64,000 nucleotides of DNA from an uncultured delta proteobacterium (GCA_963821845.1 CAWGFI010000013.1:1012-65011); one strand, 5' to 3'. Positions 1-64,000 are shown, numbered from the stretch's first letter. Notes: generated by a model not told the origin, from the letters alone. A program made the numbers and translations.

Positions 1-790
1 ATAATGCTTTTTGGTTTCTGGGTCTCGATAGCCAATCCTGCGTAAGCTCCGGGGATATTTGCCGTTGTTAAGCGTTATGGTCTGATCGGAAGTGAGATTT
101 TGCTTTTTATTCACCGGGCGGCGTTCAACAACACGATAGGCGCTGTTGCGGTTGAGGCGCGTGACAAAGAAAACGCCTCCCCGCTGAGGTTGTCGAGCCA
201 GGAATAATCCACATAGCCCCGGTCAATGGCGACGATGGAGCCTACGGGAAGGCTGAGCGCGCGCGCTATCTTGGTTTCATGGGTCTTCCCCTCGGAGACG
301 GCCACAAAAGCGGGCAGGTAACCGGAATGATCCAGGAGGATGTGCAGTTTGATCGCCCCTTTTCTCCGGCGGAATGAAGCCCAGGGAAACAGTGACAGGG
401 AAAGCTTTATCACCGTGGCGTCCAGGGGAGCTTGTTTTTGAACTTGAAGGAATGTTTGGGGGCCGACGGCGCAAGCCGTCGATACAGGACATTGAAGAGT
501 TCCTGGTAAAAAGACGCCGGACGCCGGTTGTTGGCGTCGGAGAACGTGGATCGGGCCACCGGCTGGGAACCAAGATGGTAAAGATTGCGCTCCTTGGCTT
601 TCAGGCTATCCACGCCGTCACGCAGACTGGCCCGCGAGGTTACCTGCATGAACATGAGATTCACAAACTGGCTCCAGCGGGTGAATGAACGGGCTCTTCT
701 GCCCGTGGAATGATCGTTTTCAAGCTTGTCAAAAACATGTCTCGGAATAAGTTTGAGCATCTGATGAAAAAGTGTGTTATTATGAGCCAT
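1..790 (-). pseudogene. IS4-family DDE transposase, broken by frameshifts; 3' end runs off the window
   Basis: ORFs 410..790 (N-terminal part, 'RSFTRWSQFVNLMFMQ') and 111..413 (DDE core, 'IVAIDRGYVDYSWL') are consecutive pieces in different frames. Bases 1..110 continue in a third frame ('LRRIGYRDPETKK'). Confidence 0.75.
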
Positions 791-1021
791 AGTCCGAAAT
801 CTCCTGTTTGTTTAATGAGTTATACGCAAAATCATTATAACAGATCAATGGAGTTTTCGGACTTTTTTTAACCTCTTAACCGGACACTACTGTAGGAGGA
901 TAACCTCCCGGCAGGCTATCTAAATGGCGAGCAAGCTTTTTATAACAATCCATTCCCATCATGACCTCCTGTTACAATCCTCAAACTTGTCGGATACCGA
1001 CTTCCTTAATTTCGCCTCGCT

Positions 1022-1716
1022 TCATTTCTCCAGGGCTGACCTTATTTCAGAAATGACGTAAGTTGAATCTTCTCTTTTTAAACGCGACGTCAGCACAGTT
1101 ATTGCTTTACTGCCGCCGATTCTCCCAAGGGCCCAGGCCGCATAGGCCCGAACCAGCTCCTCGGGGTTCTCCATGGCTCGATCCAATACGGGTATATGGT
1201 CCGGGTCTCCCGTGTTTCCCAATGCGATGGCCGCGTTTCTCTGGAAATATTTTTTGTCGCTGATGTAGTTGTACATGACGGGCAGGATGGATTTTTCGTA
1301 AAGCTCATCTGACATATTCAGCATTTTCGGCAGGCTAAAATCCTCGGCCAGCCGGACCAGAAACGGGTCCTTCGGGAACCTTGCTTTCAGCATTGCCGCA
1401 TTCCGCGGGCATGCCTCCTGACAGGCATCACACCCATGGACGCGCGTTCCCATCTTTTCCCTGATATCGGGGGGAATGTGGCTTGTCACCCCGGGACGTC
1501 CGTCCTGGGTACACCATGCATTAAAGGAGATACAACGCCGTGGATCGAGCGTCAGGGGTTTGATGATGGCCCCCGTGGGGCAGGCGTCCATGCAGGCGGT
1601 GCAGTCCTTGGGGCACTTGATATCGTAAGTCGGTTCGTCAACTTCAAGCTCCGCGTCGACAACAATCGAACTAAGATATACGAAAGAGCCGACGCCCAGA
1701 AGTGGGTGCGGAAAAT
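1022..1716 (-). pseudogene. epoxyqueuosine reductase (QueG)-like 4Fe-4S / HEAT-repeat protein, 5'-truncated at the IS3 boundary
   Basis: Ferredoxin-type Cys motifs 'CPKDCTACMDACPTGAI' and 'HGCDACQEACP' are followed by HEAT-like 'RNAAIALGNTGD...VRAYAAWALGRIG'. My translation stays open upstream of the listed Met up to 1716, where the IS3 inverted repeat begins. Confidence 0.7.
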
Positions 1717-1764
1717 TGGACAGGCTGTTAAGGTGGAATCCTCAAGAGAGGAGAACACGAGATA

Positions 1765-2049
1765 ATGAGCAAGAGAAGACGATTTTCCGCGGAGTTCAAA
1801 GCCAAGGTAGCCCTTGACGCGCTGTCCGGAGAGATGACGCTTACCGAGCTGGCCAGCAAATACGGCGTGCATCCCAACATGATTTCAGCATGGAAACGTC
1901 AAGCCAGGGAAAGCATCGTAGAGTGTTTTAGCGGCAATGCGGCGGTCGGGAGGAACGACCAGGAAGCGGATATCAAGGATCTGCACGCGAAGATCGGTCA
2001 GTTGACCGTGGAGAATGATTTTTTGCAGAAGGCCTTCGCTCGTCGGTGA
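1765..2049 (+). CDS. IS3 transposase OrfA (HTH)
   Basis: 94 aa, 'RRFSAEFKAKVALDALSGEMTLTELASKYGVHPNMISAWKRQ', the classic IS3 OrfA helix-turn-helix plus leucine-zipper tail. Confidence 0.9.
   Translation: MSKRRRFSAEFKAKVALDALSGEMTLTELASKYGVHPNMISAWKRQARESIVECFSGNAAVGRNDQEADIKDLHAKIGQLTVENDFLQKAFARR
2019..2025 (+). promoter_or_regulatory. -1 programmed ribosomal frameshift heptamer T_TTT_TTG of the IS3 element
   Basis: In the orfA frame the codons read GAT TTT TTG. The -1 frame is open from 2022 into orfB. The X_XXY_YYZ pattern is typical of IS3 elements. Confidence 0.7.
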
Positions 2050-2933
2050 GTCGTGAGCGGAGGCGGCGGATGGTGGAGCAAGACCGTCCAAGGCTCAGTG
2101 TCACACGTCAATGCCTGCTCTTGGGTTTGAAGCGTTCCACGTATTACTATCAGCCCAAGGGCGAGAGCTTGTTCAACCTGCGCTTGCTGCGGCTGATCGA
2201 TGAGCAATTTCTGGAGACACCGTTTTATGGGACACGGCAAATGAAACGGCATCTGGTCAACGCAGGCTATGCGGTGGGGCGCCGCAGAGTCAAACGCCTC
2301 ATGAGAAAAATGGGGCTTATGGCCGTGTATCAGAAACCGAGAACAAGCGTACCCGGCGCAGAGCATACGGTTTATCCGTACCTTCTGCGAGGGGTCACGA
2401 TCGAGAAGCCCAATCAGGTCTGGTGCTCTGACATCACCTACCTGCCCATGAAGCGGGGCTTTCTCTACCTTGTTGCAGTTATGGACTGGTACAGCCGCGC
2501 GGTTCTGGCCTGGCGGCTCTCTAATACGATGGACGCCGATTTCTGTGCAGCCGCTCTGGAAGACGCGCTCAGTCGTTACGGAGCGCCGGAAATCTTCAAT
2601 ACGGATCAGGGGAGTCAGTTTACCAGCGCCCTGTTCACCGAAACACTCAAAGACGCCGGGGTACGGATTTCCATGGATGGAAAAGGCCGCTGGATGGACA
2701 ATATTTTTATTGAGCGCCTGTGGCGTTCGGTGAAATGCGAATGCGTCTACCTGCGTGAATTCGCGACCGGGACCCAGGCCAGAGAGGAACTCGACGCCTG
2801 GCTTAATTTTTACAACTGGAAGAGGCCGCATTCTATCTTTGACGGCAAACGGCCTATGGAAGTATATTGTGGTCATCGTCCAAGCACTGGGGGGCATGCC
2901 CCCCAGTGCTTGGAAAACCTCAAGGCGGCGTAA
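2046..2933 (+). CDS. IS3 transposase OrfB (DDE integrase core), probably made as an OrfAB fusion by -1 frameshifting
   Basis: 295 aa with 'WCSDITYLP', 'NTDQGSQFTS' and 'ERLWRSVKCE' rve-type motifs. It lies in the -1 frame relative to orfA and is open from the slippery site onward. Confidence 0.9.
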   Translation: MSRERRRRMVEQDRPRLSVTRQCLLLGLKRSTYYYQPKGESLFNLRLLRLIDEQFLETPFYGTRQMKRHLVNAGYAVGRRRVKRLMRKMGLMAVYQKPRTSVPGAEHTVYPYLLRGVTIEKPNQVWCSDITYLPMKRGFLYLVAVMDWYSRAVLAWRLSNTMDADFCAAALEDALSRYGAPEIFNTDQGSQFTSALFTETLKDAGVRISMDGKGRWMDNIFIERLWRSVKCECVYLREFATGTQAREELDAWLNFYNWKRPHSIFDGKRPMEVYCGHRPSTGGHAPQCLENLKAA

Positions 2934-2998
2934 CCCATGAGTCGGATTCCACCTTATTTATGCCGCCACCCTGTCCAACCAACCGGGACCACTTCTAG

Positions 2999-3709
2999 AT
3001 ATACAAGCGACTAAACCTGCCCTGTTTCAATCCGCTCTTAAATTTCACGAAAGAAGAGATCATCGAAGTCATTACAAAGCGTTATGGCTTACCCCTGAAT
3101 CCAATATACGAGCATATGGACCGTACTTATTGTATTTGTTGTTATACGCTTGAAGCAAGGAACCAAGACTATGCGAGGGGACGCTTTCCGGAGATCCATG
3201 CGCGATATTACGGTCAAATTCGAAAGATGATTTTCGATAGTGGCCTCATCCAGAAATCTCACGAAGCTGACTGTTATAAGTCAGTGGATGAGAAGGTGAA
3301 TAGGAACGGCTTCATTCATTGGAAGAAATTGAGGAGTCAAGATTCCGTGGGCGCAATCAAAAGGCGTCTCCGCGGTGGCGGCCTCGTATACCACATCCGG
3401 AATGAGTCATGGATAGACACGAAACACCTCATCCCTGTGAAAGGGAAATGGCTCCGGCAGGGAAATGAGATCCGTTTCTGGAACATCCTAGAAAGAGTTG
3501 CAGACGTCTTGATCAAGCGGATGATCAACTGTCTTGACTGCGGACTTTGCACCATTGAGTGTTTTACTTGTCGGGTTTTTGACCGTAGTAGTAAAATACT
3601 CAGAATAGAAGGCTGCAGCCAGTGTGGCGAGTGCCTGAACCTCATGCGCTGTATCGGCTGGCACAATCGATTTTGGCGTCGGGTGATCGTGGAGGGAAGT
3701 AGTATATGA
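2999..3709 (+). pseudogene. PAPS-reductase-like protein C-terminal fragment with a C-terminal Cys-rich (4Fe-4S-like) domain; 5' part missing at the IS3 boundary
   Basis: The frame is open from 2999, upstream of the listed Met at 3116: 'CFNPLLNFTKEEIIEVITKRYGLPLNPIYEHMDRTYCICC', matching the PAPS reductase family C-terminal pattern. Later comes 'CLDCGLCTIECFTC...CSQCGECLNLMRC'. Confidence 0.5.
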
Positions 3710-4173
3710 CAAAGAGTCCCGGAGGAATTCAGATGACGCTTTATGGCCCCGGACAGTATTCCGGATTAGTTGAGCCCGCGCTCATCAGCGCCTGTTTCCT
3801 TGGCATTCCCTGCAGGTGGCATGGTAGGCGGGCAAAGAAACGGGACGGGCTCCTGGAACGACTGAAGAAACGATACATTCTTGTTCCCGTCTGCCCCGAG
3901 CAACTAGGGGGAATGCCAACGCCGCGGACGAGTGAATACCTCAACGGCACGGGGGCTCAGGTTTTGGATGAAGGACTGAAGATCATCGCCCCCGAAACAG
4001 GCGAGGATGTAACAGAATTTCACGTGAATGGGGCTAAATATACTCTCGAGATCGCTAAAATCGTGGGCGCCCGGCGCGCGTACCTCAAAGGCGGGAGTCC
4101 ATCGTGCGACAAAGACGGCGTATGCGGGGAGACGCTCAAACTCGCCGGCATAATCGTGACGCGTGTTCCGTGA
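3706..4173 (+). CDS. DUF523 family protein (TudS/YbbK-like 2-thiouracil desulfurase family)
   Basis: 'ISACFLGIPCRWHG...LVPVCPEQLGGMPTPR...GSPSCD', the conserved Cys pattern of DUF523. Confidence 0.7.
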   Translation: MTKSPGGIQMTLYGPGQYSGLVEPALISACFLGIPCRWHGRRAKKRDGLLERLKKRYILVPVCPEQLGGMPTPRTSEYLNGTGAQVLDEGLKIIAPETGEDVTEFHVNGAKYTLEIAKIVGARRAYLKGGSPSCDKDGVCGETLKLAGIIVTRVP

Positions 4174-4190
4174 AATCGGTGGGATGAATC

Positions 4191-4592
4191 ATGAACGAAG
4201 ATGTATTTGCGGAGAAGCTTGCGCAGTTCAAGCAAAACGAAAAACCGGAAGTGGTTCTCCTAATCGCTGACAACCAGGAACTCATTCGGATCACCGTAGC
4301 ATGGACAAATACCGCAGTTGCCAGGATGAAAAGGATAAGACAGCCGGGCGACCTCTCTGAGGCCGAATTCTGGGATTGGCTCTGGAAGCATGCGCAATAT
4401 TCCACGGAAGAGCTTCTCCTGAAAAGCTCTATCTCCAAATATGGATTCGAGTACAAAATACAGATGCTCATCGGTAACCGCGTCCTCTATCCGGATGGGA
4501 CGGTGAATACCTATGTTCAGCGCTACTTGCGTGAAAGGGTGCTCAAACTTTTTGAGGAAAAACCCAAAAGAAAGATGAGAAAGTCAGAATAG
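4191..4592 (+). CDS. hypothetical protein
   Basis: 133-aa ORF with normal composition. No family recognised. Confidence 0.45.
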   Translation: MNEDVFAEKLAQFKQNEKPEVVLLIADNQELIRITVAWTNTAVARMKRIRQPGDLSEAEFWDWLWKHAQYSTEELLLKSSISKYGFEYKIQMLIGNRVLYPDGTVNTYVQRYLRERVLKLFEEKPKRKMRKSE

Positions 4593-4661
4593 CATCCAAC
4601 TTTTCATCTGCAACGCCATCAAGCCTACCTTGATTCTCTTGCGAACACAAATTCGTGCAAC

Positions 4662-4699
4662 CAAATAAAAAAGGGCTACCCTATGACGGGGAACCCTTT
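4662..4699 (-). terminator. hairpin plus T-tract directly downstream of the displaced tRNA-Arg 3' fragment (probable native tRNA terminator)
   Basis: Minus strand reads AAAGGG-loop-CCCTTT followed by TTTTATTT. Confidence 0.5.
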
Positions 4700-4708
4700 G
4701 AATTCATT

Positions 4709-4755
4709 GTACGCCTGACAGGATTCGAACCTGTGGCCTGCGGATTAGAAGTCCG
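4709..4755. repeat. island attachment-site direct repeat (displaced 3' part of tRNA-Arg)
   Basis: The 47 nt GTACGCCTGACAGGATTCGAACCTGTGGCCTGCGGATTAGAAGTCCG are identical to 16057..16103 inside the intact tRNA-Arg gene. Confidence 0.9.
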
Positions 4756-4880
4756 TTAAAGGCATCCTATCGCTACTCACTTCAATTTACTTGATCCTAT
4801 TATATCAATATGTTATACAAAACAATCTTACTTCAACTCACCTTAAATATGTTTCTCAGGGTATCAATAGGGTAGCTAAG

Positions 4881-6053
4881 ATGGCCAACAAAAGACAGAA
4901 GGTAGCCAAGTTTCAGGGTGTCTATTTCCGTGAATCCGAATCAAGGACGTATAAGGGGAAGCCAGATCGCTGCTTTGACATCAGCTACAAAGACCAGAAT
5001 GGGAAAAAGATCTGGGAAAAGGTAGGTTGGCTATCTGAAGGCTATTCTGCTCAGTTTGCAGCAGGAATAAGAGCAAATCGTTTGCAGACCCTCAGGCATG
5101 GAGAGGAACTCCCCAAAAAACACGTACATGAGATTACCTTTGGAGAAGTATGGAAGAAGTATGATCAATGGCTTCAATCCAATCACAAACAACCCAGAGA
5201 TGATCGAGGACGCTATCACAAACATCTGGAACCACGATTTGCCAACAAGCCTCTTTCCAAGATAACCCCTTTCGATTTAGAGAGGTTAAAAAGCGATCTC
5301 AAGAAGTCTGACCTTGCCGATGCGACCGTGAAGCATGTCATAGTTGTGGTCAGACAAATGTTCAACAAGGCGATTGCTTGGGGGCTTTGGAGTGGGGATA
5401 ATCCAGTCAAGAAAGTAAAGATCCCTCAATTACAGAACCGAAGAGAACGCTTCCTAACCTACGAGGAAGCGACAACACTGCTTGATGAGATGGGCAAATC
5501 GAGCGAGCAACTTCGAGATATGGCTAGTTTGAGCCTCTATACCGGCTTGAGGGCTGGCGAGATATTCGCCTTGAGGTGGAGCCACATAGACCTTGAAAAC
5601 GATCTGATACACGTAGCCGATCCGAAGGGTGGATCTGCACGTAAGGCTTTTATCGTTCCCCAAATCAAAGAGATTTTCAAACGCCAGGAAAAGCCATCCA
5701 ATCCTGAGCAGTTTGTGTTCCTGTCCAGAAAAGGGGAACAGATTGTGGAAGTAAGCAATGCTTTCGGTCGAGTGGTGAATAGACTTGGACTGAATGACGG
5801 CTTTGATGATAGACGTCAGAAGGTTACTTTCCATACCCTGCGCCATACGTTCGCATCTTGGCTTGCGCTGCGCGGAACTCCTATCTTCACCATCAAAGAG
5901 CTTATGGGCCATCACACTTTAGTCATGACAGAGCGTTACGCCCATCTCCTCCCAGATCACAAACGTGAAGCTGCAAACGCCCTTGCAAAAGAGATAGAGG
6001 AAAAGCTTTCATCAGCAGAGAATGGCTCTTCAGATCAAGCAAACATCTCCTAG
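4881..6053 (+). CDS. tyrosine recombinase / phage-type integrase
   Basis: 'GLRAGEIFALRWSHIDL', 'HTLRHTFASWLALRG' and 'LMGHHTLVMTERYAHL' catalytic-domain motifs. It lies immediately inside the att repeat. The ATG at 4881 is preferred over the TTG at 4791. Confidence 0.9.
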   Translation: MANKRQKVAKFQGVYFRESESRTYKGKPDRCFDISYKDQNGKKIWEKVGWLSEGYSAQFAAGIRANRLQTLRHGEELPKKHVHEITFGEVWKKYDQWLQSNHKQPRDDRGRYHKHLEPRFANKPLSKITPFDLERLKSDLKKSDLADATVKHVIVVVRQMFNKAIAWGLWSGDNPVKKVKIPQLQNRRERFLTYEEATTLLDEMGKSSEQLRDMASLSLYTGLRAGEIFALRWSHIDLENDLIHVADPKGGSARKAFIVPQIKEIFKRQEKPSNPEQFVFLSRKGEQIVEVSNAFGRVVNRLGLNDGFDDRRQKVTFHTLRHTFASWLALRGTPIFTIKELMGHHTLVMTERYAHLLPDHKREAANALAKEIEEKLSSAENGSSDQANIS

Positions 6054-6087
6054 TATGCCTACCTATATGTACCCATCTTGTAACTGA

Positions 6088-6129
6088 GGGTGCCCCCACC
6101 AGTTGACCACAGGGGTACCACCCTGGGGG
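6088..6129 (+). other. GC-stem hairpin with AGTTGACCAC loop (copy 1 of a pair flanking the RT/PolA-like genes)
   Basis: GGGTGCCCCCACCAGTTGACCACAGGGGTACCACCCTGGGGG. CCCC/GGGG and GGGTG/CACCC can pair, or CCCCCA/TGGGGG. Confidence 0.4.
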
Positions 6130-6529
6130 ATATTGTTTATATAACAACTTTTGTGTATAAAACGTAAAAAGAGCTTGCTCCAACTTTAGTCTTTCTACTA
6201 TATTGAGATCGTGTAGAGGCAAGAGAAAATCACAAGCATAGTCTTGATTTGTGAATTGATCCGAACACTTAAGAATCCCTTAGGTATGCTTGATCATGAC
6301 GAAATCCATAATGCACCCATGGTTAAATACATACATTCTGTCCTTAACCAGAGAGCATCAGCCCAGACGGATGATGTGGTGATAAAGTATATAGATGCAA
6401 TATGTTGCCGTTTTAATGGGAGCGTCTTATAGTTGTCTATATAGCCAATAGCAAATAGAGCCCCATTTTATGCAGATACATCTAATTATTGTTGGACATC
6501 ATCAATCAAGTATGAGGTGAAACAGGACG

Positions 6530-8167
6530 ATGGAAGTAGATGTGGGGGGGATCACGACCGACATGCGGCAGGTTGTCCGCCAACTGAAACATGACCTAAA
6601 AGACGACTGGTATCCAGATACCTTAGGTTATGAAGATTCTCTTGAAGCTGAATTGATATCGGCGGCAATCACTGAATCTCTTGAGTCAAATGATGGTCTG
6701 TTTGTTCCCGGCAACCGGGCAGAGCTAAATATTCCCAAGAAGGGATTTGTTCTCCGCTATTCCTTAGAAACGAGTCTCCTCGATCGTGCTTACTACCATG
6801 CTCTTGTTTCCGAGCTTGTGCCATTCTACGATACACTCCTCCCTCCCGTTGTTCTGGGTCACAGATACGCTTCCAATGGCCACCGAGCGGGGCGATATCT
6901 GTTTCTTCACCCCATAGAGCAATGGAAGCTATTCAGAGGATACATTGCTCAGGAGGCCGAAAGGCAGCCTGTGGTCCTTGTTGCCGATATTCAAAACTAT
7001 TTTGAGAATATTAGGATAGACATGCTGTTGGAGTTGCTACGGCAGCGGGTATCGCAGTTGAATACCAGTGGTTCGACAAAGGCTCGGATCAGAACCATCG
7101 TTAACCTTTTGGAACGGTGTCTTAATACTTGGTGTTTTTGCTGTACGCACGGACTACCACAAAACCGAGATGCTTCTTCGTTCCTAGGCAATATCGTCAT
7201 GCTCAGCGTTGACGAAGAAATGATGCGGCGAGGTTATTCCTACTTTAGGTATATGGATGATATTCAAATCGTCACCTCATCTAAATACAAAGCAAGGGCC
7301 GCTCTACAAGATCTTATAGTCGAACTCCGGAAAATTGGCCTCAACGTAAACGCCGGAAAGACCGACATACTTGAACCGGGTAATCCGAAGTATGAAGAGA
7401 TCCTGTCTTTGGGTGACCTAGAACTCGAACAAATAGACAATATGTGGCGCTCCCGGTCACTCCCTGTGATCCGGCGTTCCTTTGAGCCTCTGCGGAGACT
7501 TGCTAGCAAGTTAATCCAAGAGAATAGGACTCAAGAGAGGGCTTTCCGCTTTTGCGTAAAAAGGTTTGAAAACCTGGCTCTTTGTGCTGACATCGATATC
7601 CCTTCGAGCTATTTTGAACCGATGATAGAAGCAGCAATTGCTGAATTAGATGCCCAACCATACAGCACTGACCAGCTCGTTCGGTTCTTGAAAGCGGCAC
7701 CAACTAAGGCAGCTGATATCGCTAGAGTTGCAGACCTATTGCGGGATCAGGAACGTGCAATTTATGATTGGCAGAATTATCTCCTTTGGCAGTTGCTTGT
7801 CTACAAAGAATACTATGACGCTGACCTAATCGTACTTGCCCGAAAACGGATTCGGGAGTCATCTCTGCAGGCAGATAGAGCCGGTGCAATTCTTTATTTA
7901 GGTGCCGTTGGCGCTGCAGAAGATCGCGCAACTGTAGCTGAGTGTTTTTCGGATTGTACAAACCACCTACTTCAGCGCAATGCTTTAATCGCCGTTCATG
8001 AATTAGATTTTAGCCACGGAATCAAGCAACATGTAGCTCCACATGTCTTGCCCTGTCTGAAAGGCACATATAGAAGGATTCGTGATCGTTTTCCAGGATG
8101 TTACCACAGGCCACTACCATCAGTGTCTTACCTTGACATCTATGACGAGGTAACTTCCTATGGGTAA
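6530..8167 (+). CDS. reverse transcriptase with helical-repeat C-terminal domain (Abi/UG/DRT-like architecture)
   Basis: RT motifs 'VLVADIQNYFENI' (A), 'GLPQNRDASSFLGNIVMLSVD' (B), 'FRYMDDIQIV' (C, YxDD) and 'GLNVNAGKTDIL' (E). About 250 aa of alpha-helical HEAT-like repeat follow ('ADRAGAILYLGAVGAAEDRATV...LLQRNALIAVHEL'). GAGGTG SD 10 nt upstream. Confidence 0.85.
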   Translation: MEVDVGGITTDMRQVVRQLKHDLKDDWYPDTLGYEDSLEAELISAAITESLESNDGLFVPGNRAELNIPKKGFVLRYSLETSLLDRAYYHALVSELVPFYDTLLPPVVLGHRYASNGHRAGRYLFLHPIEQWKLFRGYIAQEAERQPVVLVADIQNYFENIRIDMLLELLRQRVSQLNTSGSTKARIRTIVNLLERCLNTWCFCCTHGLPQNRDASSFLGNIVMLSVDEEMMRRGYSYFRYMDDIQIVTSSKYKARAALQDLIVELRKIGLNVNAGKTDILEPGNPKYEEILSLGDLELEQIDNMWRSRSLPVIRRSFEPLRRLASKLIQENRTQERAFRFCVKRFENLALCADIDIPSSYFEPMIEAAIAELDAQPYSTDQLVRFLKAAPTKAADIARVADLLRDQERAIYDWQNYLLWQLLVYKEYYDADLIVLARKRIRESSLQADRAGAILYLGAVGAAEDRATVAECFSDCTNHLLQRNALIAVHELDFSHGIKQHVAPHVLPCLKGTYRRIRDRFPGCYHRPLPSVSYLDIYDEVTSYG

Positions 8168-9167
8168 GCAATTCCCTGAGTGGTATCTATTTCACAATAC
8201 CCCACCTGTCGAAGTTGGTTCTAAGCCCGTACTCATTCTGAGATCTCCTCTAGGTGAGAACCGCCAAGTGGAGTTAGCTGATATCGCAGGATTCGAGGCG
8301 CCATTGGTGACGCATTCCTTTGCATGGCTCGTTGATTGGTTTCGAAACTCATCTCTTCCACTTCCCGTTACTGTGATTGAGCTTGAGTTGGCCAAGAAGC
8401 TCATTGTTGGTCGCCCTAAGTCTGAATTTAAAACAGGAAATCGGCCATGGGAGATCTCAGAAATATTGGCCCCGTATCTCCCTGGCAAATATGATCAACC
8501 AAAACTAAAGCATGCACTTTCCACTCATCTATCTCGACCTTCGACAGGAGAATTTAGCAATCTAGAGTGGATGGAAGCCGTTACAGGTCTTCTTCCAAAG
8601 GCTTGGGAAGAACTGAAAAACGATTTGCATACGATTGGGGAAGCAAAGCGGTTCTTTTCAATTGAAGTTCCGGTCTTTAATATAATGTTACGTTCACAAC
8701 TTGAAGGCATAAGAGTTGACCACGATAACCGTGACAAGTTATTGCAAATAGTTGATCGTGAATATATAGCCGCCCATCATTCACTATCCATAACTTGCAA
8801 TATAAAGGTTGCAAAGGCATTGAATGATACAAAATATTTACTAAATTGCCTTGGTATACGTAACATTGAAGAACTAAAAAAATATTTACCAGAAGAAATT
8901 ATTAGGGAATTTAAGACTACACATCCAATATGTTCATCACTCAATACTATTCTATCATCAAAGCGTAATAAAGGAATATTACTCAGGACTTTTTCTTTAG
9001 GTTCAGAATTTTGCTATCCTATTTTTGATGTACTTGGGACAGTGACAGGGCGTATACTAGCCGTAGATCCACAATTGCAGTATCTCAAGAAAGAGTATAG
9101 ATCTTTGTTAATACCAAGGGATGGCAGCATCCACCTAATGTCGATTATTCACAGTTTGAGCCCATGA
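8160..9167 (+). CDS. family-A DNA polymerase-like protein, N-terminal part (thumb/fingers start); reading frame breaks just before motif A
   Basis: ATG overlaps the RT stop (ATGGGTAA). 'EVPVFNIMLRSQLEGIRVD' and 'GTVTGRILAVDPQLQYLKKEYRSLLIPRDG' match the PolA 'E.PL..VL..ME..GI.VD' and 'TGRLSS.DPNLQNIP....IR.AF' patterns. Confidence 0.75.
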   Translation: MGKQFPEWYLFHNTPPVEVGSKPVLILRSPLGENRQVELADIAGFEAPLVTHSFAWLVDWFRNSSLPLPVTVIELELAKKLIVGRPKSEFKTGNRPWEISEILAPYLPGKYDQPKLKHALSTHLSRPSTGEFSNLEWMEAVTGLLPKAWEELKNDLHTIGEAKRFFSIEVPVFNIMLRSQLEGIRVDHDNRDKLLQIVDREYIAAHHSLSITCNIKVAKALNDTKYLLNCLGIRNIEELKKYLPEEIIREFKTTHPICSSLNTILSSKRNKGILLRTFSLGSEFCYPIFDVLGTVTGRILAVDPQLQYLKKEYRSLLIPRDGSIHLMSIIHSLSP

Positions 9168-9820
9168 TTATGGCTAGCTTATCTTGTGAGCCTACTCTTC
9201 TAGAACTCTGTTGTAAAGGAGATCTATACGCCGAATTGGCTTCTCGAATTTTTGGAGAAACCCGCGCTCGTGATGATGCAAAAACTCTCTTTCTGGCATA
9301 TTCATACGGCATGGGGAAAAACGGCCTAGCAAGGTTAGCATCAAGGGTTACGGGCGACCCTACTGATGTTTCACGGCTTCTTGATGAGCATTTCTTCAAT
9401 ATGTTTTCCAATGTCGAGCAATGGAAAGGTAGCCTCTATGCGGTATTAGCAAATAGTGGTCGAATCGGGACATTACTCGGCAACCATCGAAACCGATCTA
9501 AAAAGGGTCCACTAGATGCATGTGAAAGGAGATGGGCAGTGAGTCAGGTTGTCCAAGGAACTGGGGCCTTAATCCTTAAAAGGGTTATCCAAAATCTAGC
9601 TCAGCTAACCCCAGAAGCCCGGGTGCTCTTACCAATGCACGATGCTCTGCTTATCGAAATGCCGTCATTGGAAAGAGAGAAACTAACGCATGAAATAGTT
9701 GCTACACTCACTGACACATTCGTTCAAGCATGTCCAGGCACCAAGCCCGCTTTCTCACTCGAACCTTTTAGTGGAAAGCGTAGGAGTACACCAAAAACAG
9801 CATCAACCGGACGCCAATAA
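9164..9820 (+). CDS. family-A DNA polymerase-like protein, C-terminal part (palm motifs A, B, C), -1 frame relative to 8160..9167
   Basis: The frame is open from 9101. It reads 'VDYSQFEPMIMASLS' (motif A, DYSQIELR-like), 'RDDAKTLFLAYSYGMG' (motif B), 'QVVQGTGALILK' and 'LPMHDALLIE' (motif C). Confidence 0.8.
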   Translation: MIMASLSCEPTLLELCCKGDLYAELASRIFGETRARDDAKTLFLAYSYGMGKNGLARLASRVTGDPTDVSRLLDEHFFNMFSNVEQWKGSLYAVLANSGRIGTLLGNHRNRSKKGPLDACERRWAVSQVVQGTGALILKRVIQNLAQLTPEARVLLPMHDALLIEMPSLEREKLTHEIVATLTDTFVQACPGTKPAFSLEPFSGKRRSTPKTASTGRQ

Positions 9821-10278
9821 AGCCTGCCGCCCCGGTTCTGCTGGCGTTCCAGAATAATTATCCTATCTATGACTTCTAACTGGCTCTCAAATTTCAACAA
9901 TATCTTATGTATGGTCTACCTTATCAAAGGCATACCACGCCGCTATCAATCCTTACGAAACAGTAGCCTCTAAAACAAGCCATTGCCTCTCTAGATTCTC
10001 ATTTATCAAGATAGCGGACAGAAGGATATTCATTGCTTCACAACCCAACTCTACTACCGTTATCACGTCCTAGAATCGACGATCTCCCTTTCGTCCATAG
10101 TCAGACATGCATTGTTTGAAACAAACCGAATTTGTGTCTATTTTGGGCAGTTGAGTTAGATTGCAAGCAATATGTATAATTAATACAATAGCTTACTGAA
10201 TAAATTCAGGCATGCTTGATCGGCTTTGACAAGGTGATTCGTCTGAAGTGCCGCAGGACATTATCGCTCAGTATCAAG

Positions 10279-10310
10279 CCCCCCCTACAAGTGACCACTA
10301 GAGGTGGGGG
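10279..10310 (+). other. GC-stem hairpin with AAGTGACCAC loop (copy 2)
   Basis: CCCCCCC-TACAAGTGACCACTAGA-GGTGGGGG. The loop is similar to the 6088..6129 hairpin. Confidence 0.4.
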
Positions 10311-10498
10311 TAGGAGGTGTATCCGTAACCCTCTAGTATTTTGTGGGGGAAATTAGAACAGATAACGGTAGCAGTACGGTAGACAAAGCAGTTATGGATG
10401 ATAAGTGTTTAGTAAAATATGAAAATGAGTCCAGAACAGCCAAAAACCTGTTAACTATATGTGCCAAGCGCTATTACCACCAGACATTAGAGGCAACG

Positions 10499-11860
10499 AT
10501 GATGGAAAAAATAATGTATTCACAGACCAAGTGTATAATTATGACAATCGTCACGTTTGTATCGGTCATGCTATTTGGTATATCTGCGCCCGCTGCCGCC
10601 GGTACGCAATCCTGGTGGAAACAAATCGAACAGGGGAAACAGATATATGACCAAGCCTTGGATAAGATCAGCCTGTCACGAAAAGGTCAGGACGATCAAC
10701 AGAAGGAGCCGACCTCGCCCGATCCCGGAGACGCCTCCATTACAGAGGAGCAGGTTAGAGAAAGCGCTGTTGGCGTCCAAGATGGCCACTTCGATATAGA
10801 GGGCGTTTATCTAGGCATGACCGGGGAACAGATCACAAGCGTATTGCAAAAGATAGGCTACACCTCCTCCAATGATTCTATGCCTGAAAGCAAACGCAAG
10901 GCGTTATTGAATGCGAAAGGCGTTCTTCCACCGCCGCAAGGATTCCAGAAAGGGCCGATGAGAAAGCCCGGAAGTAGTTCGATTTCAATACGGTACTTAA
11001 GGATGGTAGGGGGAGGCATACCGCAGGAGAATCTACCCGCTGGAGATGTCACGATGATCGTGTTTTATATGCCTCACGCCGGAGTACATGAAGAGATATA
11101 TCAGAGATTTACAGAAAAATATGGTGAACCGGACTACTGTCGATCTCACCCGGACCAACCTCACCAAGACTGTACATGGACGAATGGCGCTGGAGAGACG
11201 CTTCAGTTACAAAGCAGACATTTCAAATGGTCATATATAAACCTGGGTTATGTATCACCACGCTCCCACGGTCGCTCTAACAACGACAACGTTGCGGTGC
11301 AAACGACAGCTCGCTCCACGTCAGCGCGGAACGCCTCAAAGTCAGACAGTGGCATGGTCGCAAACCCTGAAAGCAAGCTGAATAAGGAGGAGACAGGGCG
11401 ACAAGAGGGTCTGACGCTTGAGGGAGTGTCTCTGGGAATGCATCGTGAACAAGTCAGAGAAGTTCTGACGAACGCGGGATACACGGAATTACAGCCATTA
11501 GCGGCCGCCCATTTTCAACGACGAGATCCGGGGGCCATGAAGCCGTCTAATGTCAGTGTCAAATATGGAGGCATTGGGGGAAAAGACTTTGACCGTGTAC
11601 GGGTGGTTAGCTACCTGCTCCAGCGGCCTTCGGTGGATTGGGAGCAGAGACGCCAAGAACTCACTGCTTTATTCGGACCTCCGGATTCCTGCGCGGGTCC
11701 GGAAGCGGCGCGAACGATCGGCGAAATGAAAATGCCCATACCCGTGAAGACTGCGCCGACCTGTGTTTGGACACGGAGCCAGGATGGGCAAACACAAAAG
11801 CTGCAAGTCACTATGCTTATAACGAGCGATGCATTTGTACTGCAATATGAAGTGCAGTAG
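10499..11860 (+). CDS. secreted hypothetical protein with an internally duplicated domain
   Basis: Signal-peptide-like 'MYSQTKCIIMTIVTFVSVMLFGISAPAAAG'. There are two related modules ('EGVYLGMTGEQITSVLQKIGYTSS...CTWTNGAGETLQLQ' and 'EGVSLGMHREQVREVLTNAGYTEL...CVWTRSQDGQTQKLQ'). The upstream GTG extension to 10343 is judged unlikely. Confidence 0.6.
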   Translation: MMEKIMYSQTKCIIMTIVTFVSVMLFGISAPAAAGTQSWWKQIEQGKQIYDQALDKISLSRKGQDDQQKEPTSPDPGDASITEEQVRESAVGVQDGHFDIEGVYLGMTGEQITSVLQKIGYTSSNDSMPESKRKALLNAKGVLPPPQGFQKGPMRKPGSSSISIRYLRMVGGGIPQENLPAGDVTMIVFYMPHAGVHEEIYQRFTEKYGEPDYCRSHPDQPHQDCTWTNGAGETLQLQSRHFKWSYINLGYVSPRSHGRSNNDNVAVQTTARSTSARNASKSDSGMVANPESKLNKEETGRQEGLTLEGVSLGMHREQVREVLTNAGYTELQPLAAAHFQRRDPGAMKPSNVSVKYGGIGGKDFDRVRVVSYLLQRPSVDWEQRRQELTALFGPPDSCAGPEAARTIGEMKMPIPVKTAPTCVWTRSQDGQTQKLQVTMLITSDAFVLQYEVQ

Positions 11861-12025
11861 GACAAGAAGGCGTTTTTTCCGATCTTGACGAAGCGGTATA
11901 TCTCAAGAGCGAACTCAAGACGAGCTCTTTATTTGACAATGGAGTGGAAGCAGAACAGTATTTTGTACCATCTTTTTACCAGCTTATTTTTACGCTTAAT
12001 GATATCAGATACTTAAATAGGAACT

Positions 12026-12051
12026 TACGGGTTCAAACCCCGCCTTCGTCA
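12026..12051 (+). other. tRNA-like 3' fragment (T-arm plus acceptor strand), possible relic attachment site
   Basis: ACGGGTTCAAACCCCGCCTTCGTCA resembles T-stem/TTCAAAC loop/T-stem plus a 7-nt acceptor strand plus discriminator. No 5' half is present. Confidence 0.3.
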
Positions 12052-12467
12052 TATGAAGTCTAAAAAACTTCTCAGCATGCTACGACTGAATTAATTCCTT
12101 TATACTAGATCCCAAAAAAGCTGGCATCTGGTTGACAAAAACAACCACCTTGGCTAAAATAGATGTGTTTTCAATTAGTTATAGTGATATCCATACTGTC
12201 TAATACACCTCTTCTTTTAGCTTGAGTAGTCTCACTTCCATTTGGGTAAGTAGTTGATATATATAACAATAATGTATATCTGCCATACCAATAATCGGCA
12301 TTGGTTGTTTCTATAAAAAAGAGGCTGTAATGACAAGCCATGAAGTATACCAATCTGACGATTTTACGGATACCCTTGAAGAATAGTGATGGGAGGTCAT
12401 GCTAAATGATACTCCCACCACCTTTTGTATTTGTTACCCAGTAACCAATGTTACCGAATGTAGACCA

Positions 12468-14573
12468 TTACGCTTGGCTGAAATAATCCCATAACACTTC
12501 AACTCTTTCTTCAATAATTGGTATCTGATCGAGATCTATGGTAACATCGGTATCATCGGTAACAATATCCTCTAAAGGCAATGCTATCAAGGCTTTACGT
12601 TCGTTACCGCTATATTCTGATCCGGTAACGTCGGTAACATCTTGGTCAGTTAAATCTGATGAGGGGGTTGTTACCGTTGGTACCATTGTCTCTAATGGTA
12701 CTATGTTACCCTTGTTACCACTCTTTATAGTATATTTTCCTCTCTCTGACCGTATTATTGTTCCATCATCAGCCAGCTTCTTAAGGAGCTTTCTAATTGC
12801 ATTTTCATTTTTACCAAGCAAATCAGCAATCTCCTTAGATGTAAGTGTATCTCCAGAATCTTCCAAGACTTCAACTATCTCTATCCGTTCTTTGCTCATT
12901 GTGTATTTCTGAGCAGAACCCAAAAGAGTCCATGTCGTCATGTCTTTATCAAAGCTTAAGGCAAGCTCATTTTCTTCGACATCACGACCTGTTATGGTTA
13001 AGACTGCATCAGCCTGATTTCTTCCCCTATTCAATATAAGGATGGCATCGGCAGCGCCTGTTAGTCCTGTTGTACCTGAGACTTGATCAAGAGGATCTTC
13101 TGAACCAGATTTGCGTAAATGATGCACCACTAATAGAGCAGTACCATATTCATCAGCAAAGTTTTTCAGTTTTTCTATTGCGTTATAATCATTTGCATAA
13201 CTCAGCTTTGAATTGGTCTGCGATTCTCTTATTTTTTGCAAGGTATCAATAATGATGAGTGTCACCTCAGGATGCTTACTCTTGAATTCTTTGAGCTTTT
13301 CAATTCCTCCTGTTCCAACTTTTGGCCATTGAGTGTACAGGTACAGATTATCCGGCGCTTCAGCATCCCTGAGGATAGATTTCAGTCTATACTTTAGACG
13401 CTTATGCGTATCTTCCAATGAAATGTAGAGTACACTTTCTTGCTTTACATCTATCTCGCCCAAGGCTTTCTCTCCTTTAGCGATTGATAGCGCCAGGTTC
13501 AATGAAAGCCAGCTCTTGCCGATCTTTGGTTTGCCACAAAGAAGCGTTAAACCCTCTGGAATTATTCCCCTTACTGCCCAAACAGGTTCAGGGAAATCCA
13601 TTTTGACAAGTTCTGACGCACTATAACCGGTTGGACTTTTGTTTCCCGTGACATGTTGTTTTTTGGAAACACTTTTTGTCAGAGGGGTAGGGTTAGGTTC
13701 ATAATTCCAAGCCTGATCCAATTTTCTAAGAGCCTCTTCTTCAGGAAAAGGTGGAATGCAAGCATGCGCAGCTTGCAGAATGAATAACTTGGCCATGTCG
13801 TAAAGTGCATTAGTGCCTCGAAGGCTGCATGCGAACCGATAAAGAGTGTCGTCTCTTTGCCCTTCGGGTATCCCAAGAGGAACTTTAGAAAAGTCCCATG
13901 TGCCATCAACTTGTTTATCCTCTCCGCCTGCCGATTCGTTTGCCAAGATCGCTGCTAGACTATGAGGGATCGGAGCTATGCTCAGATTCGAGGGTGATTT
14001 CAGTATCTCCCATTCATACTGCTTTCCACTTACATGAATGCTTGGAGGTGCCACCACGTAACCGCCTTCTGAGCGAATATCCAAACCAGGCATAAAGCCA
14101 ACTTTGTTGCCTACTGCTGATTGGTCTGGTGAAAAAAACAAATGCATTCCACCACCCCCAGTCAGTGAGGTCACTGTTTCAAAAGAGCGTGTATCATCTC
14201 CGACAAGCTCATCATATGATTCCAAACCACCTGATTTTGAATCTACATCTAAGACGATGATGCCCGATTTTAAACCCGTGGCTATACCTACATTGGCCGT
14301 GGGCCATTTCCGCCACCATGCATGGATCTTATCCAGATCTTTGCTGGCGCTTTTTACCCCGTCAGGGATTAAGTCAACGTCATACCGAGGATGTTTACCA
14401 GGGCTTTTACAATCTGGTTTTCCACAAGAGCATTTTCCATCCTCTATTGTATGAAGTGGTAAAACTGACCAACCTCCACTTGCGTAGTCGAGAGCTGATT
14501 TAAACAACTGATTACGTGATGCATCAAAGCCATAATCGCTAAGATGCACCATTCCAATTTTGCTTTCTTCCAT
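12468..14573 (-). CDS. bifunctional primase-polymerase (PrimPol) / RepA-like AAA ATPase replication protein with C-terminal wHTH
   Basis: N-terminus 'GWSVLPLH...CSCGKPDCKSPGKHP...VGIATGLKSGIIVLDVD' (Prim-Pol). Walker A 'LLCGKPKIGKSWL'. 'LLVVHHLRK' RecA-like core. Confidence 0.85.
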   Translation of the reverse strand: MEESKIGMVHLSDYGFDASRNQLFKSALDYASGGWSVLPLHTIEDGKCSCGKPDCKSPGKHPRYDVDLIPDGVKSASKDLDKIHAWWRKWPTANVGIATGLKSGIIVLDVDSKSGGLESYDELVGDDTRSFETVTSLTGGGGMHLFFSPDQSAVGNKVGFMPGLDIRSEGGYVVAPPSIHVSGKQYEWEILKSPSNLSIAPIPHSLAAILANESAGGEDKQVDGTWDFSKVPLGIPEGQRDDTLYRFACSLRGTNALYDMAKLFILQAAHACIPPFPEEEALRKLDQAWNYEPNPTPLTKSVSKKQHVTGNKSPTGYSASELVKMDFPEPVWAVRGIIPEGLTLLCGKPKIGKSWLSLNLALSIAKGEKALGEIDVKQESVLYISLEDTHKRLKYRLKSILRDAEAPDNLYLYTQWPKVGTGGIEKLKEFKSKHPEVTLIIIDTLQKIRESQTNSKLSYANDYNAIEKLKNFADEYGTALLVVHHLRKSGSEDPLDQVSGTTGLTGAADAILILNRGRNQADAVLTITGRDVEENELALSFDKDMTTWTLLGSAQKYTMSKERIEIVEVLEDSGDTLTSKEIADLLGKNENAIRKLLKKLADDGTIIRSERGKYTIKSGNKGNIVPLETMVPTVTTPSSDLTDQDVTDVTGSEYSGNERKALIALPLEDIVTDDTDVTIDLDQIPIIEERVEVLWDYFSQA

Positions 14574-14594
14574 TACTATCTGGGTATCCTTTAT

Positions 14595-14888
14595 TTAAGC
14601 TGTTAAAGTTAATACTTTATGTTGTTCCATAAAGCTGATGATATCATCTAGTGCGTATCGTACCGATCTGCCAATCTTTATGAAGGGAAAGCCCCTTCTT
14701 GCTGACCGATCATTTCGAAGTGTTGGGACAGCACGTCCCGTGAGTTCCGCTACCTCGTTTTCATTGAGGTATTTCCGTTGAATCATAAAACCCAATTTCC
14801 TTTCAGAGAATGATAGGCGACCTTCATCGCCTTTGATTTTGGGGTTAATAATGTTGTGAACCATGAACGAGTCATCAATCCACGCCAA
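14595..14888 (-). CDS. AlpA/excisionase-type HTH DNA-binding protein
   Basis: 'LNENEVAELTGRAVPTLRNDRSARRGFPFIKIGRSVRYALDDIISFM'. The start is uncertain: TTG at 14888, or ATG at 14864 or 14786. Confidence 0.7.
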   Translation of the reverse strand: MAWIDDSFMVHNIINPKIKGDEGRLSFSERKLGFMIQRKYLNENEVAELTGRAVPTLRNDRSARRGFPFIKIGRSVRYALDDIISFMEQHKVLTLTA

Positions 14889-15147
14889 CTAATCACCATC
14901 ATTGTATTGAATAATCTCAGACCTCCTTTCTCGAAGTTTCGGTTGCGCTTGTGAGCTTTTCCAGTCTCTCTACCCGCCTTTGGCGGTGAGGCTCTGAAAG
15001 GACCGTCTCACGGCATGAGGTAGTGCATGAGTCATACCAAAATTAACAAAATGTTAATTATAATGGCTAAGTAGTTTATATTATGAGATTAATTAAGCGA
15101 TGCAAAATAACCAAACGTAAAATTCGGCAGTCATAATGAGTATATTA

Positions 15148-15163
15148 GTACAACAAATTGTAC
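15148..15163. promoter_or_regulatory. palindromic operator candidate GTACAA-N4-TTGTAC (copy 1)
   Basis: GTACAACAAATTGTAC in the divergent excisionase/repressor intergenic region. Confidence 0.45.
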
Positions 15164-15236
15164 CAAAGCCTTGATATACTAAATTGTATAGTAGGTGATA
15201 CAATTAACTTATTAATTTAATTGAATAAAATATGAG

Positions 15237-15252
15237 TACAAAAAATTGTACT
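15237..15252. promoter_or_regulatory. palindromic operator candidate GTACAA-N4-TTGTAC (copy 2)
   Basis: GTACAAAAAATTGTAC. Half-site-like AAATTGTA motifs also occur at about 15181, 15297 and 15438. Confidence 0.45.
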
Positions 15253-15399
15253 TGCTTTAGGAGGTTGAGCGCTAAACGCTTATCAGAGCTGAGAATAAAA
15301 TTTGTACTCTGGTTCAGTGGGGTGGGAGGGTGCTAAAATGTAAACGTATTCAGCTGCTTGTATTTAATTCTGCTGAGGGCTACATGGTTGCATAGGTTA

Positions 15400-15428
15400 T
15401 TGACAACCTAATTAATATATTGTAAAGT
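15400..15428 (+). promoter_or_regulatory. sigma-70-type promoter candidate for the CI-like repressor gene
   Basis: TTGACA (15400..15405), a 17-nt spacer, then TAAAGT (15423..15428). An AAATTGT half-site lies just downstream. Confidence 0.35.
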
Positions 15429-15460
15429 GTAAATAACAAATTGTTAGCGGAGGCTTAAGC

Positions 15461-15877
15461 ATGTCATATAGTAAAGGTCGTATGGGTAAGAGCATGGATA
15501 AAGACGTTGTGGAGGACATCATCAAGCGTATGATGAAAACGCTGAATGTGGATACTCAGCAGCAGCTTGCCGACTATTTAGGACGTGAGAGCGCTGGCAT
15601 TACTCAATGGAAAACGAGAGGCAAGATACCGCTCACTGTTCTCAGCGACTTTTCGAAATCACAGAAAGTCTCTATTGATTGGCTCATGACAGGTGTGCAT
15701 GTCTTTCCTGAAGGCAAGCCTAACCTCTTGACCGATTCGGATCTGGAGTATTTCCCTGCCGCTGTGGAAGTTGTCAAGGCTATCAAGATGAAGAACTATC
15801 CTCTGCTCAAAAAGATTTTGGAGTATGCGTTAGGTGAAGTGGATAGACTGATGGAAGAGCAAAGGCAATCTAAATAA
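15461..15877 (+). CDS. phage CI-repressor-type HTH protein
   Basis: 'TQQQLADYLGRESAGITQWKTRGKIPLTVLSDFSKSQKVSIDWLMTG' matches the bacteriophage CI repressor N-terminal HTH pattern. GGAGG SD upstream. Confidence 0.75.
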   Translation: MSYSKGRMGKSMDKDVVEDIIKRMMKTLNVDTQQQLADYLGRESAGITQWKTRGKIPLTVLSDFSKSQKVSIDWLMTGVHVFPEGKPNLLTDSDLEYFPAAVEVVKAIKMKNYPLLKKILEYALGEVDRLMEEQRQSK

Positions 15878-16010
15878 CCACATCAGGCAAGTCCATTGGG
15901 ATTCCTTTTACCGCTTTGTGGTGGACTTGGAGTTCGAGGGCAAAGGTAGCTGCACGTCCTTCCAAATCAGTGGGAAAATTGCAATCAGGGTAGCTATAGG
16001 GTAGCGAAGC

Positions 16011-16046
16011 TAAAAAGGGGCCACAGCCTTATCGCTGTAACCCCTT
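16011..16046 (-). terminator. hairpin plus T-tract downstream of tRNA-Arg (element-borne terminator)
   Basis: Minus strand reads AAGGGG-loop-CCCCTTTTTAGC, directly after the tRNA 3' end. Confidence 0.5.
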
Positions 16047-16054
16047 GATTTTAT

Positions 16055-16131
16055 TGGTACGCCTGACAGGATTCGAACCTGTGGCCTGCGGATTAGAAGT
16101 CCGCTGCTCTATCCAGCTGAGCTACAGGCGC
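16055..16131 (-). tRNA. tRNA-Arg (anticodon TCT), CCA encoded
   Basis: The reverse complement folds as GCGCCTG/TA/GCTC-AGCTGGATA-GAGC/A/GCGGA-CTTCTAA-TCCGC/AGGCC/ACAGG-TTCGAAT-CCTGT/CAGGCGT/A/CCA. Its 3' 47 nt (16057..16103) are the island direct repeat. Confidence 0.95.
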
Positions 16132-16213
16132 GTGGTGTTACCTTTTAGCAGACTCCTTGCGTCCGATCAAGGCCATGTGAGGGCGCCCAAGCGCCTCCCG
16201 TTGGTCCCGAGGT

Positions 16214-17512
16214 TCACGATTCCCCGAACACGCGCTTGAAGATGGTGTCCACGTGTTTGAGGTGGTAGTTCAGGTCGAAGATTTGCCGGATCTCTTCCAC
16301 CGAGAGCCACGCAGTCAGATCGGGATCGGCGTTCACCAGATCCTGGAACGTTCCCTGTCCCTCCCATACGCGCATGGCCTGTTTCTGCACCATCTGGTAG
16401 GCGTCCTCACGGGAGGCGCCCTTGCGGGTCAGTTCCAGCAGAATCTGCTGGGAGAAAATCAACCCCTTGGTCAGCTCCAGGTTGCGCTTCATGTTTTCGG
16501 GGTAGACGATGAGCTGATCCACGATTTTCATGAGACGGTTGAGCATGTAGTTGAGCAGCGTCGTGCTGTCGGGGGCGATGACGCGTTCCACCGAGGAATG
16601 GCTGATGTCGCGTTCATGCCACAGGGCCACGTTTTCCAGGGCGGCCACGGCGTTTGATCGCACCAGCCGGGCCAGGCCGGTGATATTTTCGGACCCGATG
16701 GGGTTACGCTTGTGCGGCATGGCGGACGAGCCTTTCTGGCCCTTGGAGAAATATTCCTCCGCCTCCAGTACTTCGGTGCGCTGCAAGTGCCGGATTTCCA
16801 CAGTGATTTTTTCCATGGTGGCGGCGGTTATGGCCAGCGCGGTAAAGTATTCGGCGTAGCGGTCCCGCTGGATAACCTGGCTGGAAGCCGGGGCCGGTTT
16901 GAGCCCGGCCTTGCGGCACACGTAGTCTTCCACTTCGGGCGGAATATTGGCGAAGGTCCCCACCGCGCCGGAAATGGCCCCGTAGGCGATGCCCTCCCGC
17001 GCGTTTTTGACTCGCGTCAGGTTGCGCTTCATCTCGTCATACCAGACGGCCAGCTTGATTCCGAAGGTGATGGGTTCGGCGTGAATGCCGTGCGAGCGGC
17101 CGATCATGACGGTGTTCTTGTGTTCCAGGGCCCGGCGCTTGATGATTTCCATGAATCGTTCGATATCGCCGATGATGATGTCCGCGGCCTTCTTCATCAG
17201 GATGGCCATGGAGGTGTCCAGAATGTCCGATGATGTCAGCCCCTGATGGATGAATCGGGCCTCGGGCCCCACGTGTTCGGCCACATTGGTCAGAAAGGCA
17301 ATCACGTCGTGTTTGGTCACCAGTTCGATTTCGTCCACGCGGTCGGCGTCGACGGCGGCCTTGGCCCTTATTACTTCGACGGCTTCCCCGGGGATCAGGC
17401 CCTGTTCGGCCATGGCCTCGCAGGCCCAGATTTCCACGTCCAGCCAGGTTTGATATTTGGTCTGCTGACTCCACAGTTCAGCCATTTCGGGTCGGGTATA
17501 GCGCGCTATCAT
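16214..17512 (-). CDS. purB: adenylosuccinate lyase
   Basis: 'MIARYTRPEMAELW...', 'GSSAMPHKRNP' fumarate-lyase signature, about 432 aa. The upstream extension to 17575 was rejected. Confidence 0.9.
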   Translation of the reverse strand: MIARYTRPEMAELWSQQTKYQTWLDVEIWACEAMAEQGLIPGEAVEVIRAKAAVDADRVDEIELVTKHDVIAFLTNVAEHVGPEARFIHQGLTSSDILDTSMAILMKKAADIIIGDIERFMEIIKRRALEHKNTVMIGRSHGIHAEPITFGIKLAVWYDEMKRNLTRVKNAREGIAYGAISGAVGTFANIPPEVEDYVCRKAGLKPAPASSQVIQRDRYAEYFTALAITAATMEKITVEIRHLQRTEVLEAEEYFSKGQKGSSAMPHKRNPIGSENITGLARLVRSNAVAALENVALWHERDISHSSVERVIAPDSTTLLNYMLNRLMKIVDQLIVYPENMKRNLELTKGLIFSQQILLELTRKGASREDAYQMVQKQAMRVWEGQGTFQDLVNADPDLTAWLSVEEIRQIFDLNYHLKHVDTIFKRVFGES

Positions 17513-17575
17513 GATGTGGTTCCTTGTCCGGATGTTTAAAATGGGAGGCCGGACTATTGACAAAGTCCCCACCAC

Positions 17576-17647
17576 GTCAACCCGGCGAAAGCCGGGTCCA
17601 GAAGTATTTTGAAAATGCTGGATTCCGCGATCAAGTCGCGGAATGAC
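17576..17647. repeat. pair of REP-like palindromic units in inverted orientation
   Basis: GTCAACCCGGCGAAAGCCGGGTCCAG (17576..17601) and CTGGATTCCGCGATCAAGTCGCGGAATGAC (17618..17647). The same family occurs at 45775..45850 and 59937..59965. Confidence 0.7.
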
Positions 17648-17935
17648 GAAGAGAACTGAGTGACTTTGTCAACACAACCGGCTCCCATACCCACCCCTAA
17701 AAACTTAAAAATTGATGTTCTCCCGAGGGTGAGAGCGTTTCTTTTCCACGGTGAGCGGGAGGAGGAGAAGCTTTTCCCGCCATACGTATATCCTTCCCAT
17801 GCTATTCCATTCTCTCAAATTCGTGTCAAGAAAAAGAATGTAAACGGCCCCGAAAAGCTGGTATGAAGAAAGGCGGCGGCATGGAAACGTTCGGCGCGGG
17901 AAGACAAACACGCGCCCGAGGAATATTCGCACGAC

Positions 17936-20113
17936 ATGGGGAGCGCCCCGTTCGGTCCTTTATTGGACAGCGACCGGCGGTCCCGGGAAAGGGTTTTGGT
18001 TTTGATCATTCAATATGAACGGGAACTCAACCCCGCGCAACTTCAGGCGGTGACGCACGCATCAGGTCCGGTGCTGGTCATCGCGGGCGCGGGAAGCGGC
18101 AAGACCCGCACATTGGTCTACCGCGTGGCCTGGCTGGTGGAACAGGGCGTGGAGCCCGGCGCCATTCTGCTTTTGACCTTCACCCGCCGCTCGGCGGAGG
18201 AAATGCTGTCACGAGCCGGGACGCTGCTCGACGAGCATCGCCTGGGGGTGGAAGGAGGGACGTTCCACTCGGTGGCCAACCGCATGCTCCGGCTCTATGG
18301 CGATCGCATTCACCTGCCCGCGCCGTTTACCATTCTGGACAGGGGGGACACCGAAGGGATCATTTCCTGGATACGCAAGGACCAGGGGCTGAACAAAAAG
18401 GAGCTGCGCTTTCCGCGCAAGGGAACCCTGGCGTCCATTTTCAGCAGATCCGTCAACACCGGCGATTCGCTGGAAACGCTGGTGACGCAACGCTACGACC
18501 ATCTGGAACGGTTTACCGAAGACATCGTGGAGGTGTGGAAGGAATACACGGCCCACAAACGGCAGAACGCGCTCCTGGATTATGACGACCTGCTGGTGTT
18601 TTTTCATCTGCTGCTGCAGGAAGACGAATGGGCGCGCGGGATCGTCACCCAGCGGTACAGCTACGTCCTGGTGGACGAATTTCAGGACACCAACCACTTG
18701 CAGGCCGATATCGTGGAAATGCTCGGCGGCGCCAACCAGAACGTCATGGCGGTGGGCGACGATTCCCAGTCGATCTATTCCTTTCGGGGGGCCAGATTCC
18801 AGAACATGGTGGAGTTTCCCAATCGTTTTCCCAACACCACGGTCATCAAGCTGGAACAGAATTACCGGTCCACGCAGCCGGTGCTGAGCGTCGCCAACAA
18901 GGTGATCGCCGAATCCCCCACGCCCTACACCAAATGCCTGTTCACGGAAATAACGGGCGGGCCGCAACCCACCATCACCGCCGCGCAGAATGAACACCAT
19001 CAGTCGCTGCTGGTTGTCCAATCAATCGCCAATCTGCTGGACCAGGGGGTAAAGCCATCTGAAATTGCCATCCTGTTCCGGTCTTCGTTCCATTCCTTCG
19101 ACCTGGAAGTGGAACTGGGCAATCGCGGCTATTCGTTCGTCAAATACGGCGGGTTCAAATTCCTGGAACTGGCGCACATCAAGGACGTCATGGCGCACCT
19201 GCGGGTCCTGGCCAACAAGCTGGACGCCTATTCCTGGCGACGCATCCTCATGCTGATTCCCGGAATCGGCATGTCGCGGGCGGAAACCATCATGAAAAGC
19301 GCCATGGAATCCGATTCCCCGGCCGAAGGGCTCAAGTCGTATTCCCAGATCGACAAGCTGCCCAAACTCAAGGAACTTGCCGACACTTTCGCGCGTATGG
19401 AGATGATCCGGGGAAATCCCTCCGAACGGGTTGAACTGGTCCTCGACTATTATCAACCCCTTCTGGAAGCGGCGCATGACGATCATCCCAAGCGACGGAG
19501 ACAGCTGGACGAGTTGGTGTTTCTGGCTCAGCGCTTCCACAAAACAGAGGATTTTCTGGCCGAGGTGACGCTGGAACCGCCTCAGGAAGAGCGCGGAGCC
19601 GAAATCGGCAAGGGCGAGACGCTGACGCTGTCCACCATTCATTCGGCCAAGGGGCTGGAGTGGCGGGCGGTCTATATCATATGGGCCGCCGAGGGGTGGT
19701 TTCCGAGCGGAATGTCGGCGGACGATTCGGAAGATATGGAGGAGGAACGGCGTCTGTTATATGTGGCCGTGACCCGCGCGCGGGAGTGGCTGTACATTCT
19801 GTACCCGCGCGTGGCCTACAAGCGGGGGGAGGGCGAACTTTTCACCAAACCGTCACGCTATATAGAGAATCTGCTCGATAACGGACCGGCGCCCTGCGCG
19901 CCCATATCGAGAAAAGGAACCAGCGATCTGCTGCTGAGCCTGAACACGAAATTCGGGGGAAGCCTGACCGGAAAAAGGGTGAATCATCCCACGTTCGGGG
20001 CCGGGTCGGTCATTGCGCACAAGGGAATGGACAGCGTCGTGGTGCAATTCGATTCCAAGGGGTTGATCAGCCTGAACCTGAAATACGCGCCATTGACAAT
20101 CATCGAGGAGTGA
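17936..20113 (+). CDS. UvrD/Rep/PcrA-family ATP-dependent DNA helicase
   Basis: 'LNPAQLQAVTHASGPVLVIAGAGSGKTRTLVYRVAWLV', 'VLVDEFQDTN', 'TIHSAKGLEW' and 'RLLYVAVTRAR' motifs. Confidence 0.9.
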   Translation: MGSAPFGPLLDSDRRSRERVLVLIIQYERELNPAQLQAVTHASGPVLVIAGAGSGKTRTLVYRVAWLVEQGVEPGAILLLTFTRRSAEEMLSRAGTLLDEHRLGVEGGTFHSVANRMLRLYGDRIHLPAPFTILDRGDTEGIISWIRKDQGLNKKELRFPRKGTLASIFSRSVNTGDSLETLVTQRYDHLERFTEDIVEVWKEYTAHKRQNALLDYDDLLVFFHLLLQEDEWARGIVTQRYSYVLVDEFQDTNHLQADIVEMLGGANQNVMAVGDDSQSIYSFRGARFQNMVEFPNRFPNTTVIKLEQNYRSTQPVLSVANKVIAESPTPYTKCLFTEITGGPQPTITAAQNEHHQSLLVVQSIANLLDQGVKPSEIAILFRSSFHSFDLEVELGNRGYSFVKYGGFKFLELAHIKDVMAHLRVLANKLDAYSWRRILMLIPGIGMSRAETIMKSAMESDSPAEGLKSYSQIDKLPKLKELADTFARMEMIRGNPSERVELVLDYYQPLLEAAHDDHPKRRRQLDELVFLAQRFHKTEDFLAEVTLEPPQEERGAEIGKGETLTLSTIHSAKGLEWRAVYIIWAAEGWFPSGMSADDSEDMEEERRLLYVAVTRAREWLYILYPRVAYKRGEGELFTKPSRYIENLLDNGPAPCAPISRKGTSDLLLSLNTKFGGSLTGKRVNHPTFGAGSVIAHKGMDSVVVQFDSKGLISLNLKYAPLTIIEE

Positions 20114-20344
20114 TTACCAATATTATAGAAATTTAATTAAAAAATGGAGTTCTCATCAGCGTTTATTTCTTTTCGAATAGAGAACTTATAAAAAAACGTG
20201 AGTCCTTGACTTGCGGCGCGTAAAATATAAAGGGACATAGTTTTTGATTTCTTCGTTTAAACTTCCGGAAGAGGAGAATGTCTAAACAGAAGAGTTGGAA
20301 GTCCGGATCCCAAGAGAGAATTTGGTGCGTGATTGGAGCCTGTC

Positions 20345-20545
20345 ATGGTTAATGTGTTGGTCGATATAAACGACCCTAAACCGATCAAGAAGTACGGCAA
20401 GCGAAACGTGTTTTGCCGGCACTATAATAACTGCCTCGACTATGCGGTAGATCACCAGTGGCGTAACTTTGCCTGTCCCTCCGAGTGCGCGTTTATTCGC
20501 GACAAGGCGGCTATGAAACTGCAGCACGTGGTCAACAGCGAATAA
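20345..20545 (+). CDS. small Cys-containing hypothetical protein
   Basis: ORF 'MVNVLVDINDPKPIKKYGKRNVFCRHYNNCLDYAVDHQWRNFACPSECAF'. No family recognised. Confidence 0.4.
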   Translation: MVNVLVDINDPKPIKKYGKRNVFCRHYNNCLDYAVDHQWRNFACPSECAFIRDKAAMKLQHVVNSE

Positions 20546-20560
20546 TCAGCGCCGACACCG

Positions 20561-21451
20561 CTAACGCTTGATAGATATTTCGAGAAACAGGTCCCCCGGG
20601 GGCCTGTTTTTTTTTCCCTGCTCGCCCTGGCCTTTCAGGCGAAGCCGGGCGCCGGGCTGGGTGCGAGGCGGGATGCGGACCGACAGTTTCCTGTCTTCCG
20701 GCCAAATGGGATGGGCGATGATGATCTTGCCCCCTTGCAGCGCCAGCAGGGGGTCAATGGTGACCTTGTAACTCAGGCTCTTCCCCCGTCCGGCGTCGTG
20801 AGCAAACGGCGCGAGAACGCTTTTCTGTAAAAGGCGCCACGATTTACCCACCAACGATTTGACGCTTTCCAGAGGCCGGGTTTCGGGCCTTGTCGGGGCT
20901 TGCCTGCGGACGGCCGTCTGGGGACGCCGCGCCCCCGGATTGACCCTCGTTCGGGCGCCGTTCTGAAAGGTCGCCCCGCCCATGAAAACGCCTCTGCCGC
21001 CAAAAAAGACCTGGTTGAAAAAGGTGGGGTCCGCGCGCATGCCCCGGCGCTGGAACTCCTTCATGAGTTCGCGCATGAACTGATTCTGCTGGGAGCGGTT
21101 GAAAAAATCCTGAAATATATCTTCCTGGGCAAAGGAAGGCCCGTTCGTTCCGGCGCTCCGGTTCCGGCTCCGGGGGGCGAACGAGCGCCCCCGATCGTAT
21201 TCCGACCTTCGGACCGGATCGGTCAGCACCGCATAGGCTTCGCTGATCTCCTTGAACCGCTCTTCGGAGAATTTATCGCCGTTGGCGTGGTCAGGGTGAT
21301 ATTTCATAGCCAGACGGCGAAAAGCGCTCTTTATCTCCTTTTCACCGTCGTTCGATTTGACGCCGAGCATTGAATAATAATCTTTCACGGGCCTAGTATA
21401 ACAAGCTTCCTTCGTTTTACAAGAATATTGAACGGAGCGGTTTCGCCCCAT
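20561..21451 (-). CDS. DnaJ (J-domain) protein, CbpA-like
   Basis: J domain '[36 protein letters not shown]...[16 protein letters not shown]' with the HPD motif. Confidence 0.85.
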
Positions 21452-21670
21452 CAGAGAACTATTTTACTCTTGCAAAAATTACTCCTACCATGCAGTATCC
21501 TGTCTGTCCCCGTCCCAAGTCATTGCCAAAAGAGGATATTTCGGTTTCAGGCCGCCTCGGATACGGTGAAGGCGAAAAACCCGACGGCCTGGCGGGAGTG
21601 TGCGCTCCGTGTTTTTGTTATTACTTTAAACCAGTCGTGAATCGTCTCATGCCGTGAGGGAGGAACAGTA

Positions 21671-24070
21671 ATGGCCTCAGGAAAAGTGCGAGAACTATCA
21701 GCCGATTTGCTCCGGGGTGTCGTCGATCCCGACAGCCTCGGCGCGCAGAGCACGGAGAACGCCTGTTCCCTAGAAGAACCGGTCATCGCGCAGGAACGCG
21801 CCCTGGATGCGCTCAATTTCGCCCTGGGCATGAAGGGGCTGGATTACAACGCGTATGTGGCCGGTCCGGCCAGGGCCGACATGGAAGCGCTCACCAGGGT
21901 TATCGTGAACAAGGCGGCCTCCCGGACGGCTACTCCTCCCGATCTGATCTACGTGAATAATTTCAAGGACTCCGAACAGCCGCGCGTCATAGCGCTGGAA
22001 AAGGGATTGGGTTCCCAATTCAGGAAGGACATGGAAGAGTTCATCGAAATGACGCAGGCGGAAATTCCCGATGTCTTCGAGAGCGAGGAGTATACCACCA
22101 GACGGGAGGAAATCAGCGGGGAGTACGAAACCATCCGCAAGGGGGTTCTGGATCGTCTGGAAGAGGAGGCGCGCAAGGAAGGATTCATCCTCAACATCGG
22201 TCAGACCGGCATGATGATCATCCCCGCGGAGGATGACGCCGCCATGAGCGAGGAGGCCATCCGGAACCTGGACGAGGACCGCAAAAAAGAGTTGCGGGAA
22301 AAGAGCGAAAAGCTCCAGGCGCGAATGGGCGAAGTGGTCCGCCAGTTGCGGAAACTGGAAAAGGAGTTTAAGAAGCGCAAAAAGGAGCATGACCAGGAGA
22401 TCGCGCTCTATGTGGTTTCGCACCACATCGAGGAACTCAAGGAAAAGTACGAGGCCAGCGAGGACATCCGGACCTACCTGGAAGAGGTGAAACAGGATAT
22501 TGTCCAGAACATCGATGACTTTCGGCAGAAAAGCGCGATCCCGCAGCTTCCCCTGCCCATGGCCGCGGCTCAACCCAATCTGACCCGTTACGAAGTCAAT
22601 GTGTTCGTGGACAACAGCGAGCTGGAAGGGGCGCCGGTTATTTTCGAATCCAACCCCACCTTCCCCAACCTGTTCGGAACCATCGAACGAAAGGCTCAGT
22701 TCGGCGCCCTGTTCACCGATTTCACCATGGTCAGGCCCGGCGCCATCCACCGGGCCAACGGCGGGTTCCTGGTCATCAAGGTTCTGGACATCCTGAAGCA
22801 TTATTATTCCTACGAAGGAATAAAACGGGCGCTTAAAAACGGCGAAATTTCGGTGGAGGACCTGGGGGAACAACTGGGGTTTTTCTCCACCAGGGTTCTC
22901 AAGCCCCAGCCCGTCAAATTGAACATCAAGGTGGTGCTCATCGGCTCGTCGCTTTATTATCACCTGCTGTATTTCTATGACGAGGACTTCTCCAAACTGT
23001 TCAAAGTCAAGGCCCACGTGGACGATCAGATCAAGACCTCGGACAAGGAAATCCAGGATTACATTTCGTTCATGTGCACGGTGGTGCAAAAATACGATCT
23101 TCCCCATCTGGACAAGACCGGCATCGCGCGGGTGATCGAATACGGGTCCGAACTGGCCGAACGGCGCGACAAACTATCGCTGGAAACCACGGCCCTCGCC
23201 GACATCATCAAGGAGTCCGCGTACTGGGCGGGGCAAGCCGGTAGCGGACTCATCGCCTACGAACACGTGGAACAGGCCATCCGCCGCAAAAAATACCGTT
23301 CCAACCTGTACGAAGAACGGGTGCAGGAGCTGATCCGGGAAGATACGCTCAAAATACAGACCAGCGGCGAAGCCGTCGGCCAGATCAACGGGCTGTCGGT
23401 CATCGACTTGGGCGACTACATGTTCGGCAGGCCCAGCCGTATCACCGCCACGGTGGCCCTGGGTAAGGAAGGCGTCGTGGACATCGAGCGGGAAGCCGAA
23501 CTGGGCGGCTCTTTTCACACCAAGGGCGTCATGATCCTGGACGGTTACCTGAAAACCAAATACGCGCAGGACGTGTCCCTTTCGTTGACCGCCAGCATCG
23601 CCTTTGAACAGAGCTATTCCTATATCGATGGGGACAGCGCGTCCGGGGCGGAACTGTTCGCGTTGTTGTCGGCCATAGGCAAGCTTCCCCTGAAACAATC
23701 GATCGCGGTGACCGGTTCGGTCAGCCAATTTGGGGAAATCCAGCCCATCGGCGGCGCCAATCACAAGATCGAAGGCTTTTTCGACATCTGCGCCGAACGG
23801 GGGCTGACCGGAGAAGAAGGCGTCATCATCCCGGTGGGCAACGCAAACGACCTCATGCTCAAATCCGAAGTGGTGGAAGCGGTTCGCGCGGGCAAGTTTC
23901 ATGTCTACGCCGTGGGCAGCGCCGACGAGGCCATGACCATCCTGACCGGGCTCAAGCCCGGCAACCTCAGGAAAGACGGTTCATACACCAAAGACAGCTT
24001 TAACGACGTGGTAAAGAGAAGTCTCAAGGAGATGTTCGAACGGGCGAAGAAGCTGGACCACGGCAAGTAA
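21671..24070 (+). CDS. Lon-related ATP-dependent protease (AAA-like domain plus Lon S16 proteolytic domain)
   Basis: 799 aa. C-terminal 'YIDGDSASGAELFALLSAIGKLPLKQSIAVTGSV...GGANHKIEGFF' matches the Lon Ser-Lys protease domain. Confidence 0.8.
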   Translation: MASGKVRELSADLLRGVVDPDSLGAQSTENACSLEEPVIAQERALDALNFALGMKGLDYNAYVAGPARADMEALTRVIVNKAASRTATPPDLIYVNNFKDSEQPRVIALEKGLGSQFRKDMEEFIEMTQAEIPDVFESEEYTTRREEISGEYETIRKGVLDRLEEEARKEGFILNIGQTGMMIIPAEDDAAMSEEAIRNLDEDRKKELREKSEKLQARMGEVVRQLRKLEKEFKKRKKEHDQEIALYVVSHHIEELKEKYEASEDIRTYLEEVKQDIVQNIDDFRQKSAIPQLPLPMAAAQPNLTRYEVNVFVDNSELEGAPVIFESNPTFPNLFGTIERKAQFGALFTDFTMVRPGAIHRANGGFLVIKVLDILKHYYSYEGIKRALKNGEISVEDLGEQLGFFSTRVLKPQPVKLNIKVVLIGSSLYYHLLYFYDEDFSKLFKVKAHVDDQIKTSDKEIQDYISFMCTVVQKYDLPHLDKTGIARVIEYGSELAERRDKLSLETTALADIIKESAYWAGQAGSGLIAYEHVEQAIRRKKYRSNLYEERVQELIREDTLKIQTSGEAVGQINGLSVIDLGDYMFGRPSRITATVALGKEGVVDIEREAELGGSFHTKGVMILDGYLKTKYAQDVSLSLTASIAFEQSYSYIDGDSASGAELFALLSAIGKLPLKQSIAVTGSVSQFGEIQPIGGANHKIEGFFDICAERGLTGEEGVIIPVGNANDLMLKSEVVEAVRAGKFHVYAVGSADEAMTILTGLKPGNLRKDGSYTKDSFNDVVKRSLKEMFERAKKLDHGK

Positions 24071-24128
24071 CTCGGCTCCCGGCAAGCCCCATGCCGGTAA
24101 ACGGCTCGCCGGCGGAAGGGAAGGAATA

Positions 24129-25031
24129 GTGGATATTCGGAAACTCGAAGTCTTTAGAAAAGTGTATGAACTGAAGAGCTTCTCCCGGGCGGGGGACGAA
24201 ACCTACCTGTCCCAGCCCACCGTCAGCGGCCACATCAAGTATCTGGAAGATTACCTGGAGTGCAAGCTGTTTGATCGGCTGGGCAAGGAAGTCGTTCCCA
24301 CGCGGGCGGGCGATATCCTGTACGAATACGCCGTCGAGATCATCAATCTTCGCGAAAAGGCCGAGTACGCGTTAAACCAGTTTCAGGGCAAGATGAAGGG
24401 AAAACTGCTCATCGGGGGCAGCACCATCCCCGGCGGCTACATCCTTCCGCTGCTGTTGGGCGCTTTCCGCGCTAAATACAAGGACGTGCTGTCCTCGCTG
24501 CACGTGGGCGACACCCGTCAGATCGTGGATATGGTGGTGGACGCGCAGGTGGAAATCGGCATGGTGGGCGCGCGCATCAATCATCCCTCGGTGCGGTACG
24601 AGCCGTTCGAGGGAGACCGGCTGATACTGGTGACCCTGCCCACCGATCCCCTGCTCAAAAAAGAACGCATCACCCTGAAGGATCTCACCGAGGCGCCGTT
24701 TATCCTCAGGGAGCACGGATCGGGCACCCGGATGGCCTTGCAGCGTTCCCTGCAGGAGGTTTCCCTGGAATTCAATCAGTTGAATATCGTGGCTGAAATG
24801 GGCAGCACGCAGGCGGTGAAGCAGGCCATCAAGGGCGGGGTCGGGGTGTCCATTCTGTCCAATCGGGCGGTCGAGGACGAGCTGCGGTTCGGGGTTCTCA
24901 AGGAGGCGCCGGTGGAAGGGTTTTCTATAAGCAGGGACTTTTTTCTGGTCGTCCACCGCAACAGGACGCTTTCGCCCATATGCACGGCGTTTTGGGAGTT
25001 CTGCCTGAGCCGCCGGTCGAGTCAGGTATAA
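24129..25031 (+). CDS. LysR-family transcriptional regulator
   Basis: '(M)DIRKLEVFRKVYELKSFSRAGDETYLSQPTVSGHIKYLE' HTH plus a LysR substrate-binding domain. GTG start. Confidence 0.9.
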   Translation: MDIRKLEVFRKVYELKSFSRAGDETYLSQPTVSGHIKYLEDYLECKLFDRLGKEVVPTRAGDILYEYAVEIINLREKAEYALNQFQGKMKGKLLIGGSTIPGGYILPLLLGAFRAKYKDVLSSLHVGDTRQIVDMVVDAQVEIGMVGARINHPSVRYEPFEGDRLILVTLPTDPLLKKERITLKDLTEAPFILREHGSGTRMALQRSLQEVSLEFNQLNIVAEMGSTQAVKQAIKGGVGVSILSNRAVEDELRFGVLKEAPVEGFSISRDFFLVVHRNRTLSPICTAFWEFCLSRRSSQV

Positions 25032-25037
25032 AATTTT

Positions 25038-25547
25038 TCAGAGCAGGTCCGAGATGGCCTTTTCGAAATCCTTGTAGGAACGGGGGCCGACAAACCGGGC
25101 GCCCAGGCGTCCCTGCTTGCCGATGATCCAACTGGTGGGGATGCCCCGCACACCGTATTTTTCCGCCAGTTGCGGTGTGCCCAACAAAACCTGATAGTTG
25201 ATGTCTTTCCGTTTGACGAATTCCCGGACCTGTTTTTCGCCGCCCGAATCCAGCGAGACGGCGAGAATGGTGACGCCCTTGCCGCGGTAGTTTTCATACA
25301 GTTCCCGCAGGGCCGGAATCTGCTTGTGACACGCTCCGCACCAGGTGGCCCAGAAGGTCAGAATCACCACCTCGTTTTCGTAGTCGGCGAGCGAAACGTC
25401 CTTGCCGTCCAGGTTTTTGACGGTAAAACCGGGGGCCTTGTGAGCCATCCCGTCGGCCGCGAGGACCGCCGGTCCTGTCCAAACGGCCAGAAGCGTCAGG
25501 CAAAGGACCAGCGCCATATATGTTTTGCGAAGCATTCTCATTTTCAT
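25038..25547 (-). CDS. TlpA/redoxin-family thiol-disulfide oxidoreductase, exported
   Basis: Signal peptide, then 'VILTFWATWCGACHKQIPAL' (CxxC thioredoxin fold). Confidence 0.85.
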   Translation of the reverse strand: MKMRMLRKTYMALVLCLTLLAVWTGPAVLAADGMAHKAPGFTVKNLDGKDVSLADYENEVVILTFWATWCGACHKQIPALRELYENYRGKGVTILAVSLDSGGEKQVREFVKRKDINYQVLLGTPQLAEKYGVRGIPTSWIIGKQGRLGARFVGPRSYKDFEKAISDLL

Positions 25548-25613
25548 GAACGCTCAATACCATTGAATCGAATCGAACGCAACCACTCCGGACGGGGCGA
25601 TCGGCCCGGAAAA

Positions 25614-26606
25614 ATGATTGAGGACGACATGAAACACATCGCCATCAGCGAAATGGTCAACGGCGCGGAAATCAAACAATTCTTCATTCTGAACAAAAAG
25701 GAGGAGCGGGTTACCAAGCGCGGCGACCCGTTCTGGGACGTCACCCTGTCCGACGCCACCGGCAAGATCAAGGGCAAGGTGTGGTCGGACACGATCAATC
25801 GCTGCCAGAAGGATCTGACGCAGGGCAGTATCGTGGGTGTGAGAGGGACGGTCCAGGTCTACCAGGAAGAGCCCCAGCTCACCATCACCTACCTGGCCGA
25901 CGTGGAAAACATCAAGGAGCAGGGCGGGGACGTGACCTCCCTGGACATGAACCTGCTGATCGCTTCCACCAGCCGGGATGTGGACGCCATGTGGCGGGAA
26001 TCGCTCGACATCATCGACGCGCATATCGAACACCCGGAACTGAAAAAGCTGGTGATCGCCATCTATGAGGAACATGAAGAGGCGATCAAGCAGACGCCCG
26101 CGGCGCTGCTCTATCATCATTCATACCGGGGCGGATTGCTCGAACACTGCCACGCGCTCCTGAAAAGCGTGGTGGCGTGGTACGAATGGGAGGGCGTCGG
26201 GGACAAAGGCTTGATGATCGCGGGCGCGGCCCTGCACGATATCGGGAAAATCTTCGAGATCGAGGGAACCGGCGTGTACGAAAAGACGCTGGAAGGAAGG
26301 TTGTGCGGCCACATCATCCAGGGAAGGGATCTCACGCGCGAGGCCGCCCGGAACATGGAATTTTCCGACACGGGGCTGCTTATGCAACTGGAGCACATCA
26401 TTTTGTCCCATCATGGGCAGCTCGAGTTCGGCTCGCCGGTCCCGCCCAAGACCCGGGAGGCGTTTATCGTGCATTCGCTGGACGATCTGAACGCCAAACT
26501 GAAAATGATCGACGACCATATGGCCAAGGGCGACAAGGGCTCGGGTTTCACGGATTATCACCGGGTGTTGAAACGCGAATTCATGGCCCCCAAAAAGGAA
26601 TCCTGA
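25614..26606 (+). CDS. YhaM-like 3'-5' exoribonuclease family protein (OB-fold plus HD domain)
   Basis: 'FFILNKKEERVTKRGDPFWDVTLSDATGKIKGKVWS' OB fold. 'HHSYRGGLLEHCHAL...AALHDIGK' HD domain. Start at 25614 or 25629; the long upstream extension overlaps the redoxin gene antisense. Confidence 0.75.
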   Translation: MIEDDMKHIAISEMVNGAEIKQFFILNKKEERVTKRGDPFWDVTLSDATGKIKGKVWSDTINRCQKDLTQGSIVGVRGTVQVYQEEPQLTITYLADVENIKEQGGDVTSLDMNLLIASTSRDVDAMWRESLDIIDAHIEHPELKKLVIAIYEEHEEAIKQTPAALLYHHSYRGGLLEHCHALLKSVVAWYEWEGVGDKGLMIAGAALHDIGKIFEIEGTGVYEKTLEGRLCGHIIQGRDLTREAARNMEFSDTGLLMQLEHIILSHHGQLEFGSPVPPKTREAFIVHSLDDLNAKLKMIDDHMAKGDKGSGFTDYHRVLKREFMAPKKES

Positions 26607-26716
26607 ACCGGGAACGTCCGGCGGTCGAAACTTCCCGGATGATCTTTACTTCGTCGCGCTTTTCAAGTAATCTTTTAACAAAGAAAACCGGCGCCGTCCG
26701 GCGCTCGAGGTCGACT

Positions 26717-27088
26717 ATGGCATGGTATCTGTATCTGGTGAGTCTCTTCATGGTGGCTATCTCCGCCACTTATATTTTGTATCCCGAATCTTTCAAGGAC
26801 GTAACCCGTTCGCTCGTTATCGATGTTAATCCCCGATATCTGGCGATCGTCGCGCTGGCCATGGGAATACTGTTGCTGGTTTCCCGGTCTTGGGCGCATT
26901 CGGTAACGTTGGTGACCATACTGGGGCTGTTGGCCCTGTTAAAGGGCGTGTTACTGTTGCTCGCCCCGAAGGTAATCATGAGCGTCTACCTTGATTGGTG
27001 GTTCTACCGCGCCTCGCCGCAGGCCCATCGCGCTATGGGCCTGATCGTGTTCGCGTTGGGGGTGACCCTCTTTTATCAGATTATTTAA
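26717..27088 (+). CDS. small integral membrane protein
   Basis: 123 aa with 3-4 hydrophobic segments ('MAWYLYLVSLFMVAISATYIL...LGLLALLKGVLLLLAP'). Confidence 0.55.
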   Translation: MAWYLYLVSLFMVAISATYILYPESFKDVTRSLVIDVNPRYLAIVALAMGILLLVSRSWAHSVTLVTILGLLALLKGVLLLLAPKVIMSVYLDWWFYRASPQAHRAMGLIVFALGVTLFYQII

Positions 27089-27112
27089 TTCCCTCCGACA
27101 CGATCAATTCCC

Positions 27113-28996
27113 TTGATGCCGCGAAAAATCGCAAAGTACGGCTTCCGCTTCCTGGCGGGAGCCGTTTTATTTCTCTTCATCCTGTATGGAGCGCTCAACT
27201 TCGCCGTGTCCTGGCCGCGCGTGCGCGATCCACTCCTGCGCAGTCTCGACTCGGTCATCGGGTATCGGGTGGAGACGCGCGATCTTTCCTTCGCCCTGTG
27301 GCCCCGGCCTCACATCCGGGCGGACAAGGTGGTTCTGCGAAAACTCCAGGGCGGTCAAACCATCTCCCTGAAACGGCTCGGCGTCCGCTTTAACGCTCGC
27401 GAGCTGCTCTCCCTGAAATTTACACCCAGCGAAATCAGGTTGGTGGAACCGGTTCTCGAACTCTCGGGAAAACCAAAAGACGAGTCGGAAAAGGAAGGGA
27501 CGGGCGGCTTGCCCATGGGCGGCTGGCCGGGCGGCCTGGATTCTTTTTCCATCGTGAACGGAACCATACGGCTTTCCGGCCATGACATGGTCGAAGCCTT
27601 GAACGTCACCGTCCTGCCCATGCCGGGGAAAAGCGCTCCGCCGCTGAATGTGTCCGCGAGCGCCCGGCTTTATTATAAGGGCGAGAAAATTCCGGCGCGC
27701 TTCGTGGGCAGGGTCCGCCCGGGCGAAGATCCGCGGTCGCTGCCGGACTGGAATATAGACGGCCATTTCTCGGCGCAGGATCTGCCGCTCAAATTGGCGA
27801 CCTCATTGTCGGCGTTCGAAAACATGAGCGGGCTCGGCGAAGCCGATATCCAGGCGCGAGGCTCCTGGGGCGGCGATTTTCAGGCCCGGGGCGTGGTGCG
27901 GCTCGAAGACCTGCGCTTCCGCTATGTGCGCAGTCACGGGGCCAAGGACTATGACCTCAAGTATCTCACCCTCGACTTCGACGGCGCCCGCAAGGGTTTG
28001 GTCTGGGACGACCCCAACATCCGCGTCAGAGGCAAGGACCTCGATTTACGGGTGAAGCTTAAGCTCGATTTCGGCGGCCCGGACGGACCGATCATCGACG
28101 CCACGGGTAACGCGACGGAAATGCCCATGCGGTCGTTCATGGACTATTTTCCTTCCCCCAATCTTCCACCCCTCGTGACCGACCGGATTCTGAACCGGGC
28201 GAAAAGCGGGTCCGCGCTGGTCAATCTTCTGCGCATCAACGGGACGCTTCATCAGATAGATAACGCGGGCGACCCGAAAAACGGTTCGGTCGTGACCTGC
28301 GACATCGCCTTCCGCGATCTGGAGTCCGACCTTTCCGGAAAGGTCTGGCCGGTGAAAAAACTGGCGGCCGTCGTCTCCTACGCGGACGGAAACCTGGACA
28401 TCCATGATGTGTCGTTCCGTTTCGGGAAATCGGAAACCAAGAATCTGCGGATTTTCATGCAGGGCATTCTTGGCGGCGAACGAAGGCTGGACATCGGCGT
28501 CCAGGGCGATTACCTGCTGGAGGATCTGGTCAGGCAGACCGGATTCGAAGAGGTTCCGCGTCTGGTCAAGTCGCTTGCCGACGACTTCAAGGTCCTGACC
28601 GGAAGCGTCCGGGTGAATCTGAACGCCCAACACACCTGGAATCAAAAAGAAAAACCACTTTTGTGGGGCGTGGCGCACGGAAAGAATGTCTTTCTGGAAC
28701 GCGACGGGCTTAACGGCCCCGTTTCGCTGGAACAGGCCGACGTCCGTTTTACCAGGGAAGGCCACGCCATACTGGACGCCAAGGGGACCTGGAACGACAT
28801 AGGCTTCACCATGCGCTCGGACAGCCTTTCGTGGACGGACCCCGTGAAAAAATATTCGGCGTCCTTCGACGCGTCCATCGACATCAAGCGCATGATGGAG
28901 ATCGTGGGCGCGGATCTTCCCGAACCACTGGTTGTCACGGGCGCGCTTCCGGTCCGCGCCGAGGTGAAGCGCCGGGACGACGAGTACCTCCTTTGA
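27113..28996 (+). CDS. AsmA-family protein, N-terminal part (frame breaks near 28990)
   Basis: N-terminal TM anchor 'YGFRFLAGAVLFLFILYGALNF' plus AsmA-like beta-rich repeats. It continues in another frame into 29043..30530. Confidence 0.7.
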   Translation: MMPRKIAKYGFRFLAGAVLFLFILYGALNFAVSWPRVRDPLLRSLDSVIGYRVETRDLSFALWPRPHIRADKVVLRKLQGGQTISLKRLGVRFNARELLSLKFTPSEIRLVEPVLELSGKPKDESEKEGTGGLPMGGWPGGLDSFSIVNGTIRLSGHDMVEALNVTVLPMPGKSAPPLNVSASARLYYKGEKIPARFVGRVRPGEDPRSLPDWNIDGHFSAQDLPLKLATSLSAFENMSGLGEADIQARGSWGGDFQARGVVRLEDLRFRYVRSHGAKDYDLKYLTLDFDGARKGLVWDDPNIRVRGKDLDLRVKLKLDFGGPDGPIIDATGNATEMPMRSFMDYFPSPNLPPLVTDRILNRAKSGSALVNLLRINGTLHQIDNAGDPKNGSVVTCDIAFRDLESDLSGKVWPVKKLAAVVSYADGNLDIHDVSFRFGKSETKNLRIFMQGILGGERRLDIGVQGDYLLEDLVRQTGFEEVPRLVKSLADDFKVLTGSVRVNLNAQHTWNQKEKPLLWGVAHGKNVFLERDGLNGPVSLEQADVRFTREGHAILDAKGTWNDIGFTMRSDSLSWTDPVKKYSASFDASIDIKRMMEIVGADLPEPLVVTGALPVRAEVKRRDDEYLL

Positions 28997-30530
28997 CACG
29001 AAAACCGGTCTCGACGGCTTCAAGATTCTTTCCGGCTCCACGGTGATCGAATTGAACGGGGCCGAAGACAAGGCCGAATTCACCGGCGCCTATGCGCCCG
29101 CTCAAGGGCTTACCATACGGAAGTTTCAGGCGACTCTGGCGTCCTCGTCCCTCAAGGCCGCCGGATCGTGGAACAAGGGCGCGTACGCCCTCGATCTGAC
29201 GGTGGATCGTCTGGAACCCTGCGACCTGGGCGGCGCGCTGTGTTCGCTGCTGAAAGAGCGGGGCGGGTATTTTTCCGGCGAACTGCATGCTACCGGGACG
29301 GGTCCGGACGAGGCCCCGCGCTTCCACGGATATCTCCGGGGCGTGGACCTGTCGGCGCCGGCGGGTCTTTTGGCGTCCCCCATCCATAACGCCGCGTTCC
29401 TGGCCCGGTTTTCCGATCGGGATTTCAATCTGGAGCGGCTCGATCTCACCTTCGGCGCCAGCGACGCGCATGTGACCGGCTCCTTTGAAGACTGGAAAAG
29501 CCCCCGGGGGAAGTTTGAAATTCAAGGCGGCTATCTGGCCATCGGCGACATGACGAACCTGAATGGGAAACCCTCCTCCGGCAAGGGAAGCCGGATCTAT
29601 GAAGCCATGCGGGGCCGGGAAGTGGCTATCGACATCTCGGCGCAGGTGGACGAAGGCCGGTTCAAGTCCTTCGGATTTCAGGATCTGCGCCTGAACGGCC
29701 TGCTCTCCAACAACATCTTTTCGACCCAGTACTTGAGTTTCAGTTCGGGCGCGGGCGTGTGCGACGGCGAGCTTCTGATTCCCTTCACCGCCGAGAAAAC
29801 GCCCCATTTCACCATGCGCGCGGAGTTCAAGAACCAGCCCATTCAGGAACTGGCCCAAAGCTTGGGAGAGGAAACGGAAAAGCTGACCGGCTTGCTGGAC
29901 CTGCGGGCGGAACTCAAGACCTGGGGCGAGGACAAGCGCGATCTCCTGCGCAACCTCCAGGGGCAGGCCGAACTGAAAGCCCATGACGGGGCCATAAAAA
30001 AGTCGAACATCCTGCTCAAGATATTTTCGCTGCTCAATATGCAGAAAATGCTCGTGGGCAAGTTTCCGGACTTCAGGACCCGGTTTATGAAATACGATCA
30101 GATGAGCGCCTCTTTCGAGATAAAGAACGGAGTCGCGGAAACCGAGGATTTCAGGTTGGACGGCGCCGACGCCCGCTTCGTCGGAACCGGAAAAATAAAT
30201 TTGGCGGAAAATTCGATCGACGCCACCATCGGCGTCGCGCCGCTGGTCACCGTGGACACGATCCTGAGCAAGATTCCGCTGGCGGGTTTTATCCTGACCG
30301 GCAAGGAAAAGAGTCTTCTGACCTTCTATTTCAACGCCACCGGCGAGCTTTCCGATCCGAAAGTGGAAATGGCGCCGTTTCAGTCGCTGGCTCACACGGT
30401 GCTGGGCATTCTGATGCGAACCTTTACCGCTCCCGCTCGCATCATCGACCGGAATTATGACCCGGAAATCGATTTGAAATTCAAGGACGACCCCGAGGCG
30501 CGACACAAGCAAGCGCCGGAAACTCCATGA
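28992..30530 (+). CDS. AsmA-family protein, C-terminal part
   Basis: The frame is open well upstream of the listed GTG ('FDTKTGLDGFKILSGSTVIELNG'). AsmA/YhdP-type C-terminus 'FEIKNGVAETEDFRLDGADARFVGTGKINLAENSIDATIGVAPLVTVD'. Confidence 0.7.
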   Translation, partial: FDTKTGLDGFKILSGSTVIELNGAEDKAEFTGAYAPAQGLTIRKFQATLASSSLKAAGSWNKGAYALDLTVDRLEPCDLGGALCSLLKERGGYFSGELHATGTGPDEAPRFHGYLRGVDLSAPAGLLASPIHNAAFLARFSDRDFNLERLDLTFGASDAHVTGSFEDWKSPRGKFEIQGGYLAIGDMTNLNGKPSSGKGSRIYEAMRGREVAIDISAQVDEGRFKSFGFQDLRLNGLLSNNIFSTQYLSFSSGAGVCDGELLIPFTAEKTPHFTMRAEFKNQPIQELAQSLGEETEKLTGLLDLRAELKTWGEDKRDLLRNLQGQAELKAHDGAIKKSNILLKIFSLLNMQKMLVGKFPDFRTRFMKYDQMSASFEIKNGVAETEDFRLDGADARFVGTGKINLAENSIDATIGVAPLVTVDTILSKIPLAGFILTGKEKSLLTFYFNATGELSDPKVEMAPFQSLAHTVLGILMRTFTAPARIIDRNYDPEIDLKFKDDPEARHKQAPETP

Positions 30531-30828
30531 ATGAACGCAAAAACGCCACTTTTTGTGAGACGGCGCAATTGATGAATATCAATCGAGCCGACCGAATCAA
30601 CCCCCTCAACCATCCCGACAGATAAAAAAGTATATCGATACTTCTTCTTATTTTAAATATCATCATATCTCTCTTATTTATCTTGACACCCGGCGTCCCG
30701 GTTTATAGGTTAGGAGTGGACTTTGTATACAATGGATGTTTGTATACAGAAACAATCGAAAAACGGAAAAGGCATATCCCGATGTACCGCTAGCTGGAGA
30801 AAACCCAAACAACCAGGGAGGAGAGGAG

Positions 30829-31263
30829 ATGGAGTGTAGAGGCTTTCGCCATATCCGTTACACATTCGTGTTGGTGGTTCTGGCCCTGATCGCCGCCGGT
30901 TGCGCTCACGCGGACAAAGCGTACAAACCCGCGGGGCCCGTGGAGTGCGACAGCGAAATCTCGTGGGAAGTGGCCAAGGAGGCGGAAATCACTTCGTTCA
31001 AGTGCTACATGGACATGTACGAGAAAAAGTACGAATCCATTCATTACACCATAGGTGTCAAAAACATATCCGATAAACCGCAGCGATATCGCGTCAATAT
31101 TTTCATCCCCGAAGGAAGAGCCGTTGGAGGCCTGTTGCCTCGCACGGGTAAGCCTCCCGTGGTCAAACCCGGCGAAGAAGCGACCTTTACCTATCCCATG
31201 AAGGATTTCAAGCAGATTCCCAAACAGATAGACGTAATCGTCCGCACGATCGTGGTTGAGTAA
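30829..31263 (+). CDS. lipoprotein, hypothetical
   Basis: 'MECRGFRHIRYTFVLVVLALIAAGC' signal with lipobox. GGAGGAGAGG SD. The upstream extension to 30736 was rejected. Confidence 0.6.
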   Translation: MECRGFRHIRYTFVLVVLALIAAGCAHADKAYKPAGPVECDSEISWEVAKEAEITSFKCYMDMYEKKYESIHYTIGVKNISDKPQRYRVNIFIPEGRAVGGLLPRTGKPPVVKPGEEATFTYPMKDFKQIPKQIDVIVRTIVVE

Positions 31264-31291
31264 CCAACGTAATTTTTAAAGGGAGGCGACG

Positions 31292-32275
31292 ATGAAAAGA
31301 TCCGCGCTAGTGACCTTGAGCGGCTTGATTGTTTTGGCGGCGTTGTTCTGTTTTTCCGGCCAGGCGATGGCGAAAACCGAATTCATTTCCATCGGCACCG
31401 GAGGCACCGGCGGCGTCTATTATCCCTATGGCGGCGGACTGGCCGAAATCTGGACCAAGTACGTCAAGGGCGTAAAGGCGGTCGCGGAAGTGACCGGCGC
31501 TTCGGTCGAAAACGTCCGGTTGTGCGATCGCGGCGAAACCGTGATCGGCCTGGTCATGGGCGACGTGGCCTACCAGGGCTATTTCGCGGAAGGCCGCTTC
31601 AAGGGCAAACCGCAGAAGATCTACGCCATGTTCATGATGTATCCCAACCTCTATCAGGTGGTTACGCTGCAAGGATCGGGCATTAACTCCATCTACGACG
31701 TAAAGGGCAAGGACGTCTCGGTGGGAGCGCCGGGAAGCGGCACCGAATTCATGACCAACCTGGTGTTCGACGCCCTGGGTATCCCCTACGACAGCTTCAA
31801 GGTCCACCGTCTGTCCTTTGTGGAAAACTCCAACGCGCTCCGCGATAAGACCATCGACGTGGGCATCTGGTGTGTGGCTCCCGGCACTTCCTCGATCATG
31901 GACCTCGCCACCACGCACAAGATCGAGATAATTCCGTTTACGCCGGAAGAACAGAAAAAGGTTACCGAAAAATACACCTTCTACGCGCCGTTCGATCTGG
32001 CCGCGGGCATCTATAACGGGATCGAAAAGGAAGTGCCCACCGTTTCCGTCTGGAACGTGGTTATCTGCAGCCAGGACCTGGACGAAGACCTGGTCTACAA
32101 CCTGACCAAGGCGGTCTTCGACCATCAGAGCTACCTCATGCAGATACATCCGTTCGCGAAATACACGACTCCCGAAAACGCGGTGAAAACGAGTCCCATC
32201 CCGTTCCACCCCGGAGCGATAAAGTATTTCAAGGAAAAGGGCATAGAAATTCCGGAACGGCTCATGCCGAAATAA
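31292..32275 (+). CDS. TAXI-family TRAP transporter solute-binding protein
   Basis: 'ISIGTGGTGGVYYPYGGGLAEIW' TAXI signature and a signal peptide. Confidence 0.9.
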   Translation: MKRSALVTLSGLIVLAALFCFSGQAMAKTEFISIGTGGTGGVYYPYGGGLAEIWTKYVKGVKAVAEVTGASVENVRLCDRGETVIGLVMGDVAYQGYFAEGRFKGKPQKIYAMFMMYPNLYQVVTLQGSGINSIYDVKGKDVSVGAPGSGTEFMTNLVFDALGIPYDSFKVHRLSFVENSNALRDKTIDVGIWCVAPGTSSIMDLATTHKIEIIPFTPEEQKKVTEKYTFYAPFDLAAGIYNGIEKEVPTVSVWNVVICSQDLDEDLVYNLTKAVFDHQSYLMQIHPFAKYTTPENAVKTSPIPFHPGAIKYFKEKGIEIPERLMPK

Positions 32276-32358
32276 GGCGAGGCGGGGCATAAACGGGGTA
32301 GGGCTGTGAACGCTACCCCGTTTTGTTTGTCCCGGCGACCTTGCGGCCGAATTGCAAC

Positions 32359-32862
32359 ATGCGATATTCCGGAAAATTCATTGCCCTCTGGGTTGTCCTG
32401 GCGGCGGCGGTCCTGCTCGCGGCCGCCATGCTAGCCGCCCCGACCTATTCTCTCGATCTGACCTACTTCGATTCGGGCGAACCGTTGCTGTCGGTTCCGC
32501 TCGAAAAAGGCGAGCGGTTTAACATTCATTACATGCATTCCGTCGATATCTCCCCGGTGGTGGAGGTTTTCGCGCTCGGCAAGGACGGCTCGCTCATGCT
32601 GGAGGAAAGCCGTTTTCGCATGTTCGGGGCGGGTTTCGATCATTGGCGCGGCCACGGCGAACTGATCGGCGATAACGGGTGGGAAAGAATCGTCAACATC
32701 GACCAGCCCCTGGAATCGTTCATCCTGCGGGTCGGTCAAAAAGGCGTCGATCATACCCTGGCCTACCGGGGGCGCGAAATAAACCTGACGGAAGTGGCGG
32801 CGGGAAAGCGCGTGACGATTTCAGTCCGACGAGAGTCCCGCCTCGAACGATGGTTCCACTGA
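32359..32862 (+). CDS. DUF1850 domain protein (TAXI-TRAP operon accessory)
   Basis: Position between the TAXI receptor and the fused permease. N-terminal TM helix. The size and context are typical of DUF1850. Confidence 0.6.
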   Translation: MRYSGKFIALWVVLAAAVLLAAAMLAAPTYSLDLTYFDSGEPLLSVPLEKGERFNIHYMHSVDISPVVEVFALGKDGSLMLEESRFRMFGAGFDHWRGHGELIGDNGWERIVNIDQPLESFILRVGQKGVDHTLAYRGREINLTEVAAGKRVTISVRRESRLERWFH

Positions 32863-32879
32863 CATCGGAGAAAGGCTCT

Positions 32880-34811
32880 ATGTCGCAGCGCGAAGAACAA
32901 GGCAAAAACGGGTTCGTACGCGGCCTTAACCGCTTCATAACGGTTATCGCCGTAAGTTTGTCGCTTTTTCAGCTCTACACGGCGGGCTTTGGAGCGCTCA
33001 CCGCGCTCCGGCAGCGATCTTTTCACCTGGCGATGATACTGGTCCTCGTCTACGCCTTGTACCCGCCGCTCAAAAGCGTGAAAAAAGACCGGCTGAACCT
33101 GGCCTGCGTCATCGACTTCTTCCTGGTGGCGCTCAGTTTCGGCATCGGCGCCTACATATTTTTCGGGCTGGAGGACATCTTCCTGCGCCAGGGCGACTGG
33201 AACCGGACCGACATCGTGGTCAGCGTCATAGCCATCCTGCTGGTGCTCGAGGCTTGCCGCAGGGTCATCGGCTACATCATGATGGCGATCGGATTGATTT
33301 TCATCGGCTACGGGTATTTCGGGCCGTACGTTCCCGATCTCCTGGCTCATAAGGGCTACAGCATTGAACGGATCGTCACCCAGCTCTATCTGACTACCGA
33401 AGGGTTGTTCGGCGTGCCCATCGGCGTGGCCGCAACCTTTGTCTTCATCTTCGTGCTGTTCGGAGCGTTTCTGGAAAAAACGGGCGGCGGGAATTTCTTC
33501 ATCGATCTCGCCTATGCGGTGGCGGGCCGGTATCGGGGCGGTCCGGCCAAGACGGCGGTGTTGGCCAGCGGTTTCATGGGGTCGGTTTCAGGGTCCGCGG
33601 TGGCCAATGTGGTGACGACCGGTTCGTTCACCATTCCCATGATGAAGAAGATCGGCTACAAGCCGCACGTGGCCGGAGCCATCGAGGCGGCGGCTTCCAC
33701 GGGCGGGCAGCTCATGCCCCCCATCATGGGCGCGGGCGCGTTCCTCATGGCCGAATTCACCAACACGCCCTATCTGCACATCATCAAGATCGCCATTATT
33801 CCGGCGCTTATGTACTATCTTACGGTATTGACCTTTGTCCACATCGCCGCGTGCAAGGAAGGGCTCAAGGGACAAGACCCCTCGACCCTGCCCAAGGCGT
33901 GGACGACCCTGAAAAACGGGTGGCATTTTCTGTTCCCGGTGGCCGTGCTGATCTACGTGCTGCTCAACAACTACAGCCCCATGATGGCGGGTTTCGTGGC
34001 GGTTGTTTCGACGCTGGTGGCCTGTATGGCGCGCAAGGCTTCCCGGCTGGGGATAAAGGGGATTATCGAGGCGCTGGAGCTGGGTTCCCGCAACGCCGTG
34101 ATGGTGTCGGTGGCCTGCGCGGCGGCGGGCATCATCGTGGGTATCGTGGGGCTGACCGGCATGGGGCTCAAGTTTTCCAGCCTCGTGGTGTCGCTCTCCG
34201 GCGGGGTGCGGCTGTTCGCCATTCTGCTGATCGGGCTGGCGTCCCTGGTATTGGGGATGGGCCTGCCGGTGACCGCTTCCTACATCGTGCTGGTCATCCT
34301 GGCCGGACCGGCGCTCATGGATATGGGCGTTCCGCTGCTGACCGCCCACATGATCGTATTCTGGTACAGTCAGGACGCCAACGTGACGCCCCCGGTGTCG
34401 CTCGCTTCGTTCGCCGGGGCGGGGATAGCCGGGGCCAATCCCATGAGGACGGCGTTCACCTCCTGGAAGCTGGCCAAGGGGTTGTACCTCATCCCCATTG
34501 TCATGGCCTACAATCCCCTGCTTCTGGACGGCCCGTTCTGGGAGGTCATTCGGACGATCGTCAGCGCCACCCTGGGGCTTATCAGTTCGGCCGCTTTTCT
34601 GGAAGGCTACCTGTTCCGAAGAACCACCTGGTGGGAGTGGGCGCTGCTGGGGGCGGGCGGCGTGCTGCTTTTCTGGCCCGGCTACTGGCAGGACGCGCTG
34701 GGAGCGGCGATGTTTATCGTGGTCATACTGACTCAGAGATCGTCGGCGCTGGAATCGGCGAAGGACGGGGCCGCTTCTGGTTCGACGAGCGCGCGGCGGT
34801 CGCTTGTCTGA
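32880..34811 (+). CDS. TRAP transporter fused permease (4TM/12TM)
   Basis: About 643 aa, polytopic: 'RFITVIAVSLSLFQLYTAGFGALTALRQRSFHL' then 'GPAKTAVLASGFMGSVSGSAVANVVTTGSFTIPMMKK'. The ATG at 32880 is preferred. Confidence 0.9.
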   Translation: MSQREEQGKNGFVRGLNRFITVIAVSLSLFQLYTAGFGALTALRQRSFHLAMILVLVYALYPPLKSVKKDRLNLACVIDFFLVALSFGIGAYIFFGLEDIFLRQGDWNRTDIVVSVIAILLVLEACRRVIGYIMMAIGLIFIGYGYFGPYVPDLLAHKGYSIERIVTQLYLTTEGLFGVPIGVAATFVFIFVLFGAFLEKTGGGNFFIDLAYAVAGRYRGGPAKTAVLASGFMGSVSGSAVANVVTTGSFTIPMMKKIGYKPHVAGAIEAAASTGGQLMPPIMGAGAFLMAEFTNTPYLHIIKIAIIPALMYYLTVLTFVHIAACKEGLKGQDPSTLPKAWTTLKNGWHFLFPVAVLIYVLLNNYSPMMAGFVAVVSTLVACMARKASRLGIKGIIEALELGSRNAVMVSVACAAAGIIVGIVGLTGMGLKFSSLVVSLSGGVRLFAILLIGLASLVLGMGLPVTASYIVLVILAGPALMDMGVPLLTAHMIVFWYSQDANVTPPVSLASFAGAGIAGANPMRTAFTSWKLAKGLYLIPIVMAYNPLLLDGPFWEVIRTIVSATLGLISSAAFLEGYLFRRTTWWEWALLGAGGVLLFWPGYWQDALGAAMFIVVILTQRSSALESAKDGAASGSTSARRSLV

Positions 34812-34925
34812 TTCCGTATGCAAAAAAATCTTGGATTTCGGGGCGATCGAGGCTACTATCGGCGGGCCAAGGCCGCGATCCTGGCTCCAAGTCCAACGAC
34901 AACGCTCTAAAGGAGAATCCGAACG

Positions 34926-36482
34926 ATGGTAATTCCCGTGACCCTGAACAAAGCGCTCAAACATTTCCCCGATAAACTGGCGGTGCTCGATGGAGACCGG
35001 CGGTTCACCTATCGTGAACTCGCGGGGAGGGTATACCGCCTGGCCCGCTACTTCAAAAAGCTCAATATGAAAAAAGGCTCCTGCGTGTCCATTCTGGAGC
35101 CGAACTCGCATCGCTTCATGGAAACCTACTTCGCCGCGGCCCTGATCGGGGCCATTGTCAACCCGCTCAACATACGGCTGGCGGCTCGCGAAATTTCCTT
35201 TATCGTCGACGATTCCGAACCCACGCTGCTGATCGTTAACCGGGAGTACCGGAAGGTGATACTGGAAACGCGGGAATTGCTGCGCAACCCGGCCATGCCC
35301 ATTCTCTGGACCGGGGAAGGCGAATCGGCCGGGGGAACGGATTATGAAGACGCCATCGGCCGGGAAGACGACTCGCCGGTACCCATGGCCGACATCGACC
35401 GCGACACCGTGGCCCACCTGTATTACACCAGCGGAACCACCGGCAAGCCCAAGGGCGTCATGCTGACCCACGGAAACGTGACCTCCCACGCCTTGGGGAC
35501 CATCGCGGAACTGAACCTGTCCGACCGGGACGTCTGGATCCACCTGGCCCCCATGTTTCATCTCGCCGACGCCTGGGCGACCTTCGCCCTTACCTGGGTG
35601 GGGGGCAGGCATGTCATGGTGGGACGCTTCACGGCCGATCTGGCGCTCCAGCTCCTGGAACGGGAAAAAGTGACCCTGACCAACATGATCCCCACCATGC
35701 TCAACATGCTCGTCAACCATCCGGAGGTCCACTCCCACGACTATTCGAGCCTGCGGTTTCTGCTGAGCGGCGGAGCGCCCATCGCGCCCGAACTGGTGCG
35801 GCGTATCGTGGAAGCCTTCGGTTGCGACTATATTCAGACCTACGGTATGACCGAAACCAGTCCCTACCTGACTTTGTCGATCCTCAAGGAGCATTTGAAA
35901 AGTCTGCCCTATGACGAGCAGCTCAAGTTCAAGTCGCGCACCGGCAGGGAATTCATCGGGGTGGAGCTGCGGGTGGTGGACAACAAGGGAAACAACGTCG
36001 CTCCCGATGACACTCAGGTGGGTGAAATCATCGTGAGAGGCGACACGGTAACCCCCGGATATTGGAAACGGCCGGAAGAGACGGAAAAGGCGTTCAGGAA
36101 CGGATGGCTGCACACCGGCGACCTGGCCACCATCGACTCGGAGGGCTACGTCAATATCGTGGACCGTAAAAAGGACATGATCATAACGGGCGGCGAAAAT
36201 GTGTATTCCACGGAAGTAGAATACGTTCTATACGAACACCCCGCCGTGCTGGAAGTCGCTGTGTTCGGCGTGCCCGACTCTAAATGGGGAGAAGCGGTCA
36301 AGGCGGCGGTGGCGCTGAAACCCGGCGCCCAGGCCACCTCGGAGGAGCTGATTCAATTTTGCCGGGATCGCATCGCTCACTATAAGGCTCCTAAATCGGT
36401 GGATTTTGTTGAAGAAATACCGAAAACCGGTTCGGGAAAGATCTTCAAGAAGGGATTGCGGGACAAATACTGGGCCCAATAA
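34926..36482 (+). CDS. AMP-dependent acyl-CoA synthetase/ligase
   Basis: 'YYTSGTTGKPKGVMLTHGN', 'YGMTE', 'WLHTGDLA' and 'VDRKKDMIITGGENVYSTEVE' adenylate-forming enzyme motifs. Confidence 0.9.
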   Translation: MVIPVTLNKALKHFPDKLAVLDGDRRFTYRELAGRVYRLARYFKKLNMKKGSCVSILEPNSHRFMETYFAAALIGAIVNPLNIRLAAREISFIVDDSEPTLLIVNREYRKVILETRELLRNPAMPILWTGEGESAGGTDYEDAIGREDDSPVPMADIDRDTVAHLYYTSGTTGKPKGVMLTHGNVTSHALGTIAELNLSDRDVWIHLAPMFHLADAWATFALTWVGGRHVMVGRFTADLALQLLEREKVTLTNMIPTMLNMLVNHPEVHSHDYSSLRFLLSGGAPIAPELVRRIVEAFGCDYIQTYGMTETSPYLTLSILKEHLKSLPYDEQLKFKSRTGREFIGVELRVVDNKGNNVAPDDTQVGEIIVRGDTVTPGYWKRPEETEKAFRNGWLHTGDLATIDSEGYVNIVDRKKDMIITGGENVYSTEVEYVLYEHPAVLEVAVFGVPDSKWGEAVKAAVALKPGAQATSEELIQFCRDRIAHYKAPKSVDFVEEIPKTGSGKIFKKGLRDKYWAQ

Positions 36483-36634
36483 AAGCGGAAAAAAGTAATC
36501 GGGCGTGGTATACTCCGGGGAAAAATCGGGTCCGCCGAGCGCCGGTCGTCCGGCCCCAAGACCCGTGGTTCCCCCGGATGGAAAAGGGGGAAAACTCTTT
36601 ATTATAGCCGTGTAAGGAGGTTACCAATTACATA

Positions 36635-37801
36635 ATGGCTAAGGATTTACCGAAAGAAAGTCCTTTTCCCGCAGGGGCATCGGAAAACCGGGAGGCTTCC
36701 CTCAAAGAACATGACCAAAAGGGGCGAGACAACGCCCTTTTTACTTTACTGGACGGCGTCAGCGCCCAGGAGCCTGTATTCGGGCGCGAGCTGGAAGAAC
36801 AGCGAAAAGTCTCCTCCGACCCCACCCAGGACATGAACGAAAGGCTGGACGCCTTCGAGGACATCGTCGACTCCGAGGTCGGCGACACCACCTTGGCCAG
36901 GGCTCGGAATATCGAACGCGAAGTGGCGTTGCGGCAAATATATTTGAAATTCGAAGGGGGCAATCCCACCGGAACCCAGAAGGACCGCATCGCCTTTGCG
37001 CAAGCTATGGACGCCCTGCGCCGGGGCTTCGACGCGCTTACCGTCGCCACGTGCGGCAATTTCGGCGCGGCCATCTCGCTGGCCGCCTATATGGCCGGTC
37101 TGAAATGTTTCATCTATATCCCCGAAGGGTATCACACCAGGCGAATCGATGAAATGAGGGCCTACGGCGCGACCATTATCAGAGCGCCCGGCGATTATGA
37201 GCGCAGTGTGCTCGTTTCCCGCGAACGGGCGGAAAAGGACGAAATCTATGACGCCAACCCCGGGGGTGCCAACACTGCGCTGCAACTGAAGGCGTACGGT
37301 GAAATAGCCTACGAGATCTACGACGAACTCAGGGACGCGCCCACGCTGGTCGCGGTTCCGGTTTCCAACGGAACCACCCTCGCCGGAATCTATCGCGGTT
37401 TCCTGAGCCTGTACCGCAGAGGCAAAACATCGCGCATGCCGCGCATGGTGGCCGCCTCGTCGCACGGAAAGAACCCCATCATCCGGGCGTTCATGAAAAA
37501 CAAACCGACCTGCGAGGATCTCAAACCCGAAAAGATAAAAGAAACCCCCGTCAACGAGCCCTTGATCAACTGGCATTCCAGTGACGGCGATTACGCGTTG
37601 GAAGCGATCAGACAGACGGAAGGTTGGGCTTCGCACGCCAGCGACAAGAATATGCTGTATTATTCGCGCCTGTTGCGGGAACGGGAAGGGCTGAACGTCC
37701 TGCCCGCTTCCACAGCGGGTCTGCACGCTCTGATGGAACGGCACCACACGTCCGGGCTTCCATCGGACCGCTACGTTGTTGTTATGACCGGGAGAAAATA
37801 G
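36635..37801 (+). CDS. PLP-dependent enzyme, fold type II (threonine synthase / cysteine synthase-like)
   Basis: 'YLKFEGGNPTGTQKDRIAFA' (PLP-lysine motif NPTGxxKDR). Confidence 0.75.
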   Translation: MAKDLPKESPFPAGASENREASLKEHDQKGRDNALFTLLDGVSAQEPVFGRELEEQRKVSSDPTQDMNERLDAFEDIVDSEVGDTTLARARNIEREVALRQIYLKFEGGNPTGTQKDRIAFAQAMDALRRGFDALTVATCGNFGAAISLAAYMAGLKCFIYIPEGYHTRRIDEMRAYGATIIRAPGDYERSVLVSRERAEKDEIYDANPGGANTALQLKAYGEIAYEIYDELRDAPTLVAVPVSNGTTLAGIYRGFLSLYRRGKTSRMPRMVAASSHGKNPIIRAFMKNKPTCEDLKPEKIKETPVNEPLINWHSSDGDYALEAIRQTEGWASHASDKNMLYYSRLLREREGLNVLPASTAGLHALMERHHTSGLPSDRYVVVMTGRK

Positions 37802-38898
37802 TGAACGAGTTCCCCGAGGGAAACGCCATTGTCTATTGCCAGCGTTTTTTTTCCACCACCTATGGAAAGACGGCGCATGGTTTGGTTCGCAAGACCGCAC
37901 GATACCGCGTGCTTTCCGTGATCGATGAGCTGGACGCTGGAAAGGACGCGGGCATGGTCCTGGATGGAAAATCGAAGGACATCCCCATATTCGCGACCGT
38001 CTCCGAAGCGGTGGAAGCCGCCAAAAGCCGGGGGACGGCCGCGACGCATCTGGTGATCGGAGTGGCTCCGGACGGCGGACGGCTGAGTCCCGAAGACCGG
38101 ACCGACGTCCTGGAAGCGATCCGGCTGGGGCTGAACGTCGATTCGGGCCTGCACGATTTCCTTTCCGACGACCCGGAAATCGCCCAAGCCGCGGCGCTGG
38201 CCGGAACCCTCATCAGGGATGTACGCAAGCCGCCGCCGAAAAACGAGCTGCATTTTTTTTCGGGAAAAATAGAAGAGGTCGATTCGCTGAAGGTGGCCGT
38301 GCTGGGCACCGATTCGGCCATCGGCAAACGGACCACCGCCTGGATTCTGAACGACGCGCTCAGGGAAGCCGGGTTTTCATCGGAAATGATCGGCACCGGG
38401 CAGACCGCCTGGATGCAGGGCGCCCGGTTCAGCATTGTGCTCGACTCATTGATCAGCGATTTCATGGCCGGGGAAATAGAACATGTGGTGTGGGACGCTT
38501 GGCGCGAAACCAAGGCGGACGTCCTGATCGTGGAAGGGCAGGGGAGTCTCATGAATCCCGCCTATCCGGGCGGCTATGAAATTCTGGCCGCCGCCCGGCC
38601 CGATATCATCGTGCTGCAAACCGCTCCCGCGCGTCCGGAGTACGACGGTTTTCCGGGTTATCCCATCCAGCCGCTCGAAAAACAGATCACGGCGCTGGAA
38701 CTGATTTCCGGCAAGCGCGTGGTGGCGATAACGGTGAACCACGAGGGGCTGAGCCGGGACGAAGCCCTGGCCGCCTGCGAAAAGATCGAACGGGAAACCG
38801 GGCTTCCCACGGCCGACGCGCTGTTGAGCGGCCCGGGCAAGATAATCGAAGCGATCGAATCCCATATCGGAAAGACGGGGCGGAAGACGCATGTCTGA
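37801..38898 (+). CDS. DUF1611 domain protein (DgcN-like)
   Basis: The GTG overlaps the upstream stop. 'VIGVAPDGGRL', 'VDSGLHDFL' and 'VAVLGTDSAIGKRTTA' match the DUF1611 pattern. Confidence 0.65.
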   Translation: MNEFPEGNAIVYCQRFFSTTYGKTAHGLVRKTARYRVLSVIDELDAGKDAGMVLDGKSKDIPIFATVSEAVEAAKSRGTAATHLVIGVAPDGGRLSPEDRTDVLEAIRLGLNVDSGLHDFLSDDPEIAQAAALAGTLIRDVRKPPPKNELHFFSGKIEEVDSLKVAVLGTDSAIGKRTTAWILNDALREAGFSSEMIGTGQTAWMQGARFSIVLDSLISDFMAGEIEHVVWDAWRETKADVLIVEGQGSLMNPAYPGGYEILAAARPDIIVLQTAPARPEYDGFPGYPIQPLEKQITALELISGKRVVAITVNHEGLSRDEALAACEKIERETGLPTADALLSGPGKIIEAIESHIGKTGRKTHV

Positions 38899-40493
38899 AG
38901 AAGAGAAGAGCCCGGCGGGCGAGACGGAGGAAGAACCTCGCGCCATGAACGAATCCGAAGGCGCCGTGGACAACCTGGACATTCTGCGCGTCATCGACCG
39001 GCTCGAGGTACTGGCGCCGCGCATCGAACCCCGGCGGTTCGAAGCCACCTACCGCGTCCATCAGCAGGGCGAAATTTTTGAAAACGACCTGATTTACCGT
39101 TTCGAAGAGGACGTTTTCGGCGAGGACAAGGGATCGTTCAATCTGGCCTGCATGATGGCGGCTCAGGTGGCGCTGAATTACGGGCTGTTCTGCGATGAAA
39201 TCGTATTTCACGGCCTGTACGACAAGCACGACATGCGGTTCATCAAGGACATGGCCCGCAACACCGCCCGCGAAATACTGGTAAAGAAATTCCTGGAACC
39301 AAACCCCTTTCTCAAGGGCCGGGCCGCCCACCTGACGGTTCCCCGGCAAAAGGAATATCTCCGGGCCAAAATCGTTTTCGAACAGGAAGCAGGTTCGAAA
39401 ATGACCTTCAAGCCTTCCGATTTCCAGTGGGACGTCCAGCGGGGCAGCCACGCCATTCTTTCCAGCGGCGGCAAGGACAGTCTGCTGACCTACGGCCTGC
39501 TGCGGGAAATCGGCGCGGACGCGCACCCCATCTTTATCAACGAATCGGGCCGGCACTGGTTCACCGCCCTGAACGCGTACCGCCATTTTGCGAAAAACGT
39601 CCCCAATTCCACGCGCGTCTGGACCAACTCCGACCGTATCTTTTCCTGGATGCTGCGCCGGTTCCCCTTTATCCGCCAGGACTTCGCCAACGTGCGTTCC
39701 GACGAATACCCCATCCGGCTGTGGACGGTGGCCGTTTTCCTGTTCGGCGCTTTGCCATTGCTGCGCAAACGAAAAGTCGGCCGCCTTTTGATCGGCGACG
39801 AATTCGACACCTCCATAAAACTGAAACACAAGGGCATCCCCCATTTCGACGGGCTCTACGACCAGAGCCGGTATTTCGATGACGCGATGAGCGAATATTT
39901 CCTGCGCAAGCACTGGGGAGTCATGCAGTTCTCCATTCTGCGCCCGCTTTCGGAATTGCTGATCGAAAAAATCCTGTCCGAGCGGTACCCGGAATTGCTC
40001 CGCGCGCCAGGTTTCCTGCCACGCCGCCCACAAGGAGGGCGACAAGGTCGTTCCCTGCGGGCGCTGCGAAAAATGCCGCCGTATCGTGGGCATGCTGACC
40101 GCCGTCGGGGGAGATCCCATCGCCCTGGGCTACACACGGGAGAACATCGAATTCTGCCTGGACAAGATCATGGAAAGGAAGGTTCACCAGGAAATAGAAG
40201 GCGCCGGCCACATGCTCTATTTGTTGCGGGAACATGGAGTCATCCCACCGGAACGCCTCCCTAAAATCGGCCTGCGGAGTCACCCCGAAACCCTGAGTTT
40301 GCGGTTTCATCCGGAAAAATCGCCCATGAACGCCATGCCCACGGATTTGCGAAAACCGTTGTTTGAGATTTTCCTGGAGCACGGCGAAGGCGCGCTGAAA
40401 AGGATCGGCCGCCAGTGGGTCGCCTTTGACCCCTTCACCGATCCCGGAGTCCACGAGCACTACCGGTATGAAATAGCGTTACGAGGTCCATCC
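38891..40493 (+). CDS. PP-loop ATP pyrophosphatase-superfamily protein (SGGKDS motif); frameshift near 40001..40010
   Basis: 'HAILSSGGKDSLLTYGLL'. After 'RYPELLRA' the sensible sequence continues in the +1 frame ('QVSCHAAHKEGDKVVPCGRCEKCRRIVGML'). The listed ORF tail to 40264 is R/G/P-rich nonsense. Confidence 0.6.
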
Positions 40494-41309
40494 ATGCAAA
40501 GTGGCGAAAAACGAAATGAAACCGATGGGGCGCGGTATCTTCTGGGCGAACTGACCTGGCCGGAAGCGCGGGAGCGCTTCAAGGAAGTGGATCTGGCCAT
40601 TCTGCCGGTGGGTTCGACCGAACAGCACGGGCCTCATTTGCCCGTTGACACCGACTCGTTTGACGCCGAATACCTGGCGGGGCAGGTGGCGATGGCGTGC
40701 AGTGATCCCAAGCCCATTGTCCTGCCGCTGATCCCCTATGGCGTTTCCTATCACCATGACGATTTCAGCGGCACCATCAGCGTCAGCCCGGACACGCTGG
40801 CCAAGGTGGTCTATGACGTGGGCATAAGCGCCGCCAGAAACGGCATCAAGAAGCTGATAATCGTCAACGGCCATGGCGGAAACAGCCCGGCGCTCCATTT
40901 CGCCGCCCAGAACATCAACAAGGACGCGCACATTTTCACCTGCGTGGACACCGGTGAAACGAGCGATCCCGACGTGTACGCCCTCGCCGAAACCGACAAT
41001 GACGTGCACGCCGGTGAAATAGAAACCAGCACTTCCCTGTCTGTACGGCCGCATCTGGTGAAGATGGACCGAGCCGAAAAGTTCGTGCCCAAGTTTTCCA
41101 ATAAATACTTGGATTTCACGTCCCGCAGAAGCGTCGGCTGGTACGCCCGCACCGCTCACATCTCGCCCGTCGGCGTGTTGGGCGACCCCACCCGCGCTAC
41201 CAAGGAAAAGGGCGACAAGATGTGGGACGTGATTATCAGCAGGCTGGTCGAATTTGTCGAAGACCTCAAGGAATTGAGCCTGGAGGAAATATTTCAGCGA
41301 AAGCTCTGA
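40494..41309 (+). CDS. creatininase-family amidohydrolase domain (may be fused to the upstream PP-loop protein)
   Basis: 'LAILPVGSTEQHGPHLPVDTD', 'IVNGHGGN' and 'HAGEIETS' creatininase motifs. No stop separates it from the corrected upstream frame (open from 39963). Confidence 0.75.
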   Translation: MQSGEKRNETDGARYLLGELTWPEARERFKEVDLAILPVGSTEQHGPHLPVDTDSFDAEYLAGQVAMACSDPKPIVLPLIPYGVSYHHDDFSGTISVSPDTLAKVVYDVGISAARNGIKKLIIVNGHGGNSPALHFAAQNINKDAHIFTCVDTGETSDPDVYALAETDNDVHAGEIETSTSLSVRPHLVKMDRAEKFVPKFSNKYLDFTSRRSVGWYARTAHISPVGVLGDPTRATKEKGDKMWDVIISRLVEFVEDLKELSLEEIFQRKL

Positions 41310-41313
41310 TCCC

Positions 41314-42378
41314 ATGAAGATAACCTCTCTGGAGGCGTGGCCGGTCTATATGCGGCTGTCCGAGCCTTATACGATCACCTATCAGCAGGTCGATTCCACC
41401 ACCAATGTTTTCATGAGGATGGGAACCAACCGGGGCGCCATCGAAGGCTTCGGGTGCGCGGCGCCGGAAGAGGATATCACCGGCGAGACGTCCGAAACCG
41501 TCCTGCGAGCCTTGCGCGAAACCGTGGAACCCGCCGTCAGGGGGATCGATCCGCTTCGCCCCACGCATGTCATCGAAAAATTGAAGGCGCTGCTTCCGGG
41601 ACAGCCTTCGGCCTTGGCCGCCGTGGACATGGCGCTTTACGACATCATGGGCAAGGTGTGCGGCGTTCCCCTGTGGAAAATGCTGGGCGGATACCGTGAC
41701 CGCATGAAAACCAGCGTCACGGTGGGCATCCTGCCCGCGCCGGAAACCGTGGCCAGGGCGCTTGATTGGCTGTCCCGGGGCTTCAAGTGTTTGAAACTGA
41801 AGGGCGGCAAGGACGTGGACGAGGATATCGAGCGCGTACTGCTCGTTCGCGAGGCCGTGGGGAAAAACGTGGAGCTGCGTTTCGACGCCAATCAGGGCTT
41901 TACGGTGGAGCAGTCGCTCCGGTTTGTCAAAGGCGCGCGAAAGGCGCGGTTGGAACTGATCGAGCAGCCGACCCCCAGCAGCAAGCCCGCGCTTCTGGGC
42001 TACGTGACCAGGGGCGTTTCCATTCCGGTCATGGTGGACGAAGGCCTGATGAGCCTGCGCGACGCCTTCCGTATCGCTCGCGGCGATCTGGCGGACATGG
42101 TCAATGTAAAGCTGATGAAGGTGGGGGGGATTTACGAGGCTTTGCAGATCAACGCCGTGGCGCGGTCCGCGCGTCTGGAAGTCATGATCGGCTGCATGGA
42201 CGAAGCCGAACTGGCCATTTCCGCCGGTCTGGCCTTTGCCCTGGCCCGACCCAACGTGATGTACGCCGACCTCGACGGCCACCTGGACCTCATGGACGAT
42301 CCCTCCCAGGGATGCGTGACCATTCGGAAGGGTGTCCTGTTTCCCTCCACCAAGCCGGGGCTGGGGTTCGAGATGTAG
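41314..42378 (+). CDS. dipeptide epimerase (enolase superfamily, L-Ala-D/L-Glu epimerase-like)
   Basis: 'LKLKGGKDVDEDIERV', 'RFDANQGF', 'IEQP' and 'VNVKLMKVGGI' MR/MLE-family motifs. Confidence 0.8.
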   Translation: MKITSLEAWPVYMRLSEPYTITYQQVDSTTNVFMRMGTNRGAIEGFGCAAPEEDITGETSETVLRALRETVEPAVRGIDPLRPTHVIEKLKALLPGQPSALAAVDMALYDIMGKVCGVPLWKMLGGYRDRMKTSVTVGILPAPETVARALDWLSRGFKCLKLKGGKDVDEDIERVLLVREAVGKNVELRFDANQGFTVEQSLRFVKGARKARLELIEQPTPSSKPALLGYVTRGVSIPVMVDEGLMSLRDAFRIARGDLADMVNVKLMKVGGIYEALQINAVARSARLEVMIGCMDEAELAISAGLAFALARPNVMYADLDGHLDLMDDPSQGCVTIRKGVLFPSTKPGLGFEM

Positions 42379-42402
42379 GCCCTCGGCCCGAGGCCATCAA
42401 CG

Positions 42403-42579
42403 TCACTCCTTTTTGGCCTCGATCATTTTCCGCAAGTGGTCCCGATCCCGCGCGGCCGTGAAAATCGCCGCTTCAATACTTCCACGGTTTTCACGGGTGG
42501 CGTGTTTCAGCCGCTCCTCCAACTGCTCGACTTTTTTTATGGCCTTGTAGAGTTCGGTGGCCAGATATCGTATGGACAT
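42403..42579 (-). CDS. small coiled-coil hypothetical protein (58 aa, below the ORF-track cutoff)
   Basis: My translation: MSIRYLATELYKAIKKVEQLEERLKHATRENRGSIEAAIFTAARDRDHLRKMIEAKKE. Confidence 0.35.
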   Translation of the reverse strand: MSIRYLATELYKAIKKVEQLEERLKHATRENRGSIEAAIFTAARDRDHLRKMIEAKKE

Positions 42580-42839
42580 AGCACTTACTTTACAGGCTGT
42601 GAACCGTTATCGTTTTTGGCGGTACGCCGCTCTAACGGCGGCTTAAAAAACAAGCGCGCCTGGAAGATAGCTTTGTCATATCTTCCGGGCGCGTCAATAT
42701 CAAAAGGCGGTAGCCCTGTTTTTTGAAAAAGCCAGGCCGGAGGAGAAAAGACGATCATCCCGGCTCGATGGTCCCCGGAAGTCCGCAGAGGAAAAGAACT
42801 TCTCCGCGCCAGGGCCGCGCCGGATGAAATCCCGCCCGC

Positions 42840-43295
42840 CTAGCTTTTCTTTTTAGCCTTGGCTTCGCGGGCCTTTTTCAACATCTCTCCCAATCCCCGA
42901 TCCTTGGCCAGTTTACGGCGCTTGGCGGTCAGGGATTTGGCGGACAGGGGCTGGCTCAGGGGGATCCCCCATTTTTTCTTGTATTCCTTGGTGGTCATTC
43001 CCAGTTTTTTCAGATGCCGGTTGGTGATGATCTTGAATTCCAGACCGGTTTCCAGGTCGATGACCTTGGTGCGTTGTATTGACGCCATGGGGTTTTTTCG
43101 CAGCTCTTCCAGCTCTTCGTTGGGCTGCTCCTCGGGCGGCGCCTCGGTTCCCTGTTCCTTGCCGTTGATTGCCTTCAAGGCGACAAAAGTCTTATTTAAA
43201 CAGGCTTCGATCTCGTCCGGTGACATGCGCGCCACTCCAGCCTGAGCCTGGACGATCTCCGCGGCCATTTCAACCAAAGTTTTCGTCATATCCAT
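42840..43295 (-). CDS. MucR/Ros-family transcriptional regulator lacking the canonical zinc ligands
   Basis: 'KVIDLETGLEFKIITNRHLKKLGMTTKEYKKKWGIPLSQPLSAKSLTAKRRKLAKDRGLG' aligns to the Ros pattern 'ITCLECGK.FK.LKRHL..HH.MTPEEYR.KW.LP.DYPMVAP.Y...R..LAK..GLG'. Confidence 0.7.
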   Translation of the reverse strand: MDMTKTLVEMAAEIVQAQAGVARMSPDEIEACLNKTFVALKAINGKEQGTEAPPEEQPNEELEELRKNPMASIQRTKVIDLETGLEFKIITNRHLKKLGMTTKEYKKKWGIPLSQPLSAKSLTAKRRKLAKDRGLGEMLKKAREAKAKKKS

Positions 43296-44690
43296 CCTCC
43301 TCCGTTTAGTATAGGGTGGGCAACCTCTTACTTTTTATGCTGTAGCGTCCTTGATCACTATATAAGCGCTGGGTTCCACGTATTAAGACAAATGATAATC
43401 AAGGTTCGTTAACATTATAATCACACAAACTCTTTTATGACAATACTAAAGATTAATTTACTTAATCCATCGCCATGCGTAACTAATAGTTCAGCGGTTC
43501 CGCTGCTTATAAAGCGTAAAATAATAGACCGGTTGTTTTGAGAAAATACAACGTTTCCATCGATTTAAGACGCGAACGAGGCCCACGGCACGGAACTCGC
43601 TCCGGCAAGAATCTTACTCAAGGAGCGTAAAACACGCCTCATCGGACACATCGGCGGACATGAGAAAAACATTATTTAACAGTTAAGGTAGGATGGAAAG
43701 CTGGTCAAAGCGTAATGGCGATAAGAACGTTAAATCAACTATGATAGCGGTCGGAAGTTATTTTTCGATGATTATTGTTGGAAAAATCATGGTTTTCTAT
43801 AGCAATGCGGAAATAAACAGAGCTGAAAAAGCTTACGATAAGACCACGGCGCAAGCGCTTCCGTAAATCACGCTGTTGAAGGTTTACGATGGCGTAACAG
43901 TAATCATGATCGGCCTCCGGCCGTTTATTGTCGTCGGAAGCGGCTGAATCGACGCCACGGTTTACGGATTATACTACTGCTCTCCGATCGACGCCATCGG
44001 ACGGCCGGATGCCCGAGCCACGGCTTTACTCAGTGTTTTGTTCCGAGGATCGGGGGAAACTCCGTTTCCTCCACCTTTTGGAAGCGTTCCCGATTCGGGA
44101 AAACTCAAGTTACAAAAATGAATCGCGGGAGAGGCGTATTTCGTAATATTCCTGCCGTAAAATGGCCGCCGGCGATCCGCGCCCGAACTGGCGATATCAT
44201 ATAAGTATAATAAAATAGATAGGTTAACCGAAAAATAAGCGCTCCGTTAGCCCGTGTGGCCCGGATCTTGCCATTATAGCCCATGAAATGATTGCGGGGG
44301 TACATCGTTTGTTGAAAGGAGAGAGAGGCATACGAGTAACGCAACAGTATACCTGGCGGGATTGGGGGGTATCGGACCTGAGGGGACGTACAGCAAGTCC
44401 CGCGTCCAGGGAACTCTCACGAGGTTTTTTTCAATGGATCGTATGACCGCGTTTTTTAGTGAAAAAGAAAGAGAAAAAGATCAGCAGTTCAGAAGCCCGC
44501 GCGCATCTCAGTACAAGGGCCAGAATGGCGACGGTTTCTCCGAAGCTTTACGGAGATTGACCGAATTGTGGCTCTCCGGCGCCGAACCGGGAACGTCGTA
44601 AGCGCCGAGGGGGGCGCGAAACGAGATCGGCGGATCGGGCAGCTTGCAAAGCCGGTTCGTCGATCAAAAAAATTTGTTTACAAACTCCAC

Positions 44691-44728
44691 AAAAACCGGG
44701 TCGCGCTTCCAGGCGCGGCCCGGTTTTC
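44691..44728 (-). terminator. rho-independent terminator downstream of the crotonase gene
   Basis: CCGGGTCGCGC-TTCCAG-GCGCGGCCCGG, flanked by an A-run and a T-run. On the minus strand it is followed by TTTTTGTGG. Confidence 0.75.
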
Positions 44729-44761
44729 AAAATTGTAACCGGACCTTCCAAAACAGTTTCC

Positions 44762-45541
44762 TTATCGTTCCTTCCATTCCGGCTTGCGTTTTCCGAAAAA
44801 CGCCTGCACGCCTTCCTTGGCGTCTTCGGTGGTGCACAGACGGGCGAACGCCTCGTTCATGTGAGCGAACTGCCGGTCATAATCCATATCCTCGGAGTGG
44901 TAGTAGGCGCTCTTGGCGATCTGGACCGCGATGGGGCTTTTCCGCGCCAGTTCTTCCGCCCAGGCCCGCGCTTCCTTTTCCAGTTCGCTGTCGGGGACGA
45001 CTCTGTTCACGAGGCCCATGTCCAGAGCCTGCGAAGCGGTTATCAGATTTCCGTACAGGAGTAGTTCCATGGCCTTTTTTCTTCCCACCGAACGCGCCAC
45101 CGGAACCACCGGTCCCACACAGTTGAGCCCCACGTTTATGGCGGTCAGCCCCATGCGAGTCGATTCCGAGGCGATGGCCAGATCGGCCGCGGCCACCAAT
45201 CCCATGCCGTTGGCCGCCGCGACGCCGTGAACCTGCGCGATGACCGGCTTTTTGAGCTTGGAGATCGCCAACAGGGGCCGTTCCATGCGTTCGATCCATT
45301 GCTGGTATTCCATGGCCGATTTGCCGGCGAGTTCGTTGACGTCGATACCCGCGCAGAAGGACTTGCCCGCGCCTTTCAGGAGTATGACCCGCGCGCTCTT
45401 TTCCGCGTCCAGTTCATGCAGCGCGTTATAAAGCTCTTCCGCCAACCCGCTGTCGAACGTGTTCAAGCTCTCAGGGCGGTTCAAAGTAATCTCGGCGACA
45501 TGATTTTGACCTGTTTCGACGATCACCTTTTCATACTTCAT
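44762..45541 (-). CDS. enoyl-CoA hydratase/isomerase (crotonase) family protein
   Basis: 'VILLKGAGKSFCAGIDVNEL', 'KPVIAQVHGVAAANGMGL', 259 aa. Confidence 0.9.
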   Translation of the reverse strand: MKYEKVIVETGQNHVAEITLNRPESLNTFDSGLAEELYNALHELDAEKSARVILLKGAGKSFCAGIDVNELAGKSAMEYQQWIERMERPLLAISKLKKPVIAQVHGVAAANGMGLVAAADLAIASESTRMGLTAINVGLNCVGPVVPVARSVGRKKAMELLLYGNLITASQALDMGLVNRVVPDSELEKEARAWAEELARKSPIAVQIAKSAYYHSEDMDYDRQFAHMNEAFARLCTTEDAKEGVQAFFGKRKPEWKER

Positions 45542-45774
45542 CTCGGCGCTCTCCTTTTTTTTTCGATTAAGACATGTGGGAATTGGAGGCTATAATAACA
45601 GAAAAGAGGGCAAAAACCATAAAGCAATCACAAAAAACAAGTATTGCGAGGGAATTTCTTCCCTCGCGCTCCCTGAAGCTGTCGATTTTGGTTCGTTTGC
45701 GCTTCACCGATCTTAAGATCGTCCGATGAGTATCGGAATATGTCCGGGAGCCTCGCCACAAGCAGTTGAAATGA

Positions 45775-45850
45775 CTGGATTGCCCGGTCAAGCCGGGCAA
45801 TGACGAACAACAACACCCTCGTCATCCCACGGCTTGACCGGGGGATCCAG
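45775..45850. repeat. pair of REP-like palindromic units (inverted orientation)
   Basis: CTGGATTGCCCGGTCAAGCCGGGCAATGAC (45775..45804) and GTCATCCCACGGCTTGACCGGGGGATCCAG (45821..45850). Confidence 0.7.
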
Positions 45851-45890
45851 AAAATAATTAGCCCGCACGGCTTTTCTATTTTTGTAAATT

Positions 45891-46361
45891 TCAAATCGCG
45901 TCCCGCCAATTCCGCGCTCCCTGCAAGGCCTCGTCATACCATCCTTCCAATTTCAGCCGCTCGGCGTGGTTTTGGAGCAGATAATCGAAAGTATCGGCCA
46001 TGACCATCCTCTGCTCGCGTCCAAACAGCGCAAACCGTTCATTCTCCATACCTTGATGGAATGAATTGATAAAAAAGAGCAAAAAAGGCTGTCCGTCGCG
46101 ATCGACGGCGCCATTGAGCGCCAATTCGATCAAACGCGGCATGAAATAGGCCAGCGCTTCGGGATTCAGGGAGGGCAGGGGCGACCAGGCGGGAGTCCCG
46201 ACCTGTTCCATGTCCAGGTCGCGCCGGGAGATTGAACGGGGCAGGTCGTTAAATTCGGCGCTTTCGGGGTCGTCGCCATCCACGCAGTGTTTGGGTTTTT
46301 CACATGCGGAAAAAACTTCGTAGGCTCTCGTAATGATTTTGTCTTTTTCCATTTCCGGCAT
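45891..46361 (-). CDS. hypothetical protein
   Basis: 156-aa ORF with normal composition. No family recognised. Confidence 0.5.
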   Translation of the reverse strand: MPEMEKDKIITRAYEVFSACEKPKHCVDGDDPESAEFNDLPRSISRRDLDMEQVGTPAWSPLPSLNPEALAYFMPRLIELALNGAVDRDGQPFLLFFINSFHQGMENERFALFGREQRMVMADTFDYLLQNHAERLKLEGWYDEALQGARNWRDAI

Positions 46362-46437
46362 AGTAGCCGGAAAATAATCAGGCTACAATAGAAGATCCGG
46401 GAAAGCCCGAATCCGAATTTACCCTTGAGGAGGAATC

Positions 46438-47382
46438 ATGGCGTCGGGACATAAGGAAAGCCCGTTGGCGGTATATGGGGCCTTAACCGCCAATTTGGTC
46501 ATTGCGGCGAGCAAGTTCGTGGCGGCGTACATTACCGGAAGCTCGGCCATGGTTTCCGAAGGCATTCACTCCATGGTGGACAGCGGCAACCAGCTTCTGC
46601 TGCTCCTGGGCCTGAAGAGAAGCCGAAAACCGCCCGACGACCTGCATCCGTTCGGGCATGGCAAGGAACTCTATTTCTGGAGCCTGATCGTGGCCGTGCT
46701 TCTGTTCGGGTTGGGCGGCGGCATGTCGGTGTACGAAGGGATCACGCACCTGCGACACCCTGCTGAAATAACAGACGCCACCTGGAACTACGTCGTGCTG
46801 GGCGTGGCCTTCATAGCCGAAGGCGCATCCTGGATCGTCGCCCTTCGCCAGTTGATGAGCAAGGCGGATGGGCAGGGTTTTCTGCGAATATTGCGGGCGA
46901 GCAAGGACCCCAGCGTGTACACCATCGTGGGCGAGGATTTCGCCGCGCTCGCCGGCTTGATCGTGGCCTTTCTGGGCGTTTTTTTCGGCCACCTGCTGAA
47001 CAACCCCTATTTTGACGGCGCGGCCTCGATTGTCATCGGCGTCATTCTGGCCGTGGTGGCGGTTTTCCTCGCCTATGAAAGCCGGGGGCTCATCGTGGGG
47101 GAGAGCGCGGACCCGCGCATCAGGGAAGGAATCAGGAAAATAGCCGAGGCCGATGACGCGGTGAAACAGGTGCGGCGGACACTCACCATGCATTTCGGCC
47201 CCGACCAGGTCCTGCTCAACATCGACATTGAATTCGCCGCCGAGTTGAAAGCTCAGGAAGTGGCCTATGCCGTGGACCGGCTGGAAGCGAACATCCGCAA
47301 GAAATACCCGATGATCAAAAGCATCTTTATCGAGGCGGAAGCCTTCAAGGAAAAAAAGGGGGAAACTCCGCCCGAAGTCTGA
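46438..47382 (+). CDS. cation diffusion facilitator (CDF) family transporter
   Basis: 'ANLVIAASKFVAAYITGSSAMVSEGIHSMVDSGNQ' TM1-2 pattern and 'PFGHGKELYFWSL'. Confidence 0.85.
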   Translation: MASGHKESPLAVYGALTANLVIAASKFVAAYITGSSAMVSEGIHSMVDSGNQLLLLLGLKRSRKPPDDLHPFGHGKELYFWSLIVAVLLFGLGGGMSVYEGITHLRHPAEITDATWNYVVLGVAFIAEGASWIVALRQLMSKADGQGFLRILRASKDPSVYTIVGEDFAALAGLIVAFLGVFFGHLLNNPYFDGAASIVIGVILAVVAVFLAYESRGLIVGESADPRIREGIRKIAEADDAVKQVRRTLTMHFGPDQVLLNIDIEFAAELKAQEVAYAVDRLEANIRKKYPMIKSIFIEAEAFKEKKGETPPEV

Positions 47383-47422
47383 CCGGAGCGCCCCCCCATC
47401 CGATTCGCGGCCGGTCGCCTCT

Positions 47423-49126
47423 TTAAACGACCTTTTCCTTCTCCTGTTTGCGCCGTTCCTCGTCGCGTATTTCGCGGCGCAGGAGCTTGCCCACCTTGGA
47501 TTTGGGCAGCATGTCCCGGAACTCGATGTAGCTGGGAACTTTATAGGAAGCCAGCCGTTCCCGGCACCAGTGGGTCAGCTCGGACGCGCCCACGCCCTTG
47601 GCGTCTTCCTTGAGCACCACGATGGCCTTGATGCGCTCGCCCACCTTTTTATCGGGCACGCCCACCACGCAGGCGCCGATAACACATCCGTGGTCCTGCA
47701 GAACCGCTTCCACCTCGGACGCCGACACGCGGTAGCCCTTGTGTTTGAGAATGTCGGCGGAGCGTTCCACATAGTAAAGCTGATCGTCGGGGCCCTTGTA
47801 GACGAAGTCTCCGGTGCGGTAGTAGACGTCCCCGTTGAGTTTGACGTATGACGCGGCGGTCTCGTCGGGCTTGTTGAGATACTCCTTGAGCGTGTAGCGG
47901 GAGGTCACCAGCAGTTCGCCCGATTCTCCCTGGGGCATGGGGGTCGAGCGTTTCCGGGTCCACCACCACGCAGCGACGGGAAGCCAGGGGGCGCCGATGC
48001 ACATGGGCTGCGGCCCTCCCTCGTCGATCCGGCTGTAGGTGATGTGGCCCGCTTCGGTGGAGCCGTAAACCTGATAGATGGGGATGCCGAACTTCTCCTT
48101 CCAGCGGTTCAGCACTTCACGCGGCAGCACGTCGCCGCCGCAATAGCAGTAGCGCAGGGAGCTGAGGTCGTACTGTTCCAGCCGGTCGTTTTCCAGCGCC
48201 ATGCGGTAGAGCATGGGCACGCCCAGGAACCAGCGCACCTTGTAGCGGCCGATGGCGTTCAGGATGGCGTCCACCTGGGGCACGGGCATGAGCACGGTCA
48301 TGTTGCCCATATTCAGCCCGATGGCCATGAACAGCCCCAGGGCCATGATGTGGAAGAGCGGATTGACGGCGATATAGACGTCTTTGCCTTCCAGCGCGTG
48401 GTCCTTGAACACGTCGCGCATGATGTCGTTGACGTAGGACGTGTGTCCGGCGTGGTTGCCGGGCACGCCCTTGGGGAAGCCGGTGGTGCCGCCGGTATAG
48501 AGGATGTAGGAGATGTCCTTGACCGGATCGATTGGCGCCGAGGGCGGCTTGGAGGACGACTTGAGCAGGTCCTTGAATTTTTTGGTTTCCGCGCCGCCCT
48601 TGGCCTTGCCGTGGGGATTTTTGTCGAACAGCGCGGCCATGGTCCGCTGGGGCCAGGAAAGCAGGTCCAGCAGGTTGGTTACGATGATCCGTTTCAGAGT
48701 GGTACCGTCGAAGATATTCTGCACATAGCCGTAGTTGGTGTCATGACAGATGATGGTTTCCGCGCCGGCGTCATTGATCATGTATTCGATTTCGCGGGAG
48801 GTGTAGATGGGAGATACCAGCACCGTCACCGCGCCGATTTTCTGGACGGCCAGAAAGGCGATCACGAACTGGATGCAGTTGGACAGGTAAATCACCACCC
48901 GATCGCCCTTGCCGACTCCCATGCCGGTCAATCCGTTGGCGAAGCTGTTCACCATGCGGTTCAGCCGGGAATAGGAAAACTTTCGGCCCAGAAAGACAAC
49001 GGCGGTGTTGTCCGGATATTTTTCGCTGGCTTGATCAAACTTGGTAAAGGTGTATTCCTGATCCACGGAAGATTTTCCCTCCTGGTTTGAGGCGTTCGGC
49101 GCGAAAGCCATGGGCTCGCGCCTCAA
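47423..49126 (-). CDS. AMP-dependent acyl-CoA synthetase (locally aberrant segment at 47939..47991)
   Basis: 'ILYTGGTTGFPKGV', 'YGSTE', 'YRTGDFV' and 'ERSADILKHKGYRVSASEVE'. Confidence 0.85.
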   Translation of the reverse strand: MRREPMAFAPNASNQEGKSSVDQEYTFTKFDQASEKYPDNTAVVFLGRKFSYSRLNRMVNSFANGLTGMGVGKGDRVVIYLSNCIQFVIAFLAVQKIGAVTVLVSPIYTSREIEYMINDAGAETIICHDTNYGYVQNIFDGTTLKRIIVTNLLDLLSWPQRTMAALFDKNPHGKAKGGAETKKFKDLLKSSSKPPSAPIDPVKDISYILYTGGTTGFPKGVPGNHAGHTSYVNDIMRDVFKDHALEGKDVYIAVNPLFHIMALGLFMAIGLNMGNMTVLMPVPQVDAILNAIGRYKVRWFLGVPMLYRMALENDRLEQYDLSSLRYCYCGGDVLPREVLNRWKEKFGIPIYQVYGSTEAGHITYSRIDEGGPQPMCIGAPWLPVAAWWWTRKRSTPMPQGESGELLVTSRYTLKEYLNKPDETAASYVKLNGDVYYRTGDFVYKGPDDQLYYVERSADILKHKGYRVSASEVEAVLQDHGCVIGACVVGVPDKKVGERIKAIVVLKEDAKGVGASELTHWCRERLASYKVPSYIEFRDMLPKSKVGKLLRREIRDEERRKQEKEKVV

Positions 49127-49129
49127 TGG

Positions 49130-49876
49130 TTATCCGCCGAAATAGGCCGCCTTGACGTCGGGGTTGCCCAACAGATCCTCTTTCGCGCCCTCCAGAACCG
49201 CCGCGCCGTTTTCCAGTATGTACCCGAAATTGATGATGGGCATGATGGGGCGCGCGTACTGTTCGGCCACGATAATGGAGGCGTTTCGCTGGTCGCGGAT
49301 TTCGCGGATCGATTTGGCCAGCAGGTACTGGATGGCCGGGCTCAATCCCATCAGCGGCTCGTCCAGCAACAGCAGCCTGGGCTGCGCCATGAGCGCCCTC
49401 CCGATGGCCAGCATCTGTTGCTCTCCGCCGCTCAAAAAGCCGCCCAGCCGCTTTTTCAGGGGTACCAGAGCGGGAAAAATGTGGAAAACGTATTCCAGCG
49501 TTTCGCTGGCCTGTTCGCGCGAAGCGAGATAGCCGCCGATTTTCAGGTTCTCCACCACGTCGCTTTCGGGAAAAATCCTTCTCCGCTCGGGGCAGAGCAC
49601 GATCCCCATCCTGGCCCGTTCCGAAGGCTTGACGTCAATGATTTCCCGTCCCTCGAAATTGATTTTGCCTCGTATGGTGATGCGCTCGCCGCCGGCCATT
49701 TCCTCTTTCTTGCGGATGTCGATCATGATGCCGGACAGCGTGTACATCAGGGTTGATTTCCCCGCGCTGTTGGCGCCGAAGACCCCGACAATCTGATCCT
49801 TCCCGCAGGCCAGACTGATATTGTTGAGGGCCAGCATGTTTTCGTAGAAGATCATGAGCTGTTTGGCCTCAAACAT
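49130..49876 (-). CDS. HAAT-family ABC transporter ATP-binding protein (LivF-like)
   Basis: 'GVFGANSAGKSTL' Walker A, 'LSGGEQQMLAIGRAL' signature and 'LLLDEP' Walker B. Confidence 0.9.
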   Translation of the reverse strand: MFEAKQLMIFYENMLALNNISLACGKDQIVGVFGANSAGKSTLMYTLSGIMIDIRKKEEMAGGERITIRGKINFEGREIIDVKPSERARMGIVLCPERRRIFPESDVVENLKIGGYLASREQASETLEYVFHIFPALVPLKKRLGGFLSGGEQQMLAIGRALMAQPRLLLLDEPLMGLSPAIQYLLAKSIREIRDQRNASIIVAEQYARPIMPIINFGYILENGAAVLEGAKEDLLGNPDVKAAYFGG

Positions 49877-50648
49877 AGCCGAACACCTCCTCGGAACCGA
49901 AATACGCCTCTTTCACCTGTTCGTTCTCCACCACTTCGGAAGGGGATCCCTCCAGCAGCTTCATGCCGAAATTCATGACCAGGACCCGGTTGGACACCCG
50001 AAACAGCTCCCGCAGACGGTGCTCGATCATGATGAGCGTGATGCCTTCCATCTGAAGCCGTTCGATCAGCGGGACCATGCTGGCCATCTCGCTCATGCTG
50101 AGCCCCGAGAAGACCTCGTCGCAGATGACGATTTCCGGCCTCAGCGCCAGGCAGCGAGCCAGCTCCAGCCGCTTCAGGTAGCCCGTGGGAAGGGCGGATG
50201 CCAATTTGTAGGGCACGTATGAATCGCGCTCGAAGCCGATCTCTTCCAGGATGTCCACGCTCACCGTGTCCCGGCTGCCCATCTTGCCGCCACCGCGCCA
50301 CCCGCCGGTTCTGCGAGAACGGGGGGAAAAGAGCGGCACGATGAGGTTCTTGTACGCGGGGAGGCTGTAATAGGGTCGCATGATCTGAAAGGTCCGCGTC
50401 ACCCCCATGTTGGCGATCTTGTGCGGCGCCATGTTGGTGATTTTCCTGCCCTTGAAATGGACCTCGCCCGAATCGGATTTTACGAACCCAGTCAGGCAGT
50501 TGACCAGCGTTGTTTTTCCCGAGCCGTTGGGGCCGATGATCCCGAGCACGTCTCCCTTGTTCAGATCGAAACTCACCAGCGAAAGGGCCTGCACGCCGCC
50601 AAAGGCCTTGCTCAGCTCCTTCGCCCGCAAGATCGGCTCATTACTCAT
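49869..50648 (-). CDS. HAAT-family ABC transporter ATP-binding protein (LivG-like)
   Basis: 'GIIGPNGSGKTTL' and a C-terminal branched-chain-type extension. It overlaps its neighbours by a few nt (operon). Confidence 0.9.
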   Translation of the reverse strand: MSNEPILRAKELSKAFGGVQALSLVSFDLNKGDVLGIIGPNGSGKTTLVNCLTGFVKSDSGEVHFKGRKITNMAPHKIANMGVTRTFQIMRPYYSLPAYKNLIVPLFSPRSRRTGGWRGGGKMGSRDTVSVDILEEIGFERDSYVPYKLASALPTGYLKRLELARCLALRPEIVICDEVFSGLSMSEMASMVPLIERLQMEGITLIMIEHRLRELFRVSNRVLVMNFGMKLLEGSPSEVVENEQVKEAYFGSEEVFGYV

Positions 50649-51661
50649 ATTTCAACCCACCTTTCGAACTGATGGTATTTCCTGGAGCAATAGGTCATGA
50701 TTCCTTCGCTCTTGTAGACGATGAAGGCGGTGAGGATGGCCGCGTAGACCGCGATACGCAGGGTCCCGAAGTCGCGCAGGAGTTCGGAAACCGGCACCAG
50801 GATGAGGCAGCCGATAACCGGCCCCACCAGGGTTCCCCCGCCGCCCACGACCGTGGCCGCGATGGGGATGATGGAAAAGTCCAGGGCGAACTGGGAAATG
50901 CCCGCCCACATGTAGATGTGGGCTAGGCAGGCACCGGCGAAACAGCCCAGCGTGGCCGCGATGTACACGGCGATGGCCTTATAGGTGGTGATGTTGATAC
51001 CCGACGCCTTGACCGCCTGATCGTTGTCCTTCACCCCCCGGAACACCAGGCCGATATCTTCCTGGACCAGACGGCGCAGGAAAAACAGGAAGAACAGCAA
51101 CGCCAGGAGCAGGGTGTATTTTTCAACCCAGGCGCCGGAAAAACCATCGATGCCGATGAGTCCGTCCGTGCCGCCCATAATATCCAGCGCCTCGATTACG
51201 CGCGCCGCCAGCAGGGGATACATGAGGGTGACAATGGCGAAGTAGACTCCTCTGAGCGGCAGACAGGGCAGGAGCAATATCGTGCAGACCGCCGCCCCGA
51301 GTATGGTGGCGAGCGGAATGGAAAGGACCGGCGGCAGTCCCAGTTGCGTGTTGAGCAGGGCCGAACCGTAGCTGCCCACCCCGATGAAAAAGGCCCCTCC
51401 CAACGACACCAGCCCCACGTAATGAGCCAGAAAGTCGAAACTGACCGCCAGCAGCCCGTAGATGCAGATGATCGAGAGCACCCGCTGCCAGTAGGGAAAG
51501 GCGTACAGAATCAAAGGCGCGGCCAGAAGGCCCACGATGAGAACCAGCCGCGGGGTCAACAGGTAAAACATTTCCGGCAATCCGGATACGGCGTAGACAC
51601 TGTCCGCTCGGACCTTGATTCCCCGGTCCACTCGTTCTCTGCGAAGCGTCTGATTATCCAT
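50645..51661 (-). CDS. HAAT-family ABC transporter permease (LivM-like)
   Basis: Polytopic membrane protein. The Met at 51661 is preferred because the upstream gene ends at 51663. Confidence 0.85.
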   Translation of the reverse strand: MDNQTLRRERVDRGIKVRADSVYAVSGLPEMFYLLTPRLVLIVGLLAAPLILYAFPYWQRVLSIICIYGLLAVSFDFLAHYVGLVSLGGAFFIGVGSYGSALLNTQLGLPPVLSIPLATILGAAVCTILLLPCLPLRGVYFAIVTLMYPLLAARVIEALDIMGGTDGLIGIDGFSGAWVEKYTLLLALLFFLFFLRRLVQEDIGLVFRGVKDNDQAVKASGINITTYKAIAVYIAATLGCFAGACLAHIYMWAGISQFALDFSIIPIAATVVGGGGTLVGPVIGCLILVPVSELLRDFGTLRIAVYAAILTAFIVYKSEGIMTYCSRKYHQFERWVEI

Positions 51662-51662
51662 G

Positions 51663-52530
51663 CTATACACGCTCCTCCAGCTCTTTTTGCCGTCCGAACA
51701 GACCGGAAGGCCTGATGATGAGAGTGATAATGATCGCCAGCAGGGCCACCACGACCTGAAACTGCGGCCCCAGGTACACAACCGTCAGAATTTGCGCGAA
51801 TCCGATGATAAAGGCCGCGAGCACCGCGCCGGTCCAGCTTCCCAAACCGCCGACGATACATACCGCCACCGCCAGGATGAGCACGTTATACCCGCTTTCA
51901 ACCACGATGTTGCCCAGCGGCAGCAGCACTATCGCGGCCACGCCGGCGAACGTCGAACCCAGGGCCATGGAAATCACGGCCATGTGGTCGGAATCGATTC
52001 CCAGGGTGAGCGCGGCGCGTTCGTCCTGCGCCATTCCCTTCAGCGCCAAGCCGATCTTGGTGTAATGGATAAATGCCCACAGACCCGCCACCAGCAGGAC
52101 TCCCATGATCACCACGATGATGCGCTGGTAATCGACGGTAACGCCAAAAATATTCACGCTTCCTTCCACGAACGGGGGCAGGATGACGGTCGCGCCCTTG
52201 AGTCCGCCCCAGCGCAGCCCTTCCAGAATGGCCAGCCCGATGGCGTAGGAGGCGATTATTTCCGAAATGGACATGCCTCTGATACGCACCAGAATGAACT
52301 GATACATGGCGCCGCCCACCAGGGCGATAAAGACGAGGGCTATGAGAATCGCCACGATATAGGGCACGCCGAGTTTGTTCAGCGCGAGCCACGCCACATA
52401 CCCGGTGAACAAATACAGCGCCCCGTGAGCGAAGTTGGGTAGCCTGACTGATGCCGTACACCAGGGTGAAGCCGAGAGCGATCAGCGCCAGGGAAGCGCT
52501 GTTAATGATACCGTAGATGATTATATCCAT
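51663..52530 (-). pseudogene. HAAT-family ABC transporter permease (LivH-like) with a frameshift near 52438..52444
   Basis: N-terminus 'MDIIIYGIINSASLALIALGFTLVYGIS' is in one frame. 'PNFAHGALYLFTGYVAWLALNKLG...' continues in another. Confidence 0.8.
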
Positions 52531-52742
52531 GAAAAGGCCTTCTTTCCGATCCTGTAAGCGTCCGAATATAACGAGCCGGAGCGGAAACGCTTTCAAACGC
52601 CGCCGAAGCGGGAAATCCATTCAACAAGAGCGCCTGTCGATACGCCGTCGCGCGGATTCCAGCGACCGGCCGGCGCGGAGCCGCGCGGTCGGCGCGGCTC
52701 CGGTTTTCCGGGTAATCAAACGATCTGACGGGAATCTTCCGG

Positions 52743-54029
52743 TTACTGCTTCATCCAGGGCGGAAGCTCGATTTTTCCGGTGGCTATGGATGGGGGGAAC
52801 ACCACGACGCGCTTGCCCGCCTGCCATTGAAAAATGGTACCGACGGCGCCTTCCTTGGGGTCTATGGAGGGAATGATCTGATGTGTCTTGGGGTCGAATC
52901 TAATGCGGCCGTAAACGCCCATCTATGTCGGTTTTTTCCAAGGCCGCCACAACCTTGTCGGGGTCCAGGGAGTCCGGCCCGTTCGATGGCGTCCTTGAGC
53001 GCGTACACGGCCATGTAGCTGGAACTGGTACCGTAGCCTTCCGGTTCGACGCCGTATTTCTTGTCATAGGCGTTCACGAACTTCATGGTCCAGGGGGTGG
53101 CGTTGCGAGGGCGCGTTGCCCGCGTTCACCACGTTGGCCAGGCAGTATTCGCCCTTGCCCTCGGTCGCCTTCCAGAAACTGGGCTGTTCGGCGGCGGCGA
53201 TAATCGAGCCGAAGGGCAGGGCGGGGACTTTCATGTCGTGCCATTGCTTCAGCAGAATAGAGGTTTCCGGCATGTCCATCCATATCAGGATGACCTGGGC
53301 GTTGTCCTTCTTGGCTTCGATCAGACCCATGGAAAAATCGGTCGTGCCGGTGGGATAAATCCGAGGCTCGCCAAGAACGGTCCAGCCTTTCTTGGCCATG
53401 ATGCTCGCGATCAGCTTGCCGCCCGCGCGGGCGTGCGCGACGTCCTGAACCATGATGAACAGCCTGTTCAGGCTGTAATCCTTGCCGATCTGTTCCAGAC
53501 AGGGAATGATTTCACCGGTCACCATCCATTTGGCTTCGCCGGAAATGCGGAAGAGGTATTTGAACTTGTCGTAATTTTCGCCGATCAGCGCGTGGTATTT
53601 GGGAGTCAGGGCGCCGGTGGTGAGGATGGATATGGTTTTATGTTTGGACAGCAGGGCCATGGCCGCCAGCGCGGCTTCGGATCGTACGGGTCCGCCGATG
53701 AGGAATTTGGCGTGTTTTTCCAGGATGAGCTTTTCAACCGCCAGCAGGGCTTCACTGACCGGAACGCCCGGCTCCAGGTCCCGAGTGTCGATTACCTCCA
53801 CCGAAAAGGGACGTTTTTCGCCCCCCACGTCAACGCCGCCGGCGGCGTTGATCTCCTCCACCGCAAGGTTGACGGCCCGTTCGGCGTCCCATCCGTAGAG
53901 AAACGCGGTGGACAGCGGACAGCCGATTACAATGGGCTCGGCCGCCAAGCACGGGAGAGCGAACAGTGTAATCGCCAGGAAAAAGGCAAAAAAACCGGAC
54001 AGGACAAACGATCTCATTCTCATGGCCAT
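52743..54029 (-). pseudogene. HAAT-family periplasmic substrate-binding protein (LivK-like) with three apparent frameshifts
   Basis: Signal peptide plus 'EPIVIGCPLSTAFLYGWDAERAVNLAVEEINAAGG'. The sensible sequence jumps frame near 53104..53108 ('TPWTMKFVNAYDKKYG'), 52970..52978 ('SLDPDKVVAALEKTD') and 52912..52921 ('VYGRIRFDPKTHQ...IELPPWMKQ*'). Confidence 0.8.
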
Positions 54030-54591
54030 GACTCCTTGCTGCTGAGGGTTGAAGACGTCATACCAAACCGCCGCTTGTCGGCGTTTATACCGAAGCTATG
54101 TTTTTCAAAGATAATGACAGGGTAAAACGGGCCTGACTCTATAAACTCACGATTTTCCGTTGGGATAATCGTCAGAGAGCGATCGTAATGCGGTTGTCGG
54201 GAAATCGCCTAAGGTTGTGCGCATCGCATGGAAAAACGGATAATCCCTCGATTTTAACCGTCGTCCATGCTTTCATTATTTTAATTTTATGCGAATCCTA
54301 TCATATCGCATGAACAATGTAAATAAAATCGAGCATCATGCCTTTATTATAAGAAAAAATACAAATAAATTAAGCAAAAGCGTCCATTTTTATTAGGCAT
54401 CGCTATAAATCAGCTGCTTTTTACAGCGCCTGCCTATGGTGATTTTCAGAGCGTCGCGAAACAGAGCTATCCTGCGCCTGCGCCGAAGAGCGTTTTAATC
54501 GAGACGCGGCGCGGTGATGTTGAATCCCCTTTTATCGCGTACCGCGTTCTGATTTTGCCTTTTCCGTTGTAAAATGATTCGAAAGAGTTAA

Positions 54592-54607
54592 AGCAAGAAT
54601 TGTACCA
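54592..54607 (-). promoter_or_regulatory. sigma-54 (-24/-12) promoter candidate facing the ABC-transporter operon
   Basis: Minus strand reads TGGTACAATTCTTGCT against the consensus TGGCACG-N4-TTGCW. GG and GC have correct spacing. It lies directly downstream of the NtrC-type regulator gene. Confidence 0.6.
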
Positions 54608-54737
54608 GGGATAACTGCATGGAAAATGTTAGTATTATCATATACATACAATTTTGTATCCTGTATACCGTATGTAAATTATTTTCAATTATTTAAAGTT
54701 TTTAAAGTTCTATTTTCAATAATTGAAAGGGGGATGG

Positions 54738-56129
54738 CTAGAGATTGGGCGATTGGCGGGGTCTGGAAGGAATGCCGTATGTTTTCATTTTCTTGCTCAG
54801 GGTAGGCCGTGAAATACCGAGCAGCTCGCAGGCGCGGCCGTAATGCCAATACGCTTTGTTGAGAACGCGGATGATACGTTCCTTCTCGGTTTGCGGTTCC
54901 ACCTCGGGACTTCCCGCCTTGCGCTCCTTTTCGGCCGTCGTGTCGGGCCGGGGCAAAAGAGCGTCGATTGCATCGTCCTGGATGATGTCCCCCTTGGTGC
55001 GCAACGCGGCTTTGGTGAGGATATTTTCCAGTTCACGCACATTTCCCGGCCATGGGTGATCGACCATCTTCCGGATAGCTTCGGCGTCGACCCCTATGAT
55101 CTGGTTATCGAGTTCGGTATTAATCTTCCGTACAAGATGCTCGACGATCAGCGGGATATCGCTTTTTCGGTCCCTCAGGGGGGGAATATGGACCGTCGCC
55201 ACACTCAACCGATAAAAAAGGTCCTCCCGGAATCCGCCCTCCCGGACCATTTCGGCCAGATCCCTGTTTGTGGCGGCGATTACCCTGGCCGTAAGCCGCA
55301 AAGTCTTTTCTCCGCCGACCCGCTGATACTCCCGTTCCTGGAGAACCCTCAATAGTTTTGCCTGGAGTTCCAGCGGCATTTCCGCCACCTCGTCAAGGAA
55401 AATGGTCCCCTTTTCGGCCAGTTCGAACATACCTTTCTTTACGGAAACGGCGCCGGTGAAAGCGCCCTTCTCATGGCCGAAGAGTTCGCTTTCCAGCAGG
55501 TTCTCGACGATCGCCGAGCAGTTGATGGCCATGAACGGCTGGTCTTTATAGGAACTGTGAAAATGTATGGCCCGCGCCACGAGTTCCTTGCCGGTGCCGG
55601 TTTCTCCATCCACCAGGACGGTTACCCGGTTGGCGGAAAGGACTCCGATCGTCTTGAAAATTTCATTCATCTCCCTGGTGTTTCCGATCATTTCGTCTTT
55701 CTGGAAACGTCTTGCCGGGACGGGCGCCGTCCGACCGCGCGCCCGCCGTTTTTTTGAGAGTTCCAGGGCTCGTTCCATGGCTCTTTCCAGCTCATCCACG
55801 TCGATGGGTTTGGGGATGTACTCGAAGGCGCCCGACCTGATGGCTTTGATTGTAGTGCCCATTTCGTGGAACGCGGTCACGATGATGACATAGGGGGGAT
55901 TTTCGCGGGCGCGCAATTCCTTCAGGACCTCGATTCCGTCCTTATCGGGTAGCCGCACATCCAGGATCACGACGTCGGGGGCGAACGACGCGACCTTGGC
56001 CGCGCATTCCCTTCCGTTGACGGCGCATTCCACGGCGTAACCCTTGTCCCTCAGATAGACCTCCAGAAGTTCGAGGGAAGAGGGTTCGTCGTCGACTATC
56101 AGGATCTTCGCTTTTTTGGCGTCGCTCAT
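54738..56129 (-). CDS. sigma-54-dependent response regulator (NtrC family)
   Basis: Receiver domain 'ILIVDDEP...DVVILDVRLPDKDG'. AAA+ 'GETGTGKELVARAIH' and 'GAFTGA' (GAFTGA loop). C-terminal Fis-type HTH. Confidence 0.95.
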   Translation of the reverse strand: MSDAKKAKILIVDDEPSSLELLEVYLRDKGYAVECAVNGRECAAKVASFAPDVVILDVRLPDKDGIEVLKELRARENPPYVIIVTAFHEMGTTIKAIRSGAFEYIPKPIDVDELERAMERALELSKKRRARGRTAPVPARRFQKDEMIGNTREMNEIFKTIGVLSANRVTVLVDGETGTGKELVARAIHFHSSYKDQPFMAINCSAIVENLLESELFGHEKGAFTGAVSVKKGMFELAEKGTIFLDEVAEMPLELQAKLLRVLQEREYQRVGGEKTLRLTARVIAATNRDLAEMVREGGFREDLFYRLSVATVHIPPLRDRKSDIPLIVEHLVRKINTELDNQIIGVDAEAIRKMVDHPWPGNVRELENILTKAALRTKGDIIQDDAIDALLPRPDTTAEKERKAGSPEVEPQTEKERIIRVLNKAYWHYGRACELLGISRPTLSKKMKTYGIPSRPRQSPNL

Positions 56130-56132
56130 GTT

Positions 56133-57677
56133 TCATGGCCTCCGATTGTCGGTCCGGTTTCGATCGGGGCGTGACGGAAAAACAAGAGAGAAACGCATCC
56201 CGCCATCCTTCCTGGGGGAAGCCTGAATGGAGCCTTGGTGGGCTTCGACGATTCGCTGGGCGTTGGCGAGCCCCAAGCCCGTGCCTCTGGCCTTCTTGCT
56301 GAAAAAAGGGTCGAAAATGTATGGGAGGTCTTCAGAGTTCACACCGCAACCATTGTCGGCGATCTCCACTTCCACCGCCTTCATCTTCCTCAGATATCGG
56401 ACGCCGACGCTGATTGCGCCTTCGCTGTCCACGGCCTCGACAGAGTTGAGAAGAAGGTTGATAATCGCCTGTTCCACCTTCTCCCGGTCCATGGATATGG
56501 AGGGAAGGTTTTTTAAATTTGAAAAGGATCTGGTCACCAGGATCTGCTTCTCATCGATTTTAGCTTCAAGAACTTCGAGGCAATTGTTGATCACCTCGGT
56601 GATGGGCGTGGGCATGAACTCGAATTTAAGGGGCCGCGCCAGATCCAGCATCTCTGTTACAATCTTTTCAAGCCGGGAAATCTGTTGGGACAGGATCTCG
56701 AGCCTCCGCCGGTCCGTGCCTTCGTAGACGTCGTTCTTGAGGATCATCTGGATGCTCATCTTGGCGGAAGAAAGCGGGTTTCTGATCTCATGGGCAAGAG
56801 AGGTGGTCAGGTGGCCGATACGGGCAAGGCTCTCGGCGTCGCGCATCCGCTTTTCTATCTCCACGCGCTCGGTGATGTCACGGCATATGCCGATGGCGGC
56901 CATTTTCCCCTGATAGGGCGTGAGCGTCACCGTGTTTTCCGTGGGAAGCGCCGCGCCATTCTTATGCAATCGGAAATACACGTATTGTTCTCTTGAACCC
57001 TTTTTCTTCATCCGTTCGTCATAAATCTGTCGAACCTCGCTCCTGGACTCGGGGGCGATGAAATCGACATATTTTCTTCCGATCGTCTCTTTCTTGGTGT
57101 AGCCGTGCATGGCGCAGAACGCTTTGTTGGCGAACAGAATCTTCCCCTGTTGATTGACAAAGTAGCCGTCCCGTATTTTTTCCACCAGCGTGCGATACTT
57201 CGCCTCCGACTCGCTCAGCTGACTGGTCCGTTTTTGGACCTTGACCTCGAGCGACTGGGAATATTCCCTGATTTTTGCTTCGTGCAGGTCCTGATAGTAA
57301 TCGCTGAATCGCCGAACGGTGAAGCTCAGGATCTCGTTGAGGCGCTCGATGACCGGTACGAGTTTTTCCACGTCCATTTCCCGCGCCAGGATCGGCAGCA
57401 GCATCACTCGGTAGATTTCAAAGGCATTTTGCACTTCGGACTGGGAAAAACCCTGCTTTGAGCGAAGCTTGCCAATCCATTCGATGAACGCGTCGATTTT
57501 GGAGAAGTCGTGATGGGTGAGCGCGGCGAAATTGGCGTCCGCGGCGGCGGTTATGGTCTGTCGAAGAACTTCCAGAGGCTGGACGGAGTATCTAGGGCTC
57601 ACCTCCCGGCTCAGCATCTTTATCCACTGGTCGATGATACGATCCCTATTGAGGATGAGAATTTCTGCAATGTCCAT
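56133..57677 (-). CDS. PAS-domain sensor histidine kinase
   Basis: 'TTSLAHEIRNPL' H-box. 'DNGCGV...IFDPFFSKKARGTGLGL' N/G boxes. A PAS segment lies upstream. Confidence 0.9.
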   Translation of the reverse strand: MDIAEILILNRDRIIDQWIKMLSREVSPRYSVQPLEVLRQTITAAADANFAALTHHDFSKIDAFIEWIGKLRSKQGFSQSEVQNAFEIYRVMLLPILAREMDVEKLVPVIERLNEILSFTVRRFSDYYQDLHEAKIREYSQSLEVKVQKRTSQLSESEAKYRTLVEKIRDGYFVNQQGKILFANKAFCAMHGYTKKETIGRKYVDFIAPESRSEVRQIYDERMKKKGSREQYVYFRLHKNGAALPTENTVTLTPYQGKMAAIGICRDITERVEIEKRMRDAESLARIGHLTTSLAHEIRNPLSSAKMSIQMILKNDVYEGTDRRRLEILSQQISRLEKIVTEMLDLARPLKFEFMPTPITEVINNCLEVLEAKIDEKQILVTRSFSNLKNLPSISMDREKVEQAIINLLLNSVEAVDSEGAISVGVRYLRKMKAVEVEIADNGCGVNSEDLPYIFDPFFSKKARGTGLGLANAQRIVEAHQGSIQASPRKDGGMRFSLVFPSRPDRNRTDNRRP

Positions 57678-58230
57678 ACGTTACCTTAACAAAGGAGTCG
57701 ATGGCCGCCCGGCCGCAAAGGAAATATGGGCGCCGCGTTTTCTGGTCCTTGGCGGTCTTAAGGGCGGAAATTCCAGAAGATCATTAGTTTTTCAGAGAGA
57801 GGCCTGATTCATCTAGGCTTTTACCGACCCACTTTTGCACAACATGGCTTACAGATCAACACTTCGCGCCGATGTGTCGATAAAATTCAACACTTTTATT
57901 TCGGATGTAAGCGATTTCGATAAACCTTCTATGTCCCGTAAATGCGTCTAGCCGCTATTTGACTGTAATTATTATAGATATTAATCCGGAGTCATTAGTC
58001 CTCATACAACGGGATCTTGGACAAAGATAGATGCGACACGAAATAGCGAGTCTTCGGTAATGTACGATAAAAAGCGAGCGCCCGGTTGTATTCTCCAGAT
58101 CAGGAGGAGTGAGAGAGATATCCTCCCCCAAGGCTGTTTTCCCTGCATGCAGTTTCGGGATTTCCAGACAAAACTGCTCTGCTTTAATTTGGTCTTAACA
58201 GGAGAATCATAAATCGGTATAGTGCAAACC

Positions 58231-59190
58231 ATGAAGCAAGCAATGATCCTCGCCGCCGGATACGGCCTTCGCCTGCGCCCGCTCACCCTGACGCGGCCCA
58301 AACCGCTGGTCCCCATCGTCAACCGGCCGCTCATGGGAATCATCATGGATAACCTGATCGAGGCCGGATTCCAACGATTGGCCGTCAACACTCACCATCT
58401 GGCCGACCTGATCGAGCGGTTTGTGGAAGATCGCGCCCCGGATTTCGCGGAAACGCGGTTGTTTTACGAACCGGAAATCTTGGGCGCGGGAGGCGGAATC
58501 AAGAACACCGAAGACTACTGGGAGCCGGAGCCCGCGCTGATCATGAACGGGGATATCCTGACCGACATCGATCTGGACGCGGTGTATCGCTACCATCAAA
58601 GCCACGACCGCCCGGTGACCGTGGCGCTTCATGATCGGCCCGAGTTCAACCAGATCGCCGTGAACGACCAAAACGAGGTAACCGATTTTTACGCGCGGGG
58701 CAAGGAGCCGGGTCGCCCGCTCCTCGCGTTCACCGGGATTCAAGTGATCGATCCCGCCATTCCGCGCCGGTTCCCGGTGGGCCCCAGCCACAGCATCGAA
58801 ATATACCAGCGGTTGGCCCGAGAGGAACGCTCCGTCATGGCCTATGTCGCCACCGGCCACGTGTGGGAGGATATCGGCAGTATCGAGCGCTATATGCGGC
58901 TGCATGAACAGATACTCAACGGAGACGGGGGCTGGGGCGGCTTTTTTCGTTCTCTCTCGGGCAGGGTCGCTCCGGGCCGCGACGGTTTCATCGATCCCGG
59001 CGCCAGGATAGAAGGGTGGGCCTGCCTGGGAAACCATACGGTAATCAGGGAGAACACGGTCATAAAAAACGCGATTCTCTGGGACCATGTCGTCATCGAA
59101 CCGGGATCGCGCGTGGTGAACAGCGTGATTACCGACAACGTGGTCGTTCGCGGCGACGTGGAAAACAAGGTCCTGATCGGGGAGGAATAA
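58231..59190 (+). CDS. sugar-phosphate nucleotidyltransferase with left-handed beta-helix C-terminus
   Basis: 'MILAAGYGLRLRPLTLTRPKPLVPIVNRPLM' (GxGxRxxPLT motif). Hexapeptide-like C-terminus. Confidence 0.85.
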   Translation: MKQAMILAAGYGLRLRPLTLTRPKPLVPIVNRPLMGIIMDNLIEAGFQRLAVNTHHLADLIERFVEDRAPDFAETRLFYEPEILGAGGGIKNTEDYWEPEPALIMNGDILTDIDLDAVYRYHQSHDRPVTVALHDRPEFNQIAVNDQNEVTDFYARGKEPGRPLLAFTGIQVIDPAIPRRFPVGPSHSIEIYQRLAREERSVMAYVATGHVWEDIGSIERYMRLHEQILNGDGGWGGFFRSLSGRVAPGRDGFIDPGARIEGWACLGNHTVIRENTVIKNAILWDHVVIEPGSRVVNSVITDNVVVRGDVENKVLIGEE

Positions 59191-59192
59191 AC

Positions 59193-59879
59193 ATGGCGCG
59201 AGCGCGCAGGGTTCATCAAAACGTCTATCTCGTGGGCGGCGCGGGGATTTCCGATGACGCCGACTGCTGCGTCTATCTGATCGATTGCAGGGGCAAGCTG
59301 GTTCTCATCGATTCGGGCGCGGGCAGGAGCGTGGGAACCATCGGTCACAACATCATGGAACTGGGTTTCGATCCCATGAATCTAACCCTGGTGGTGGCCA
59401 CGCACGCCCATATCGATCATGTGGGCGGTCTATCGCAGATAAAGGAGCAGTACGGGGCCCGGCTGGCGGCTCACGGAGCGGACGCGGACGCGCTCAAAAA
59501 CGGGGACGACGCCCGGACGGCCGCCTCCATGTACGGGGTCAGGTTCGCGCCCCTCACCGTGGACGAGCGGCTGGATGGGGAAACCGGATCATGGACCTTC
59601 GGCGATTCCACGCTGCGCTGGATTCACACGCCCGGACATACGCCCGGCTCCATCAGCCCCTATCTGGACACCGGCGGCAAGCGCGTGCTTTTCGGGCAGG
59701 ACATACACGGCCCGTTTTCCGAAAAGTTCGGGTCGAACATGGAAGACTGGCGCCGGTCCATGAACAAACTGCTTGCGCTGAACGCCGACATCCTGTGCGA
59801 AGGCCATTTCGGTATTTACGACGGCAAGGACAAGGTACGCGGGCATATCGAATCCTACCTGCGGCAATTCAAGGCGTAG
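59193..59879 (+). CDS. MBL-fold metallo-hydrolase
   Basis: 'VVATHAHIDHVGG' (HxHxDH motif) and 'HTPGHTPGS'. Confidence 0.85.
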   Translation: MARARRVHQNVYLVGGAGISDDADCCVYLIDCRGKLVLIDSGAGRSVGTIGHNIMELGFDPMNLTLVVATHAHIDHVGGLSQIKEQYGARLAAHGADADALKNGDDARTAASMYGVRFAPLTVDERLDGETGSWTFGDSTLRWIHTPGHTPGSISPYLDTGGKRVLFGQDIHGPFSEKFGSNMEDWRRSMNKLLALNADILCEGHFGIYDGKDKVRGHIESYLRQFKA

Positions 59880-59936
59880 GCTCGGGCGACGCGGATCGCA
59901 TATTTTTCAAACTGGTGTAGGAAACGGCGTCTGTTC

Positions 59937-59965
59937 GTCATTCCGCGCTTGACCGCGGAATCCAT
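59937..59965. repeat. single REP-like palindromic unit
   Basis: GTCATTCCGCGCTTGACCGCGGAATCCAT. Confidence 0.65.
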
Positions 59966-60006
59966 GGATTTTCTTCTCCTTCCGGACTTTGAGCTTTTTC
60001 CCGCGC

Positions 60007-61065
60007 CTACACCTTCCATATCTTCAGGGCGTCGCTTTTCTCGTTCCGTACCTGGATGAGTTCCGCCACGATACTGACGGCGATCTCGGCGGGTGTTTCC
60101 GCGTTGATGGAAAGGCCCACGGGCGAATAGACGCTTTCCAGCCGCCGTTCGTCGACCCCCTCCCGCCGGAGCTGCTCATAAATAAGTTCGCGCTTGCGTT
60201 TGCTGCCGATCATGCCCACGTAGCGGGCGTCGCTGTTCACGACCTGACGCAGCACGTCCAGATCGTGCATGTGCCCGCGCGTGACAATGACCACGTACGC
60301 GGAGTCGTCCAGAATGATTCCCTCGGTGGCGCGGTCGAAGGGGCGATGCAGGATTTGCGCGGCGAATGGAAACCGTTCCCGGTTGGCGAACTCTACCCGG
60401 TCGTCCATTACCGCCACCCGAAAATCGACCAAGCTCGCCATCCGGGCCAGATCCAGAGAAACGTGGCCGCCGCCGAAAATGTACAGCGTGGGCTTGCCGC
60501 GCAACGGTTCCAGCAATAATTTTGATTCGCCGTCCCGGCTTCGGGCCGTGGAGGGGTCCCGGAGCGCGAGATAGGGGAGCGCCCAATCGGAGCTTACCGG
60601 CAGGCCGCCGTGGACCCGGCCGTCCGCGTAGACCAGGGCGTGCGAGTTCCCGAAGGAAGAATCGCTTTCGTCGTCGATGCGGGTGATCAACAGCGCGGGA
60701 TTGTCGGGCGAAGAGGTCAGTTCAGTCAGAAATTCCAGGGCGCTGGGGTCGTCCGGCCCCACGTACTCCGCCAGCACGTCCACGTTTCCGCCGCAGATCA
60801 TGTCCGTTTCAGCAATTTCGGCGCTGGTCAGGTTGAAATCGAGCGTCTTGCGGCGGGGACCGCCAAACATGGTTCGCGCCGCTTGGATGGTTTCAGCCTC
60901 CAGCCGTCCGCCGCCCACCGATCCCTCGATGGAGCCGTCCTCGAAGACGATCATCCTGCTGCCCACGGACCGTGGCGACGATCCCTGGCGGACCGAAACC
61001 ACCGCCCAGATAACGGGTTGCCCCTTTCGTACTATCTCCAGTGTGCGTTTAAATATGGTATCCAT
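60007..61065 (-). CDS. XdhC/CoxI-family molybdoenzyme maturation factor
   Basis: 'GSSPRSVGSRMIV' N-domain and 'LYIFGGGHVSLDLARMA...VIVTRGHMHD' Rossmann C-domain. Confidence 0.85.
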   Translation of the reverse strand: MDTIFKRTLEIVRKGQPVIWAVVSVRQGSSPRSVGSRMIVFEDGSIEGSVGGGRLEAETIQAARTMFGGPRRKTLDFNLTSAEIAETDMICGGNVDVLAEYVGPDDPSALEFLTELTSSPDNPALLITRIDDESDSSFGNSHALVYADGRVHGGLPVSSDWALPYLALRDPSTARSRDGESKLLLEPLRGKPTLYIFGGGHVSLDLARMASLVDFRVAVMDDRVEFANRERFPFAAQILHRPFDRATEGIILDDSAYVVIVTRGHMHDLDVLRQVVNSDARYVGMIGSKRKRELIYEQLRREGVDERRLESVYSPVGLSINAETPAEIAVSIVAELIQVRNEKSDALKIWKV

Positions 61066-61140
61066 GGGATTTCGCGCTCTCCCCTCGCAACCCGGCGGTA
61101 ATCATCCGCCCCCAGGCGAACTCGGGCTTTTCCAGGCCCG

Positions 61141-61947
61141 CTAGATATTGTACACCCTCAGAATGGCTTCCAGAACCGATCCGCCGATGGCGCGCGCCTT
61201 TTCGGATATGGTTTCCAGGTATTCCCGGTTACCTCTCGGATCGACGTCGCCTATCTTGAGGCCCTTGGTCGCCCGGACGCCCGGCCGGATAAGTCCACGC
61301 ACGATGCCCGAAACGCCGGCCGAGACCTCGACCCCGGCCACCACGGCCACGGTCTGGCCCTTTTCGACCAGGTCTCCCAGCCGGACCTTGGGTTCGAACA
61401 CGCCCTCGGCGGGAGAACGGAACACCCGCTCGCTGGTAAACCCGCCGATATTTCCGGGCACGCCGGTGTTGGCCGCGGCCTCGCCCTCGGTGATCAGGCG
61501 GCCCAGGTTGTGGCCGCGATTGGTTTCTATCACGAAATGGGCGTCGCGTCCCGCCGTGTGTCCCGGACCGAGTGCGATGACCAGGGGCGCGTCGTTCATG
61601 GAAGTCCCCAGGTTGCGTTTGGCCAGGGTGGCCTCCAGGAGCACGTCGGGTTTCAGTTGGCGCGCCTGTTCCATGTCCGGGTCGATCAGCAGCGGAATGT
61701 CGCCGGCTTCCCAGACGGCGGGGACTTCATCGGCGCTTTCCACGCGCCGGGTAGTGACCCCTTCCACCGTTTTGACCCCGTCATACACCGCTTCGCAGAA
61801 ACTCACGGCCCGCCTCACGGCCATGGGTTTTTCTATCTCGGTGAACACGATTTTAAAACGAGCGGCATGCAGGCGCCAGGCTACGCCGGTGGCCATCTCG
61901 CCGGCGCCCTTGATCGCTATGACCAGATTTTTCAGTGACGTCATCAA
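61141..61947 (-). CDS. YqeB-like selenium-dependent molybdenum hydroxylase system protein
   Basis: 'VIAIKGAGEMATGVAWRLHAARF...VAVRRAVSFCEAVYDG' resembles the EF2563/YqeB family and sits adjacent to xdhC. Assignment is from memory of the family pattern. Confidence 0.6.
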   Translation of the reverse strand: MMTSLKNLVIAIKGAGEMATGVAWRLHAARFKIVFTEIEKPMAVRRAVSFCEAVYDGVKTVEGVTTRRVESADEVPAVWEAGDIPLLIDPDMEQARQLKPDVLLEATLAKRNLGTSMNDAPLVIALGPGHTAGRDAHFVIETNRGHNLGRLITEGEAAANTGVPGNIGGFTSERVFRSPAEGVFEPKVRLGDLVEKGQTVAVVAGVEVSAGVSGIVRGLIRPGVRATKGLKIGDVDPRGNREYLETISEKARAIGGSVLEAILRVYNI

Positions 61948-62116
61948 GAAGTCCTCACAATAATGTAAAGGTTCCGATCGGGCGGCCAGATTATCAAAAC
62001 AAGAGAGTTTTTACACCTGAAAAAAATGACTCGACAAGAGGGAAATCTTTGTTTAAGATTCCTCTCTTGATCGGGCAGGGAAGTTGGATGGTTTTTCTTC
62101 CTTGTAAAGATCGAAT

Positions 62117-62190
62117 CGGGGTGTAGCTCAGCCTGGTAGAGCACCGTCTTCGGGAGGCGGGAGCCGGAGGTTCAAATCCTCTCACCCCGA
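62117..62190 (+). tRNA. tRNA-Pro (anticodon CGG), CCA not encoded
   Basis: CGGGGTG/TA/GCTC-AGCCTGGTA-GAGC/A/CCGTC-TTCGGGA-GGCGG/GAGCC/GGAGG-TTCAAAT-CCTCT/CACCCCG/A. Confidence 0.9.
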
Positions 62191-62235
62191 CAAATTCTCC
62201 TGTGAATCAAGCCATTTCAAATAGCCTTTCATGGT

Positions 62236-62271
62236 AAGCCTTCTGTCTCGTCGACTTTGAAGGCTTTTTTT
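62236..62271 (+). terminator. rho-independent terminator after tRNA-Pro
   Basis: AAGCCTTC-15 nt loop-GAAGGCTT, followed by TTTTTTG. Confidence 0.6.
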
Positions 62272-62295
62272 GTGGCCTTTTCCTTCGAGCGTCTT

Positions 62296-62520
62296 CACCG
62301 CTGACTGTTTGGGCAGGAACGCAAGCTACTTACCTCCGCCATCGGGCGCATGAACCTGTTCCTGCACGGTATCGAGGACTTCCGTATCATTCGTGGCGAC
62401 ACGCTGACGCATCCCGCCTTTGTGGAAGGCGACAAACTCATGCAGTTCGATGTGGCGCTGGCCAATCCACCATACTCCATCAAGCAGTGGGATCGCGCCG
62501 CTTGGGCCGCTGAATCGGTC
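62296..62520 (+). pseudogene. hsdM: type I restriction-modification methyltransferase (HsdM) internal fragment
   Basis: 'AIGRMNLFLHGIEDFRIIRGDTLTHP...FDVALANPPYSIKQW' (N6-adenine MTase motif IV NPPY). It lacks both its N- and C-terminal regions and is fused in frame to the next gene. Confidence 0.7.
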
Positions 62521-63219
62521 TTGCGTTTTTTTGGTGTCGCTTCTCCTGAACTGTGGGAAACCGTCTGGCAGGAGTATCAGGTCGCCTATCGCCAGACCCA
62601 ACGCTTCGAAACCCGCGCCGAATCGGTTTCCGCTTGGCTAAGGCAGGGGGAAATTCTGGCCCGGCGAACCGCATGCGCGTCCTTCGACAAAAAGCGCTTT
62701 CAGGATGTACTGGAAAAGATTCGCGCTCTCACCAGGGAGACCCCGGAGGACTTCGTACGGAAACTGGTGGAACTTTGCGCCTCGACCGGAGTGGCCGTGG
62801 TCTTTGTGCCCGAGCTTCCCAAAACCGGTGTTTACGGCGCGACCAGATGGCTTGGAGACAAGGCGGTCATCCAACTCAGCCTTCGTTACAAGAGCAACGA
62901 CCACCTCTGGTTCACGTTTTTCCATGAAGCGGGACACATACTCAAACATGGTCGCAAGGAGATCTTCATCGAAGGCGACGGCCTGGACGGGACAAAAGAG
63001 CGAGAGGCTGACGCTTTTGCCCGCGACAAATTAATTCCTCCCACAGCCCTGCGGCGACTACTTGCAAAAGGACAACCGACGCTCACGACTATCGAGCGCT
63101 TTGCCGACCAGATCGGCGTCGCTCCTGGTATTGTGGTGGGCCGTCTGCAGCATGATGAAATCTTGCCACGCAATACGGGAAACAAGCTCAAAGTCTTCTA
63201 TCGCTGGGTAAGGGAGTAG
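62521..63219 (+). CDS. ImmA/IrrE-family zinc metallopeptidase (N-terminus replaced by the hsdM fragment)
   Basis: 'WFTFFHEAGHILKHG' HExxH motif and 'EREADAFARDKLIP', typical of ImmA/IrrE. The boundary with the hsdM fragment is approximate. Confidence 0.7.
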   Translation: MRFFGVASPELWETVWQEYQVAYRQTQRFETRAESVSAWLRQGEILARRTACASFDKKRFQDVLEKIRALTRETPEDFVRKLVELCASTGVAVVFVPELPKTGVYGATRWLGDKAVIQLSLRYKSNDHLWFTFFHEAGHILKHGRKEIFIEGDGLDGTKEREADAFARDKLIPPTALRRLLAKGQPTLTTIERFADQIGVAPGIVVGRLQHDEILPRNTGNKLKVFYRWVRE

Positions 63220-63224
63220 GATGC

Positions 63225-63381
63225 GTGAAAGCGCCTTCCCTCAAATCCGGCTGGAAGATGGTTAAGTTCGTCGATATCGCTCAAAACGTTGCGGTTCGGG
63301 TTAATCCTGAGGACTCCGAGACTGACGTGTATGTCGGGCTCGAACACCTTCAACCGGATACCTTGGATCTCCGCAAATGGG
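63225..63381 (+). pseudogene. hsdS: type I restriction specificity subunit (HsdS) N-terminal fragment
   Basis: 'GWKMVKFVDIAQNVAVRVNPEDSETDVYVGLEHLQPDTLDLRKWG' is a typical HsdS N-terminus. It is cut off by IS-derived sequence. Confidence 0.6.
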
Positions 63382-63896
63382 GGCCACGCTTCCACCACCG
63401 ATCCGCAGGCCCGACTCTATAAAAAGGGCAAAGGCCGGGAAGCGAAACTCTCGTAATGGGCCACCTGCTCATGGAAAACCGAAATGGCCTCGCGGTTGAC
63501 GCCCGTCTGACGCTGGCTACCGGCACAGCCGAAGGGGAAGCGGCTCTGGTTATGGTCGAAGAGCACAAAGGCTCACGCCGTATCACCGTGGGAGCAGACA
63601 AGGGTTATGACACCAAAGCCTTTGTGCGCCGCCTACGAACTCTCAACGCCACAACTCACACTGCTCAGCGCGCCAAAGGCTCCGCCATTGACCGTCGCGT
63701 GACCAGACACGACGGGTACTCCATAAGCCAACGCGCGCGTAAACGGGTTGAGGAAATCTTCGGGTGGCTGAAAACAGTGGCCGGTCTCAGGAGAACGCGC
63801 CATCGCGGCAGAGAGAAGGTGGATTGGATGTTCACCTTCGCCACCGCAGCTTACAACCTGGTTCGCATGCGCAACCTCGCGCTCAGTGTCCGGTAA
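63382..63896 (+). pseudogene. IS5/IS1182-family transposase C-terminal fragment with an internal frameshift/stop
   Basis: 'HASTTDPQARLYKKGKGREAKLS*' is followed, one frame over, by 'MGHLLMENRNGLAVDARLT...GADKGYDTKAFV...EEIFGWLK' (DDE_Tnp_1 C-terminal half). Confidence 0.75.
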
Positions 63897-64000
63897 AGGG
63901 AAAACCGTTCGGGTTTCGCATTAAATAGTCGATCGTTCTAAACATTTAACTGGTTGACTTTGCTGTAATAAGTGTTGTGTTTATGGTATCTTGTTTTGCA

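Follow-up and report, generated by a model that had tools for sequence, protein, structure and literature searches.

Genes of the locus and the island that carries them

The window analysed here is a 64,000-nucleotide stretch of DNA from an uncultured delta proteobacterium. On its plus strand, positions 6530..8167 encode a 545-aa UG9-small reverse transcriptase (RT) with an RT domain and a C-terminal alpha-helical repeat domain. The RT is a UG9 enzyme of Class 1 of the UG/Abi RTs, whose hallmark is a HEAT-like alpha-helical repeat domain joined to the RT at the C-terminus. Searched with PADLOC profiles, it matches RT_UG9_small at 612.7 bits (E 1.6e-184) over residues 2-544, on a profile of 541 positions. 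This full-length UG9 match is its best among the UG/Abi groups, and the RT profiles that follow are UG9_large (313.8 bits) and UG32 (195 bits). Pfam RVT_1 also matches the ORF above its cutoff (1.5e-14). The YMDD motif occupies residues 241-244 and, like D153 and K277, is invariant in 35 homologues. The AF2 model (pLDDT 92.4) consists of helices alone between about residues 286 and 520, and its top Foldseek matches, over the whole chain (~550 columns, E 2e-10 to 1e-7), are DRT4/UG15, DRT6, Abi-P2 and AbiK. These closest solved folds belong to Class 1 polymerases that likewise join an RT to a helical repeat domain, but they act alone, make ssDNA only and have no PolA, and their sequence similarity to the window RT is limited to the palm. 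A preliminary description of this DNA had recognised an RT of the UG/Abi/DRT defence type from its core YMDD motif and alpha-helical C-terminus, and the profiles, RVT_1, the model and the fold search all agree with it. The RT carries no extra N-terminal domain (no trypsin-like protease), and the gene 5' of it is an island integrase and not an MBL-fold hydrolase, which identifies the small variant.

That description had also held that the RT is not a retron, group II intron or DGR enzyme, and Rfam, the profiles and a repeat search lead to the same result. For a retron, there is no Rfam match and no conserved upstream block among relatives, and the retron RT profile scores far below UG9. For a group II intron, no intron RNA family is found in Rfam, and group_II_RT_mat reaches 69 bits against a cutoff of 300, on the RT palm only. 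For a DGR, direct repeats within 3500-16400, the att repeats apart, are at most 31 nt long and consistent with chance.

The RT gene ends inside the start of a second gene, whose product is a DNA polymerase of family A (PolA). Read from the sequence, the RT stop and PolA start overlap as ATGGGTAA on the plus strand at 8160..8167, with a GAGG Shine-Dalgarno-like element ~10 nt 5' of the overlap, and the translational coupling proposed earlier from this overlap stands. The junction reads tATGnnTRR in all eight sequences compared, the window included; these represent seven independent cases, as L009 and L010 carry one and the same gene pair. Gene coordinates give the same 8-nt overlap in L011 and L013, and it is kept in 9/9 small or intermediate variants. 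The penultimate RT residue, Tyr544, is invariant, and its TAT codon supplies the 'AT' of the PolA ATG; the start codon of PolA thus holds the Y544 codon in place.

Both genes lie in a tRNA-Arg integrative element of 11.3 kb, which brings an integrase, a primase-helicase and a repressor of its own. Its left end is a distal att repeat at 4707..4755, a 49-nt direct repeat that copies the 3' half of the tRNA-Arg (weak Rfam tRNA match, 4710-4773). It is followed by a tyrosine integrase at 4791..6053 on the plus strand (Pfam Phage_integrase 1.8e-30; phrog_1 integrase 4.6e-75). On the minus strand, 12468..14573 encodes a replication protein composed of Prim-Pol, an AAA_25/DnaB-like helicase and a C-terminal HTH (Pfam Prim-Pol 6.7e-42, AAA_25 2.1e-31; PHROG DNA polymerase/primase families). 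The integration target, tRNA-Arg(tct), lies at 16055..16131 on the minus strand (ARAGORN; Rfam tRNA 74.3 bits) and contains the proximal att repeat at 16055-16103. A direct-repeat search places the att copies 11,348 bp apart, and GC content is 0.38-0.51 within the island compared with 0.53-0.60 over the next 8 kb past the tRNA. The 49-nt repeat, the tRNA and the GC content confirm that the RT–PolA pair is cargo of a tRNA-Arg island.

A catalogued pairing of UG9 RT and PolA

The locus is a member of a catalogued candidate anti-phage module that consists of a UG9 RT and a stand-alone family-A polymerase. The RT–PolA pairing is family D of Kojima and Kanehisa (2008), as cited by Simon & Zimmerly 2008 (PMC2602772), and UG9 with PolA was described by Mestre et al. 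2022 (PMC9226505), who only predicted its anti-phage role, from enrichment in defence islands. The preliminary description named no characterised system with a PolA-type partner. The pairing is not novel, since the RT belongs to UG9, whose described gene set includes PolA (PADLOC, PMC9226505, PMC2602772). The placing of the RT in a clade already described with PolA is the outcome that the description itself had named as refuting its claim. Published work has recorded the pairing since 2008, and PADLOC has included it since 2022–2023, so standard defence annotation should label the locus. The PADLOC profile name 'RTasPolA' stands for RT-associated PolA, and this profile matches both pieces of the window's PolA gene.

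The RT lies directly 5' of PolA, in the same order, in all ten other loci examined (L001, L002, L006, L007, L008, L009/L010, L011, L012 and L013), whose PolA proteins are 28–74% identical to that of the window; L012 is a large variant, seen for comparison. A manual comparison of the match tables found 33 pairs of RT and PolA matches that agree in the size of their longest contig. Chance adjacency is ruled out by the ten loci with conserved order. The pair does sit on a mobile island beside replication genes, as it would if it were the replication module of an island or satellite, but the island has its own Prim-Pol/helicase, and the pair is adjacent in all ten other loci, in unrelated contexts. 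Housekeeping genes surround it in L007 and L008. In L001 and L009 it is part of a defence island, beside GmrSD, a type I methylase or a type ISP enzyme, L011 has it on a conjugative element, and in L013 it is close to Cas1. The synteny survey already refutes a replication module or a chance neighbourhood, and we regard either as next to impossible.

The window locus shares with UG9-small DRTs (Kojima & Kanehisa family D; Mestre et al. 2022; PADLOC RT_UG9_small + RTasPolA) the full-length profile matches, the gene order, the 8-nt overlap, an RT with an alpha-repeat, a stand-alone PolA of ~540 aa and a mobile-element or defence-island context. It differs solely by a 1-nt deletion that splits PolA and leaves motif A in neither ORF.

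The PolA family and the interrupted window copy

PolA had been described as a single gene of about 550 aa. In the window it is instead two ORFs in different frames, of 335 aa and 218 aa, and the preliminary description overlooked the frame break and with it the loss of motif A from both ORFs. The 5' piece (8160..9167, plus strand, 335 aa) covers a reduced exonuclease-like N-domain, the thumb and the start of the fingers. It matches RTasPolA at 8e-45 over profile positions 22-283 of 475 and is collinear with intact homologues as far as '...PRDGSIHL', then ends in the out-of-frame MSIIHSLSP*. The 3' piece (9164..9820, plus strand, 218 aa) holds the fingers with motif B (R..AK..FLAYSYG) and the palm with motif C (LLPMHDA); it matches RTasPolA at 1.1e-51 over positions 298-474 of 475, and Pfam DNA_pol_A at 1.6e-19 (70.6 bits, cutoff 34.3). 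Between them, at 9140..9163 on the plus strand, lies the coding sequence for motif A, VDYSQFEP, with its catalytic Asp. This stretch shares its frame with the 3' piece, yet it lies 5' of that piece's first start codon (9164), and the 5' ORF reads it out of frame, so that neither ORF translates it. The polymerase signatures listed earlier, TGRILAVDPQLQYL, RDDAKTLFLAYSYGMG and PMHDA, are indeed present; 'VDYSQFEPMIMASLS' can be read only across the joined frames.

The break falls at 9120..9142 (plus strand), where the window is one nucleotide short of all intact homologues. A DNA alignment with nine intact homologous sequences puts the missing base between 'PRDG' and 'VDY'. Inserting a T gives CTA TAT GTC and regains the family consensus L-Y-x-D-Y, and the 74%-identical homologue P0004 reads PRDGRSHLYVDYAQFEP at this site. 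Direct reading of the sequence found neither an X XXY YYZ heptamer nor a homopolymer run at the break site.

PolA is predicted to be dead as written because neither ORF encodes the catalytic 'DYSQFEP', and, barring an assembly error behind the deletion, the window's RT–PolA module is judged inactive in this form. Two accounts of the break stand, a recent inactivating mutation and such an error. The 218 codons 3' of it have stayed open, with 69% identity to the nearest homologue compared with 76% in the part upstream; therefore the break is very recent or not real. That the gene is really intact, with an error of assembly or sequencing at this position, is possible, if not the reading we would favour: the contig comes from a draft assembly (82,365 bp) and its proteins are singletons in the collection searched, but the site is not a homopolymer, six other window genes sampled give full-length Pfam matches with no sign of assembly-wide indels, and decayed copies of the family exist, such as the Dyella homologue P0116 with its scrambled C-terminus. 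A programmed -1 ribosomal frameshift, which would yield full-length PolA at a controlled ratio, is very improbable. The -1 direction is the common one for programmed frameshifting, and the stop of the first PolA ORF overlaps the ATG of the second (ATGA, 9164-9167). However, the 9101-9140 overlap has no slippery heptamer, each of the nine homologous sequences aligned there runs in a single frame, and PolA matches are typically ~500-563 aa. Whatever the UG9 family does, the window locus may do nothing, as its PolA cannot be made intact.

Across the family, the alignment shows near-invariant Asp and Glu in Y.DYSQFEP, an O-helix R-x3-K-x3-L-x3-Y-G and the HD of motif C, and full-length homologues carry PF00476. 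Motif C is HDA and not the canonical HDE throughout the family, and the motif B Phe is replaced by Leu. Within the N-terminal ~145 aa, acidic residues all stay below 90% conservation in the aligned family, and Pfam finds no 5'-nuclease domain (no 5'-3' exonuclease matches) on this ~540-aa protein. The fold was examined on P0004 in place of the split window protein; modelled at pLDDT 88.8, it aligns with the large fragment of Bst Pol I (2xo7_A) at E 2.1e-20 and TMq 0.76 over 578 columns. Pfam, the family alignment and the fold thus uphold the earlier view of a stand-alone family-A polymerase with neither a 5'-nuclease nor exonuclease motifs. It shares its overall fold with the Pol I large fragment (Klenow/Bst LF) and the Pol theta polymerase domain (TMq 0.72-0.76), along with motif A, motif B and motif C's His-Asp, and Bst LF and Pol theta also have an exonuclease-like N-domain without active-site residues. 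In contrast, identity to these enzymes is just 15-21%, the N-domain is cut to ~145 aa, HDA replaces the HDE of Klenow, and the equivalent of Klenow F762 is Leu. Unlike Pol I, RT-associated PolA has no 5'-nuclease domain and is encoded, in every case, by a gene coupled to that of an RT. Judged by its residues, the family looks catalytically competent, and the HDA motif C suggests that catalysis may be altered or weak.

A candidate two-polymerase route to duplex DNA

In the literature searched we found no experimental study of any UG9 system, and UG9 is among the few two-polymerase DRT types without a published mechanism there, a point of interest now that DRT7 and DRT3 have shown an untemplated RT and a second polymerase together to give duplex DNA. 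By analogy with these relatives we infer what UG9 makes, which residue primes it and what PolA does. On balance we favour a UG9-small two-gene DRT module in which the RT would make protein-primed, untemplated ssDNA and PolA would copy it, the window copy being split by a 1-nt deletion. The RT would start on one of its own tyrosines and synthesise ssDNA without a nucleic-acid template, a step proposed because AbiK, DRT4, DRT1, DRT3b and the RT domain of DRT7 are analogous. The PolA-like enzyme retains the residues that bind dNTP and form the steric gate in a DNA-templated polymerase, and it would then copy the RT strand into duplex or fold-back DNA; the primer for the second strand would have to be a fold-back of the RT product or a host factor. 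Host nucleases would normally hold the product down, and a phage factor would let it build up, resulting in abortive infection.

DRT7/UG10 offers the experimental precedent for such a handoff. It too joins a Class 1 RT to a second polymerase activity that is DNA-templated: the poly(dT) that the RT makes on a protein primer is copied by a primase-polymerase domain into the complementary strand, which gives duplex DNA. The second polymerase of DRT7 is, however, an archaeo-eukaryotic-type PrimPol fused in one polypeptide, whereas that of UG9 is a separate family-A enzyme, and PolA, unlike the PrimPol, cannot prime de novo. The UG10 model does not appear among the best 25 of the 90 PADLOC matches of the window. 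DRT3 (UG3 + UG8, two RTs and an ncRNA) is likewise a two-polymerase immune system whose enzymes combine to give dsDNA, and its DRT3b/UG8 component is an untemplated Class 1 RT with a protein primer. Its second polymerase differs from the PolA of UG9 in being another RT with an ncRNA template, and DRT3 has a conserved downstream ncRNA, whereas none was detected at the window locus.

The preliminary description had proposed that the RT makes a cDNA and that PolA converts it to dsDNA. Second-strand synthesis by PolA remains the best current inference; a cDNA of an RNA template is probably not the RT product, as DNA synthesis by those Class 1 UG/Abi RTs that have been studied uses no nucleic-acid template. 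A classical retroelement, in which the RT copies a specific RNA and PolA completes the duplex, would follow the textbook two-step route of RT and DNA-dependent polymerase, and Class 2 DRTs (DRT2, DRT3a, DRT9, DRT10) do use ncRNA templates. We consider it quite unlikely here. UG9 belongs to Class 1, and the RT fold is nearest DRT4, DRT6, Abi-P2 and AbiK, not the ncRNA-using DRT9/DRT2. Among loci with 68-79% RT identity, no conserved non-coding block lies upstream or downstream of the genes, and no Rfam family flanks them, in a comparison of few loci that a short or poorly conserved RNA could escape. In some homologues there is also little flanking room, with 158 nt in L008 and ~120 nt upstream in L001 if an unannotated 120-aa ORF there is real.

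PolA might instead be the effector, with the RT or its DNA adduct sensing infection and freeing or activating PolA against phage or host DNA, by possible acts such as aberrant strand-displacement synthesis, dNTP depletion or a block of replication forks. Many Class 1 partners are effectors (nitrilase, a protease/MBL pair, SLATT, HEPN), and the unusual HDA motif C and lost exonuclease residues fit a non-housekeeping role. We hold this to be unlikely. Both characterised two-polymerase DRTs, DRT7 and DRT3, use the second polymerase to copy the product of the first, and PolA keeps a full template-dependent polymerase core. Moreover, UG9-large adds a separate nuclease-protease effector pair and still keeps PolA, which suggests that PolA forms part of the synthesis core and does not serve as the effector.

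Taking the favoured copying of RT product by PolA further, and more tentatively, UG9–PolA may have evolved independently as a third immune system of the two-polymerase kind. The RT would prime on Y544 and hand untemplated or protein-templated ssDNA directly to the exonuclease-less PolA with its family-specific HDA active site, giving protein-linked duplex DNA that would be toxic or act as a signal. Family-wide features provide targets for mutation, namely the HDA motif C, the lost exonuclease residues, the penultimate Tyr, which is invariant, and the 8-nt overlap of the genes, which is fixed. Relatives such as L001, L007 and L013 are intact, and the window holds a broken copy, a case in which a small integrative element may carry a defence module in decay.

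The reverse transcriptase and its catalogued partner

The first gene of the pair is a 545-aa ORF (6530..8167, + strand) matching Pfam RVT_1 (E 1.5e-14), with YMDD at residues 241–244, confirming what had been read from the sequence by eye. Utilizing PADLOC, the protein was identified as RT_UG9_small (E 1.6e-184, residues 2–544, against a 541-position profile). NCBIfam contains no UG9-specific model, and every NCBIfam match fell below cutoff. The best structural matches of its AF2 model (pLDDT 92.4) are DRT4/UG15, DRT6, Abi-P2, and AbiK, over ~550 columns, all of them Class 1 RT plus alpha-repeat polymerases. Residues invariant among 35 homologues include D153, YMDD, K277, and the penultimate Y544. 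Repeat, Rfam, and profile searches found no hallmarks of a retron, group II intron, or DGR at the locus, consistent with the preliminary description. Rfam at permissive thresholds returned only the tRNA and its fragment. Upstream regions aligned with those of relatives (68–79% RT identity) show nothing conserved beyond the ribosome-binding site, and nothing is conserved downstream among six aligned loci.

The preliminary description had proposed the pairing of an RT and a DNA polymerase of family A (PolA) as novel. This part does not stand: the RT belongs to UG9, a group whose described gene set already holds this polymerase according to PADLOC, Mestre et al. (PMC9226505), and Simon & Zimmerly 2008 (PMC2602772), an outcome which that description had itself named first among those that would speak against it. 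UG9 comprises 79 members, 60 of the small variant and 19 of the large, the latter with a protease at the N-terminus and an MBL hydrolase upstream; the group is enriched in defence islands, without experimental validation (Mestre et al., PMC9226505). According to Simon & Zimmerly 2008 (PMC2602772), UG9 is lineage D of Kojima & Kanehisa 2008, who reported DNA polymerase A flanking RT lineages.

The survey of homologous loci proposed alongside the novelty claim recovered the RT–PolA pairing in all ten. An intact PolA follows the RT at L001 (539 aa; 68% RT identity) and L002 (533 aa; 38%), and the order at L009/L010 (79%) is that of the window. Six further loci, L006–L008 and L011–L013, were found through PolA homologues that are 28–45% identical; five of these (L006, L007, L008, L011, and L013) encode an RVT_1 protein directly upstream of the PolA homologue. 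The sixth, L012 (2513-7632), is a UG9-large variant with an MBL-fold hydrolase, an 813-aa RT, and PolA. By manual comparison, 33 RT/PolA match pairs agree in the size of the longest contig. Megablast of the locus against E. coli genomes gave no match, so E. coli is not the host; among representative genomes, the nearest is a Desulfuromonadaceae MAG (68% RT identity). No third gene is common to the ten loci, and the neighbourhoods vary: housekeeping genes, islands with GmrSD, a type I methylase, or a type ISP enzyme, a conjugative element, and surroundings with Cas1. Taken together, the locus is a new and probably defective member of a known, catalogued kind.

A frame break in the polymerase gene

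The downstream gene had been described as a single ~550-aa PolA. Instead, the region divides into two ORFs that lie in separate frames, one of 335 aa (8160..9167, +) and one of 218 aa (9164..9820, +), matching positions 22–283 and 298–474 of the same 475-position PADLOC profile, RTasPolA; the string VDYSQFEPMIMASLS, reported earlier, is readable only with the frames joined. Motif A, VDYSQFEP, is encoded at 9140–9163 (+), where it shares the frame of the second ORF yet precedes that ORF's first start codon, and the first ORF translates the same DNA out of frame as MSIIHSLSP and then a stop. The motif-A catalytic aspartate is in neither product as written, and on this reading of the sequence the window PolA is a dead enzyme.

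The nearest PolA homologue, P0004 (74% identity), reads PRDGRSHLYVDYAQFEP, where the first ORF of the window reads PRDGSIHL and then runs out of frame. Aligned at the DNA level with nine intact homologous sequences over the 120 nt surrounding motif A, the window lacks exactly one nucleotide. Repair of the frame (CTAATGTC to CTATATGTC) would restore CTA TAT GTC, and with it the family consensus L-Y-x-D-Y. Programmed frameshifting, by which the two ORFs would yield one product, was considered and rejected as very unlikely, because all nine aligned homologues are in a single frame at the site and direct reading of the ORF overlap found neither an X XXY YYZ heptamer nor a homopolymer run. The 218 codons downstream of the break are still open and well conserved, so the break must be of recent date or else an error of assembly. 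Six other window genes sampled gave full-length Pfam matches, which argues weakly against assembly-wide indel errors. Another PolA homologue, P0116 from Dyella sp. (L008, 6001-7509), lacks the PMHDA motif C, and its last ~60 residues are unrelated sequence ('FGRCHRRGRVVARRR...'). It looks like a second, independently frameshifted copy, hinting that decay of RT–PolA modules is fairly frequent.

Polymerase features, the gene junction, and a proposed route of DNA synthesis

Family features of PolA were read from an alignment of its homologues. Motif A (Y.DYSQFEP) is near-invariant at its Tyr, Asp, and Phe-Glu-Pro, motif B (R-x3-K-x3-L-x3-Y-G) at R, K, L, and G, and LLPMHDA (motif C) is likewise near-invariant. 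The family retains the dNTP-binding residues, the steric-gate Glu, and both metal-binding Asp. In motif C, Ala throughout takes the place of the second carboxylate (Klenow E883), so that HDA (LLPMHDA, window 9164-9820) replaces the canonical family-A HDE family-wide. The equivalent of Klenow F762 is Leu. In the alignment, HDA with Leu is a family-specific active-site signature of the RT-associated PolA. The first ~145 aa contain no acidic residue at 90% conservation or above. A structure model, made on P0004 in place of the repaired window protein (AF2, pLDDT 88.8, pTM 0.89), can be superposed on the Bst Pol I large fragment in its entirety (E 2e-20, TMq 0.76, 578 columns) and also on Pol theta polymerase domains. 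Model and alignment are consistent with a Klenow-like enzyme whose exonuclease-like N-domain is reduced and inactive.

The overlap of the RT stop with the PolA ATG noted previously was read directly as ATGGGTAA (8160..8167, +). The junction follows tATGnnTRR in 8/8 sequences inspected (window, L001, L002, L006–L010), seven of them independent, as L009 and L010 are the same gene pair; its codons are those of an invariant Tyr, one further residue, and the stop, and they overlap the PolA ATG. At the RT C-terminus of the window (8155-8167), as at every other junction inspected, the TAT codon of the penultimate Tyr supplies the 'AT' of that ATG. Since His, Asn, and Asp codons would keep the PolA start equally well, Tyr itself is seemingly selected, and this residue is a candidate for priming. 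In sequence, the RT resembles solved Class 1 structures only within the palm, and therefore residue-level mapping of the priming tyrosine, by analogy to Tyr125 of DRT4, is not possible. In the UG9-large variant at L012, the 8-nt overlap of the small variant is missing, and the RT stop adjoins the PolA start.

The Class 1 UG/Abi RTs characterized to date synthesize DNA without a nucleic-acid template, usually priming from their own tyrosine, as in AbiK, DRT4 (Tyr125), and DRT3b (Y666). In DRT7/UG10, a primase-polymerase copies RT-made poly(dT) into duplex DNA; it is fused to the RT, whereas UG9 PolA is a separate gene. In DRT3, two RTs together make dsDNA, normally restrained by RecBCD, the second polymerase thus being an RT rather than a PolA. 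By analogy, the UG9 RT would most likely make protein-linked ssDNA, for which PolA, being template-dependent, would supply the complementary strand. The literature searched contained no experimental study of UG9 or its PolA. Synthesis of cDNA from an RNA template by the RT is an alternative that sits poorly with the template-free activity of the Class 1 enzymes. Alternatively, PolA could be an effector acting on phage or host DNA; however, UG9-large adds a nuclease-protease effector pair yet keeps PolA, which fits a place for PolA in the synthesis core. What had been observed stands, save for the claim of an intact polymerase gene. The earlier interpretation holds for the type of system and plausibly for second-strand synthesis by PolA, but not for novelty.

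The integrative island and its surroundings

That the pair is cargo of a tRNA-Arg island was borne out. A 49-nt direct repeat duplicates the 3' half of tRNA-Arg(tct), with the distal att copy at 4707–4755 and the proximal copy, within the tRNA, at 16055–16103, 11,348 bp apart. GC content is 0.38–0.51 inside, compared with 0.53–0.60 across the profiled 8 kb that lie beyond the tRNA. The island encodes a tyrosine integrase (4791..6053), a Prim-Pol/helicase/HTH protein (12468..14573, −), a small HTH/excisionase-like ORF, and a CI-like repressor. Because the island has its own replication module, and because the pair recurs in other contexts, the possibility that RT–PolA replicates the island was rejected.

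Between PolA and the primase-helicase lies a further cargo ORF of 505 aa (10343-11860, +), with no match in Pfam, PADLOC, NCBIfam, or PHROG and no counterpart beside RT–PolA in the ten loci. On visual inspection, it contains a hydrophobic stretch resembling a signal peptide and two internal segments that are similar to each other, 'LEGVYLGMTGEQITSVLQKIGYT' and 'LEGVSLGMHREQVREVLTNAGYT'. The C-terminal HTH of the Prim-Pol/AAA_25 helicase resembles DNA-binding domains of AbiEi, CasR, and Csa3 (E about 1e-6 to 1e-4); in a primase-helicase, such a fusion is unusual. Likeness between the att regions (4679-4706 and 16027-16054) runs ~28 nt past the tRNA 3' end (repeat family D1, 82% identity over 77 nt), indicating that element and chromosome have sequence in common downstream of the tRNA, perhaps left behind by an earlier or related integration. 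Outside the island, about 1.8 kb from its left att site, a 94-aa ORF (1765..2049) overlaps by 4 nt a 295-aa rve-family transposase (2046..2933, +), a layout reminiscent of an IS3-type orfA/orfB pair.
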